Part shown: positions 1 through 64,000 of the stretch, in pieces | How the letters are laid out: the number at the start of each line of letters is the position of its first letter | Numbering within the stretch: the first letter of the stretch is position 1 | Origin: Paraspadella gotoi | Taxonomy: Eukaryota; Animalia; Chaetognatha | Length of the DNA stretch: 64,000 bases | Direction of reading: 5' to 3' | NCBI GenBank assembly: GCA_051294375.1 | Contig: CM119269.1 | Location: 6,709,552-6,773,551, forward strand | The notes under the pieces: generated by a model | Database searches by the model: none | What the model saw: the letters and a program-made list of their open reading frames with translations, nothing else | What the model was told of the DNA's origin: nothing | Program-made: the position numbers and the translations under genes

Positions 1-8268
<8,268 letters not shown>

Positions 8269-8306
8269 TCTCGATGCTTTTTTGTTTTCCACTAAAACGG
8301 GCGATT

Positions 8307-8312
8307 AATAAA
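8307..8312 (+). promoter_or_regulatory. Candidate polyadenylation signal of the GATA gene
   Basis: AATAAA about 40 nt after the stop; a second one at 8471. Confidence 0.4.
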
Positions 8313-8848
8313 GAGAACGTCTGCTGCCCTCTTCAGAACTACTCTTGTCGCGCTAGTCATTGTCAAACAAACGCCCGTCTACTTCGTCTGTGTTTTGCGT
8401 TTTGCTCAATATCTATATATATATAACTTGTAATTCATTGCTTGACAAATCTGAGGAAAAAAACTTTCAGAATAAACTAGTTTACTAACTTCCTTTTCCT
8501 CATCAACCATTGTGCAATTTCATGGAATTGATTGGTGCCATCCTTATGGTGATTAACTAGTTTATTGAAAAGTTGTAAAAAGAGATTCGGTTTCTTTATT
8601 GTTCGTGATTGTGAAGAATAATAAATAATAAATTTGTTATCTTTATCAATAATTACATTTTCGAACATTCCAAAAATTATTTGGGGAAAATAGTAAGCTT
8701 TCAGACACATGACTTTACTTGTTAGTTTTTTATAAACACGATCGAAAACTTTTTAAGAAAAACAACCGAGTAGAAGTATTCTTTATTCTCTTTTTTTACT
8801 TTTTTTTTTACTTTTTTACTTTTTTTATAATCCAATTTTTTTTTAAAA

Positions 8849-11800
8849 ATGGCATCGAAACAACGCGGCGTCAAAGCCGGCGTAGTAAGCGTCAAGGGCG
8901 GCGTCCACGGCGTCGTGCGACGCAATCGCCCATCGCAAACGTCGCGTATCGTAACGCCCTTCAACATCGCGCACGTCTGCACGAATCACGGGCGACGACT
9001 ACCGGCGGACTCGAGACGCAAGACGCGCGGTGATGACGCCGGATCGGCGAACGTCTCAGTCAACCGCTCGAGGGGACGCGACGCCGCACGCCACGCAGCG
9101 GAGCAAGACGCCGCGCGACGCGCCGAAAGATCCTCCAACAGCAACGCCAGCGGGTGCTTGGCTCACTGGCCGGCGTTCACGTCACCCCTCTGCACGCCGT
9201 ACGGGAAGCAGCCCGGACATGAGGACAAACACGCGGACGTTGAGCGTCAAAGCAATCGCAACGCTTCGAGGCCCGCGCCCAATTCCGGTTTCTGGGTTGT
9301 TTTTGTTTGTTTTTGTTTTATCTGTTTTTTTGTTTTTTTATTTTTTTGGTTTTTTTTGTTGTTTTTTTGTTGTTTTTTTTGTTTATTTATTTTTTTTAGG
9401 TGAGCTAACTGGTAAAATTGTTTTAGTGTATTTAATCACATTGTGATTCACAAGTTTCTTTAGTTTCTTTAGTTTTGGTTTCACGTTCTATCCCCGCTCC
9501 ACGCCCGCTTCACGCCCCCTCTATCATTCCCTTTTCCCTCAACACCTTTTTTCAAAGTTTCCCGCCGCATCGACCCCATCGTCTACGTCGACCCCACCAC
9601 CGCCTCCGTTTCCGGCGCCGCGCCCACTTCCGGTCGAATCCGCCCCGATCGCGCGGGCGGCGCGATAGGCACCACCTTCGGCCCCGGGCGTCGCGTGCCG
9701 CGCGACCGGAACCGAAACAACACCGCCTCGGTAAACTTCGCCATCGACAGTACCGAAGCCTCGGAATCTTCTTTCGAGATGAGCACCGCCCCTTCCAAAC
9801 CGGCGAGCCGACATTCCAAGCCGAACAGCATCGGTCCGTCCAAGCCGACGAGCGGACTCAGCGCGAATAGAGTGTCGGGCGACAGAATTCGAGATGGGAG
9901 ATCGCAGTCCGGGAAGTCGGTCTCCGGTCAAGGTAGTGTTGAGAATCGAATTGACACGGTTGACGGATGCTCTTTTTTTGTTGACTAGGGTGGAGCTCTC
10001 GGGAACAAAAACTTTATTTGAGTCAAATAACAATAATGATTTTAAGTAAAATATTATGAATTTCGAATACAAAATAAAAAATTTTAAAGTGCATAATTTT
10101 TTTAAATTACATTAATTACAATGCTACTGAGCTACTTAACCGCTGTACGTTAGGGTGGAGTGATGAAAAGATTGAGCAATTGTATAATAATAAATAATTA
10201 AACCCTTTTTAGAATAAATTTTTTATAACAGTATCATAAATTAAATTTTCTTTATAGTAATATCTTAATAAAATTATAAAATTGTAAATTAATTTTTTTT
10301 TTTAATTTTAAGAAGTTTCGGATTCGCCAAAAAAAATAAAGACGTAAAATGTAAAACATAAAATATGTTTATATTTTTATGTTAAAGCTGCGAAAAATCA
10401 GTAAAATGTTTCATCATAAACTAATTTATACTTTCTACTACTATTAGTGAAAAAGTGGAAGATTTTTATCTTTTTTGTCGTTTTTGAATTTTTGATAACA
10501 TGTTATATTTTTTTGGTGTTTTTTTTTTGTATTTTATGATACTGTTCCCCAAACAATATGAGCCAAATATTTTTTGTGCTCGATAATCATACTAACTCAC
10601 GTTCAAGTATTTTTGTTTGTTCGCTTGTTTGTTCACTCAAATACAACTTTTGTTCCCGAGAGCTCCACTCTATTGTGGGTGTCAGGTCAACGGAATCGCA
10701 CAACCGCCAACCAACTCCCTCAGGTTCTCGTTTGAGCGCGGAGCGATCCCGTTCGGGCGGCGACAAACTCAAGAAGAGAAGCTCGTCGCAAACAAGGAGC
10801 GGTAACGTCAACTCTCGTCCCGGTGGAGACTCCAACATCAACGCCACCTGTCTCTGCGCCACCGAGGACAAGAAAATAGACAAAAACTGGACCGTGAACA
10901 TCGGTAATTCGTCGTTGTTGTTGTTGTTGCTTTGCTTTGCTTTGCTTTTCCTCTTTCTTTTGATGTTTAAAATCACAATTGTGACTATAAATACATATTG
11001 CAGTATTTTACCAAATAATATTTGTTACCTTCAATTTTAAAAGTTGATTTATTGTTATGAAATTTCGCCCAATGAAGTGAAAAAAAACTATAACAACCTA
11101 TAAGTAATTCTATATCTTTTGTACTGCATATTGCATACTGCATACTGTTGTAACGAAAATTAAATAAAAGAAATGAAAAACGTTTCCGACGAAACGTAAA
11201 TTATCATTTCAAATTTCTCTCTCCCCATTTTCATCTCCCTCGTCATTCCTCTGCAAATCCCCCCCCCCCCTCGACCCCTCATCCTACGCAGGTCCTCCTC
11301 CCTTACCCGACGATTGGGACGACGAATACATGGACTGCGGCGACTCACCCTGGTTCTGGTACCGCGACGCCGTCTGGGGCTGCGAGGAGTACGACTTCGA
11401 CATCGACGAAGTCAGGCGGATGTACAAGGAGTACGTGGACGCGGAAGCCGCCGCCAGGGGATATCCGAAGAAGAAGAGGGCCATCGACGGGGAGATCACG
11501 CAAAGGTGAGTGGGTGGGGGAGTGAGGGAGAAAGGGTAAGTTGGTGAGGCTCAATGAGGATGAAGCGTGCGATGTTAATCGAAAGAGCAGAAGGCATTTG
11601 AATTGAGCAAGAGTTAATCGCCTCACTCGTGAGGGAGGTAAGGGAACGGGAGGAACGAGAAAGGGGCGCGCAGGACAGTCGAAGGTAAGTTGATGGAAAT
11701 AGGAAATGAAAAGAAAGATGATCGAATGAAAAAAAATAAAAGTAAATTCAAGTTACGATGTTAACTTCCAGACAAGGGGGAACCGAGGGAGAAGAAGTTC

Positions 11801-13576
11801 CACAAATCGACGTCTTCAAAACTGGACCCAATTTCACCGTCGCTTGGGAACATCCGAGTAAGAAAAAAAAATTGTTATTCGATTGCAGTCATTAGTTCTC
11901 TAATCGTCTTTCATTGTGAAAGATTAATAGTTTTGTCTTCCTTGTAAAAAAAAAACAACAAAAAAAAAAAAACAAAAAGCAAAAGGGAAAGAACTTCCGT
12001 TTTACTCGTCTGGGGAATCTTTGTCGCGATCATCAGGGTCACAAAATGTTGTCCTTTACATTTCTATCCTCTTTGGTTCCGGCGCGTTTGATGTCTTCTT
12101 CCTCATCGTCCACGTTTTAGAAAATGTTCTCTCAACTCTCCCCCCCCGCCCCCCCCCGCCCCCGCCAAAGACAATCACCCCTTCTACCTCGTGGTGGTCT
12201 ACCCTCCATTGGGCGGCGCCGGAGGTGGTCGCGCCCAGGGCCCCGACTGCGGACCCTGCGCCGCCGACCCCGAGTGTCTCTGCAGCCAAAGGCCCATTTG
12301 GCGACGTCTGGTCTCCGGCAACACGACCGAAGTCAAGTTCCCTGGGAATCTGTTGAAGAAGGACGAGAACCACGTCATCGAAGGCGAGTTTTGTTGGGGG
12401 GGGGAACGAGTGGTTTAGTTTTGTAGGGAGGGGGTGGTCGAGTGGTAATTCATTTGGGGGTCGACACGGTTATCGATACGTCGGTGCTGTTCGTGGCATC
12501 AGGTTCTACGATACTTTACTTCTTCTTTCTAAAATTGTTTCTCCGAATTCGAGAGTAAACGGGTAAACGTCGTTGCGTCAGAATGGATCACGCGTGAATT
12601 TGCGTGAACCTTTGGGGAAGTTAATGACGCGGGAAAAAAAGTGAAAATTACCCGCGATGTTACAAAAAATCTACAAATTTACGATCCCTCCGTCGGTGAA
12701 GAGTTCACGAGCTCGTTTTGAGATCACGTGATTTTTAAAGGAAATGTTAACTGCGTTTTTCTGATCGGACGAGGGAAAGAGGGAATGGAGGGGAAAGAGA
12801 GGGAAGTGTGGGAAAGGGTGAAAATGGGGAAGTGTGAGAAGGGAGGAGTGGCAGGAGTGTGGAAGGGAGGAGTGAGAAAGGGGGGGAAGTGTGGGAAGGG
12901 GGAAGTGAGGAAGGGGAGGTAGGGGGAGAATGTGGGAAGGAAGGACTGAGGGAAGGGGGAGAGAGAGCAGGAGAGCAGGAGCCCAGGGTGACGAGGAAAC
13001 TTCCGATGTCATCGATTTTAAAAATATGAGGTTTTATTTGAAATTTTTACGACCACGTTATCCGACGGGAAGATCTTTATTATTTTTTTTTACCTTATTT
13101 ATTTGCGAAATAATTAAGTAATTGAAGAAAAGTTATTGTTTTCATAAACATGAAATAAAGCTGGTTACTAATTAGAAATTAATGAATGTCTGTATTAACG
13201 TTTATCCACGCTACTCTCCAAGTTTGTTCACTGTTAATAACTACTCATTAATTCTATTATAAAAGTTTATTGAATTTTTCGTAAATAAATTCTATCCGAG
13301 AAATAAAAAAAAAACACGATTGAGAAATGAGGACCCATGGAGTAGAGTAAAAAATTCCTCCTTTTTACTCTCAGTCTTCACTATTTTATTTTATTTTATT
13401 CTATTCTATTCTATTCTATTCTATTCTATTCTATTCTATTCTATTCTATTCTATTCTATTCTATTCTATTTTATTCTATTCTATTCTATTCTATTGAGAG
13501 TAAAAATAGGGAAAGAAAAAGAAAAAAAAACAATTATCATAATCTGCTTTCTCTTCGTTTCTCCTCTCTCTCTCTC

Positions 13577-13635
<59 letters not shown>

Positions 13636-14202
13636 AATCCTCTCGCTTCTCCTCTCAACCCTTTCCCCTTTTCTTTCTTCCTTCAATCACGTGACTTAAT
13701 TTTCGCCCCGGATCTAAGGTCAGGCGTGGAATTCGGTAATAACAAAATAACCTGGCCCTAGGGGCCGACAAAACATTTCGTGTTGTAGTTTCGATGAATG
13801 TGATGCGGTAATCGATGCGATGATGCATCTCTTTGAATCGGAATAAAGAATCTATCATGTCTGGCGATGAAGCTTTGGTTTTTGCAATTTGATAAATACT
13901 CTTCTTTAAAGTTTTAAGACACTTTGTGAATTGTTAATTGCTTTCAACAAGACAGCCTCGGTTTTGTTGTGATCTTGCTTGTCGTGATTTTGCATCTTCG
14001 TTTGACTAAACTAAACTAAATTAAATTAATTATAGAATAGAAGTCACAGTGAAATGATTTTCATAATCAGATGTAATTTTAAGAACGGTAATCATTGATA
14101 ATTTAGTTTTATTTTTGACTCTCAGTCGTGACGTTGGATTCTTCAAAGACGGAGAGTCTCGGCTCTTCATTGGTCGTTTTCGAGACTTTCTTGACTCCTT
14201 GA
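8849..14202 (+). CDS. Uncharacterised ~527-aa protein: R/S-rich disordered N-terminus, acidic/aromatic block, PKKKR NLS-like motif, C-terminal fibronectin type III domain
   Basis: Exons 8849-9287, 9558-9932, 10724-10903, 11292-11505, 11772-11857, 12171-12383 (GC donor), 14126-14202 (TGA); all phases join (1584 nt). FN3 pattern PQIDVFKTGPNFTVAWEHP..FYLVVVY..VSGNTTEVKF..LLKKDENHVIEVVTLDSSKTESLGSSLVVFET. Confidence 0.7.
13385..13495. repeat. (ATTCT)n pentanucleotide repeat
   Basis: Visible run. Confidence 0.9.
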
Positions 14203-15211
14203 TTGGACGAATCCAGAAAGCTTTCTTTTCCTCGCGAGGTAAGAAAGATGTTTTTTTTTTCCTCTTGAACCTGAAGAGTGAGAAATTGACATCGTCATAA
14301 AGTTAAAAATATAAATGACAACTTTAAAAATAGCTTAAGTTGATCAGTTTCAAATTATTCGATCCGGTTAGATTTTTCCCCCCCTTTTTTTTGCACTGCG
14401 TTTCAGGAATGTTGTTTGGTAATTGTTTGAAATGGTTTGAACTTTCAATTTTAGTTTCTTTACATTATGCATTTATAAAAAGAGATAAAATTAGTGCGAA
14501 TAAATGAGTAAATGCTAGCATTGCAATTTGTGGTGGTAAGAATTCGAATAATGCTTTATTTCTTAAAACGAGTCAAACGCTAGAATGAAGGAATTAATGA
14601 TTAATTGGACGAATGATGATTTCGAATCGCGATTTACTATAAATACAAGAACTAAAGAAGTTAATTTTAGTGAAATGAATCTTTGGATAGGGAGGGAAAG
14701 AACTGGTGAACAAAAAGGTTAATAATTTCGGTTGCTGCATACTTAGGCATTCTAGAAACCCAAATGTATAAATTAATCTACGTCCGTCTCTAACATCCGT
14801 ACTACAGTGTCTCTATCCTCACACTGTCAGTTTCACCGTCGAGTGTCGATTCATTATCGGTCACACTGTCGACTAACTGTAAATGACTCAACAGTCAACA
14901 GTTATTAATTCCAGAAATTTTTTTTTTTTTTTTGCGACTCAGCGAATCGATGGAAGCGGTTGAAGCGACGGAAACGAAGGAGGCGACGCTTCGGCGATCA
15001 ATGAGGGCGTGGTTGTCGGAGGCGCCGTTGTCGTTGGAGGCGGCAACGTTGGAGGCGGCGACGGCGGCGTTGGAGCTAATGGGCGGCGCCTGATCTTCGG
15101 TAACCTAGCTTTATGAGTTGCTGTAGAGGAATTCCATTGGGAGAAAACCGTCATACAGCTAGATAACCAAAGAGGAGGCGTCGTCTCTCTCTCTGTCTCT
15201 CTCTCTGTCTC

Positions 15212-15252
<41 letters not shown>

Positions 15253-16460
15253 CCTTCTTTCGTCGTTGAAGGGCAACCCGGCGAATGACGAGGAGGTTCG
15301 TGGACGCCCCGAAGTTTGCCAGCGTCAAACCGGTTTGACGACGATGACGTTGACGACGACGACGACGACGATGCCGACGACGAAACCAGATGAGAAGAAA
15401 AACGTGTTGAACTCGATTTGGACAAAATTAAAATCCGCTTTTTCGATGACCGAAAATTTGATTGGTTATTCTCATCTTTTGAATTTGTGTTGAGGAATTA
15501 GATCCGTTTTTGAGTCGATGGAGATATTAAAGGAGAGGAAGGGTAAAGAAAAAAAAGAAAAGAAAAGAAAAGAAAAAAATTGAAAAAAAGAAAAAAAAGA
15601 AAAGAAAAAAAGGAAAAGAAAAGAAAAAAAAGAAAAAAAAAGAAAAGAAAAGAAAAAAGGGAAAAAAAAGAAAAAAAGAAAAAGGAAAAATGGGAAAGAA
15701 AAAAAGGAAAAGGAAAAGAAAAGAAAAAAAAAGGAAAAAGAAAACGAAAAGAAGAAAAAAAAGAAAGCGGGAATGGAGAGAAAGAAGTGAATGAAGCCGG
15801 AGAATTGAAGGGAGAGAGAGAGAGAGAGAGAGAGAGCGCCCCGGTTTTTCGCCCAAACCCGTTTCGATAACGACTGGAGGAACAAGTGGGACACCGGAGC
15901 GACTTTGTGGAATTCAGGATTCGATTTCTTGACAATTCTAAATCTAATCACGAACGAAGTTAAAAAGTGAATTAAAATTTAAAATTGAGCGCCGGATAAT
16001 TTAATCAGAGAAAAACAAATATTGTTTTCTAAACTTGTAATTTGAAAATCGCTAGTTTAAAGAGAGTGGATACTTAGGGAAAATATATAATTCAAATAAC
16101 TAACATCATTTTCGCCGTTAATGTTTATTATAAACATAACTTTGAATAACTTTGTTCGTGATACGAAAAAAATTCGTTTTCATTCCGGTTATTTTTTTTT
16201 ATTTCAATATTTGTCATATTGCTGTTTTCTTTTTCTTTTTTTAATTTCATTACAATTTTTAATTACGTATTCTTTTTTGCATCGACGCCTGATGTCGTTG
16301 TTGTTGTTGTTGTTGTTGTTGTGAGAACGTTCGTCACCGTTGAGTGACTAGAGTTGTTGTTATCGTAGTTGTTGTTGTTGTTTTGTTTGAGAGGCGAGAG
16401 TTCGTCTCAATAGTGCGAGATCCATTTTGCCGTCGATGTCATTCTCATATTAATTCGTTG

Positions 16461-16540
16461 CGGATGATGGAGTTGATGTTGTAATCAAGGGATGTCGATG
16501 CGGATGATGGAGTTGATGTTGTAATCAAGGGATGTCGATG
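16461..16540. repeat. Exact 40-bp tandem duplication
   Basis: cggatgatggagttgatgttgtaatcaagggatgtcgatg occurs twice in tandem. Confidence 0.95.
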
Positions 16541-16690
16541 AGAGGCGACGACCTCAACGACGCCTCTGATTTCGTTTCGCGTCGTCGACGTCGTTCGTTT
16601 TGTGTTTTATTGTTTAGCTTTTATGATATGTTGTCCTTGAGAGAGATGGAGGACAATAGAAGGTAATGTTAATGATGGCGATAATGGCGC

Positions 16691-16733
<43 letters not shown>

Positions 16734-17699
16734 GAGAGGGAGAGAGAGAAAGAGGGTTTATTTTTAACGTTGCGTCTTCCTGTACCGATTCTGTCTCGCT
16801 CTCAGTCTCAGTCTCTCTTTCTTTAGCAGCAGAAAACGTTTCTGCCTCAATCTTGATAAATGTTCCTAAATAATCGAGTATCGCGAGGGAAGCTTGTAAC
16901 GAATCGAGTTACGCGACTCGGACGGAAACAAAAGGTGGCGCTGTGACGGAGACAAAGAGGGCGCTGAGAGGGAAAAAAACAAAAGGTTTCGTCGTCGTCG
17001 GCGGCGAAATTCAATTCCGATCATTAAAGTTTTATCCGCGGAAACGAATAGAAAAAAAAAATTCTTTTTTGGGGAAAAGTGATTCTTGGAAACTTTGGGA
17101 AGGGAAATTTTGAAATTTTGATGCTTAGTGGAAAAGAGGATATCCCCTGGACTAATAGGAAATAATGTATTAATTTTATTTTGCATTCCGTAATTTTAAT
17201 TGATAATCATCGCTATGCCGTGCACGACTTTTTCGGACTGATATACAAAAAGCATGATCTCATACTGCCAAGCGCTATTATTTATGATACACGAGATTGT
17301 TTTTTTTTTAATATTATCTTTCCAGTCGTTCTTCTTCGTAATAACCGAAAGAAATAAAAAAGAAAAGAAAAAACAAAACGGCATTCCATGTTTTGGGAAT
17401 AAAATCCCATCTGAATCGTCGAGCCCGCGGCGCAAACCATTGCGAGACAACGATTTTCCGAAACTGGTTTATGCAAATGAGATTGTTGTACCATCCTCGG
17501 AGCAACGGTGATGATGACGACGACGCCCCTAGGTTAGGCGTCGTGAAATTCCCTCAACATTACAACCTGTGAGAGGAATTACGACCCACTTTCCTCGTGA
17601 AAAGTGAAGGTTGGATTGGTGGGTGGTGGAAAGGATAATTTAAGAAGCTATGCGGTTTTAATTGTGTTACGAGGCTTAATACTGCAGAATATCTAGTGC

Positions 17700-18902
17700 T
17701 TGAACAATAAAGCGTAATTAAAATTATATATTTAAATTCAATTAGAATTCTAAAAGTGAGGAACGAACAACATTATACTAATGAACATTTCTGTATAAAA
17801 AAATGTTATTATAAATTTTACATTTACGCAGTAGGCCATATTTATACATAGTAATAAATGGTAAAATTTCAAAATAGTTTTTTGTAAGATTTTTTTGCAT
17901 GAAAAGTTGATATAAAGAAATATAACTTTTTTAAAAAATTATTTCATTTAGTTGGTCAAATATCAGAAAAACCTATATTTTAAGCTGAAAATTAAAATTT
18001 TATTTATTTTTTTAATTTTTTACCCACTTAATGAAAACAATTTTAAAAATGATTTCTATTTTATATTTTGACGAGGAATTCATATCTGTCAAACTTTTAG
18101 AAAGGTCTATTATTGAAATTATTTATATTATTAATAAAGGATAGTACATATATATATATAGCCTAACTGCGAAAAGATTAAAAAGTATAAAATAGATTTT
18201 TTTTGTACAAATTAATTGTTCACATGTATGGGTATCTCATTGTTCATTAATTGACTTTTAGAATTTCATACGCAACTTTCACTATTGAATAAGGCGTAGT
18301 GAAAGTTACATAACGAAAATTCTAAAAGTCAATTAATGAACAACATACCAATCAGTTGAACATTAATTTGTAAAAAAAATTAATTTTATGTTTTTTAATT
18401 TTCGAGTAGGCTATATTTATATATAGTACTAACCTTATAAATCGAAAAATTTGCAAAATAGGCTTTTCTTAAATTTTGATTGCAGATTTGAATTCCTCGA
18501 AAAAGTTGATAAAAGAAAATATAAGTCATTTTTAAAAATTATTTCATTAGTGGGTTAATTAAAAAACTATATTTAATATGAAAAGTTATAATTTTCAGTT
18601 TAAAATATAGCTTTTTCATTTTGACCCATTTAATGAAGGAATTTTGTCAAAAAGAGTTATATTTCTTTTATCAACTTTATGAGCGAATCAAATCTGTGCA
18701 AAAAATCTTAGCAAAAAGCTGTTTTGAAATTTTGAACATTTATTGGTTTAGTACTAGTATAAATATGGCCGACTGCGATAAATTGTAAAATTTATTAAAT
18801 TTTTTTTTATTACATAAATGTTCATTAATATAATGTTGTTCGTTCCTCACTTTAGAATTTTAATTAAGTAAATTTAGAAATTTTCTACGCCTTACTATTG
18901 AA
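17700..18902. mobile_element. AT-rich foldback/MITE-like element made of two ~590-bp palindromic units
   Basis: aattctaaaagtgaggaacgaacaacatt (~17746) is mirrored by aatgttgttcgttcctcactttagaatt (~18832). A central palindrome spans 18241-18343. Related aataaggcgtag-type ends occur at ~17706, ~18288 and, inverted, at ~18885. Confidence 0.75.
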
Positions 18903-20345
18903 CAACTAAAGCGTTTAGTGACGATTTGTAAACCAAGTATCACGGAACCATTCGAACAGCTGTTTCATTTAAGCGTTCACGACTCGCACATCCTAAACGA
19001 CTAAACTAAAATATGTCAACCAACAGCAATTTCTATAATTTACGATCTGTATTTTTTCAGTTTGGACAGTTTCACAGTTTCACACAGCCGACACGAATCG
19101 AAAAAGGAAAGACGGAAAACGATTTCCGATTTCCTCAAATTTCAACTTCTCCGGAAAAGTGCGTCCCTGACCTTTGGCCCTCATTCTAGGTTTTTGGCGG
19201 CGAAACTGGCGCAAAGTTAAAACGAGAGAGAGCGAGAGAGACTAGAGAGAGGGAGAGAGAGAGAGCGAGAGAAGAGAGAAAGAGAGAGGGATAGAGAAAA
19301 TTCCTAAAAAATTGAAGAAATCCCGAAAACTCGAAAAATGGGGTAAACAGTCGAAAAAAAAGTCGGGAGGGCAAATCCCAGAGCCGCGTGTTTCTTGGCG
19401 AAACTAATAAGTCGCCTGAACTCAAAAAACCGCAACGCGTTTTTTGAGTCGATACTTTGAGTGTGGAACACGTCACGTGCTCTAAGCGAAGTTTCTAACA
19501 GGATACAATTTCTGAACCTGCGCGGTACGTACCGAGCTTGACGAGGCTTCCTTCATGACGTTAAATAGAAAACAGTTTGTAATCTGGGAACTGGAGCTCT
19601 TCGTTTACAGAATTCATGACCAAATCAAACATTTAACCCATTAGAACATATTTCTTCTGTTCTTCGTATGAAAGATAAAATTTTAAACAAACATGTTCTC
19701 AAGACTAAACCGGAAGATACGAATTTCAAGCCATTCTAAGAATGATTCTTCTAAATTTGTAACTAATTCTCAGAACCTTGAACCCTCATTCTTCACCAAC
19801 GCGCATCTTTCGACCCGATACCGTTCAAGGGCAATAGGGCATCTTAATTGAATGCTGCAAGAGGGTGAGTTATAAAGGAGGCGACTGGGGCCTTTCTCCT
19901 CTATCCCTTTGTCCCCTGATTCCTAATCTCCCGGAAGATTAATCCGAATAGAGAAAAAAAAGTTTTTGGAAAATACTTTTTGGAAAATACTTTTTGGAAG
20001 GAAAAGATTTGGTTGAGCGAGTTTTTTTCACGGAAACTTTTAATCTGATGGAGTCGACGTTTTGATGAAAACATTTATTTTAAAATTTTATTTTTTATTG
20101 AAAATTGTATAAATTTGTTTTCTTTTAATAGTTTTTTTTTGTGGAAAATTGAAGAAGTTACATTCTCATTTACAATTTGGTTTAAACGAGACAAAAATGT
20201 TATACCATTTTTTATCAGTGAAAGTTTTTACCCATCTTCAGCGTCGCTTTGGCGCTAAAAATACGTGAAAATTCACGAGATATAAAAAATGATAGAGTCA
20301 TTAATTAGAATTACAATTTTAACATTAACCTATTAACCTATTAAC

Positions 20346-22292
20346 CTATATTATACGAATCCTTCGGGACAAGCGAGAGGGGAGCGATTTGAGCTGAAAT
20401 TCTAAAGGTTCAGCGCATCGATCTCGACCTTTCAAAGCCGCCAGCGACGCAACGGCTTCGTTCATGAAGTTATGTATCTCCACATCCTGGTCGGAGAGGG
20501 CGTCGAATATGACTTTAAAGGCAGGTTGCATGCTGTTATGGAAGACACGTCTGTTCCCATGCAGTATTGCAATACCGTTTTCAATAGCTGACAGGCAATT
20601 CTGGCGATGTACAAAGTAAATTTTTTTAAATAATTTTCTAAACCACAGCCAGACCAACGATGTAGATTTATATACTAATACCTGTTGATTGGCGCAATGA
20701 TTCCTTCTATAATTCCAATTACAGGATAAATTAAACAGCCTTCTTGGAAAATGGTGAAAATAGATGTTGATGAGATCCTGATCGCCGTATTTGATCTTGC
20801 TTTTATACTTCTGCAGATTCTCGACCATTTGTCTCTCCCAATCGGATTTGCGCATGCGTTCTAGGTTCATCAGCATCACTCCGGAGTTGAGGCCTTTGGT
20901 GCCATAATAAGGATGCCGTGCGAACCTGCTGTACCTGTAATAATTACGTCCTGTTACTATAGTATGAGACGTGTTTTATTTATGTCATGATGGATTTCCT
21001 GCTTCACAAACGGATTACGTAATCCTAATGTTTGTCTTAATGTCTGATCGTCCGTCGGAATTTTGAAATGACCCCCTACCAACTCATGGCCTCGTCTTCA
21101 TCCTCCACAACCAACCCCGCCTCATGATCAATTTGGAATTCTCGGAAAAGCGACCAAAGACTCCAGACGGGAGAGAGAAAAACCACATCGGTGTCAGTGT
21201 AAATCAGCTTCTCTACATCTGGAAGGAGGCTGGGGAAGAAGATGCGTTGAGACGAACAGGGTTTGAAGAGGTCCCTCCACTCTCCAGCTGCTGGAGAAAA
21301 TAAAAGCCATTTTATCGGGTATTACTATGACTACCTAATACCTAAACAAGAACGGTGATTCCAATGTGTGTTGCGGCGCAGTGACTTTCTTTCACGTGTA
21401 TTTCCGGGTGATCAAGTGATTACTTAGCGTACAACATTCACTGCATCGGAATTCAGTTTTTTATTCTTCGTATGATTTCTTAAAATGCAGGATCAGCAAA
21501 AATAACAAAAGATCAACTGAGTCGGGTTGTGGGTCATCGGATAGCTTTTAAGGTGATCACACAAGTATGGTAGATATGCACATTTAAGGTCTTATAGTAC
21601 CTCACTTTCATACCAAAAATGAACTAAGAGAGACTGACGACAGACAGACACAGATTGTTAAATATGTAATAATTTCAAGGTTATTGTAAAATCAGATAAA
21701 TGACAGGTCAATTACCATCTTTTAAAATCACTTGATCAATTGTGAAAAAAATTACACAATTCCTTTTAACTTTATATTTTTTTTTTTATTCCTTTATATT
21801 TTTTATTATATTTTGTGAATATTATTATGGAACGTCTGGAATTTTATTCACACGAGTACCGGACCTAATTGCTCCCTTTTACTTGGAAAACTGACGGGAT
21901 GAATTATGAAATGAATGTCGCTCCTCGTATCTCGAGGCAAGAATTGCGTCGGGTCCTTGAAAAGTTTCGCGTTGCTTTGATCGGTGAAGACGTAAAAATT
22001 CACTCTGGCCTTTGTTGAAGTCAACAAAATGGATTTTATCAAAACCATAGCTTCTAGAAACGAAAATAAACATCAAAGTTTAAAAGGTTTAAACCTTGCA
22101 CATGTTGTAACCCAGCGTTGCAGTACACCAACCTGAAAACCTGTCTCCGCAAACAACTGTTGCCAAGTGAATCGTATCTTTATATCGAATTTCGTAGTCG
22201 CTTTTATTTCTGTAAGACTTGTACGCAATAAAAGCGAAACAGACGAATACAACGACAAACAAAATTGTCTTTATGATGTTCTTTAATCGCAT
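20346..22292 (-). CDS. GXYLT: Glucoside xylosyltransferase (GT8; GXYLT1/2, shams-like)
   Basis: Exons 22292-22133, 22053-21865, 21290-21080, 20934-20682, 20600-20346. Type II TM N-terminus; motifs IHLATVVCGDR, WRDLFKPCSSQRIFFP, LIYTDTD, WYSRFARHPYYGTKGLNSGVMLMNL, GDQDLINIYFH, HGNR. Confidence 0.95.
21348..21420 (+). repeat. Interspersed repeat fragment (copy A)
   Basis: caagaacggtgattccaatgtg..gcagtgacttt..acgtgt matches the reverse complement of 26675-26747. Confidence 0.75.
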
Positions 22293-22517
22293 TATCTATA
22301 TAAAAAGAAGTCTTTAAAATAAAATTTTGAGCGGCAGAATTTGTTGTTCATTTTCAGAAAACGAAACATCTTTCGATTTTATTGCATTCCTTTATCAGCG
22401 TAAAAACTGTTGTAAAAAAAATAATTTCACAAGTATCATTTAATTCCTGATGGTCTCAGAGGATTTTTTTTTTCTCAGAATTTACTCTCCTTTTATATAC
22501 AAGGACAAAATTATAAC

Positions 22518-22633
22518 AACCAATGAGAAGAGAGTTCACATTTTAAGAATAAAATCAAAACATCTACTAGTTATTATTAACCAATGAGAGACCAGATATT
22601 CAAATTCAATACATAAAATTCAACCAATTAGAG
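22518..22633. promoter_or_regulatory. Three CCAAT boxes upstream of GXYLT
   Basis: aaccaatgaga (~22518, ~22579) and aaccaattaga (~22622), 230-340 bp upstream of the ATG; resembles the NF-Y consensus. Confidence 0.5.
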
Positions 22634-23305
22634 GCTTTAAACAGAATTAATGGAGTCATTTAATAAAATTTCAAATTCAGATATTTGAGCCTTCAAAAAA
22701 CAAAAGGTCAGGGCTCAATTCAGATAAAATTATTATAAACCCTTTAACAATATATTTAGTTATTATAAAGGAAAAATATATTGCTAATGATCATTTTTTT
22801 CATTTTTTTACATTTCCTAATGACGTCTCCTTCCAGAAAGTGAGATCTTTTACTCCTCCCGACCTGAAATTAAAAACAACCAGATTTCAGGTTTTTGGTT
22901 GAAAAACTAAGTATCTTGCCAAACAGGAAAGCCCATGTTGAATATTTTACAATTTAGAGACATAATATTTTTTAGGAGCGTATAAAATGATTTTTTAAAA
23001 AGGTACTTGATATGTACTTGGGGAGTAGTTACGAATAAATTCTAAATTCTGATAGGTTTTTTTTCTGTTTTTTTTTTTTAATAATAATATTCCACCGGCG
23101 AGAAATAAACTCCAGTTGGTTCCAATTATTTTTAGCGCATTTTAATCCACAACTCGACGCCGACCGAGACTAGAAGAATTCGCATCGAATAAATTCTGAA
23201 TTGAATTGAATCCAAAAGCGACGAAGTATAGAATAGAGTGAGTGGAATTTACAACGGAGGAGATCCGGCGTCAAATAGCGATGGTGGAAACTTCAAGGAC
23301 GCCAA

Positions 23306-23341
<36 letters not shown>

Positions 23342-24212
23342 TTAAGAGTCTTCAGTGACGACGACGACGAAGACCCTGACGACGACGACGGCGACGTTCG
23401 TGGGGACGACGTCGTAGGAAACGACACATCGGACGACGACGACAACGACGACGTGGATTCGCGTTTTCGTATCCCAACCAGACATGGACGTCCTGGGTCT
23501 CTCCTCTGTTTTTTAGTTTTATCTTTTCTCTAATCTTCTTCCTCAATTTTTTTTTGGTTCTTAAAGTAAATTTTTAAACACTTTTAAAATTTCTGAATAC
23601 ATCTCGGTTATTCATTTCCTAACGTTTTCAAATTTTGCACCACATTTTGCACCACAAGTGTGTGTTTAGAAATGGATTGGCGATGAAAAAGAACGAAATA
23701 GTAATTTTCTAATCTGATTTGCATGTCGCAGTAGTTTAAGAAAATAGCTATCTAGATTCATTGTAAACCCCGAATAAGCTTCGTAAACTGCAGTTTTGCC
23801 CTAACTTAATTAATATTTTTCAACAGTTCAATTAAAATAAAAGTGAGAAGTTCATCTTGCAACCGGAATTTGAGACATTAATGGTTGGCGACTGATTTTG
23901 AGGGAGAGGAAAATCTAAGTATTATTTTAGCAAAGATAGTGTTAACGTAAATTTAAAACATGATGCCTTGGATCTCACGTATCACAATTCCTGAAACGAA
24001 ATCCGCCAGACATTAATCATTCTTTTTTCCACCCAGTTACCTGCCCTAACTTTTGATTACAACTTTCTACTATAAGTATAATTAATTTTTCAACAATTTA
24101 AAATACTTGGACGCGACGCCGACGACTTATTTACAATGCAGCCATCATCTGTAAACGACGGAATAACGAGCCTTCAATCAAAATTAACGTTTACCGTTAA
24201 GAGTCTCCCGTC

Positions 24213-24259
<47 letters not shown>

Positions 24260-24683
24260 CTCGTCAAGGCCTCCCGCACAAAAGAGACTTTACTTCCATT
24301 GTCTTTCCGGCCGAGGACCGCACTCGTCAAGGTTCCTGCTGAGTCTATTTCCAGATCCGGGAGAAAAGTTGGCGCGGTTCCATCCATCTATTCTTTCATT
24401 CTCTCATCCCTTCATTCTTCATTCATTCATTGATTCATTTCTCGTTATTATTTACGCACTTCTCACGCAGTCATTCATTAATTATTTCATCTTATAATTT
24501 CATCTATAGTTCCTTTCTCAATCCTCATACATCCAACGGATCCAACCAACTTTGTTAAATCCTTTCAATCGTTTCATCTCATCCGTTCAAACTCCAGCCA
24601 GTCAATTAACCAATCAGTCAATCAACCAGCTCCCACTAATCACTGAGGAGTGAATCGCTTGTGTCGAGGGCTTAAGTAGTATT

Positions 24684-24724
<41 letters not shown>

Positions 24725-25816
24725 ACGCCCACGCCCACGCCCACTGCCACCTTACCTCTTTCTCTTCTCAGCACCTACTGCCTTCCTCCTTCCTTTCCTT
24801 TCCTCTCATTCACCAACCTCTTTCCTCTCTTTCTCCTTTCCTTTCATCCTCCACTTTTTACGATCTCCATTGAACCAAAATCCAAAAAATCTTTCCCCTC
24901 GCGCCTTTTATTTCTCTTCTCTCACTCGCCATCTTTTTACATCCCTCGTCACAACTTTGAGAATTTCTTTTGGTAATATATAAAACTTTATCATCATTTG
25001 GCCATATTATTCAAAAGCGAACCTTTTCAGCTTGAATTCTGTTTTTAAATTTATAGGTTAAGTTAGGGGTTAGGGATAAGATTTAGGTTACAAATTAGGG
25101 TTTGTGATTTTGTTTAAGATTAAAAATAGGAATTTGGCATTTTTGGTAAAGAGAGCCAAAACTTTCTCATCGTTTATCCACCTATAACTTTTCAAAGTTT
25201 AATTCTACCCTTCTCCCTCCCGGCTCTTCGTCACTCCGCCACTCCTCCCCGCCACACCACCCCTCCCACCGCCTCCAGGACCGGATCGTCGACGGGCGTC
25301 GAAGTCTCCGCTTCTCCCCGACGCCCGCATTGAAACCTTTCAAGGTCGCGGGAGTCGCCCGCTAGACCTCATTTGCATATCAGCGATTTCCGCTCGAATT
25401 GGCGTCGTCGGCGTGGTCTGGGGATGATGGTTTGTGGGGGATTGGGTGGGGGTTATTGTAGGGGGGGGAAGAGTGAGATCGTGGGCGGAGAGGTTGTGGG
25501 GTAAATGGGGTGGAAATGGAATGTGGAAGAGAATTAGAGGCTGAGGAAGATCTGATGGTTTAATATTAAAGAATGTAGAGGAAACGAGAAGATGATTCTT
25601 AATCGATTCGCGAGTGAAGAAAGTAGCGAAGAGGAAGAGGGAGGAGATGTGAAAGAAGAACGAGGATATCGAAGAGGAGAGGAGAAAAACTGGAGAGAAA
25701 GAGAGGAGATAAAAGGAGAGAGAAAAAGGAGGAAAGAAAGAGCAGGAGACAGAAGGAAGGAGAAAAGAAGAAGAGAATAAAGGCAGCTGAGATCGATGAT
25801 GGGCGATTGAAAGGGA

Positions 25817-26055
25817 AGAATGAATGAATGAATGAATGAATGAATGAATGAAATAAATACTGAAATGAATGACAGACTGAATGAATAAATGAATGAATTG
25901 AACGAACCAGACTGAATGAATGACTGAATGAATTAATAAATGAATGAATGAATGACAGATTGAATGAATGAATGAATGAATGAACGAAACGAATGAATGA
26001 ATGAATAAATGAATGAATGAATGAATGAATGAATGAATGAATGAATGAATGAATA
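25817..26055. repeat. (GAAT)n microsatellite
   Basis: Visible, partly degenerate run. Confidence 0.95.
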
Positions 26056-26674
26056 AAGAAGGAAAAAATAGGGTGAGAAGAGAAACAAGGTAGGGAGATA
26101 TATGTAAGTTTTTTTTCTTTTTATTCCCCTTTTCTATTTTTCTATTCTTTATTATTTTTTAACCTTTCTTTATTATTTCGCTATTCATAGGATTCTCCAA
26201 TCGTCTGTCTAACGTCTAGTCCTTTGTTTTTCTTTTTTTTTTCTTTCTGGGATTTAAGTCCCTTTCCTCTTTCTTTTTCCAGATTCTTCTTTCTTTTCAG
26301 TTCCCTAATTTTTTCCCCCTTTTTTTTCTTTCTGGTTCGTTTCTTCTTCGTTTTTTCTCCTTTCCTTCCATCATCCCATCTTTTTTGCCCTTGCCCTTTC
26401 CTTTCCTTTCTTTCCTTTTCAATTTTTACTCAAACGATTTCATCCTTTTTAGTTGCGCCGCGAGTATTCGCGGAGCAACTCTATAAGTTAACTTTTCGGT
26501 CGGTCTGTTGGTCTGTCTGTCAGTTGAATGTCTGTCTCACAGTCTGTCCTACTTACTTAAAATTTGCATATAATTCGCCTATAGTTGGTTGCTCATTTGT
26601 TAAGAGGAAATTTCGATGCAGTGCATGTCATAAATACAACGGCTAAGAAATTTTTAAGTCATGTCAGGTGATAT

Positions 26675-26747
26675 CATGTGATCAAAGGAAAATAACACGT
26701 AAAAATAAAGTCAGTGCGGCAGCAACACATTGGAATCACCGTTCTTG
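26675..26747 (-). repeat. Interspersed repeat fragment (copy B)
   Basis: Reverse complement starts caagaacggtgattccaatgtgttgctgccgcactgacttt. Confidence 0.75.
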
Positions 26748-27199
26748 TCTTCTTTTTTATCTTTTTGCGTCAAAAGAAGAAAAATTGCGATAAAAAGAAA
26801 ATAAAAAAAAAATTAAAAAAATTAAAGAGAATATTGTTTGCCTTTCCTGCCTATAAGTATATATAAATATTAAAAAATAATTTCTAGGGTATAAAGCCAT
26901 ATCAAAATCTTTTTTTCCATTGAAAGTTTCCTTAAAAATGTTTAAATTTTAATTTGAGAAGTTACATTCACTTATAATTTTTTGACTGTCCGGCTACCCC
27001 TATTATTTAAGTAGAATAACCTAGAATAAAACTAATAATAAACTAAGATAAACCGAGAGACCGACCGAAAAGAGACTCACAGAGTCGCTCCGCGAGCGCT
27101 CGCGACGCAACTGAAAAGAAGAAGCTGTCCGAAGAAAAAAGTGGAGTGAAAGGAAAAAGCGAAAGAGCGTCGAAATTCTGTCTGATAAGCGTTGGATGG

Positions 27200-27830
27200 C
27201 GTGAGCGAATCGATGTAAGTGACGTAGTAATGGAGTGGCGGGAAGATGGAGTAGTAGAAGTGGCGGGGTGATTCAATCTCAAGGAAGGGTGATGTAGTGA
27301 CGTGGTTATGGAATGACGTGGTGATGGAATGACGGAGTGATTTAGGACTGGGTGATACAATCAGCAGGGTGATGTAGTGACGGGTGTGATTATTTGTACG
27401 GGTGATGTAGTTACAGGCTAATGGAGTGACGTGCGGATGGAGCTACTGGGTGTTCGAGTGACCGACTGATGGAGTGACGGGCTAATTGAATGAGGGGTGA
27501 TACAATGACAGTGTGATGGAATGGCGAATGAGGGGAAGTGAGAGAGTGAGAGAGTGACGGGATGCTGAAGTGAGGAGATGAAGAAGCGACTGGTTAATGG
27601 AGTGACGGGGTGATGGCGCGACAGAGAGATAAGTGATGGGGTAATTGTGTGAATGAGTGACGATTAATGAAGGAGTGATGCAGTGATGAAGTGAACTGAA
27701 TGAATGGATGATTAATGACTCCATCAAAGTTATGGAGTGAAAGTTGATGGATTGACAGAATTATTCGTCGACAGGTTGTGATCGGATGGATTACCAGGAT
27801 TAGGAATGTTTCGATTGATGGAGTGAGTTA
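27200..27830. repeat. Degenerate minisatellite (gatggagtgacgg-like units)
   Basis: Recurrent gtgatg and ggagtgacg motifs over about 600 bp. Confidence 0.7.
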
Positions 27831-28470
27831 AGTTTGAGATGAAAGTTACAACTGTTGAAAGATGTTTTACTGAGGTTTAAACATAAGTAGTATTATGCCA
27901 AATACGAATATTTTCTCAATATTTTTTAGGAGCCCTAAAATGCCCGGCGAGTTCGAATTTTCATTGCTGGCGACTCGCTTTCATCAAAATGGCGACGATG
28001 ACGACGACGACGATGACGATGACGAGACACAAAACGACGACGACGACGACGATGACAACGTAAAGATCGCTGACGAGGTTCCGCAAGCCAAAATATATCG
28101 ACATCAGACCATCAACGGATTCAACGACTCGCGTCATTTTCGTGTCATCTTAGCGTCAAGTGACCTCTGGTGACCCGTTGACTCCCTGACCCAAAAGGGC
28201 GACTCGGGTCAGTCGTGGCTTCGATTTCCTCGATTTTTGATTCGGGAAAAACCACTGACCTCAGTCCCAACTTTATAGTAATATTATATTTTCGTTTATG
28301 GTTTTTTTTTCCTAAATTTTTGCAAATACTTTTTTTAATACTTAATTTCCACGTTTCGCTCTCTTTTCCCATTTAATATTACTTTGAATCAAACTTCAAC
28401 ACACAAAAGGAACATAAAATATGTACAAATTCATCTTTTGAGAGAGAGAGAGTTAGAGAGTAGAGAGAGA

Positions 28471-28506
<36 letters not shown>

Positions 28507-29654
28507 AGAGAGGAGAGAGAGAGGGAGGAGAGAGAAGAGAGAGAGATCACAATCATAAGCCGACCCAGTGCCCCTGTCGCCTGTCCCCCGTACATGCGGG
28601 AGTCCATTCAAGTTGAGGACAAATCGCGTCGCTCGTGTCTAAAAAAAAAAGGAAAGCAGGGAGCAAGGGGCAAGGAACAAGGAGCAATCTGGAACAAAGA
28701 ATACAGGAGTGTCCTCTACTGGATCGGAAAGATATCCAAACTTGCTGATCTCATTTCCTGGACCAAACTCAGATGACAAAGGCGCAAATTCGATAGAATG
28801 ACGATGATGACAACGTCAACGAGGACGACTAAAAAATACCCATGAAACAGCGAAAGAATTCCGTGGCCAGATTCTTTGATAGAATTTGATGGAATTATAT
28901 GATATGGCTGATTGCGAATCGATGAAGAATGGGATTTATGAATTATGATGCCAGCAAATTTCACTAATTTAATTTTTAACGTGCTGATTATTTTTTCCGA
29001 GTTAAACGATGAAAGGGATAAATGGACTCTCAGTCTTTCTGCTTCCCAAATTCGAAACCGTCAAAATGACTTTTGTTTTACTTCGATTTTTCCTCGTTTA
29101 GTGGCGTCAAGGAACAGTATCAAAAAAACAAAAGATGAAGTTAATACTGGAATTTTATATTTAAGTTTTTCTCCCTGGATACATAAAATATTATTTACCA
29201 GTATAGTCGCTTTAAATATGAATAAGTTAAAAAAATATACTAATTTATTCTCCTCAAACTTTTTATTCGATAGAATTAAACAATTTTTTCATATTTTGAA
29301 AGAAAAAGAGGAATGAAAAATTCGTTGATCACTTCAAAATTCTCCTTTGATGGCCAAACCTTAATAGAAATAAGTTTTTGTATTTAATCATTTGTCAACT
29401 TTTATTCCAATATTTTTAAGTTTTCGATCTTTAGCTACTTGTTTACTACAAAAATAGTATAATAATTATAAAATTATTCATTCATTCGATAAACATAGAA
29501 TTAGAAAGACTTTCAAACAAAACTATTTTGCAGTCTAATTTATTAATTACCAAAGTGCTTGGCTTCCCTATTAATGAAATGAACTGCTTTCTCGTTTTAC
29601 TTCACATCCTTACTTCCTCACCCTCGTATTTCTTTTTCCCCCGGTCGTCCTTAC

Positions 29655-32545
29655 CTTTCTCCTCCAGCTGCTTGATCAGAGACTCCAGTTCGTTGCTCAA
29701 CATGAAACGCAGACTTTCCTACAAAAAATAAAATTCGCTTTCATCTCAACGACGAAAAAATCGAACTTAGCCTCAGAGACTTACCCTTCTCACTGTGAGC
29801 GTGGCCTTGCGAATGATCACCATGTCCTTCCTGTGAACAGTTGAGAGAATTGGAGTCGAATGGATCGCGATGACGACGACGGCGAAGACGACGACGACGA
29901 CGATGATGATGATGATAATGATAATGACAAGGATGACGATGAGAATTATTACGATAATGACGATGTTGATGTTGATTAAAACGTTGAATAGGGCAACGAC
30001 GATGAAGATGACGATGATGATGATAATAATGATGATGAAGATGAAACGATAAGCAAATAACAANNNNNNNNNNCGATGATGATGATAATGAATTAATGAT
30101 GATGATAAAGATGAAACGATAAGCAAATATAACAAACTATTCGATTAATTACCTACCGATAAAACTAATCGCGCCGAAATCAAATGACGAACAAAACAAA
30201 AAATGACCTAAAAAAACCAAAACAAAACAAAAAAATTGCGAGGACATCAACGACAACTCCCCCCCCCCAATGAGCCCGATTCTCCTTCAAGTCTCTTACA
30301 CCATAGATTTCTGCGCCTCCTTCAACGCCTTCTCTCCGCCTCCTCCCTTCGAATGCCACTGGAGGAGTTTGGCGTGCATCACCTCCGCTTGCTGCTCCTC
30401 CTCGATCTGAGGTTAAGTGTGGGGTTGGAGGATCGGGGCAGGGTGAGGGTGTTGGACATAAACTTTTGCCAAATGTCGGAATGGGAATAATTGATTATTA
30501 ATTAAACACGAACGAAGTACATTTATTTCCATGCCGACATTTGGAAAAAGTTTATGTCAACAGGGTGGGAGAAGAGAGAGAAGAAGAGAGAGAGAGAAAG
30601 CGAGAGAGAGAGAGAGAGAGATAGCGATATAAAAACGAAGGCTGGTGAAGGAAGAACGAGCTGACCTGGTGACCAGAAGAAACAGAGAAAGGCCGTAAGA
30701 GTTGTTTGATCACCACGATTCCGCATTAAGTCTCCTATCGTTAATTCTTGTCACTTTTTGAATCCCCTTCCCATCTATACCCATTTTCTCTCCTCCCTCT
30801 CACGCTCTCCCGCCCCATCCGCTGCTTCTAAGCCCCTTGCCAGTTGCCAGTTGCCATCTCAAGCTCTTTTACGCTCCTTCCATCTCAAGGTTGGAATACG
30901 CTCGACAGGATGGGCTCACCAGTGTGGATAAGGCGCTAATATCCGTACCTTTCTCCCGCCTCAGCTTTCATGCTACGGGTCCTGGGCTTGCAACCAAGCT
31001 TAGGGGATTTCCAGGCTCCCAAGCTGGTTTTACGGCCGTCCTCGCGCTTCGAGCAGAGTAAGTACCATGAGGGACAGATCCCAATACCTCATGGTCATGA
31101 GCCACAGGGTCACGATTGAAGGCGTCATTCATATAAGGCGGGTGAACTATGCCATGCCGTGACTATATCGCCTTCCTAACTCCCACCCCCTTCCCTTCCA
31201 CATCCACCTCTTCCCCTCTACCCCTTCCTCTCCTCCGTTTCTCTACCCTACCTCCATCTCCTTCCCCTCCTCTTACTCCTTCCCCCCTCGATCCTCCTCT
31301 TACCCCTTATCCCTCACCTCCTTCTCATCTCTCTGCTCTACCCCCATTCCCCACTCTACCAGACCTTCTCCTCCTCCGCTCCCTTCCCGCTCCCTCCCAT
31401 CTCCTTCTCCTCCCTCCTCCCACCTCCTTCCCCTCCTCTACTCCCTTCCCCTCCTCTAACCCCTTCTCCTCCTCCGCTCCCTTCCCCTCCCTCCCATCTC
31501 CTTCCCTCCTCCTACCCTCTTCCCCTCCTCCCTCTCGCTTCCCGTCCCTCCATCTCCTTCTCCCTCCCCCACCTCCTTCCCCTCCTCTACTCTCTTCCCC
31601 TCCTCTACCCCTTCTCCTCCTTCCCATCTCCATCCCCTACTCTACCCCTTCCCCTCCTCCACTCCCATCCCCTCCTCTACTCCCTTCCCTTCTCTTCCCC
31701 CATCCCGTCCTCTACCGCCCTTCCATCCTTCCCATCTCCATCCCCTCCTCTAATCCTCCTTCCCCTTCTCCACCTCCCTTCCCCTCCTCTCTACTCCCTT
31801 TCCCCTCCCTCTCACCTATCTCTGTCGGTCTTCCGCCAATCTCTTCGCCTTGTAGTATTCCACCCACGTGGTCCTTCGTTCGTTGAAGGGAGATCCTTCC
31901 TGGAAACAGGAGAAGGGAAACGCGATCGTCGTCGTTATCGTCGTCGTCGTCATCGTCGTCGTCTTCGTCATCGTCGTCGTCGTCGTCGTCGTTAATCTAG
32001 TTTCTTTCCTCGCGATCGTTGTCAAAATCGTCATCTTCATTTACGAGATTCCGTTTTCATCGACAAAAGATTCTTTTTTCTTTGATTTCACCTCTGTCTT
32101 TGATTCCGTTACAGTTTTGATTGTTGATTAAAATTAACAATTTATTTGAACTCAAAAGCGAAAACTGGTCATCGTTTTAAAGGCTCTCGCCTTTTATTCT
32201 TTTAAATTCTGTACGTGTCAGTGTGTACTGACTACTGAATCAAATATAAAATAAATTTTCGGTCGAAGATCGTATCTTAGGGTGAAACGTACCAAATCTA
32301 AAATTCAAGGTTCTGAGCTTCCCAACTTAACAAAGTCAATTTGCCTTCTTCGAGCCCGCAGCCTCGAACACTTCCACCGGCCCGGCCCCCCCTCCTCCCT
32401 TCCCCTTCCCAACTCCCGTCCTCGCCTCATATCTGCAGAGGTAGTTGAGGTAATTCGGATCGGGTCTGTGCAACGGCGGCGCGGCGAACGTTCCGTAGGG
32501 GTGATTCTGCGGCAGCGGCCGCCCTTGGCTCTTGCGACAGGACAT
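29655..32545 (-). CDS. CFAP141/C1orf189-like ciliary coiled-coil protein; in-frame TAG at the end of exon 2; last exon uncertain (possibly from 28757)
   Basis: Exons 32545-32426 (GC donor), 31899-31816, 30406-30300, 29830-29785, 29718-29655 join in phase. SMVKDMVIIRKATLTVRRESLRFMLSNELESLIKQLEEKG resembles the CFAP141 C-terminus as recalled ([40 protein letters not shown]). Confidence 0.55.
31180..31812. repeat. Long C/T-rich low-complexity tract
   Basis: About 630 bp of almost pure pyrimidines on +; source of the spurious 245-aa Pro-rich ORF. Confidence 0.9.
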
Positions 32546-33112
32546 TCTCGGGACCGAAGAAGGAGGTTTTTAGGGCAGAAGTTGAGCCTCTAAGGGCTGA
32601 GGAAGGGCCTTTAATGGCAAAGAAAGAGCTTAGCTGATTCAAAGGACGAGTATTAATTGGCGAAGGAGGGTAAACGGCGTATTTAGAGGAGAACGAAAAG
32701 CGACGAATCATTGAACGCGATTTATCGATATCGCGGATTGGTCGGTCGGTCGGTCTCGGCTCACGATACGCTGGTAAATTCGTTACCGGTTATCGCCTTA
32801 TCAAAGATTTCATTTGACATCTTACATCCTAAATCAAATGAGAAATAAAGGTTTTCGCGAATTGCTATTTGATTCTCTCACTTTCGTTGTCGTCAACGAT
32901 TTTAACCTTTCATTTTTCTTTCCGCGTCAAATCGTTGGACTCAGTCTCTCGGTTGAGTCAGTCAGTCGGTCTCAAGATCGGAAAAAGTGTTTTATTTTTT
33001 CTCTTTAAGGTTTGTGGTTTCGAAGAAACGCAAGAAACGAGGTCGACGACAGACGGCGATCGACGGCCAGTGTCTTAGAAAAAGGGTGACAGATTGCGAG
33101 AGGTTGTGACGC

Positions 33113-33120
33113 TGACGTCA
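33113..33120. promoter_or_regulatory. Palindromic CRE site in a divergent intergenic region
   Basis: TGACGTCA, preceded by a TGACG half-site, between the CFAP141-like (-) and piggyBac-derived (+) genes. Confidence 0.3.
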
Positions 33121-34458
33121 GCCACTCGCTCGATTTGCAAATAGAAGATTGAGAAATAGCTTACTATTCGATTCCAATGTTTTCGATAAGATTAAATGCA
33201 GCGGAAATATATATATATATATTTATATGCTATTGTTCGTGCATGGAAATTGTTTGGACAGGGGAGGGAATGGAAAGCTCGATGTAAATCTAAGTAAACA
33301 TTTTTTTCTAGTTGACGCTAGAAACCCGAGTATTCAAAGTGCGTTGACCCCGTTCTCTTCAGCTCTCCCTTTCCGTGTTTTGCGTTCGTCTTTCGTGCGT
33401 ACGTCAGTAATTCAGTACGTACGTCTGTCGTGCGTGCGTCAGTATCAAGACCGTCACCCGAATTAACATTCGATCAAAATCCTCTCTTCGCTTCCCGAAT
33501 TTTTTCAAATCGGATAATTAACGAACGCTTTCCACACGTTTCTCTCTCTCTCTCTCTCTCTCTCACTCTTCTCTACTCCTCATCTCTCTCTCTCTCTCTC
33601 TCTCTCTTACTCTCCTGCTTGATCGATTTTAATTCGAACGAGGCTTTTGTATTCTTCGTCTCCAGGCGACGGAGAATTCGTTAGCGACTCTGACGCAAGA
33701 GCGGCCTGAGCCGGTCCTCGTCATGCGTCGTCGTCGTCCTTTCTCCTTTTTTTTTCGTTTTTCGTCGTCCTTTCTTCGTCGCTCGATCGTCGCGGTCCGT
33801 TCGTCGTCGTCGTTTTCGTCGGTTGCCGACGAGACCCGAAGGAAACGAGGAAGGATTTAAGTTTCCAACTTGAGCAAACATTCTTTTTCTGCCGAGATTT
33901 TGATCCTCGACGCTCGAAGGAGACGAGAAAAAAAAAGGGACGGGGCGGTGGAAGGGGTGTCGAGGGAGAATAAAAGGGGTGTGGAGAGGGGGTGGAAGGG
34001 AGCGTTGAAAATCGGGGTGGTTTGGGTGTTGGGGGATGGAAGGCGCGGCGAAGATTTTAGGGTTGGAAGGAGTGATGCTATTTTAATGGAACTCGGCTTC
34101 CGAATAACTGATGAAATAGTTGGTGTGGGGAAAATAGAAAGTTTTTTTATAAGATTAAGTAATTAATAAATATGAGAAAAATGAAAAGAGAGGTCGAAAG
34201 TGGAATCGGAGCGATGGAAATAAGAAGCGATGAAAATGATTACTGATTTAAAATTTAAATGATAAAAATAAGGTGTGATTGACGAGAGGTTGCGAGGAAG
34301 AAAGAAAACGATGACAAAGAGAGAATAAGAGGGAATTTGGGACGGAATTAGGAATTGTGAAAGAATCGATATTCAGTCGTTGACTTCGAATAAAAATCCC
34401 CGAGTTATCGATCTGATAAAAAAACGACCTCGTTTAAATTAAGCAATAAAGAGAGAGA

Positions 34459-34525
<67 letters not shown>

Positions 34526-34743
34526 AAGAGAGAGGAGAGAAGATGGGTGTTAGCCGGCCCTTCTTTAAGCCGCACCCTTCCCAGAACCCGGCCGGAGTCC
34601 GTACGGTGTTGGTATTGAATACCACCGTTCGCCGACGGCGAAAAGGAACGAAGCCCTCTGAGTTTTCAGGCGCGCAGCATTTTTTTTTTTTTCCTTTCTT
34701 CCTTTTTGAAAAGCCGTTTTCGATCCTGTCCCCCGAGAAGCAG

Positions 34744-34813
<70 letters not shown>

Positions 34814-34913
34814 TCCTTCTCTCTTCCTCCCCCCTTTATTCGAGCCGCTGCTCCTCCTCTCGAATTCTTTTGAATCTTTTTTCTCGCCCCCTCCTGCCAC
34901 TTGCCTCTCTCCT

Positions 34914-34988
<75 letters not shown>

Positions 34989-35042
34989 CTCTTTCTTCCA
35001 AAGTTTAGCGCAAACGATTCTCTCTCTCTCTCTTTCTCCTCT

Positions 35043-35095
<53 letters not shown>

Positions 35096-35499
35096 TCTTC
35101 TCCTCTCTTTCGCTGGGAGGAAACGCGGTTGCCGCCGGTCGCTAGGCAGCCAGCCACGTTACGTCGGCCGCCTCTCTCTCTCTCTCTGATCGGTTCCACA
35201 AAGGATTTTTTCGAAGACGAAGAATTTTTTTTTTCTTTCGTTGCGTCGATCGGTGGGATAAACCAACTTTTTCTCCGTCTCGGTCTCTGTCGCTCTCTCC
35301 CTCTCTCTTCTATTTTTCTCGCCTTTCTCACTTATATTCTTATTTTTAAATATACTCATCGATGGGATAATATTTATATCCGTTTTGGAAAAAAAAAAAA
35401 ACATCGAACTTTTTTTCGATTTGGAAAAATCGACTTCGATCTTCGACGCATTTTTTATTCCGGCGGCGAAATTCGTGGGAAATGTAAAAAAGGTCGAGA

Positions 35500-35501
<2 letters not shown>

Positions 35502-35590
<89 letters not shown>
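35502..35590. repeat. (GAT)n microsatellite
   Basis: Visible run. Confidence 0.95.
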
Positions 35591-35591
<1 letters not shown>

Positions 35592-35794
35592 AATAACAAT
35601 GATATTATACTATTGATAATAAGGATGATAACGGTCGTAAAAATAATAAGGTTAATAATGATGCTGATGCAGATGATGATAATAATCTAAATGATGTTAA
35701 TAATGATGTTGAAGATAAGATAACATTTCTAAATTGTCCCCCACCTGCCTTCAGGTCACCAGCAACCTCCGCCCCAACTCACCCCCCCCCAGAA

Positions 35795-38700
35795 ATGGTG
35801 AGTCGCAAGAAGAGGAAGAGCGTTCCCTCTCGCGCATCCTTGCAACCGCTGGTCCGCGCCGAAGACGCCGATTACGCCGACGACGTTGAAAACGAAGCCG
35901 CTTTTCCCGGCGTCGGAGGCGACGAGGATCTCGTCACTCCGGAGGAAAACGGCGCGAACGACGACGACGACGACGATGCCAGCGAAGACGAAAACCGGCG
36001 CCTCTCTCTCGCAGCGAAACTTTTTGCGAACGAAGACGAGAATGGAAACGAAGCGGAAGTAAAGACGCCGGAACGTGAAGCGGCGTCGGATGAAGAGGAA
36101 TCGAGAGAGCTAGAGGAAGGAGCGACATCTTACGACGCCGACATGAATGACGAAAGAATGTCGCCGAACGAAATGGATATGACTCCTCGGGAAGAGAAAA
36201 TGGCGATGGATGGCGAAGGAACGAATCCGCGAGAGGACGAAACGGCGCCGGTTTTGGAATACGACGCCGAATTCGAGACAGAAGCGACGCCGGAGGATTC
36301 TAGGATTGATTCCGTCGTGGATGCGGCGTCGTTCCATTCATCGGTGACGCCGATAGATTCGCCGATCGAGAACCACGTCGAAATTCCGGCGCCGCGTCGG
36401 AAAGAGGAGGCGTCGCGAATGGGCGGTGTAGGATGCGGCGGCGCCGTTTCGGCCTTTGGGAATATTTGGGAGAAGTTGGAGGAGGAAGAGAAGGAGGCGT
36501 TCATGAAGTGGCTCGACGTTCAAGTCGCTTCGTGGAAAATTAACGGGACTCTTTTGCAGGCGTCAGGTGAGGACAAGCTTTTTAAATTTTCGTTATAATA
36601 CAATTAATTAAAACTTAAAACTTTTAAGGAGCGCTTCTTTTTATTTATTTTTTTTTATTTTCAAAAAATAAAAGTCAGCAACTAAAAAATAAAATGAAAA
36701 GATTTTATCATTAAACTACCTATAAATTCTCTTCGAAAAGGTTTAAATTGAACGAGTTCTCCTGTGGTACAAAATTTTAAGTTTATAATTAAAACAACCT
36801 CTGGCTATTGGCTATACGGCCCGCCGTGGTACAAAATTATTATCATTATTTAATAATAATTAATTCTTTCAGTTTCGAATCGATTTTTCGAGAGGGCGAC
36901 CTTTTTCGATCCGCTCGCCGCCGTCTCCGTCCCCGCCGCCGCCTCCTCGAAGGCGAAACGAAAAGCCTCCGAATCCGACGATCGAATCGAAGCGACGAAG
37001 AAACATCGAGGAGAGGGTTGGACATCGAGTGGTCAAAGGACGACGGCGGCGGCTGCTGCTGCTTCTGATGTAGCTGAAAACGGAGGAAAGGTGAGACGCG
37101 TTGATAAAGTTTTATTCGATTTCAGTAACATATTCCTCACCATTTTTGAATCCTTATTGTCTTTACTAGTTACTACTACATTCACGGATCTTTCTACTTT
37201 CATTCGTAAAACGGAGATAAATCTTTTTTAATGATTATTTTTTGTTTTCAGTCGCCCATCGAATTTTTCGAAAAGTTCATCACCCGAGAAATGATTTCGA
37301 GGATTCGTGACGCCGTCAACGACTCCGTCAACAACGACGTCAAACCCGACGCCATAGAATTTGACGCCGACGCAAATGACATCCCGAACAGAACGCTCGT
37401 CACCAAAGGAGAGATTATGGTGAGACTTAACCTCATATGATAATTCTACGATTGATTCCAATAAATTTCAATATATAATTTAAATGGCACTCTTGCAAAC
37501 AGTAGCCCCGTACCCTCATGATTTGAAAACTCGTTAAAAATTGTTGCTTTACTAATATATATTTGTATATTATCTGTATGTATATTGTATAATCAAGCAT
37601 CCAAGGTCAATTATCAAAACGATCATGCCGATCATGTCGATCATGCTCCTTTTAAGGGCCAAGTGTGGAGCAACAGGTGTGTTGCGAGCTTGTTATATTG
37701 ATGATATTAGCTTTTGATAGTTTTAAAGCGATAGACACACTTAATCGACTATAAAAAAACTAGGAAAGCCACACGCACACTTTTTTCAGGCGTTTTTCGG
37801 GGTCCTCGTTTTGCTCGCGAAGGAGTCGACTGGGAACTTGGCGGCGCTGTGGAGGACGCCTTCGGACGATGCGACGACGACACCGACGACGCCGTCGCTG
37901 AGTCTAAGACGCACGCGCGAGATTTTGAGACGTCTGGACTTGGGGAAGGAAAAGGTGAGAATTTGGATGAGGAGGATCGAGGTCAGAACGAACCTATGTT
38001 TGAATTAAGATGTGAAGGAGTCGATAGGATTCAATTCGATGATTAAATGGCCGGTGAAAATGTATATCAATAAATAAATATTTTAAAAAAACGGGTATTA
38101 AATTGACAATCTTAATGGAAGCCTTAAATTATCGTTTATCGTATGAATGAAAATCTTTGTATTGTTCGAAAAATTTCGTAAGAAATCATTAGGTAGTCGT
38201 AATATATAGTCTCATTCCGTCTTTACAGTAACCCTGCCGACAGCAATATTTATTACGTTATTGATTTTATTAACTCAGGCGAATTGGACATCAACCACCT
38301 CGGTGTTGGCCTGGATAGACGATCTTCGCGATCGTTGCTGTCAATTTCAATCTGACAAAAAGATCCACGACCACTTGGTCTCCTTGACCAACCTTCGCCT
38401 CGGCGGCGATGGCGACCCAGAAAGCAATACAGTACGGAATTAATCTCAATCGAATTAACCTTTTGACAGAATGAGGTTTTCTTGGCTTGAGTTTATCGTT
38501 TTGAACAATTATTTTTATTTTTTTTAAAAAAACCACGATGACAGTGAGGAGAGGAACTGTAATTTTCCGTTAACTCTTTAAGCACCTTTATATAGTAGAG
38601 TTTTATGCTCAGTTCCTTAAATTCTTGTGATAAATCTGCTCTCTTGTTAGGGCCAAATGTTATCACTGGAACTCCGAGGCCGGAGACGAGTTTAAGATTA

Positions 38701-41700
38701 GTAATAATTTATTGTCTCTATTTAATTTTAATTGTAATTCCTTATCGTTATTTCAGCAATGTGCAAATTATATTAAAGGATCAAATGACTTTTATCTGTA
38801 AGCAAGCTACATTTGATTTGGTAGAATATGACGCATTCTAGAATTTTTGTTTAATACTTTCGACATTTCAAAATCCAACCCCTCTCCAGCGCCGCCTCCA
38901 ATCCAACGCTTCCTTCTCCACCTCCGCCTGGGAGTTCTGCGCCTCTGACGGATTCGTCAAGAATTTCGTCGTCGACTCGGAATTTCGCGTCGCGAAGTCT
39001 GAAGACGAGGTCTTCGAACTCTTGACGAAACTCTTGGAGCCTTTTGGCGATAAGGTCGATCCGCTTAGTTCGGTCTTGCTTTCTTTTTTTCTTTCTTTTT
39101 TTTCTATCTGACTTCTTTTCTCTCTTTCTTTCATGCTTTCTTTCTTTTTTTTCTTTATATCATTCTTTCTTTCGTTTTGTCCTTCGGTCTTTTTCTTTCT
39201 TTTTTTTTTTATATTGTTCTTTCTTACTATTGCTTTTTTTTCTTTCTTTATTTCTTTCTCTCTTTTCATTTCCTCACTCCATCCTACGTAATTCCTCGTA
39301 AACTCCTTTAACCGCCTACAGCCCAAGACCCTCGTGGTGCCATCTTCCCTCGCGCGCGTCGGCGTAGCCCGTCGATTTCGGCGACACTCTCGGGTCCCGA
39401 TCTCCATCGTCGGTCGGACGCGGCTTCGCGGCGCCACTGGACTTTCGACGCAGCTGCTGCGCCGCCTTTTCGATCGCGACGCGGGGCCGGACGACGTCGC
39501 GGTGGTCTGGTGAATAAAGGGCGAGATGGGATTTCTTTTCTTTCTGTTGTATAAAACAACTTGTATTGCTGTTTTTATTTTTTGTTTTTAATTAATTAGG
39601 TATTAGGCGGAGTACAGAATACAGAGTACGGAATTGTTGTGACTGAAAATAAATGTCTAAATTGTAGATTCTGATTTCCTTAGTGACGACGGGGTTTCGG
39701 TGATCCTCTCGGAGGAGGATGAAGAGGAGGAGGTGTGTCTCGTCAGTGGGTTGGCGGAAGACGACGACGACGACAGTGAGGACTTGCTCGAAGATGGCGC
39801 TCGAAAGGCGCTCGATCTCTTCAGGCGATACAGCGAAGCGCTTTTTCAGAAAGTCTCGTGGAATCTTGGGGATCTTGGAGGGTGAGAATGACAAAGATAG
39901 CGACGAATGCATTCATCAGTTTTAGCTTTTCTTTTTAACCAATTTTTATGAAGATTTTGTCATTGTGTAATATTTGTGTATATTTGTGTATATTTAAACA
40001 TCCAACACAGCGAAAATCTTGCGGTTTTCTGCTACGGGATAAGGATCGCGCTTCAAAACAGCTTCACTTTGTGGGGTAGCCTTCAAGGTGAGTCGAAATT
40101 CGAACAGCAGAGAGGGAGTAAATGTACAATTGAAGTTTCCGATCGAGATATTAAATATCTTATCCAATACTTGGCTTCAGTTTATGCAATCATCGATATC
40201 ATAATTTATATAATTTTTTTTGTCTTCAGACGTCGACCAAACTGATTCTCGCTTTCAACTCTCTCAATTCGGCGCCACCGTTGCCGACGCCCTCTTTCGA
40301 CAAAACGATGCCGGTGTCGCCAGGGGCGCTCTCCACGGTTCCATCGGCGCATTGAGCGATCGAAAAGAAAAGCTGGAAGATCGAATCGGCACGCGGGTAG
40401 AGAGAAAAAGCGCGCCGGATTCGCGGAAAGAGGCGCTTATCGCTAAAATCGGCGTCGGCCGCGCGGAGGACGCGAAAACGGGAGAGTCAAGAACAAAGAT
40501 CGAGCCGAGAGAGATCGGTGAGGGTGGGTGAGGGTTGTCCGTTTCTGGGTGAGGTTTATCATTGAAACCAACTTTTTTCTGCTTCCCACCCCTTTATGCA
40601 GATGAAAGGCTGGATTCGTCGTTTCGCTCTCATAAACTCAAACTGATGCCCTTAAAGGCTCAGCCCTGCACGTGGTGTCAGTTCTCCAATCAGGTAAGAC
40701 TTTATACGTCTCTCTCTCTCTCTCTCTCTCTCTCTGTTCCTCCCTCTTTCTCCTACTTTCCCCAATCCAAACAGGTCCGTGGCCTCTCGCCCCCTCGCGA
40801 GGCCTTCATCCAGACTTCCACCGGTTGCGTCGATTGTGACGTTTACCTTCACGACAAACCCTGTTTCGTCGCCTTTCACGTTCACGCCGAGAAACTGGCT
40901 GCGGCCGCGGCGGCGGCGAAGGAAGGGGTTGAACGCGGCGTTAAGGGTGAGTCGAGGGGAAGGGGAGGTCAGGTCGGAATGATGGGCGAGTTTTGTTGTC
41001 GGTTTTGGGTAAGATGTGAATTGGAAACGAATAATCGAAAAGTTTAATTCAATCAATTAATAAAATTTCATTTGATTTGTTTTCCTTTCCTCCCCCCTTT
41101 GCTTAATTCAGAACCGCTACCCACATCTAAACATTCCTCCCGATCTGTCTCCCTCCTCTCTTCGCGTTCCCCGCACGTTCGCTCCAACCCCGCGCCCCAA
41201 AGGCCCCATCACCGGCCCGCCATTTCCCCCGCCGTAGCCGCCGCAGCCGCCGCCGCCACGCGAAAATCCCCAGCGGCGGCCGTCGCTCCGCCAACGCAGC
41301 AGCGTTACGTTTCCCTGCTGCGGCCGCTGCGTTCGGTGCCGACTTCTACTCCGCCGACGCAGCAGCCTGCGCGTCCAGTCTCTCCGCCGCTTCGAACGCC
41401 TTTCAACACGAGCTTCCTTAAAACGACGTTGGTTCCGCCCCTCTCGCCCAAAGCGGACTCTCCGCCTCCGCAGCCCGTCTTCCCCGGCCCGCCACCGCTT
41501 TCCCTGCACAAGGCGGCGGGAGGCGGCGCCGGGGCTGTCGGTGCGGCGAGAGGGCGCCGCGATTCCGGCGACGAGACGCGCGCGACGCCGCCACCGCTGC
41601 AGCCGGGCATCCCGAGTTCCATTGCCAACATGATGGCGGCGTTCAACATCAGCCCCAAGGAGCTCATCACCGTCAGGGATAGGCTGATGAAGAGAAGCGC

Positions 41701-43796
41701 AGGGATGAGGTGGGTTGCTGCTGGGGAGGAGTATGGCTTGGCAGCGTGGTTGCGTGTTTTGCCTGAATGAGGTATCGTTTGTCGATCCCAAATTCTAATT
41801 TGCATGTTACAGTCATCAAAATTCAACGGAACGGGTATTTTATAAAAAAAAAAAAAAAAAAGGTAAAATTGAACATAGAATGTTAAGGAATTTGATGATG
41901 GTTTTTCTACTTTTCATCTTATGCCAATGCGAACGTAGGTTTTTCGGGCGGCATCGTTAAACTTCTACGTCAGCAAGTTTTAAAAAAAAAAGCACTGCCA
42001 TGAAACTTTACATTTTTGACAGCGACGCCTCCCAAGATGACGCCGCTGGATCTATGTCGCCGGAAATGGACGAAGCCGACCGGAGCCGTTTTAACGGCCT
42101 CGCTAAGGAGACGCCCCTATTTCTGCGACATTTGAGTATGTTTTTTCATTACCCTTCTCAGGCCCTGAGTTTACTAATCGTTTGTATTCTCATATATTTC
42201 CCTATTTTTTCATGCAACAATAGACGAAAAAAATGTATACTCCTGTGCAAAAAAAGAGGCCACTCTTAGGTCTTGAATTGTGCTCGTTTTATACATCTAT
42301 TATAAAATATATTAATGATAAATGTATATTTTTAAAAAAAGAATCCATACATAAGTCAAAAGGAAATCGGTCCAGCTATTCAGGTGCTATAGCGACCGGA
42401 AGACGAGTCGTTAAAAACAAAATGAAGATGTGCAAAAAAATCGAAGCCTGATTTTTACCTTATTTCTTATAAAAAAAAATTAAGAATGGCCAATGGGAAT
42501 TGTGGATTTTTGAAAAAGAAAGCCATGTATATAAGTTTTAAAAAAATCGGTTTAACCATGCTCTATCGCTCTGATTGAGTAGTTACTTTTCTTTGCAAAG
42601 TAAAATAGTTTTTATTGAGTTTCAACTTTCAACAACGATTATTATTTAAAATCGAAAGTTTTGTTTCTTAATTAAAAAATTAGGGAAAAAATTTGTCATT
42701 TGTAAAAGTAGTTACTTTTACAAAAAACATTGCTGTAAACGGATATCCAAATTTTCACCAATAGTTCTTTTTTCTATGAATATTATTCACCTATATCAAT
42801 GAAGGAATCTAACATGATTTATTTGCGTACTGTTGTAGGGTGGCCTCTTTTTCTTTGCACCGGACTGTATTACGTTATCATCAATTGTATTTTGAATCAA
42901 AACACTTACGCTATTCCTCCAGACGTCAGCCACAATAACGACGACAACGACGCCGACGACGACGAAGCCGACCTCAGCAAGCGCAGCCTCGACCATTTTC
43001 GCGCCAAATTGCAAAAGCTTCGCCCGGCGTCGCTCGGTTCCATCGCGCCACGCCCATCCACTTCGGTCGTCGGAGAGAGCTCCGGTGCCGTCGCTTCCAG
43101 GAAATCTGCGGTGACCTCCGCAGCTACTGCCGCTGCGGCTTGGGCTGCGGCGGCCGGTCATCCCAATCCTTCCATTCACAGCGTGTCGACGCAGTTGGCC
43201 GACATGTTGGAAGTCGATGAGCCCGACGCCGCCGACCCCCATTCCATTCACAATTATCAGCAGATGACGCAAGTCGTCAACGCTCAGTTTCCTAATCACT
43301 GCGTCTCCAAGTTTCCAGGTGATTTGTGAAATTGGTATCTCTCTCTCTTAATCTTGAAAGATTTGTGAAATTCGCATCTCTCTCTCTTAATCTTGAAAGA
43401 TTTGTGAAATTCGCATCTCTCTCTTAATCTTGAAAGATTTGTGAAATTCGCATCTCTCTCTCTTAATCTTGAAAGATTTTAAAACAAAAAAAAAACAAAA
43501 AAAAAACGACGAATTTTGACTTCTATCTTTACGCTAGTTTTTATTACCCACAGTTTTCCAGCTGCTTCCGTTCCTTACCTTTTTTCTTCCCCCCCCATTC
43601 CCGCAAATCAGGTCGACAAAAGACATGCAAGTGGTGCACCCGACTCCGGTCAACGACCAGGAGTGGGCGCCGCCCCGAGACCACCTACGGTTGCGCCATC
43701 TGTGGCCTCAATCTGCATCGCGATTATTGCTTCCTCGCCTATCATTATCACCTCGTCGTACCTCTGGCGGACAAAAAGCAACTCCCGCCGCCTTGA
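35795..43796 (+). CDS. Domesticated piggyBac-transposase-derived protein (PGBD-like), ~1315 aa, two Cys-rich domains
   Basis: 16 exons: 35795-36566, 36873-37090, 37252-37419, 37790-37954, 38279-38431, 38890-39054, 39322-39509, 39684-39881, 40011-40087, 40230-40517, 40602-40693, 40775-40946, 41112-41709, 42023-42135, 42923-43318, 43612-43796; 3948 nt with no internal stop. PiggyBac motifs occur in order: SPIEFFEKFI, VTKGEIMAFFGVLVL, LW, WEFCASDGFVKNF, IVGRTR, VFCYGIRIALQNSFTLW, ERLD..H, CxxC..CxxC.VYLH..CF..FH. Confidence 0.88.
43321..43478. repeat. ~39-bp tandem repeat, four copies
   Basis: gatttgtgaaattcgcatctctctctcttaatcttgaaa, starting just after the donor of the last intron of the piggyBac-derived gene. 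Confidence 0.95.
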
Positions 43797-44618
43797 CTAA
43801 ATATCCACACGCCTTTTGTTTTTTATTTCCGTTTTTTGTTTACATATATATTTTTCTTTTTATATACTTTTTTGACGAGAGAAAAAAATATTTTTGAAAA
43901 AATGAAAAAAAAAATCGAAACTGTTATCACATCTTCGCAGTTTTTCAATTTCCATTTTTTCTACATTTTAGTTAGACTGTTAATAATTTAAATCGCTAAG
44001 AAGTTAGCTCTCCTCATTACGGCCGTCTTCTAATGACAATGACAATGTGCTCTGCTTCTAGAAATGATGTTTCGAGATCGGAATTATCATTTGCCCAATC
44101 GGAACTAGCAAATTAAACTTTTCCGAAGTACAAATCTTATAAATATTAAACAATTTTGTATTAAAAAAGCTCGAGAAAAACCTTTGGAGAGTCAAACTTT
44201 TAACAAAAAAAATTATGACTTCGATCCGCTTTAACGTAGTGATACGGTTTCTTTCATTTCACTCGGATTCTCGAAAGAGTAGAAAACAAGATAGCGAAAT
44301 GGATCGATCCTGTGGCTCTCGATCGCGCGGTCGCTCGGGACGCGTTGACCGAGTTCATATTAATGATGACGATGATAGCGATGTTGACAATTCTGAGGAC
44401 CTCGATGATGAAGATCGACGACTTTTCAGTTTTATTTTCTTCCTTTTTTCTCACCGAAAGTTTGTAAATCTGAATCTTAAAAAAAAAAATTTGCGTCGTT
44501 TTGCGATTTAAAGAACGGGCGCTTTGATTTTATTTTAGTGAAAATATTGAAGTAGTGCATCTTCCTCAATCCCCAGTCGAGCAAATGGCTTAAAGCTTTG
44601 TTCTTTCACCGTCCAAAA

Positions 44619-47600
44619 ATGGCGTTCATTCTCGCTTTCCGCGATTGGATCGCGCCAGATGTTTGGATCGACGACGCGATCGACAGTAAATTATTTAACT
44701 TATTAATAAATGCTTAATTATTTATTAATTTTTGTTAACTATTTACTTATTACGTGTAATGTAATGCTAGTCTAACGACTCGACAATAAATTTTTTAAAA
44801 AACCTCAGAAACCAACGTGTATTGGGTTAAATTTCGATACAAAAACCAAACCAAGTTCGCAACAGCAACGTGAATTGTTTCCGCAGCAAGGAAGCACCCA
44901 AATGCTACTTCAAATTCCAAAATTATTTGGCCAAAACATTTTGATATAATGTTTGCCCGCTCGTCGCTGAGTTGTTTCACAGCCCAACCAGCTTATTGTG
45001 TTCCCCCATCCAAAAGAAATTCATTCTCCCGCTGCCCAAGATGATTCCGCCGCGTCTGAAGCGTAAGATTTCTCCGCTGCGAACCTTACCTCAGCTATGC
45101 CCAGAAAATCCTGGGCCTGACCCAACTCGGTCGGGCACGTGTTGGGCTCGTGATCGGGAAAGAATCCAGAGCGCGAACCTCGATCGACTCGCGAGGGGCC
45201 GCGGGACTCGTCGGCACCTGCGGCGGCGCGGGGGTCGTCGAAGGCGACGTGGAAGCACGTCCTGACGGGCCGTTGTGGGTCCGAGTCCCACTGCTTGAAG
45301 AGGAGCACCTCATCTTTGCGCATGCGCGGGAAATAGTGCCACGAGTGGGCGTCGCTGTTCTTCTCGTTGAGCATGAAAAACTTTTCTGTGAATTCCAAGT
45401 TGTAGTCAGGGTCGTGACCGTGATAGTTGCTCTCCAAGTAATCCTGAAAAAGGTATGACGTTTGATCTAACTGGTGATGTGAATGGCTGCAAAAGTCACA
45501 AAGAGTTTGTGAGTTGGAAATAGTGTGAGGGTAATAGAGAGAGTGAAGGGAAGTTGGAAGCTCAACAAAAACGTTTTCATTCTTATATAAATATAAATTA
45601 TTTCAGGATAATTGTTGTTTTAAAAAGGTTATCAGTTCTCCATTTTCAGTATTTGATCAATCATCACCCACAGCCATCGATCATTCACCTCCGAACCGAC
45701 TCCGGGCGTCAACGACTTCCCATCGAGGACCGCTAGGTGGTTCCTCTCCAGCGGCTTCTCGCTGATGTTCCTCCAGGCGTTGATGTAGAGGAACCTGCCT
45801 CGACGAAATCGCTCGTCGAGTCCTCCGCTGAGATAAGCGAAGAGAGCGAGGGCGCCTTCTTCGTGAACGTCGGTGTGGATCCCGCGGGCGTAGTCTGTGT
45901 TGAAGGGAAGTTTGCGAAACAGTGCCGCAAACGTTATTGACGATTATGATCACAAATCGAATCACCCCCTAAAAATATCACTCATACAAGTGGAAAAAAA
46001 ATAAATATTTTAAAATGTGACTTTAACGATGTCAAGGAGATACGATCAACTTTCTCTATGTCCCAATTGTCCCATACCTTCGTAAGGACTGGCCTTGGAC
46101 ACCGGATCGAACTTGTTCCGATTCCTAACTTTGTGGTCGAAACACTTGACTACCTCCGCTCCTGTGTACCGCTTGACGCACTCCTCGATCTCTTTGTAGT
46201 ATTCGGTCACGATCCTCGAAGGGTCGGAGTAGAAGTCTTCCGTCTTGAAGGAAGTGTCGAAATCTACCAACTCGAATGAATGATCGTCCAGTGTGGCCCT
46301 GGTCGAGCGGGCGTCTTTCACCGTCACTTCCTAGAGAAAGATGATTCATGATAAGTAGATAAGTCTCTCTCTCTCTTTCTCTCTTTCTCTCTTTCTCTCT
46401 TTCTCTCTTTCTCTCTTTCTCTCTTTCTCTCTCTCTCTACCTTAGCTTTCATTAAGCCGGCGTTAAACTCCGTCGCGCGCCCCTCTTTTCTCAAATGGAA
46501 CGGAGCCTTTCCTTCTCCCGCTGCGTAGTGAAGAGATGTTTTCACGTCGTTTGGCGCCATTTTATTTGTTATAGATGGAATTGGTACAATCGAAATAACA
46601 AAAGACGCCGTTCTATATTCAAAAAGCGTTTCGTCAAAATTTGGGGATAAAATGTTTTCGTCCTACATAAAATCCAAAAGAATATTCCACGATTATTTTT
46701 AACGCGCAAAAAATAAAAGAAATCCACCCTTTTTTTTTCGTTCAACCGGTTCAGGTTATTAGGGGCAGTGACCCGTTTTTAGCCCGATACAGATAATTTT
46801 CAGTCGGTCCGGTTATTTGGTTTGGCTGTCTCTTTTTGACGGTTGTTCATTGAACAATTGGCAAAGTGAGAAGGTGGAAATTTTGGTTTCGATTTTGTGG
46901 TTGTTGTTGAAAAACAGAGCAAAAACGAAGGAATAATTTCTTGATACGATTAAAACAATAAAAACGGAGAGAGAAGGCCCAAAACGTCTCTGAAACTGGG
47001 TAGAAAAGTCGGCTGGAACGAATCAGTAAAAGATAGAGGGATAGAGAGCGAGAGCCTCCTTTACATACGAATATTGCTTAATGCTTACACATGAATGCAA
47101 GCTATTATTTCTGCAAGTAGTCATAAAAATTAGGCAAAACAAGCAATTTATTATTCCTTTGGCATAGAGGAAGTGATACATAAGAAGTCTGCGTAATGTA
47201 TGTTGTATTATTTTCGTTCAAGATTTATTCGTAATAGTCTTCCAACCTCGTTAAATCTTTCTGCGCAGTTAAGTCAATAATATTTTTAAGAATGGATTTT
47301 TGTGGAATCTAAAAGAGCATAAAAGTACCGTTTGAAGTAGTTGTATTTTTAAGAAACGCATCACACTCCTCAAAAGACTAAGTTTACACACACTACTACT
47401 TTGTCCTAACCTAAGTTTTAATATAGTATTGTTCTTACGTCTCAGGCTGAACAGAAAATCAACTGTTCTTATGCTGCACATCTGCCTCATCCCTATGCTG
47501 ACGAAGCAGTTCATGGGAGACTCCATCCAGTGCTTCACCCCGACTCACTTCACTGGTAGATACCTGAATTCAGTCTTAACAATTAAAGTATCAGCCTAAG

Positions 47601-48973
47601 ATCTCTGAAGTCGATTTCCGGGACCAATGATAAAGATTAAGTCAACTTTCTCTTTTGAATATCATTCGGTTTGAAAGTGAAGCTTTGACCAATTATTACT
47701 CAAAAAAAACAAAAAAACCCCACAATCACTCAATCAGCCCACAAGATTTAACGAAGCCAACTACTTTCTCTCCACACCCGCACCACAGGCCCACAGACCG
47801 ACTACGCCCACAGCTTCTGCTGGACGACTTCGACCTACCGTCTCCTCGGAGTCGACGGTTCTCTTCTCTCCATCCCTCAAACTTATCAAGTTCGAGGGCG
47901 GGAATTTAACTTACCCCGAGGCCAAGGTTCGTTTCTTTTAGGTTGAGATGGCGTCTTTTCCATTTGTCTGTTGTTTTCGTTTTTTTTTTTTTTTTTTTAA
48001 TTATTTCATTATTTTAATTTTATAATTTTATCATTCTTTGTTGTCTATAAAATGTCGATTTGACCCGTTCGACATAATCATCAAACTTTATTCATAGTCA
48101 AGTACTTGAGGCTGACAAATTGCATGTTATAATATGTAATACCATGTAATAAAATGTAAGAACGTGCGAGAACGGACCAATCGGACGTTATCCCGTCCCG
48201 TCGCAGGGAATTCCGCATCCAATGAGGACGCGGAAAAGGTCTTCATCTCTTACTATCAATGGGCGCCGATGATCTTAGCTCTGCAGGTAGTTGTTGTTGT
48301 TGTTGTCATCGTTTTTGTCTGAGTTTAATCGCCCTTCGCCTTAAGGCCGTCTTCTTTCACTTACCTTTCGTTCTCTGGCATTACCTGACCATCGCCAGCG
48401 GACTTCAAGTCAAACTGGTCATAAAAGGTGATTGGATTTAATTTATTTATGATTGGCTGAACTTTTTTTTTCCGCTCATAGCGTCCCTTTCTCCTCCAGG
48501 TGCCAAAGAACTCGCCAACACCCACGAGTGCAGAGAGAAGAAGTTGGGTCTTGCGTTCGACATCGTAGAGCAAATCAAGAACTTCCTCACTCACCACGCA
48601 CCTCGATCCCAGTGAGAGAGATCGGGTTCTTCGTTTTCTTCTGGCTGCACAAAGTGTACATTGTGCAAATGCAGAATTTGCGAAGAGAAATCTTTCTTCA
48701 ACTCACCTTTCTTTTTTGACAGGCGCTTTCCTCCGCCGAAACAAAAGGCGAGCGCAATAAAAAGAAAATATTTTGGAAAAAAGAGAGGAAACTTTTTGTT
48801 CGTTCTGTATATTTTTGTCAAGGTTCGTTATGGATTCGAACTTGTAATATATTGCGGAAGATCTGAAGGGTCATCCTAATATTCTTTGCATCGGCAACAC
48901 TATTTTCAAAACTAATGTGACGGTATATTCACACCGCCTCACGTCCCTTTGGCTTTGCTTCGTCTCACTTCCG

Positions 48974-49049
<76 letters not shown>

Positions 49050-49832
49050 CTTAAAACAGGTTTAAATCCCTTTTCAACCACACCCCTTCCACCCCCAACT
49101 CCCAAGTGCCTCTACCTCTTCAACATCCTCGTCCAACTCTTCGCCCTCAAGTCGATCTTCGACGGTCACCGCGACTACGAGTTCTTCCTCACGGATGGAG
49201 GGTCGTCTACGAACTCGTCGTCCTCCGCCGATGGATCCAATCCAAGGCCTTTCCCTTGAAGACCATTTGCCAAGTCTCCGGTCGGTATAGGAGATGAGAA
49301 AGGGGGCGGTACAGACGAGAAAATGTAACGTTGAGGGTGCCTGTAAAAAAGGGATCATTTGAGCTCGGGAGCGTTCCGAGAGAAAACAATTGTTCTGGGG
49401 TGCTTTTCTAAAAAGTAAAGAATGTATTAATCATTCCACCTTCTTAATTCTTCATCATCTTTCCCACCAAACTAATTCCAGTCCATCACCAAGGCAACCG
49501 CCTTCCCTACAGCGTCGAGTGCGTCCTCCCACTCAATCTTTACAACGATAAAATCTTCGCCGCCTTCACAATCTTCTTCCCTCTCCTCGGCCTCCTCCTC
49601 ATCCTCTCCGCCTTTCGGTGGATTCGACGGAACGCTCCGCACCGCCGAGCCGCCTTCGTGCAGAAGCATCTCCTCACCTTCAGGAAGATTCAGGGTAGGA
49701 TTTATCTTCTCTTTTCTGTGGCGGAAAAGTTCTGTCTAATAACTTATGTTGTTTGAAATGATTGAATAATTTATTGGTGATTTCTCCCCTCTCTCTTTTT
49801 AACGCTCTTTTTTTTACCTTCTCTCCCCAGGC

Positions 49833-49925
<93 letters not shown>

Positions 49926-51125
49926 CCTCTCCTCTCTCTCTCTCATCTCTCTCCTCTCTCCAAATGCCTCCCGGAATCCGCCACACCCTCATCCAACCCC
50001 CAATTCCCTCTTCAAACCGCAGACGGACGCGACCGCGAGGTGTTCCGCCACTTCGTCGCCCACTACCTCCGTCGAGACGGCGTCTTCCTCCTCCAACTCA
50101 TCGACGAGAATGTCGGGGGCCTCGCGGTGGCGCACCTCGTCGCCGGGCTTTGGGACGACTACCACGGCAGGTTGTAGCCGTTGATAAGGTTCATCTTTAT
50201 CAGTCGTCAGTGGGTACAAAAAAAAAGAGAACGATGAAACAAGAACATTAGATAAATCATTTTTTAAAAAATATATTGTAGAATAATTTTTAAATAAACG
50301 ACGTCTACTGCATGAAGAATTTAGTCTTGACGGCCCCACCCTCCCAATGTCTCTCATCCGACAGGCTGAGTCGATGCGCCAAACTGGAAGGCTTTTCGTT
50401 GGAGGACGAGATCCCGAAGCAGCGCGTCATCGACTGCGTCACGGAATCCCTCGCTACCTCCATTCCGATTGTGGACAAAGGCGAATCTGAGAAAAGCGTG
50501 GATTGTGAAGTGAAGAAGGGTGAGGGGTTTGAGAGGGGAGCGGGGAGCGGGGAGCGGGGGAGATAACTGAGAGAGTGAGAGAGTCAGAGAAAGTTAGAAT
50601 AGAGTGAAGAGTTTCTCACAATTGTTTTGAACTTCACGATAAGTTCGCATTTTACAATACGTAAATGAGATTAAAGGGGAAAAAGATTATAAATCGAAGA
50701 AAGGTAAAAGAGAAAGGTTGATAAAGAAATAAAGAGAGGTATTGATAGTCAAAAAAATGTTAGAAAAAGAGCCGATAAGAAAGGAGAAAGACCGAGAGAG
50801 AAAATGGGAGAGAAAAAATAACGAACGTAAAAGAGAAAGAAAGAAGAGAGGAAGCAACAACAATGAATTGTTGTTTTAATCTTCAGATCGTCAGGAAGCG
50901 AAGGACGAGGCTCCGCCGATCCCTCCGCCACCGATCCATGTCGATCCTGGGAGTACGTGAACATTGAATCCTAATGCGCTAAAACGTTTATTTCATTTTC
51001 AAATAAACTAATTTATTAAATCGAAATTTTATTCTAACTCTACAACAGCGCCACCCTTCGCCTCCAAGAGTGCCTTTCATTTTCATGGAGTCAAGATTGA
51101 TAAAGTAAGTCAAATCTTCTTTTTT

Positions 51126-51163
<38 letters not shown>

Positions 51164-51174
51164 CTCTCTCCTGT

Positions 51175-51220
<46 letters not shown>

Positions 51221-51228
51221 TCTCTCTC

Positions 51229-51259
<31 letters not shown>

Positions 51260-51388
51260 ACAACATTATTGCCATATCCTTTCGCGCTCTTCGCTCGATC
51301 TCTCGCTCAATATCTTAACCCTCTCCCGACCAATCAACATCCATTTGCCATTAAACCCCAGCCCAAAGCTTCTCTGTCGATCGCTATC

Positions 51389-51462
<74 letters not shown>

Positions 51463-51467
51463 CTCTC

Positions 51468-51501
<34 letters not shown>

Positions 51502-52004
51502 CCTCTCTTTCTCTCTCCTCCAAATTTTCATTTATCAAAAAACAAAAAAAACCGCGTCTAGAAAATTCCCGTTTACATTTCTTCTACACTGCGGATTGTT
51601 TGATAGGAAAGTCATCCCAGAAGTAAACAAATGTTTTCATCCACTCGAAAGTCAAATGACGAATGAGGATCGCGATTCGGGTGCGAGTTGTTTATTTTTG
51701 ACTCACATTTTTTTTTTTTTTTTTTTGGAATTCTCGGAATTTTTGACCCCGGAATTTCTTTGAAACTCTCATAACTGTTTTTAACCCTTTATTTCCATTT
51801 CATTGTTTTAAATTTTTTAAATGGGTTTGGAATTTGAGTTTGTTTTAATATAAAATCAATTTTTCAACTTAAAAATTGATCGCCTCTCTCTTTATCCGAA
51901 TCCTTAACACTTTGTTCAACGCCTCTCGTGGACAGAATCGAAAATCCTTCACCCGTTTCCGGAAGTTTGACTCCAGTCGGAAGGTGAGAGAGAAGAGGAG
52001 AGAG

Positions 52005-52049
<45 letters not shown>

Positions 52050-52376
52050 CCGGAAGAGAGGATGGAGCAGAGGGAGAGAGAACGCCAATAATCTCGATGG
52101 CACAGAGAAAAAACCTCCTAAGTCTTAATCCAATGCTCCTGTATATACTGAATCAACCTTGTTGAATTCGAAATAAAACGCATATAACAGGTATTTGTCC
52201 CAGTGCCCCTTTAAAAAACAAAGAAAGAGAGACATAAAGACAGAAAAAGTAACGAGAGAGAGACGGATACAGAGAGAGAGAGAGAGACATCATCTCCATT
52301 CTCCCCCTCCAAGCTCCCGTCGGTGCTCCCGCGTCGTCGGCGACAATCTCTTCATCTCCAACTTGGGCTTCGCTGA
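44619..52376 (+). CDS. inx: Innexin A (15 exons, long C-terminal tail)
   Basis: Exon 1 44619-44686 (MAFILAFRDWIAPDVWIDDAID-R), then 47446-47555, 47789-47926, 48207-48286 (SYYQWAP), 48346-48427, 48500-48611, 48723-48822, 49107-49280 (FPLKTIC), 49482-49694 (CVLPLNLYNDKIF), 50023-50170 (YLRRDGVFLL), 50365-50519, 50887-50952, 51049-51104, 51936-51983, 52314-52376. Needs +1 nt at the exon 1/2 junction and near 49190. The tail exons are less certain; an alternative stop lies at 50960. Confidence 0.88.
45021..46560 (-). CDS. AsaB/CmcJ/NvfI-family Fe(II)/2-oxoglutarate dioxygenase, nested in innexin A intron 1
   Basis: Exons 46560-46441, 46330-46078, 45894-45689, 45443-45021. Motifs VTVKDAR..TLDDHSFEL, EYYKEIEECVK..TGA, FDHKVR, IHTD (HxD), FLYINAWRNI, LAVLD, HSWHYFPRMRKDEVLLFKQWDSD, CFHVAFDDP, PRESIEVRAL (in a shifted frame), FFPDHEPNTCP. 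Confidence 0.9.
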
Positions 52377-53145
52377 AGGCGGCGACGAGATGTTGGGACT
52401 TCGAGCTCTCGGCGCCAGACGGAACACCCTCATCGTGGAGAGCGGACTTGGGCCGGATGAGGGGGGAAAGTGAAGATTGGAGACTCGGAGCGAGTAGAGG
52501 GGGTTTTGGCAGAAGGGGTATCGAAAGGGTAGAGAGGCCATAACATTTTGTACTGCTAAGTACCTTTCTCCACTGAAAAGGGCCTCTTCTTCTTTATACC
52601 AAGTAGATCCCTGTACACTGTAGACTGTACAGTGTAGAGTGTACACGATGAAACTAAACTTTAACCAACAGTCCGAGGTTATGAATAATTTATCTAAAAA
52701 TTTTAATCTTTCTCACAGTATACAACGCTGTTTACTTACTACATACATCTTCGGTAATCGTCATGTTTTTTCCAAGTTTTAAACGATATTCTAATTCTAA
52801 AAAATTCTTAAAAAAATCATCAACGAACTAAAATTTCATTTGCATGAAGACGCGAACGAATATTTCAAACAATAAAAAAAACTATGAAAACAATGGACGG
52901 AGAAAAAAATGAACAAAGCCCAACGCTTATCGTAATTTAAATCGAATCGCGATTTCGAAAAACGAAAAGAATCTTCTTATTATCAAACGTCGGTCGATTA
53001 AATTCGGAAGTATTTCAGAATCATTTTAAATATGGATAATAAGAGAAGCTGAACAGAGGCAAAAACAAAATCACTATTCATTTTTGCGACATTTAATATC
53101 GAGCGACTCAATAACCCTCGAAAACAACACCTGCCCAACTTTGCC

Positions 53146-56100
53146 ATGGCATTTTTTTACCCTTCCGACTTGGCCAAAGCCTTTGGCGAGCAGCCCCACC
53201 TCGACGACGGCTGCGACCGCGCCCACCGTTTCTACATGCCGCTCATCCTGGTCCTGGCCTGCTCCGTTTTGGGACTCAAGCAATTTGCCGGAGATCCCAT
53301 CCACGTACGAGAGGGGCAAAGGGGAGAGAGCCTTGCGGTTTTGATATTTGCCGACTGCTTCGCGCGTGCTTTTTATCGCTTTGAAACTTAGTTTTTTATC
53401 GCGTTTTGCTATGCTATGCTTTGCATTTTTGTTTCTTTATTAAAAAAAATCTAATTTTTAATTTTTATGGGGTTTATATTTTTTCTGATTAATAAAATAA
53501 ACGATAATAACAGAATTAAAAAAACAGTAACGGTATCAATAACATCGCTTTCTAATCTAACAGGCATCTAACAGCATCGCTGCTCGCATCCGATTATTGT
53601 CAAGAATTTATTCAACTAATTTTGAATTGCTTTCTCCTTCATCGCCGCTGTTTTCACTCAAGATGACGCTTGTATCGTTCACTCGAGTTGATTTTATGAA
53701 ATTACTACCTCGCGTCATTTGAATATTTGCATCGCTTTCCCCCGCAGTGCTACACGGGATCCAACCTGAACCCTTCCCAAATCGACTACGTTAAAAACTA
53801 CTGCTGGACGGCGTCGACTTATCAAATCCTAGACACGGATTACGACACGTTTAGACTCCCGCAAGGGACCGACCATCTGCTTGAAGGTAAGGACTCCCAC
53901 TGTCGCATTGGATGAGCGATGTTTCGTTTCCAAATGATAAATTGAAGGATGGTTGAAACTGCGTCTCAGTTATAATTTGATCGACTTTAGTCGAATAATA
54001 ATAACATCAATTATAATAATAATTATAATATTTTTAATTTTCCTCTCCAGACGTCCGACGCGAGCCTAAAGATTCCATTCTCCTTGGCAAGAAGGTTTAC
54101 GTTTCTTACTACCAGTGGGTCCCCGTGCTGCTCGCCATTCAAGCCCTGCTCTTCCACTTTCCTTATCTCATCTGGTACACTTTCGTCGTCAGAGGAGCTA
54201 TTCATCTTCCGCATCTCATGAACGGTAGTGGAGACTCAAGAAATTATCTACGATTTGTTTCTTGAACTCATCCTTTGCCCAAATCCAGTTCGACCCCATT
54301 TCGCGTAAAACTTACTTTTTTGTTTTCTTTCCTGTGCCCACCCCCGTTCGCCAGGCGCTTATCTCCTCGCCAAAGTCCAGTCCAACCCCATCGCGCGCCG
54401 CACGGCTCTCGACGACGCCGCCTACATCCTAGATGCTCACTTCCGGGACAACGCCGGTGACACAGAGTCCGCGACGCCGGATTGGCGCCAGCGACTTCGC
54501 GGCGCCGGGCACTTTGCTCTCTTCGTCATCGTCAAACTCTGCTACATCGGCAACGTTGTCTTCCAACTCTTCTGCATCCACTCATTTCTCCAGCTCAACA
54601 TTCTCGCCTACTCGGCCGACGTGGTCAGGACTCTCTTCTTCGGTCACACTTGGCTCACCTCTGCCAGATTTCCCATCAGAACCCTCTGCGAGTTTCGAGG
54701 ATTGCCGCAGGCGAGTACGGGGAATGGGGCACAATAGTTTATCAAATATTTTTTCTTTATAATAAATAATTTGCTTGGAGCGGCACCAACGATATGCATT
54801 AGACATTATTAGTAGCTTCGATGGCGAAAAAATTATATTCAAGTTTGAATGGTCTATTAAATTCATTTACATATTGCAGCACCGAATCGGTTCATTATTA
54901 AAGATAACATACTCTATTGCTTTGCGATCAAATGGAGAAATTACGGGTACGATTGAAAACAGCTATCCCGAAAATTTTAATTAAAGTGAAGGATTTTTTT
55001 TGCCACAGGGTTTATTTTCTATTTTTATTATACAACCGATGGTGGGACAGATTATTGTTTGGCACAAAAGGATGTTTTAAATTAAGGCGGGCTCAGAAAT
55101 AATTTTTTGAAAAATATTAAAACTGTTTGTTATTAACAAAAAAAATAACAAATAGGAATAAAGGAATAATTGAAAGAATATAGTATAAGAAGCATAACTT
55201 TTCCCTCTTGAGGTATAGCCTTGTTTTAGATATACATAATTTCCTTTCTCTACTTATCGCAGTCGCATTAAGAATTTTAGTTTTTAGGTCAACTTGAGGA
55301 CAAAAAAACAAACCAATTTTTTACGATCCATCTCCGCATTGCTATTTCCAGATCCACGGATACCTCTTGCCCCATACTTGCCACTGCGTTCTCCCTATCA
55401 ACCTCTACAACGACAAGCTCTTCGCCGGCCTCGTCTTCCTCATGACCTTCATGCTCGCCGCCTCTTGTCTCAACCTCGTCCTCTGGCTGTTCCTCGTCTT
55501 TGGAGCAACGAGGAGATCGTTGATTCGGTGCCTCGTCGCGGAGAGGAACGGAGACTCGGTTAAGAGGTGGGATGGGGGAAAGAAAAGAAAGAATGGGGGA
55601 AAGGTGAAAGAATTAAAGAAAAAGGATAGAAGATGAAGAATATTTAGGAAAAAAAAAATATTGAAATAGAACGTGAAAAAGGATGGAAGACGGTACAATT
55701 TCCGCATCAATAATGCGGAAACAAACATTTAAACTTAAAAAAACTAATAATTTCAAAAATTAAAAATCCTCGTTGGCCTTGCGTGATAATAGAACCAAGT
55801 TATCATACCGTTCCACCTCGTCTCTCTCTNNNNNNNNNNCTCTCTCTCTTTCAGATTCGTGGATCACTACCTGCGCACGGACGGTCTTTTCATCCTCCAC
55901 CTCATCGACCAGAACGTTGGCCGCAACACGGCCAAAGAGATCGTCAACGCCCTCTACAGGAAGTACCGCAATGTCACGGACTCGGACTGCCCCTCGGCCT
56001 ACGAGAGCTGCCCGCGCGACGACACGGTCTTCGAGGCTGCAGACCTCCGCTCCGTGCTCCGCTGCTTCAGCTGCGACCGGCCGTGGGACGAGCGAGACGA

Positions 56101-56149
56101 GGGACGACCGTGCGAAAAGTGCAAGAACATTCTAAAGTCACAAGCATGA
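53146..56149 (+). CDS. inx: Innexin B (6 exons, Cys-rich tail)
   Basis: Exons 53146-53304, 53748-53886, 54051-54224, 54355-54710 (GC donor), 55352-55566, 55855-56149. Motifs LDDGCDR, KQFAGDPIHC, NYCW, SYYQWVP, RFPIRTLCEF, CVLPINLYNDK, YLRTDGLFILHLI. Confidence 0.94.
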
Positions 56150-57010
56150 TTCTTTTTTTCTTGTATTTTTTTATACATGTAACAATTAAGAGAGAATATG
56201 GTAAAAATTCCAAAGACACCGAACACACACTACGCTGTAATGCCCAAAATCGAAGTGCATTAGACAGGAAACCGTAATAGGGTACAGTATTCTATTTGTA
56301 AACCCTTTTTGATTAATGATCCGTGATTAATCATTCTTTTAATGCGTCGTTACAATGATGACTTCTGAAAAAAAAAATTGCATAGTGCAAAAAAAAAAAA
56401 ACAGAAAAAAAACAACAAAAAAACAAGAAGGACGCTGAAAAAAAAAAGAACTGCTGAGTAGTATAAATGTGAAAAGAGGTGTGTTTGTTTTAAAACTTGT
56501 CTCTGTGTCGCTTATTTGGGAGACTATAGTTTGGGCAAAAAAAGAGAAAATGAAAATTTTAAATTTCAGGTTGCGCAAAATATTGCGTTCGATTCATTAA
56601 TGAGAAAAATGAATCGAAACGTTGAGCATTTTGAGCAATTAAAAAAAATAGTTACACACATAAAACAGAACACACTTAAAACAGAAATCTTATATGAGCG
56701 TTCCTCACCCTAACATTTTTTAACGTATATGACGCTATAACTTGATAAATGCTGCAAAAAGAACGAGCATAGAAGGTACATTTTAAGCTGAACCGGTCAT
56801 ACATACGAGAAAAAACAGTCAGTCAGACAATCACAGCCAGGTTAATTCTTGAAACTGGGATAATTGGAAAAATGTTGTTAATAAGGTTGTTATTAACTTG
56901 TTAATAAGTTTCTACACCCATGGAGATATTAGGTTGGAGGAAAGGAGAAAAGTAACAAAATCGGAAAAAAAACTAGAAAACATCAAAATATCAAAAACAA
57001 AACGTTAGTC

Positions 57011-59064
57011 TCATTCTTCTTCCATCAACGCCCACGCTTCTTCTGCCTTCATGTAAAACTTGTTGGCCAATCGACCCTTCATTGCTGCGACGGCCGCTTC
57101 GGCAGCTTCGTTGTAAAGTTCTCCTGCTGTGGAAGGGTCTGCCTCAAGGCCAAAACCGCCCGTCGTCAGCATCGCCGCTTGACGACTTAGCAAATCGTAG
57201 AGGGGGATGTCGGCAGTGCCGTCGAACTGACCACCTGTTTCGGCAAAGGAGTTAAAAAAAAAAATTCAAATACATATAGATATTTTTAGACAGCATTGTA
57301 TATACTAATAAAAAGTTTCGGGGATACGAAAATCAGTCCCGTTCATCCACTAACCTTCATCGCATTCTTCCATCTCGACCGCTTTCCGAAGCCACCGCAA
57401 AGCTTCGGGCCAAGATCGTTCCCGCTTGGTACCAAGGCCGCTTCCGGTTTCGAAGGCCACGCCCACATGAATCATAGCCGGGCGGTCGCCGGCCGACGCC
57501 GCTTGTTGCATCAAATCGAAGCCGCGATCCTCTTTGTTCGCTCCTGCGCACGAGCAGAAAAAAGTATTAACCTTCTACTGAAAACAAAAATAACACTTCC
57601 TTTTTGCAACATTGAACATTAATCCTGTTGATTTTCTGTCTTGAGTCGTTAATAAAAACATTATCAGGACTATTTACTTTTAGTTCAAATAACAATCTTA
57701 TTTTTCAATTCCGGCCACGCAGTCTCGCGTCTCTTTCTTTCTCTCTTCATTTTTATTTATTCTTTCGAACTTTGAACCTTTGACTTCTCGGGTAACGACA
57801 GACGAGAGCGAATCGCGAGATCTTTGAATCAATTCGAGACTTTATTTAGATACCTCACTCGAGAGCCAATATTAGTTTATTTTTTATATATTTTTATGCC
57901 GGTCCCTCGAGGATGATATCAATATTCACTTGCAAAAAACCGTTTTTAAATTCCTACAATGGTTTCCGAGATATAGTCATAAACGTCAGCCTTGAAAGGC
58001 AAAATTTGTCAGAATAAAATTTTCGAGTTTCTTCTTAGATTTGAAAAAGGAAAGACTAAATTACATTTTGATTACCATTAAATTTTCTCTACTCTATAAA
58101 TTTGCTTGTATTTTATAGTTAAAGTAAAAAACAAGCAAAAATTTATGAAGTAGCTGGATAAAATGTTTTTTTAAATATGAAAAATGATAAATACAAAAAT
58201 ATTTTCAGATTGATATAAACAGTCTGGACATCTACCTTCTTGTCTGTGAAAAAAAAATTGTCATTTTCCATTATCTTCAACTGCAAACAAAAAGCTTGAC
58301 ACGCTGCTTGTTTATCATAATAAAATTTAAAAAAATTACATAGCTGGTGACATATTTGACAAAGCAAGACATCATTGTGTTTATTTGTATTGATAATTTT
58401 CTTTTAAATATAACAACCTTTATACAAGGAATTTAATTCTATTACTTATCATCCGTTTAAATTAAGAAAAAAAATTTTGCGGAATAGCCCATTGGAAAGG
58501 GTTCATTGACTGACTTAATGATCGAATTTTTTAGGTTTCTTTACTGCCCCCCTTTCACAAGACATAAAAGGTCATGATTATCATGTCAGTATGTCCATAT
58601 TATCTGTACCCTTTATGCAACCTGCATTCTGAATTTTCTTTTTTTCCCTTTCAAATGTATTAAATAAAAAAAATTATTTGAGAGAACGATTGGCGTGGAG
58701 GATGCCATTGGTAAGCCTTAGTTACCCCACTTCCCGATCGAATTTTTAAACGAGGTTTTTTTTCCATCTATTCGAGACATAACACTAACTATTGGTACTA
58801 TTAATTTTTTATTTTTTTCATGAAATTTTGCGTAATCAGAGAAACGTTTAGCGTGTCAAAAAAATATGGAAAAAAAAGAGAAAAACGTTCTGACAAATTT
58901 AAAAATTTATGGAGGAATCTACTTTATTTATTGCAAGAGAGAAAGAAATAAGGAGAGAGAAGAAAGAGGGAGAAGAAAGAGAAAAAGAGAGAGAATTTCA
59001 CCTGTTCTTTTATCTAACAAAATTTTTCATTTTTTTTTTNNNNNNNNNNNNNNNNNNNNNNNNN

Positions 59065-59113
<49 letters not shown>

Positions 59114-62100
59114 AGGAAAATGACACGGCGGAAAAAAAAAATGAAAAATTTTGTTAGATAAAGAACAGGTGAAATTCTCTCTCTTTTTCTCTTTCTTCTC
59201 CCTCTTTCTTCTCTCTCCTTATTTCTTTCTCTCTTGCAATAAATAAAGTAGATTCCTCCATAAATTTTTAAATTTGTCAGAACGTTTTTCTCTTTTTTTT
59301 CCATATTTTTTTGACACGCTAAACGTTTCTCTGATTACGCAAAATTTCATGAAAAAAATAAAAAATTAATAGTACCAATAGTTAGTGTTATGTCTCGAAT
59401 AGATGGAAAAAAAACCTCGTTTAAAAATTCGATCGGGAAGTGGGGTAACTAAGGCTTACCAATGGCATCCTCCACGCCAATCGTTCTCTCAAATAATTTT
59501 TTTTATTTAATACATTTGAAAGGGAAAAAAAGAAAATTCAGAATGCAGGTTGCATAAAGGGTACAGATAATATGGACATACTGACATGATAATCATGACC
59601 TTTTATGTCTTGTGAAAGGGGGCAGTAAAGAAACCTAAAAAATTCGATCATTAAGTCAGTCAATGAACCCTTTCCAATGGGCTATTCCGCAAAATTTTTT
59701 TCTTAATTTAAACGGATGATAAGTAATAGAATTAAATTCCTTGTATAAAGGTTGTTATATTTAAAAGAAAATTATCAATACAAATAAACACAATGATGTC
59801 TTGCTTTGTCAAATATGTCACCAGCTATGTAATTTTTTAAATTTTATTATGATAAACAAGCAGCGTGTCAAGCTTTTTGTTTGCAGTTGAAGATAATGGA
59901 AAATGACAATTTTTTTTTCACAGACAAGAAGGTAGATGTCCAGACTGTTTATATCAATCTGAAAATATTTTTGTATTTATCATTTTTCATATTTAAAAAA
60001 ACATTTTATCCAGCTACTTCATAAATTTTTGCTTGTTTTTTACTTTAACTATAAAATACAAGCAAATTTATAGAGTAGAGAAAATTTAATGGTAATCAAA
60101 ATGTAATTTAGTCTTTCCTTTTTCAAATCTAAGAAGAAACTCGAAAATTTTATTCTGACAAATTTTGCCTTTCAAGGCTGACGTTTATGACTATATCTCG
60201 GAAACCATTGTAGGAATTTAAAAACGGTTTTTTGCAAGTGAATATTGATATCATCCTCGAGGACCGGCATAAAAATATATAAAAAAATAAACTAATATTG
60301 GCTCTCGAGTGAGGTATCTAAATAAAGTCTCGAATTGATTCAAAGATCTCGCGATTCGCTCTCGTCTGTCGTTACCCGAGAAGTCAAAGGTTCAAAGTTC
60401 GAAAGAATAAATAAAAATGAAGAGAGAAAGAAAGAGACGCGAGACTGCGTGGCCGAATTGAAAAATAAGATTGTTATTTGAACTAAAAGTAAATAGTCCT
60501 GATAATGTTTTTATTAACGACTCAAGACAGAAAATCAACAGGATTAATGTTCAATGTTGCAAAAAGGAAGTGTTATTTTTGTTTTCAGTAGAAGGTTAAT
60601 ACTTTTTTCTGCTCGTGCGCAGGAGCGAACAAAGAGGATCGCGGCTTCGATTTGATGCAACAAGCGGCGTCGGCCGGCGACCGCCCGGCTATGATTCATG
60701 TGGGCGTGGCCTTCGAAACCGGAAGCGGCCTTGGTACCAAGCGGGAACGATCTTGGCCCGAAGCTTTGCGGTGGCTTCGGAAAGCGGTCGAGATGGAAGA
60801 ATGCGATGAAGGTTAGTGGATGAACGGGACTGATTTTCGTATCCCCGAAACTTTTTATTAGTATATACAATGCTGTCTAAAAATATCTATATGTATTTGA
60901 ATTTTTTTTTTTAACTCCTTTGCCGAAACAGGTGGTCAGTTCGACGGCACTGCCGACATCCCCCTCTACGATTTGCTAAGTCGTCAAGCGGCGATGCTGA
61001 CGACGGGCGGTTTTGGCCTTGAGGCAGACCCTCCACAGCAGGAGAACTTTACAACGAAGCTGCCGAAGCGGCCGTCGCAGCAATGAAGGGTCGATTGGCC
61101 AACAAGTTTTACATGAAGGCAGAAGAAGCGTGGGCGTTGATGGAAGAAGAATGAGACTAACGTTTTGTTTTGATATTTTGATGTTTTCTAGTTTTTTTTC
61201 CGATTTTGTTACTTTTCTCCTTTCCTCCAACCTAATATCTCCATGGGTGTAGAAACTTATTAACAAGTTAATAACAACCTTATTAACAACATTTTTCCAA
61301 TTATCCCAGTTTCAAGAATTAACCTGGCTGTGATTGTCTGACTGACTGTTTTTTCTCGTATGTATGACCGGTTCAGCTTAAAATGTACCTTTCTATGCTC
61401 GTTCTTTTTGCAGCATTTATCAAGTTATAGCGTCATATACGTTAAAAAATGTTAGGGTGAGGAACGCTCATATAAGATTTCTGTTTTAAGTGTGTTCTGT
61501 TTTATGTGTGTAACTATTTTTTTTAATTGCTCAAAATGCTCAACGTTTCGATTCATTTTTCTCATTAATGAATCGAACGCAATATTTTGCGCAACCTGAA
61601 ATTTAAAATTTTCATTTTCTCTTTTTTGCCCAAACTATAGTCTCCCAAATAAGCGACACAGAGACAAGTTTTAAAACAAACACACCTCTTTTCACATTTA
61701 TACTACTCAGCAGTTCTTTTTTTTTTCAGCGTCCTTCTTGTTTTTTTGTTGTTTTTTTCTGTTTTTTTTTTTGCACTATGCAATTTTTTTTTTTCAGAAG
61801 TCATCATTGTAACGACGCATTAAAAGAATGATTAATCACGGATCATTAATCAAAAAGGGTTTACAAATAGAATACTGTACCCTATTACGGTTTCCTGTCT
61901 AATGCACTTCGATTTTGGGCATTACAGCGTAGTGTGTGTTCGGTGTCTTTGGAATTTTTACCATATTCTCTCTTAATTGTTACATGTATAAAAAAATACA
62001 AGAAAAAAAGAATCATGCTTGTGACTTTAGAATGTTCTTGCACTTTTCGCACGGTCGTCCCTCGTCTCGCTCGTCCCACGGCCGGTCGCAGCTGAAGCAG

Positions 62101-62308
62101 CGGAGCACGGAGCGGAGGTCTGCAGCCTCGAAGACCGTGTCGTCGCGCGGGCAGCTCTCGTAGGCCGAGGGCAGTCCGAGTCCGTGACATTGCGGTACTT
62201 CCTGTAGAGGGCGTTGACGATCTCTTTGGCCGTGTTGCGGCCAACGTTCTGGTCGATGAGGTGGAGGATGAAAAGACCGTCCGTGCGCAGGTAGTGATCC
62301 ACGAATCT

Positions 62309-62347
<39 letters not shown>

Positions 62348-63975
62348 GAGGTGGAACGGTATGATAACTTGGTTCTATTATCACGCAAGGCCAACGAGGA
62401 TTTTTAATTTTTGAAATTATTAGTTTTTTTAAGTTTAAATGTTTGTTTCCGCATTATTGATGCGGAAATTGTACCGTCTTCCATCCTTTTTCACGTTCTA
62501 TTTCAATATTTTTTTTTTCCTAAATATTCTTCATCTTCTATCCTTTTTCTTTAATTCTTTCACCTTTCCCCCATTCTTTCTTTTCTTTCCCCCATCCCAC
62601 CTCTTAACCGAGTCTCCGTTCCTCTCCGCGACGAGGCACCGAATCAACGATCTCCTCGTTGCTCCAAAGACGAGGAACAGCCAGAGGACGAGGTTGAGAC
62701 AAGAGGCGGCGAGCATGAAGGTCATGAGGAAGACGAGGCCGGCGAAGAGCTTGTCGTTGTAGAGGTTGATAGGGAGAACGCAGTGGCAAGTATGGGGCAA
62801 GAGGTATCCGTGGATCTGGAAATAGCAATGCGGAGATGGATCGTAAAAAATTGGTTTGTTTTTTTGTCCTCAAGTTGACCTAAAAACTAAAATTCTTAAT
62901 GCGACTGCGATAAGTAGAGAAAGGAAATTATGTATATCTAAAACAAGGCTATACCTCAAGAGGGAAAAGTTATGCTTCTTATACTATATTCTTTCAATTA
63001 TTCCTTTATTCCTATTTGTTATTTTTTTTGTTAATAACAAACAGTTTTAATATTTTTCAAAAATTATTTCTGAGCCCGCCTTAATTTAAAACATCCTTTT
63101 GTGCCAAACAATAATCTGTCCCACCATCGTTGTATAATAAAAATAGAAAATAAACCCTGTGGCAAAAAAAATCCTTCACTTTAATTAAAATTTTCGGGAT
63201 AGCTGTTTTCAATCGTACCCGTAATTTCTCCATTTGATCGCAAAGCAATAGAGTATGTTATCTTTAATAATGAACCGATTCGGTGCTGCAATATGTAAAT
63301 GAATTTAATAGACTCTCCCATCTTCCCTTTACCTTCCAAAAACTGCTCGATTGCCCCGTCGGGTATTTCGTTATTGACAACATCGCAAGAGAGGCCGAGG
63401 AGGATCTTGGCGAGGGCGACGATGGAGACGAGTTGGAGACACTGGGTCGACTTCTCCAGGTGGAAGAGAATAGCGCTGAAGTCGACGTCCTCCCGCCCAG
63501 TCTGTTCGCTGAGGGGAAGGGAGTGGATGATAAATTCTTTCTAAATTGTTTAAAAATTGTTGAGGCAGATTTTCAATCTTTGATAAGATTGACGATTCGT
63601 GACTCATGCGATTATAATTTAAGAAAATACAAGGTTTCTAAGCCGGTTTCGAAAATCAACGAACACGGGCCTCTCTACGCTTTTTTTTTTATCGTTTTGA
63701 AACCTTTTTACGACTTTTTATAGGTCATTGTGCCCTGCTTCATTCCGGATCTTCGAATCCAAAAAAGTTTCAATAATAAAGAGTCGTGACAGGAGCTCCT
63801 CTTCAGCTTTGAGCACTCCCGCCCAAAGAAGACTTACTTGAATCTGCCTTGGTCATGGTATTTGGCCAGATCCAGATGAATGTCACCCAACACAGACTCG
63901 TAGGCTTTTTTCTCCGTTTTCTGACAGAGGTCGTTGAGAAGAGTGGCCTCCACGGCGACGGAGCTGCATCGATGA
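57011..63975 (-). CDS. EEF2K: Eukaryotic elongation factor 2 kinase, C-terminal helical-repeat exons (5' part beyond the window)
   Basis: Exons 63975-63838 (SVLGDIHLDLAKYHDQGRF), 63508-63333 (ILFHLEK), 57543-57355 (GFDLMQQAASAGDRPAMI), 57234-57011 (AGELYNEAAEAAVAAMKGRLANKFYMKAEEAWALMEEE*). These match the eEF2K C-terminus and the phases join. Confidence 0.93.
60622..61155 (+). pseudogene. Duplicated last two eEF2K exons (inverted copy, frameshifted; probably an artefact)
   Basis: Copy of 57011-57543 with a 1-nt deletion near 61030 and no upstream exons on +. Confidence 0.6.
62013..62816 (-). pseudogene. Duplicated innexin B exons 5-6 (inverted copy; probably an artefact)
   Basis: Copy of 55352-56149 with a 1-nt deletion near 62170 and no 5' exons. 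Confidence 0.6.
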
Positions 63976-64000
63976 CTGTGGGGGGAAAAGGGGAAGGAGT

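What the first reader, a model, noticed from the sequence alone, without database searches (positions are those of the whole stretch)
35795..43796. Intron-rich, apparently catalytically dead, domesticated piggyBac gene
Seen: 16 exons splice into one uninterrupted ~1315-aa frame with piggyBac core motifs in order, and no TIR/TTAA element boundaries are evident. Known: active piggyBac transposases are ~600 aa, largely intronless, and need the DDD triad (D268/D346/D447 in T. ni). By eye the three catalytic regions read HLVSLTN (for LSVDE), TLVVPSSL (for xxDNxF) and RRYSEALF (for YNxxMGGVD), so no Asp remains. Inference: an old, lineage-specific domestication into a nuclear chromatin or DNA-binding factor, with a basic NLS (SRKKRK), an acidic N-terminal region and a Pro/Ala-rich linker. 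The ORF track does not show it because the core is split into 80-290 nt exons.
Basis: partly seen in the sequence, partly recalled or inferred. Interest (0 to 1): 0.88.

Follow-up and report, generated by a model that had tools for sequence, protein, structure and literature searches.

The report
Dead piggyBac gene, two zinc fingers
An invertebrate animal keeps a spliced 16-exon gene descended from a piggyBac jumping-gene enzyme that has lost at least two of its three cutting residues and carries a second, strongly conserved zinc finger, so it likely now works as a DNA-binding host protein: a new example of a known kind of gene taming.

Summary
The gene is real. Sixteen exons give an open 1315-aa frame. 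One 4529-nt contig of run X1 joins them: 14 of 15 coding introns appear as GT..AG joints at the modelled sites, and the last is bridged. The core without the fingers scores 33.9 bits against a piggyBac profile; the best of 500 shuffles scores 2.9. Catalytic Asp 1 and Asp 2 align to T478 and P554. The third site is ambiguous, and D654 may be the retained fourth Asp. ZF1 (aa 808-863) is degenerate. ZF2 (aa 1248-1299) is basic and 92% identical over exon 16 to an unnamed relative whose linkers have drifted. The dimerisation/DNA-binding helices keep 8 of 13 conserved columns; the catalytic domain keeps 6 of 40. Best reading: a nuclease-dead domesticated piggyBac acting as a DNA-binding nuclear factor (function inferred). 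Relatives of the core, copy number and synteny could not be shown. Intron-bearing or dead piggyBac-derived genes are known (PGBD5, PgmL), a three-finger one is on record in acorn worm, and this scan noted domesticated piggyBacs in other genomes. New member of a known kind.

The parts
35190..35492 (+). 5' untranslated exon (true start lies further upstream; 88 letters of the contig did not lay)
   Evidence: table 8; GT..AG intron 35493-35754 read from the sequence
35795..36566 (+). coding exon 1 (exon opens at 35755): basic N-terminal motif, acidic region aa 1-257 (27% D+E)
36873..37090 (+). exon 2: basic and Ala-rich segment before the core
37252..37419 (+). exon 3: start of the piggyBac core, dimerisation/DNA-binding helices (PF13843 positions 1-29, E 0.074)
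37790..37954 (+). exon 4: dimerisation/DNA-binding helices
38279..38431 (+). exon 5: first catalytic site, Thr478 (38387-38389) in place of Asp
38890..39054 (+). exon 6: catalytic-domain strands
39322..39509 (+). exon 7: second catalytic site, Pro554 (39340-39342) in place of Asp
39684..39881 (+). exon 8: acidic run and third catalytic region (Lys651 39805-39807, Asp654 39814-39816, Leu663 39841-39843; register ambiguous)
40011..40087 (+). exon 9: C-terminal half of the dimerisation/DNA-binding domain
40230..40517 (+). exon 10: last core helix and charged linker
40602..40946 (+). exons 11 (40602-40693) and 12 (40775-40946): zinc finger 1, aa 808-863 (40631-40879), H-CxxC-CxxC-H-C-H, degenerate, pI 8.4
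41112..41709 (+). exon 13: Pro/Ala/Ser-rich linker ending in a short helix conserved in P0001
42023..42135 (+). exon 14: linker with a short motif conserved in P0001
42923..43318 (+). exon 15: conserved helix and motifs shared with seven unnamed relatives' records; first His ligand of zinc finger 2
43612..43796 (+). exon 16: zinc finger 2 (aa 1248-1299, 43297-43745), piggyBat-type, pI 9.7, and stop codon; transcript runs to 43945

Best explanation
This is a spliced host gene derived from a piggyBac transposase that has lost at least two catalytic aspartates, and it likely works as a nuclease-dead, sequence-specific DNA-binding nuclear factor. Shown: the exon structure, the piggyBac origin of the core, Thr and Pro at catalytic sites 1 and 2, and two piggyBat-type fingers of which the second is conserved in relatives. 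Inferred steps: (1) a piggyBac of the piggyBat/PGBD4 finger type was fixed, lost its ends and gained introns; (2) the catalytic domain decayed faster than the helical dimerisation/DNA-binding domain, which would still fold and pair two subunits; (3) a second finger was added, by duplication or by a later capture, behind a low-complexity linker of about 385 aa and took over DNA recognition; (4) a dimer would bring two copies of finger 2 onto a palindromic site, as two piggyBat fingers do, while the acidic N-terminus and the short conserved linker helices recruit partners.
For: Splicing. Homology above shuffles. Triad loss; loss of one triad residue abolishes T. ni activity in vitro (PMC6143343, passages). 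Dimerisation/DNA-binding halves keep 5/10 and 3/3 columns conserved in 18 triad-intact references, against 2/18 and 4/22 in the catalytic domain (domain roles from PMC7351741, passages). The frame cannot be a neutral relic (0 of 300 drift runs stop-free). Finger 2 has 10 K/R against 2 D/E and pI 9.7, like the reference piggyBac fingers listed (pI 9.3-11.3), whereas the histone-binding Pgm finger is acidic (pI 5.48, PMC8086355, passages). The model of the relative P0001 has pLDDT 85-97 over the finger, and its best structural match is the piggyBat DNA-binding finger, 9c0f (Z 6.2, rmsd 2.6, 56 residues, next Z 3.5; Foldseek E 0.05). Exon 16 is 92% identical to P0001 while the whole C-terminal region is 53% identical.
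Against: No DNA binding, localisation or partner was tested. No relative of the core was found, so constraint on the core rests on this one genome. The conserved-column counts are small, and the helical domain scores only 0.28-0.29 mean BLOSUM against 0.73-1.22 for the references. The spliced core was not folded. Site 3 is ambiguous. [quoted passage not shown] Copy number is unknown because no genome is held. The Foldseek and VIA-align matches are below the tools' own strong-match levels.
Confidence: 0.58

Rival explanations
1. It is a domesticated scaffold whose fingers bind proteins or histone tails, not specific DNA, as with the PiggyMac finger.
For: The Pgm finger has the related His-first arrangement, does not bind DNA and binds histone H3 weakly (PMC8086355, passages and section 5). 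Related folds bind peptides (MYND, MetAP1 rows at Z 2.5-3.5). Finger 1 is long-branched and less basic.
Against: Finger 2 is strongly basic, keeps the long basic loop, and is up to 54% identical to fingers of piggyBac-family proteins (these references were chosen by likeness to finger 2, which inflates the figure).
Confidence: 0.15
2. It is a catalytically dead partner subunit of an active piggyBac-derived nuclease elsewhere in the genome, like Paramecium PgmL proteins, and positions or restrains DNA cutting.
For: PgmL1, 2, 3 and 5 lack all triad Asp residues and are required partners of Pgm (PMC6143343, passages). Here the dimerisation helices are better kept than the catalytic domain.
Against: No second piggyBac-like gene lies in the 64-kb window (six-frame profile search). 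The genome could not be searched. No programmed DNA rearrangement is known for this unnamed animal. At 10-18% identity a pairing surface for an active transposase is unlikely to survive unless the two co-evolved.
Confidence: 0.1
3. Only the C-terminal part (conserved helices plus finger 2) does the work; the core and finger 1 are a passenger, kept in frame only because they lie upstream in the same mRNA.
For: Relatives were found only for exons 13-16 and none for core exons 4, 6, 7 and 10. Branch lengths: core 6.5 and finger 1 3.4, against about 0.6 for finger 2. Amphioxus proteins carry this finger with no core (P0029, P0038).
Against: Finger 1 keeps 7 of 8 conserved columns and all eight ligand positions. 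The core keeps its length and the order of its blocks over about 400 aa. The negative searches depend on shared 5-residue words and are weak.
Confidence: 0.12
4. It retains non-canonical nuclease or integration activity, as claimed for PGBD5, using shifted acidic residues such as Asp654.
For: Asp654 aligns with the third or fourth conserved Asp, and Asp473 lies five residues before site 1. PGBD5 is reported to promote integration despite a divergent site (PMC12324416, abstract).
Against: Sites 1 and 2 are Thr and Pro with high alignment confidence. Only 6 of 40 conserved catalytic-domain columns remain.
Confidence: 0.04
5. It is a live or recently dead mobile element, or a chance reading stitched together from unrelated exons.
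For: Copy number could not be checked; splicing rests on one run of one study.
Against: Fifteen coding introns with exact junctions, no element ends, homology far above shuffles, and conserved relatives that appear to share intron positions.
Confidence: 0.01

Closest known systems
PGBD5 (chordate domesticated piggyBac; PMC3902484 abstract, PMC5381638 passages)
   Same: Intron-containing, no element ends, catalytic DDD not conserved, old domestication.
   Different: PGBD5 has 5-7 introns, is 343-732 aa and has no cysteine-rich finger. This gene has 15 coding introns, 1315 aa and two fingers. No PGBD5 sequence was held, so orthology was not tested by tree; the architecture argues against it.
piggyBat transposase and PGBD2/3/4 finger type (PDB 9c0f; PMC11707139 passages and section 12)
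   Same: Both fingers have five Cys and three His in the His-first order. Finger 2's best sequence and structure match in the PDB is 9c0f. Two piggyBat fingers bind one palindrome, and engineered two-finger versions work.
   Different: piggyBat is an active transposase with one finger. Here the triad is lost and the two fingers lie about 385 aa apart in one natural chain.
Ciliate PgmL1-5 and Tpb2 (PMC6143343 passages; PMC5381638 passages)
   Same: Long domesticated piggyBac proteins. PgmLs lack the triad; TPB2 has 12 introns and 1220 aa.
   Different: This is an animal gene (innexin and GATA neighbours). No active partner or DNA elimination is shown, and the fingers are basic, not acidic.
Uncharacterised degenerate piggyBac-derived proteins of marine animals: Saccoglossus LOC144361667 (P0077), Patiria XP_038070703 (P0019), Anneissia LOC117115057 (P0069), Petromyzon LOC116945863 and LOC116954466 (P0044, P0045)
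   Same: Same finger type and broken triads (DDY, KDP, KSP, DGD, DGD). P0077 carries three fingers.
   Different: All are much closer to active transposases. The window's core is a 6.5-long branch that groups with none of them, so no orthology is shown.

Membership tests
piggyBac superfamily (ancestry) | Core homologous to PF13843, blocks in order | tested here: met
   33.9 bits vs best shuffle 2.9 of 500; 16.4 vs 4.4 of 300 with an independent profile. Pfam's own cut-off was not reached by any single exon.
piggyBac superfamily (ancestry) | C-terminal cysteine-rich zinc finger (PF13842) | tested here: met
   Two fingers; exon 16 alone E 3.7e-4, 21.4 bits, below the cut-off of 24 because the first ligand is in exon 15; fold match to 9c0f for the relative P0001.
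Active piggyBac-like element | Intact DDD triad | tested here: not met
   T478 and P554 at sites 1 and 2; site 3 K651, R650, L663 or D654.
Active piggyBac-like element | Terminal inverted repeats with TTAA target duplication | tested here: not met
   No CC...GG pair above 4 of 15 matches among 90 x 101 TTAA sites; the 25 longest inverted repeats shown are AG/CT microsatellites. Crude test.
Active piggyBac-like element | Multiple dispersed copies | not testable with these tools
   No genome held. One copy in the window.
Domesticated PGBD gene | Transcribed and spliced open frame without element ends | tested here: met
   one run of one study, RNA status is the tool's guess.
Domesticated PGBD gene | Purifying selection | tested here: inconclusive
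   Indirect only: open frame at 10-18% identity and block-wise conservation of the C-terminal part. No DNA of relatives, so no dN/dS; no core relatives.
Domesticated PGBD gene | Single copy at a syntenic site in related species | not testable with these tools
   No genome; the relatives are short unnamed records without context; locus scans found nothing.
PGBD5 | No cysteine-rich finger | tested here: not met
   Two fingers are present; PGBD5 lacks one (PMC5381638, PMC11707139, passages).
PGBD5 | Groups with PGBD5 in a tree, shared introns and synteny | not tested
   No true PGBD5 sequence was held; the core branch is too long to place.
PgmL-type partner subunit | Binds an active domesticated piggyBac nuclease | not testable with these tools
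   No candidate partner in the window; no genome.

The most novel reading that the evidence does not exclude
A natural two-finger piggyBac: one lineage captured piggyBac twice, an ancient core plus a younger DNA-binding finger spliced onto its end, and built a transcription factor in which the new finger, alone as a dimer or paired in cis with the old one, reads a palindrome once carried by transposon ends. That would mirror the engineered two-finger transposases and wire old piggyBac relics into a gene network.
Probability: 0.2. Interest if true: 0.7.

Novelty: new member of a known kind. Interest (0 to 1): 0.42.

Why it matters
It adds an apparently independent, very old piggyBac domestication in an invertebrate lineage. 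It has more introns than any PGBD gene listed in PMC5381638 (passages read) and is so diverged that single-exon searches barely see it. The split in rates (decayed catalytic domain, partly kept dimerisation helices, nearly invariant second finger) points to the part worth testing. One 52-residue finger can be assayed for its DNA motif and that motif compared with piggyBac ends in the host genome. It does not establish a new kind of system.

Tried and rejected
No whole genome is held, so copy number, partners and synteny are open.

Searches for relatives of the core found none: exon 7 against proteins of 110-2000 aa, 0 of 151 candidates; a pooled query of exons 10, 6 and 4 against proteins of 30-167 aa, 0 of 57. 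Simulated relatives at 75% identity would have scored about 48-72 bits on that query, but word-based candidate collection makes the blank weak. Exon 16 against prokaryote and viral contigs gave no locus. The piggyBac motif scan of viral contigs was empty. ESM Atlas: finger region best 0.89, PF13842 in 18% of members, a lead only; exon 3 nothing useful. Runs X2 and X3 gave only short repeat matches. No listed run is on record as RNA.

Idea rejected: that the conserved helix in exon 15 is a duplicated copy of the last core helix. It scored -4.6 bits, and 351 of 1000 shuffles did as well or better. Whether the two fingers arose by duplication or by separate capture is unresolved: the finger tree has 60 columns for 54 rows, finger 1 is a long branch, and the one-clade test did not finish. 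The fingers are 26% identical and are split by introns at different places.

The 157-bit score is not used as proof, because those references were gathered by likeness to finger 2. The spliced 1315-aa protein was not folded or searched as a whole against public libraries.
Full report
Observation. I rebuilt the gene from the sequence. Sixteen exons from the ATG at 35795 to the TGA ending at 43796 are separated by 15 GT..AG introns of 81-787 nt. They give 3948 nt and 1315 aa with no internal stop. Exons are GC-rich (0.48-0.70) and introns poorer (0.25-0.49). In the core the other two frames carry 11 and 12 stops.

Splicing. One of three listed runs, X1, held 0.49 of the sampled words, about the exon share of the stretch. 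Its RNA status is the tool's guess. A single 4529-nt contig carries the whole gene. Introns 1-3 appear as joints, and 12 of the 13 introns 3-15, each at the modelled site. Intron 11 lies beside a CT repeat and is not listed, but the 264 contig letters between the laid pieces of exons 10 and 13 equal exons 11 plus 12. The contig adds a 5' exon (about 35190-35492) and ends at 43945. It has one extra C in the C-run at 35781, upstream of the ATG. With that C the upstream frame is open for 114 codons but holds no in-frame ATG, so a longer N-terminus is unlikely but not excluded. This is one run of one study.

Homology. Single exons hit Pfam weakly: exon 3 PF13843 at E 0.074 and exon 16 PF13842 at E 3.7e-4; 12 of 16 exons hit nothing at E 1. 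I gathered references two ways. A recalled piggyBac motif pulled 109 metagenome loci, of which 43 ORFs of 200 aa or more made a profile independent of this gene. The model scored 16.4 bits against 4.4 for the best of 300 local shuffles. A search with the relative P0001 gave 77 proteins at E 0.001 or better; 20 of the 30 that I scanned carry PF13843. With 37 references of 300 aa or more, the core without the fingers (aa 300-735) scored 33.9 bits against 2.9 for the best of 500 shuffles. Identity over the core is only 10-18%. In a tree of 23 cores the window's protein is a 6.5-long branch and cannot be placed.

Catalytic sites. Nine MAFFT runs (three reference sets, three methods) put T478 at Asp 1 in 8 of 9 and P554 at Asp 2 in 9 of 9; hmmalign agrees with high posterior values. 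Site 3 differs by method: K651 or R650 in 8 of 9, D654 in 1 of 9, L663 by hmmalign. In the main alignment the four Asp columns read T, P, K, D, so D654 may be the fourth Asp, which PMC5381638 (passages) describes as less constrained. One lost triad residue abolishes T. ni activity in vitro (PMC6143343, passages), so the enzyme is very likely dead. Of columns conserved in at least 70% of 18 triad-intact references, the protein keeps 5/10 and 3/3 in the two halves of the dimerisation and DNA-binding domain, and 2/18 and 4/22 in the catalytic domain (domain roles from PMC7351741, passages). The counts are small but point one way.

Two fingers. The finding does not describe them. Finger 1 (aa 808-863) sits where a piggyBac finger belongs. 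Finger 2 (aa 1248-1299) ends the protein after a Pro/Ala/Ser-rich linker of about 385 aa. Both read H-CxxC-CxxC-H-C-H, five Cys and three His, the ligand count given for piggyBat (PMC11707139, passages). Finger 1 keeps 7 of 8 conserved columns but is long-branched (3.4) and mildly basic (pI 8.4). Finger 2 is short-branched (about 0.6) and basic (pI 9.7). The references were chosen by likeness to finger 2, which exaggerates this contrast. An AlphaFold model of P0001 is confident over the finger (pLDDT 85-97) and low elsewhere apart from two short helices. Its best match is the piggyBat finger, 9c0f (Z 6.2, rmsd 2.6, 56 residues; next Z 3.5; Foldseek E 0.05). These scores are modest by the tools' own scale but agree with the sequence search.

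Relatives. Seven of the 77 hits (P0001-P0005, P0009, P0023), plus cluster member P0078, match the linker motifs and finger 2. P0001 is 92% identical over exon 16 and 53% over the C-terminal 269 columns, with conserved blocks and drifted spacers. There are three distinct versions of each half of exon 15, so at least three other lineages or species likely have the gene. Several records stop matching where this gene has introns 14 and 15, which suggests shared intron positions; this is inferred from proteins, no DNA was seen. All are unnamed short records. No relative of the core turned up, which is weak evidence but leaves constraint on the core resting on this genome. There, neutral drift of an intact piggyBac core to 50% or 18% identity left 10-26 stops on average and no stop-free run in any of four sets of 300.

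Element ends and context. No TTAA-flanked CC...GG pair was found, and the longest inverted repeats are microsatellites. A six-frame profile search found no second piggyBac gene in the window. Neighbours include a GATA finger, innexins, a GT8 glycosyltransferase and Sel1 repeats, which marks an animal, probably an invertebrate. No genome is held.

Mechanism. The best reading is a nuclease-dead nuclear factor that pairs through the old dimerisation helices and reads DNA through finger 2 (0.58). In piggyBat two fingers bind one palindrome, and engineered two-finger transposases work (PMC11707139, passages and section 12). The rivals are a histone- or protein-binding scaffold like the acidic Pgm finger (0.15; PMC8086355, passages and section 5), a passenger core (0.12), a PgmL-like partner (0.10), residual PGBD5-like activity (0.04) and a live element or artefact (0.01). 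That the gene is a domesticated piggyBac at all I put near 0.9. All functional steps are inferred.

Comparison and novelty. Intron-bearing or triad-less piggyBac genes are established: PGBD5 (PMC3902484, abstract), PGBD1-4, NeoPGBD and TPB2 with 12 introns (PMC5381638, passages), and PgmL1-5. My own hits include degenerate piggyBac-derived proteins of sea star, crinoid, lamprey and acorn worm, the last with three fingers, and amphioxus proteins with the finger alone. Unchecked notes of this scan record further domesticated piggyBacs in other genomes, and none on this sequence. Six literature searches listed no paper on this gene or on a natural two-finger piggyBac; I saw listings only for papers not named above, and read no supplements. 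The gene is not an active element, and it does not fit PGBD5's architecture. It is a new member of a known kind, notable for its divergence, its 15 coding introns and its second finger. Interest 0.42.

Noticed in passing
window 54852-59039 and 59132-63313: A 4.2-kb inverted duplicate at 99.2% identity with an N gap (59040-59064) between the arms; it holds innexin and Sel1-repeat exons. Probably an assembly artefact.
   Followed up: no
window 48900-56150: Several innexin-like genes in a row; PF00876 hits at 53053-53388 and 54309-54734.
   Followed up: partly
window 4299-4766 (+): GATA zinc-finger exon (PF00320, E 7.5e-16), probably part of a GATA gene running from the start of the window.
   Followed up: partly
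window 45024-46330 (-): A few long exons that resemble, from recall only, a CmcJ/NvfI-like enzyme of the kind found in fungi and bacteria; no Pfam hit at E 0.05. A possible horizontally acquired gene.
   Followed up: no
window 20346-20975 (-): Glycosyltransferase family 8 exon (PF01501, E 4.6e-9).
   Followed up: partly
window 17720-18884: A 1.2-kb imperfect palindrome, 78% self-complementary; possibly a MITE-like relic.
   Followed up: no
window 43326-43480: Four tandem copies of a unit of about 40 bp in intron 15, each with a short CT run.
   Followed up: no
window 35781: The X1 contig has one more C in a C-run than the window; with it the 5' leader is stop-free for 114 codons in frame with the gene but has no in-frame ATG.
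   Followed up: partly
proteins P0014, P0019, P0069; P0044, P0045; P0077; P0029, P0038: Other degenerate piggyBac-derived proteins with the same finger type: a well-supported clade holding the sea-star and crinoid proteins, a lamprey pair, a three-finger acorn-worm protein, and amphioxus proteins with many isoforms that carry the finger without a core. Most are annotated as uncharacterised or PGBD-like.
   Followed up: partly

What the first reader, a model, noticed from the sequence alone, without database searches (positions are those of the whole stretch)
44619..47555. Antisense dioxygenase gene nested inside the first intron of an innexin
Seen: the innexin N-terminus (MAFILAF..IDDAID, parallel to innexin B MAFFY..LDDGCD) is at 44619-44686, and its continuation (RLNRKSTV..KQFMGDSIQC) is at 47446. 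The whole 4-exon AsaB/CmcJ-like gene lies between them on the opposite strand. Innexin B has no intron at this position. Inference: the insertion coincides with a paralog-specific intron; transcriptional interference or co-regulation is possible.
Basis: partly seen in the sequence, partly recalled or inferred. Interest (0 to 1): 0.72.

Follow-up and report, generated by a model that had tools for sequence, protein, structure and literature searches.

The report
Dioxygenase gene nested inside innexin intron
A spliced four-exon gene for a predicted iron/2-oxoglutarate dioxygenase lies on the opposite strand inside what is very likely the first intron of a gap-junction (innexin) gene of an invertebrate; this is a common gene arrangement, and the more curious point is that the enzyme's named relatives are all from marine protists, so it may have been gained by horizontal transfer.

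Summary
The nesting is real, and ordinary in kind. As assembled, the window has no in-frame donor at 44686, but 3 of 3 DNA runs laid read a canonical GT there. 44619-44686 is by far the best match in the window to the N-terminus of innexin A's closest relative (score 64, next 26). A 1554-nt contig of an RNA-like run splices the four-exon minus-strand gene and spans 46893-44804, inside the 2759-nt intron. The same run splices innexin exons 3-8, but the 44686-47446 joint itself was not seen. The inner gene is an intact CmcJ/NvfI-family dioxygenase; its window frameshifts vanish in the runs. The 'paralog-specific intron' argument is weak: A and B are 31% identical and share 1 of A's first 7 introns, and no insertion footprint was found. 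Nested genes are about 10% of Drosophila genes. Named relatives of the enzyme are all protists, but descent from a choanoflagellate-like ancestor is not rejected.

The parts
44619..44686 (+). Innexin A first coding exon (22 codons plus 2 nt of the Arg23 codon)
   Evidence: best match in the window to the N-terminus of the closest relative; not covered by RNA contigs
44687..47445 (+). Innexin A intron 1, 2759 nt, phase 2; donor GT in the DNA runs (the window reads TA), acceptor TCTCAG
   Evidence: junction inferred, not seen in RNA
46441..46893 (-). Dioxygenase exon 1: 333-nt or longer 5' UTR, ATG at 46560
   Evidence: X9 contig letters 1-453
46078..46330 (-). Dioxygenase exon 2
   Evidence: X9 contig; NF041278 positions 36-109, E 8.6e-14
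45689..45894 (-). Dioxygenase exon 3, carries H131-x-D133 and YINAWR
   Evidence: joints CT..AC on both sides in X9; NF041278 116-177
44804..45443 (-). Dioxygenase exon 4: H258, RESIEVR, stop near 44977, 3' UTR to at least 44804; four single-base indels in the window against all four runs
46894..47445 (-). 552 nt between the inner contig's 5' end and the innexin acceptor; likely holds the inner gene's promoter
   Evidence: inference
47446..47555 (+). Innexin A exon 2
   Evidence: Pfam Innexin E 3.7e-6; no RNA cover
47789..48822 (+). Innexin A exons 3-7 (47789-47926, 48207-48286, 48346-48427, 48500-48611, 48723-48822)
   Evidence: X9 joints GT..AG and loose ends; open frame from exon 1 through exon 7, 230 aa
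49107..50177 (+). Innexin A exons 8-10 (49107-~49280, 49482-49694, 50023-50177); exon 8 changes frame near 49196 in the window
   Evidence: X9 loose end into 49107; Pfam Innexin on exons 9 and 10
53146..56149 (+). Innexin B, six exons, tandem paralog used as comparator

Best explanation
A spliced four-exon gene on the minus strand, predicted to encode an Fe(II)/2-oxoglutarate dioxygenase of the CmcJ/NvfI family, lies inside what is very likely the 2759-nt first intron of a plus-strand innexin, and the two likely work as independent transcription units. Shown: the inner RNA's exons and its span 46893-44804; splicing of innexin exons 3-8; the canonical in-frame donor in DNA runs; the His-Asp-His iron triad. 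Inferred: innexin exon 1 is spliced to exon 2 over the whole inner gene. The inner gene starts from its own promoter in the right-hand 552 nt of the intron, runs toward the innexin's exon 1 and ends about 120 nt short of the donor. Because it is antisense, its splice and poly(A) signals are not read in the innexin pre-mRNA, which is why the arrangement is tolerated. Inferred history: one copy of a small dioxygenase family (at least two further copies in the same runs) was duplicated at DNA level into an intron that already existed, with no selected regulatory link. Inferred enzyme action: Fe(II) held by H131/D133/H258 splits O2, turning 2-oxoglutarate to succinate and CO2 while it hydroxylates or desaturates an unknown small molecule. 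It is likely cytosolic, since it lacks the hydrophobic ends of its nearest relatives.
For: Donor: 3 of 3 DNA runs laid. Exon 1 match 64 versus 26 and 13. Open 230-aa frame over exons 1-7. Inner contig 1554 nt equals the modelled length exactly; CT..AC intron ends put it on the minus strand and GT..AG ends put the innexin on plus. NF041278 hits on three exons in model order. Triad invariant in 103 of 103 aligned sequences. A model of the nearest relative P0091 (47% identical) matches NvfI at E 2e-22 and CTB9 at E 2e-21. Other contigs with family motifs and different flanks in all four runs (tables 7-8). Only 1 of 7 A introns shared with B. No repeat footprint. Literature passages: 71% of Drosophila nested genes are antisense, their expression is no more correlated with the host than random pairs, and most arose by insertion into introns (PMC3814207); nested structures are about 10% of Drosophila genes (PMC13343718).
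Against: The exon 1-exon 2 joint has no RNA cover. Contigs cannot show true RNA ends or strand, so the inner RNA could reach further: a minus-strand AATAAA at 44726 would end it near 44705, and read-through could overlap exon 1. The order of events is untested: none of 80 related loci held an innexin, no genome of this window is held, and no paper on innexin intron positions was found. Even without the inner transcript, intron 1 (669 nt) is A's longest. The run X9 is only guessed to be RNA, although it lacks the introns.
Confidence: 0.7

Rival explanations
1. The dioxygenase insertion created intron 1: a block carrying the gene landed in the innexin's D-R codon and is spliced out.
For: The inner transcript fills 2090 of 2759 nt. 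Innexin B lacks the intron. The junction is AG|G, a proto-splice context. An earlier unchecked note reports transposon-born introns elsewhere in this genome.
Against: Five other A introns among the first seven are also absent from B. No direct or inverted repeat of 9 nt or more between the flanks; 6 direct 8-mers against 6.1 expected from shuffles. Ordinary splice signals, and a CTAAC branch-like word upstream of the acceptor (sequence).
Confidence: 0.12
2. The arrangement is kept as a regulatory switch: convergent transcription of the dioxygenase toward the innexin's exon 1 blocks the innexin in cells that express the enzyme.
For: Convergent geometry, with the inner contig ending 117 nt from the donor. 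Interference is a recognised effect in nested pairs (passages of PMC3814207, PMC13343718).
Against: Geometry alone; no cell-level data. In Drosophila, host and nested genes behave like random pairs (PMC3814207), which is read as avoidance of interference rather than use of it.
Confidence: 0.12
3. The gene is not nested: innexin A uses another first exon between 46893 and 47445, and 44619-44686 is a remnant.
For: The window itself lacks the in-frame donor. No RNA covers exons 1-2.
Against: The runs restore the donor. 44619 is the best of 52,836 positions for an innexin N-terminus. The 7 ATG..GT phase-2 candidates with a fair donor inside the intron (of 30) give 4-17 unrelated residues.
Confidence: 0.04
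4. On the enzyme's origin, separately from the nesting: it was inherited from a single-celled holozoan ancestor and lost in most animals, rather than gained from a marine protist.
For: A choanoflagellate homolog exists (Acanthoeca, P0037). Holding it with the nested clade is not rejected (p-AU 0.098). The backbone of the eukaryote-type clade is unresolved. Most relatives are unnamed and some may be animal.
Against: All 7 relatives with an organism name among the 123 compared are protists of five lineages. None is named as an animal. The family is patchy, a pattern more usual for transfer (own knowledge).
Confidence: 0.4

Closest known systems
Nested (intronic) protein-coding genes of Drosophila and mammals (PMC3814207 passages; PMC13343718 passages)
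   Same: Whole spliced gene inside one long intron of a host, on the opposite strand, member of a duplicated family; brain-enriched hosts are common in that set.
   Different: The host is an innexin and the guest is a protist-type enzyme. I found no such pair in print. The guest fills 76% of the intron.
CmcJ/NvfI family oxidoreductases (NCBIfam NF041278; NvfI PDB 7DE2/7EMZ, CTB9 PDB 7EUS; PMC8292354 passages)
   Same: Three exons hit the model in order; His-x-Asp...His triad and RESIEVR motif kept; the nearest relative folds like NvfI and CTB9.
   Different: Known members tailor fungal or bacterial secondary metabolites inside biosynthetic clusters. This one is an intron-bearing animal gene with no cluster around it, P0091 is about 22% identical to NvfI, and the substrate is unknown.
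cmcJ of the springtail Folsomia candida beta-lactam cluster (PMC5490193, one passage)
   Same: A CmcJ-named gene in an animal genome.
   Different: There it sits with IPNS, ACVS and cmcI. Here it sits alone in an innexin intron and groups with marine eukaryote sequences, not with the long high-GC contig clade. The two sequences were not compared.
Tandem innexin clusters (for example three crab innexins on one chromosome; bioRxiv 10.64898/2026.08.12.744261 passages)
   Same: Multi-exon innexin paralogs near each other.
   Different: No nested gene is mentioned there (0 occurrences of 'nested').

Membership tests
Nested intronic gene | Inner transcript lies wholly between two consecutive host exons | tested here: met
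   Contig span 46893-44804 within 44687-47445; true RNA ends are not shown by contigs
Nested intronic gene | The flanking host exons are spliced together | tested here: inconclusive
   Canonical in-frame sites in DNA runs and strong homology, but no RNA cover of the joint
Nested intronic gene | Inner gene is a separate, spliced transcription unit | tested here: met
   Own three introns removed, CT..AC ends on plus, so minus strand
CmcJ/NvfI family (NF041278) | Score above the curated cut-off of 80 bits | tested here: met
   Exons scanned singly give 51.7, 31.0 and 65.4 bits on separate model segments, each below 80 alone, rough sum 148. The joined protein was not scanned. Four of its nearest relatives score 187-204.
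Fe(II)/2-oxoglutarate dioxygenases | His-x-Asp...His iron triad | tested here: met
   H131, D133, H258, invariant in 103 of 103 rows; the columns align with NvfI and CTB9
Fe(II)/2-oxoglutarate dioxygenases | Double-stranded beta-helix fold of the NvfI type | tested here: met
   By proxy: model of P0091 (47% identical to the nested protein), pLDDT 92.9, matches NvfI at target TM 0.86; the nested protein itself was not folded
Fe(II)/2-oxoglutarate dioxygenases | 2-oxoglutarate- and O2-dependent turnover of a substrate | not testable with these tools
   needs an assay
Innexin (PF00876) | Pfam domain, YYQW motif and loop cysteines | tested here: met
   3 of 5 A pieces scanned hit PF00876 above cut-off; motifs in the alignment
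Horizontally acquired animal gene | Integrated in the animal genome, with spliceosomal introns | tested here: met
   DNA contigs run from innexin exon 1 into the gene and from the gene into exon 2; three GT-AG introns
Horizontally acquired animal gene | Phylogeny rejects vertical descent | tested here: inconclusive
   Grouping with the long-contig (prokaryote-like) clade is rejected (p-AU 0.012) and with the three dinoflagellates (0.034); grouping with the choanoflagellate is not (0.098) (quick tree)
Transposon-born intron (introner) | Target-site duplication or terminal inverted repeats at the intron or insert ends | tested here: not met
   None of 9 nt or more; 8-mers at chance level; an old event could have lost them

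The most novel reading that the evidence does not exclude
This animal (likely an arrow worm) took a CmcJ/NvfI natural-product dioxygenase from a marine protist and expanded it into a small family. One copy then landed in a gap-junction gene, creating or colonising its first intron, and its convergent transcription now sets which cells make that innexin.
Probability: 0.07. Interest if true: 0.7.

Novelty: new member of a known kind. Interest (0 to 1): 0.3.

Why it matters
As a nested gene it is one more case of the commonest kind of gene overlap in animals. It matters mainly for annotation: the window's errors hide the innexin's first exon and frameshift the enzyme, so automatic models would get both wrong. 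The lead worth keeping is the enzyme. An expressed, multi-copy CmcJ/NvfI dioxygenase family with protist-type relatives would point to unrecognised small-molecule chemistry, and possibly to eukaryote-to-animal gene transfer, in this lineage. The chaetognath genome paper's main text has no occurrence of innexin, nested or dioxygenase. If orthologs exist with and without the guest, the locus would be a clean test of whether a gene insertion can found an intron.

Tried and rejected
No whole genome is held for this window, so paralogs and other innexins could not be mapped. No holder was on record as RNA; X9 is a guess and has no cover over innexin exons 1-2, which is no evidence either way. An alternative in-frame join in the uncorrected window (GT at 44686 to the AG before 47427, adding six residues) became unnecessary once the runs showed GT at 44687. 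Pfam gave no family above cut-off for the four inner exons and none for P0091; the family call rests on NCBIfam, PDB sequence hits and the fold. A suspected degenerate C-terminal extension in other frames got no support from tblastn. The metagenome scan gave 80 loci, none with an innexin, so conservation of the nesting is untested. Paper searches for an innexin hosting a nested gene, for nested horizontally transferred genes, for innexin intron positions and for CmcJ transfer into animals gave no direct precedent in the listings; most subscription papers are not in the library. The top ten innexin relatives looked up carried no useful organism name except one Trichinella record, so the taxon was not established here. 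The Atlas hit had a low recognition value and is a lead only.

Full report
Observation. Exons 2, 9 and 10 hit Pfam Innexin above cut-off; exon 1 (22 aa) and exon 3 gave no hit. In the window as assembled, however, the join is not a proper splice: the only GT at the end of exon 1 (44686) is phase 1, and the acceptor at 47445 needs phase 2. I laid 4 of the 9 runs that hold the stretch: three DNA runs from 3 samples and 2 studies, and the one run guessed to be RNA. All three DNA runs read G,T at 44687-44688 at full depth. This gives AG|GTAATT and an open 230-aa frame over exons 1-7. The window's letters are a consensus error or a private allele; one of these runs may be the source of the assembly. 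As a chance control I ranked innexin relatives on exons 2 onward only. The best (P0331 and its cluster mate P0175, 39-40% identical) begins MSYILDF..IDDSLD. Its 22 N-terminal residues score 64 at 44619, 26 at innexin B's start, and at most 13 on the plus strand within the intron, among 52,836 open positions. No RNA contig covers exons 1-2, so the joint remains inferred. Run X9 does splice exons 3-4-5-6 (GT..AG joints) and runs on into exons 7 and 8 by loose ends.

The inner gene. Four minus-strand exons with GT-AG introns of 110, 183 and 245 nt. One 1554-nt X9 contig covers all four, skips introns 2 and 3 with CT..AC ends, runs from exon 2 into exon 1, and spans 46893 to 44804. The modelled transcript with the run differences is exactly 1554 nt. 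It lies 117 nt from the innexin donor and 552 nt from the acceptor. The window frameshifts exon 4, but all four runs show the same four indels, which give 348 aa. Exons 2, 3 and 4 hit NCBIfam NF041278 (CmcJ/NvfI) at 51.7, 31.0 and 65.4 bits on consecutive model segments; exon 1 had no hit. H131, D133 and H258 are invariant in 103 of 103 rows; 21 of 123 relatives with under 240 aligned residues were dropped. A profile of 85 relatives finds only CTB9 and NvfI in the PDB at E up to 0.01. A model of the closest relative P0091 matches NvfI at E 2e-22. The NvfI paper describes an iron triad at residues 135, 137 and 250 (PMC8292354, passages). The nested protein lacks the hydrophobic C-terminal segment of its six closest relatives and the N-terminal extension seen in the four of them that are complete at that end. 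Short family-motif matches with different flanks in all four runs show at least two further copies, with matching contigs also in X9.

Is the intron tied to the insertion? Innexin B lacks it, as stated. But A and B are 31% identical (115 of 376). Of A's first seven introns only one (phase 1, before helix GA-K/Y) is shared with B. A's other introns are 59-327 nt and B's are 130-644 nt; intron 1 minus the inner transcript is 669 nt. No direct or inverted repeat of 9 nt or more links the flanks, and direct 8-mers are at chance level (6 against 6.1). The contrast with B therefore says little. The age of the intron could not be tested: no genome is held, none of 80 related loci carries an innexin, and the paper searches gave nothing on innexin intron positions.

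How it likely works. Two transcription units, convergent. The innexin pre-mRNA reads through the inner gene on the other strand and removes it with intron 1. The dioxygenase starts in the right part of the intron and ends shortly before the donor (candidate signals AATACA at 44823 and AATAAA at 44726 on the minus strand). Antisense orientation hides the guest's splice sites from the host. In Drosophila 71% of nested genes are antisense, most arose by insertion into introns, and host-guest expression is no more correlated than for random pairs (PMC3814207, passages). Nested structures make up about 10% of Drosophila and 5% of mammalian genes (PMC13343718, passages). Polymerase interference is possible where both are active, but nothing here shows it.

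Origin of the enzyme. Of 1632 relatives of P0001 at E up to 1e-20, the best 120 were listed. The seven with organism names are dinoflagellates (3), a choanoflagellate, an ochrophyte, a diatom and a green alga, at 39-47% identity to the nested protein. In trees of 70 rows (29 of 71 usable locus ORFs, 40 proteins and the nested one) and 30 rows, the nested protein groups with six unnamed proteins (99/96). That group sits inside a eukaryote-type clade separated from the long-contig clade at 100/100, with no resolved donor. AU tests on a quick tree reject joining it to the long-contig clade (p 0.012) or to the three dinoflagellates (p 0.034), but not to the choanoflagellate (p 0.098). I put transfer from a protist at about 0.55-0.6 and ancient inheritance with losses at about 0.4. 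A cmcJ gene is already reported in a springtail's beta-lactam cluster (PMC5490193, one passage).

Organism. A two-finger GATA gene and the innexins mark an animal. Earlier unchecked notes call this genome an arrow worm; I did not establish this. The chaetognath genome paper has no occurrence of innexin, nested, gap junction or dioxygenase in its main text (PMC12460157, term search), and none of innexin, asaB or CmcJ in the 3 supplementary files held. Other supplements, not held, could list these genes. An unchecked note reports 14 antisense genes nested in a tubulin gene of the same genome, so nesting may be common here.

Verdict. The arrangement is a new member of a well-known kind; the intron-gain and co-regulation ideas are unproven. 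Interest 0.3, mostly for the protist-type enzyme family.

Noticed in passing
window 54852-59039 and 59132-63313: A 4.2-kb inverted duplication, 99.2% identical, centred on the N gap at 59040-59064. It repeats the 3' exons of innexin B and Sel1-repeat exons; likely an assembly artefact.
   Followed up: no
window 44687-44688, 44960, 45073-45074, 45088, 45165, 45203: The window differs from all covering runs at these places: local consensus errors that break a splice donor and a reading frame.
   Followed up: yes
window 49107-49280: Innexin A exon 8 changes frame near 49196; outside the stretches laid, likely another assembly indel.
   Followed up: no
window 55855-56149: Innexin B's C-tail ends in a CxxC...CxxC motif. 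Relatives P0007 and P0174 have both pairs and P0173 has two CxxC words; possibly a zinc-binding tail.
   Followed up: partly
window 54708-54713: Innexin B intron 4 appears to use a GC donor (CAG|GCGAGT), judged from the sequence and the P0007 alignment.
   Followed up: no
window 45131-45311 (runs X1, X4, X5, X9): At least two further dioxygenase copies in the same runs, with matching contigs also in the RNA-like run.
   Followed up: partly
P0091, P0078, P0082, P0090, P0103, P0125: The six closest relatives end in a hydrophobic tail, and the four complete ones start with a signal-like segment: a predicted membrane-anchored form of this enzyme family.
   Followed up: partly
window 4299-6243: Two-finger GATA transcription factor gene.
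   Followed up: no
window 43321-43479: Tandem repeat of about 39 nt in an intron-like stretch of the upstream gene.
   Followed up: no
window 48270: Run X4 carries a 4-nt insertion in innexin A exon 4 that X1, X5 and X9 lack; a possible frameshift allele in that sample.
   Followed up: no
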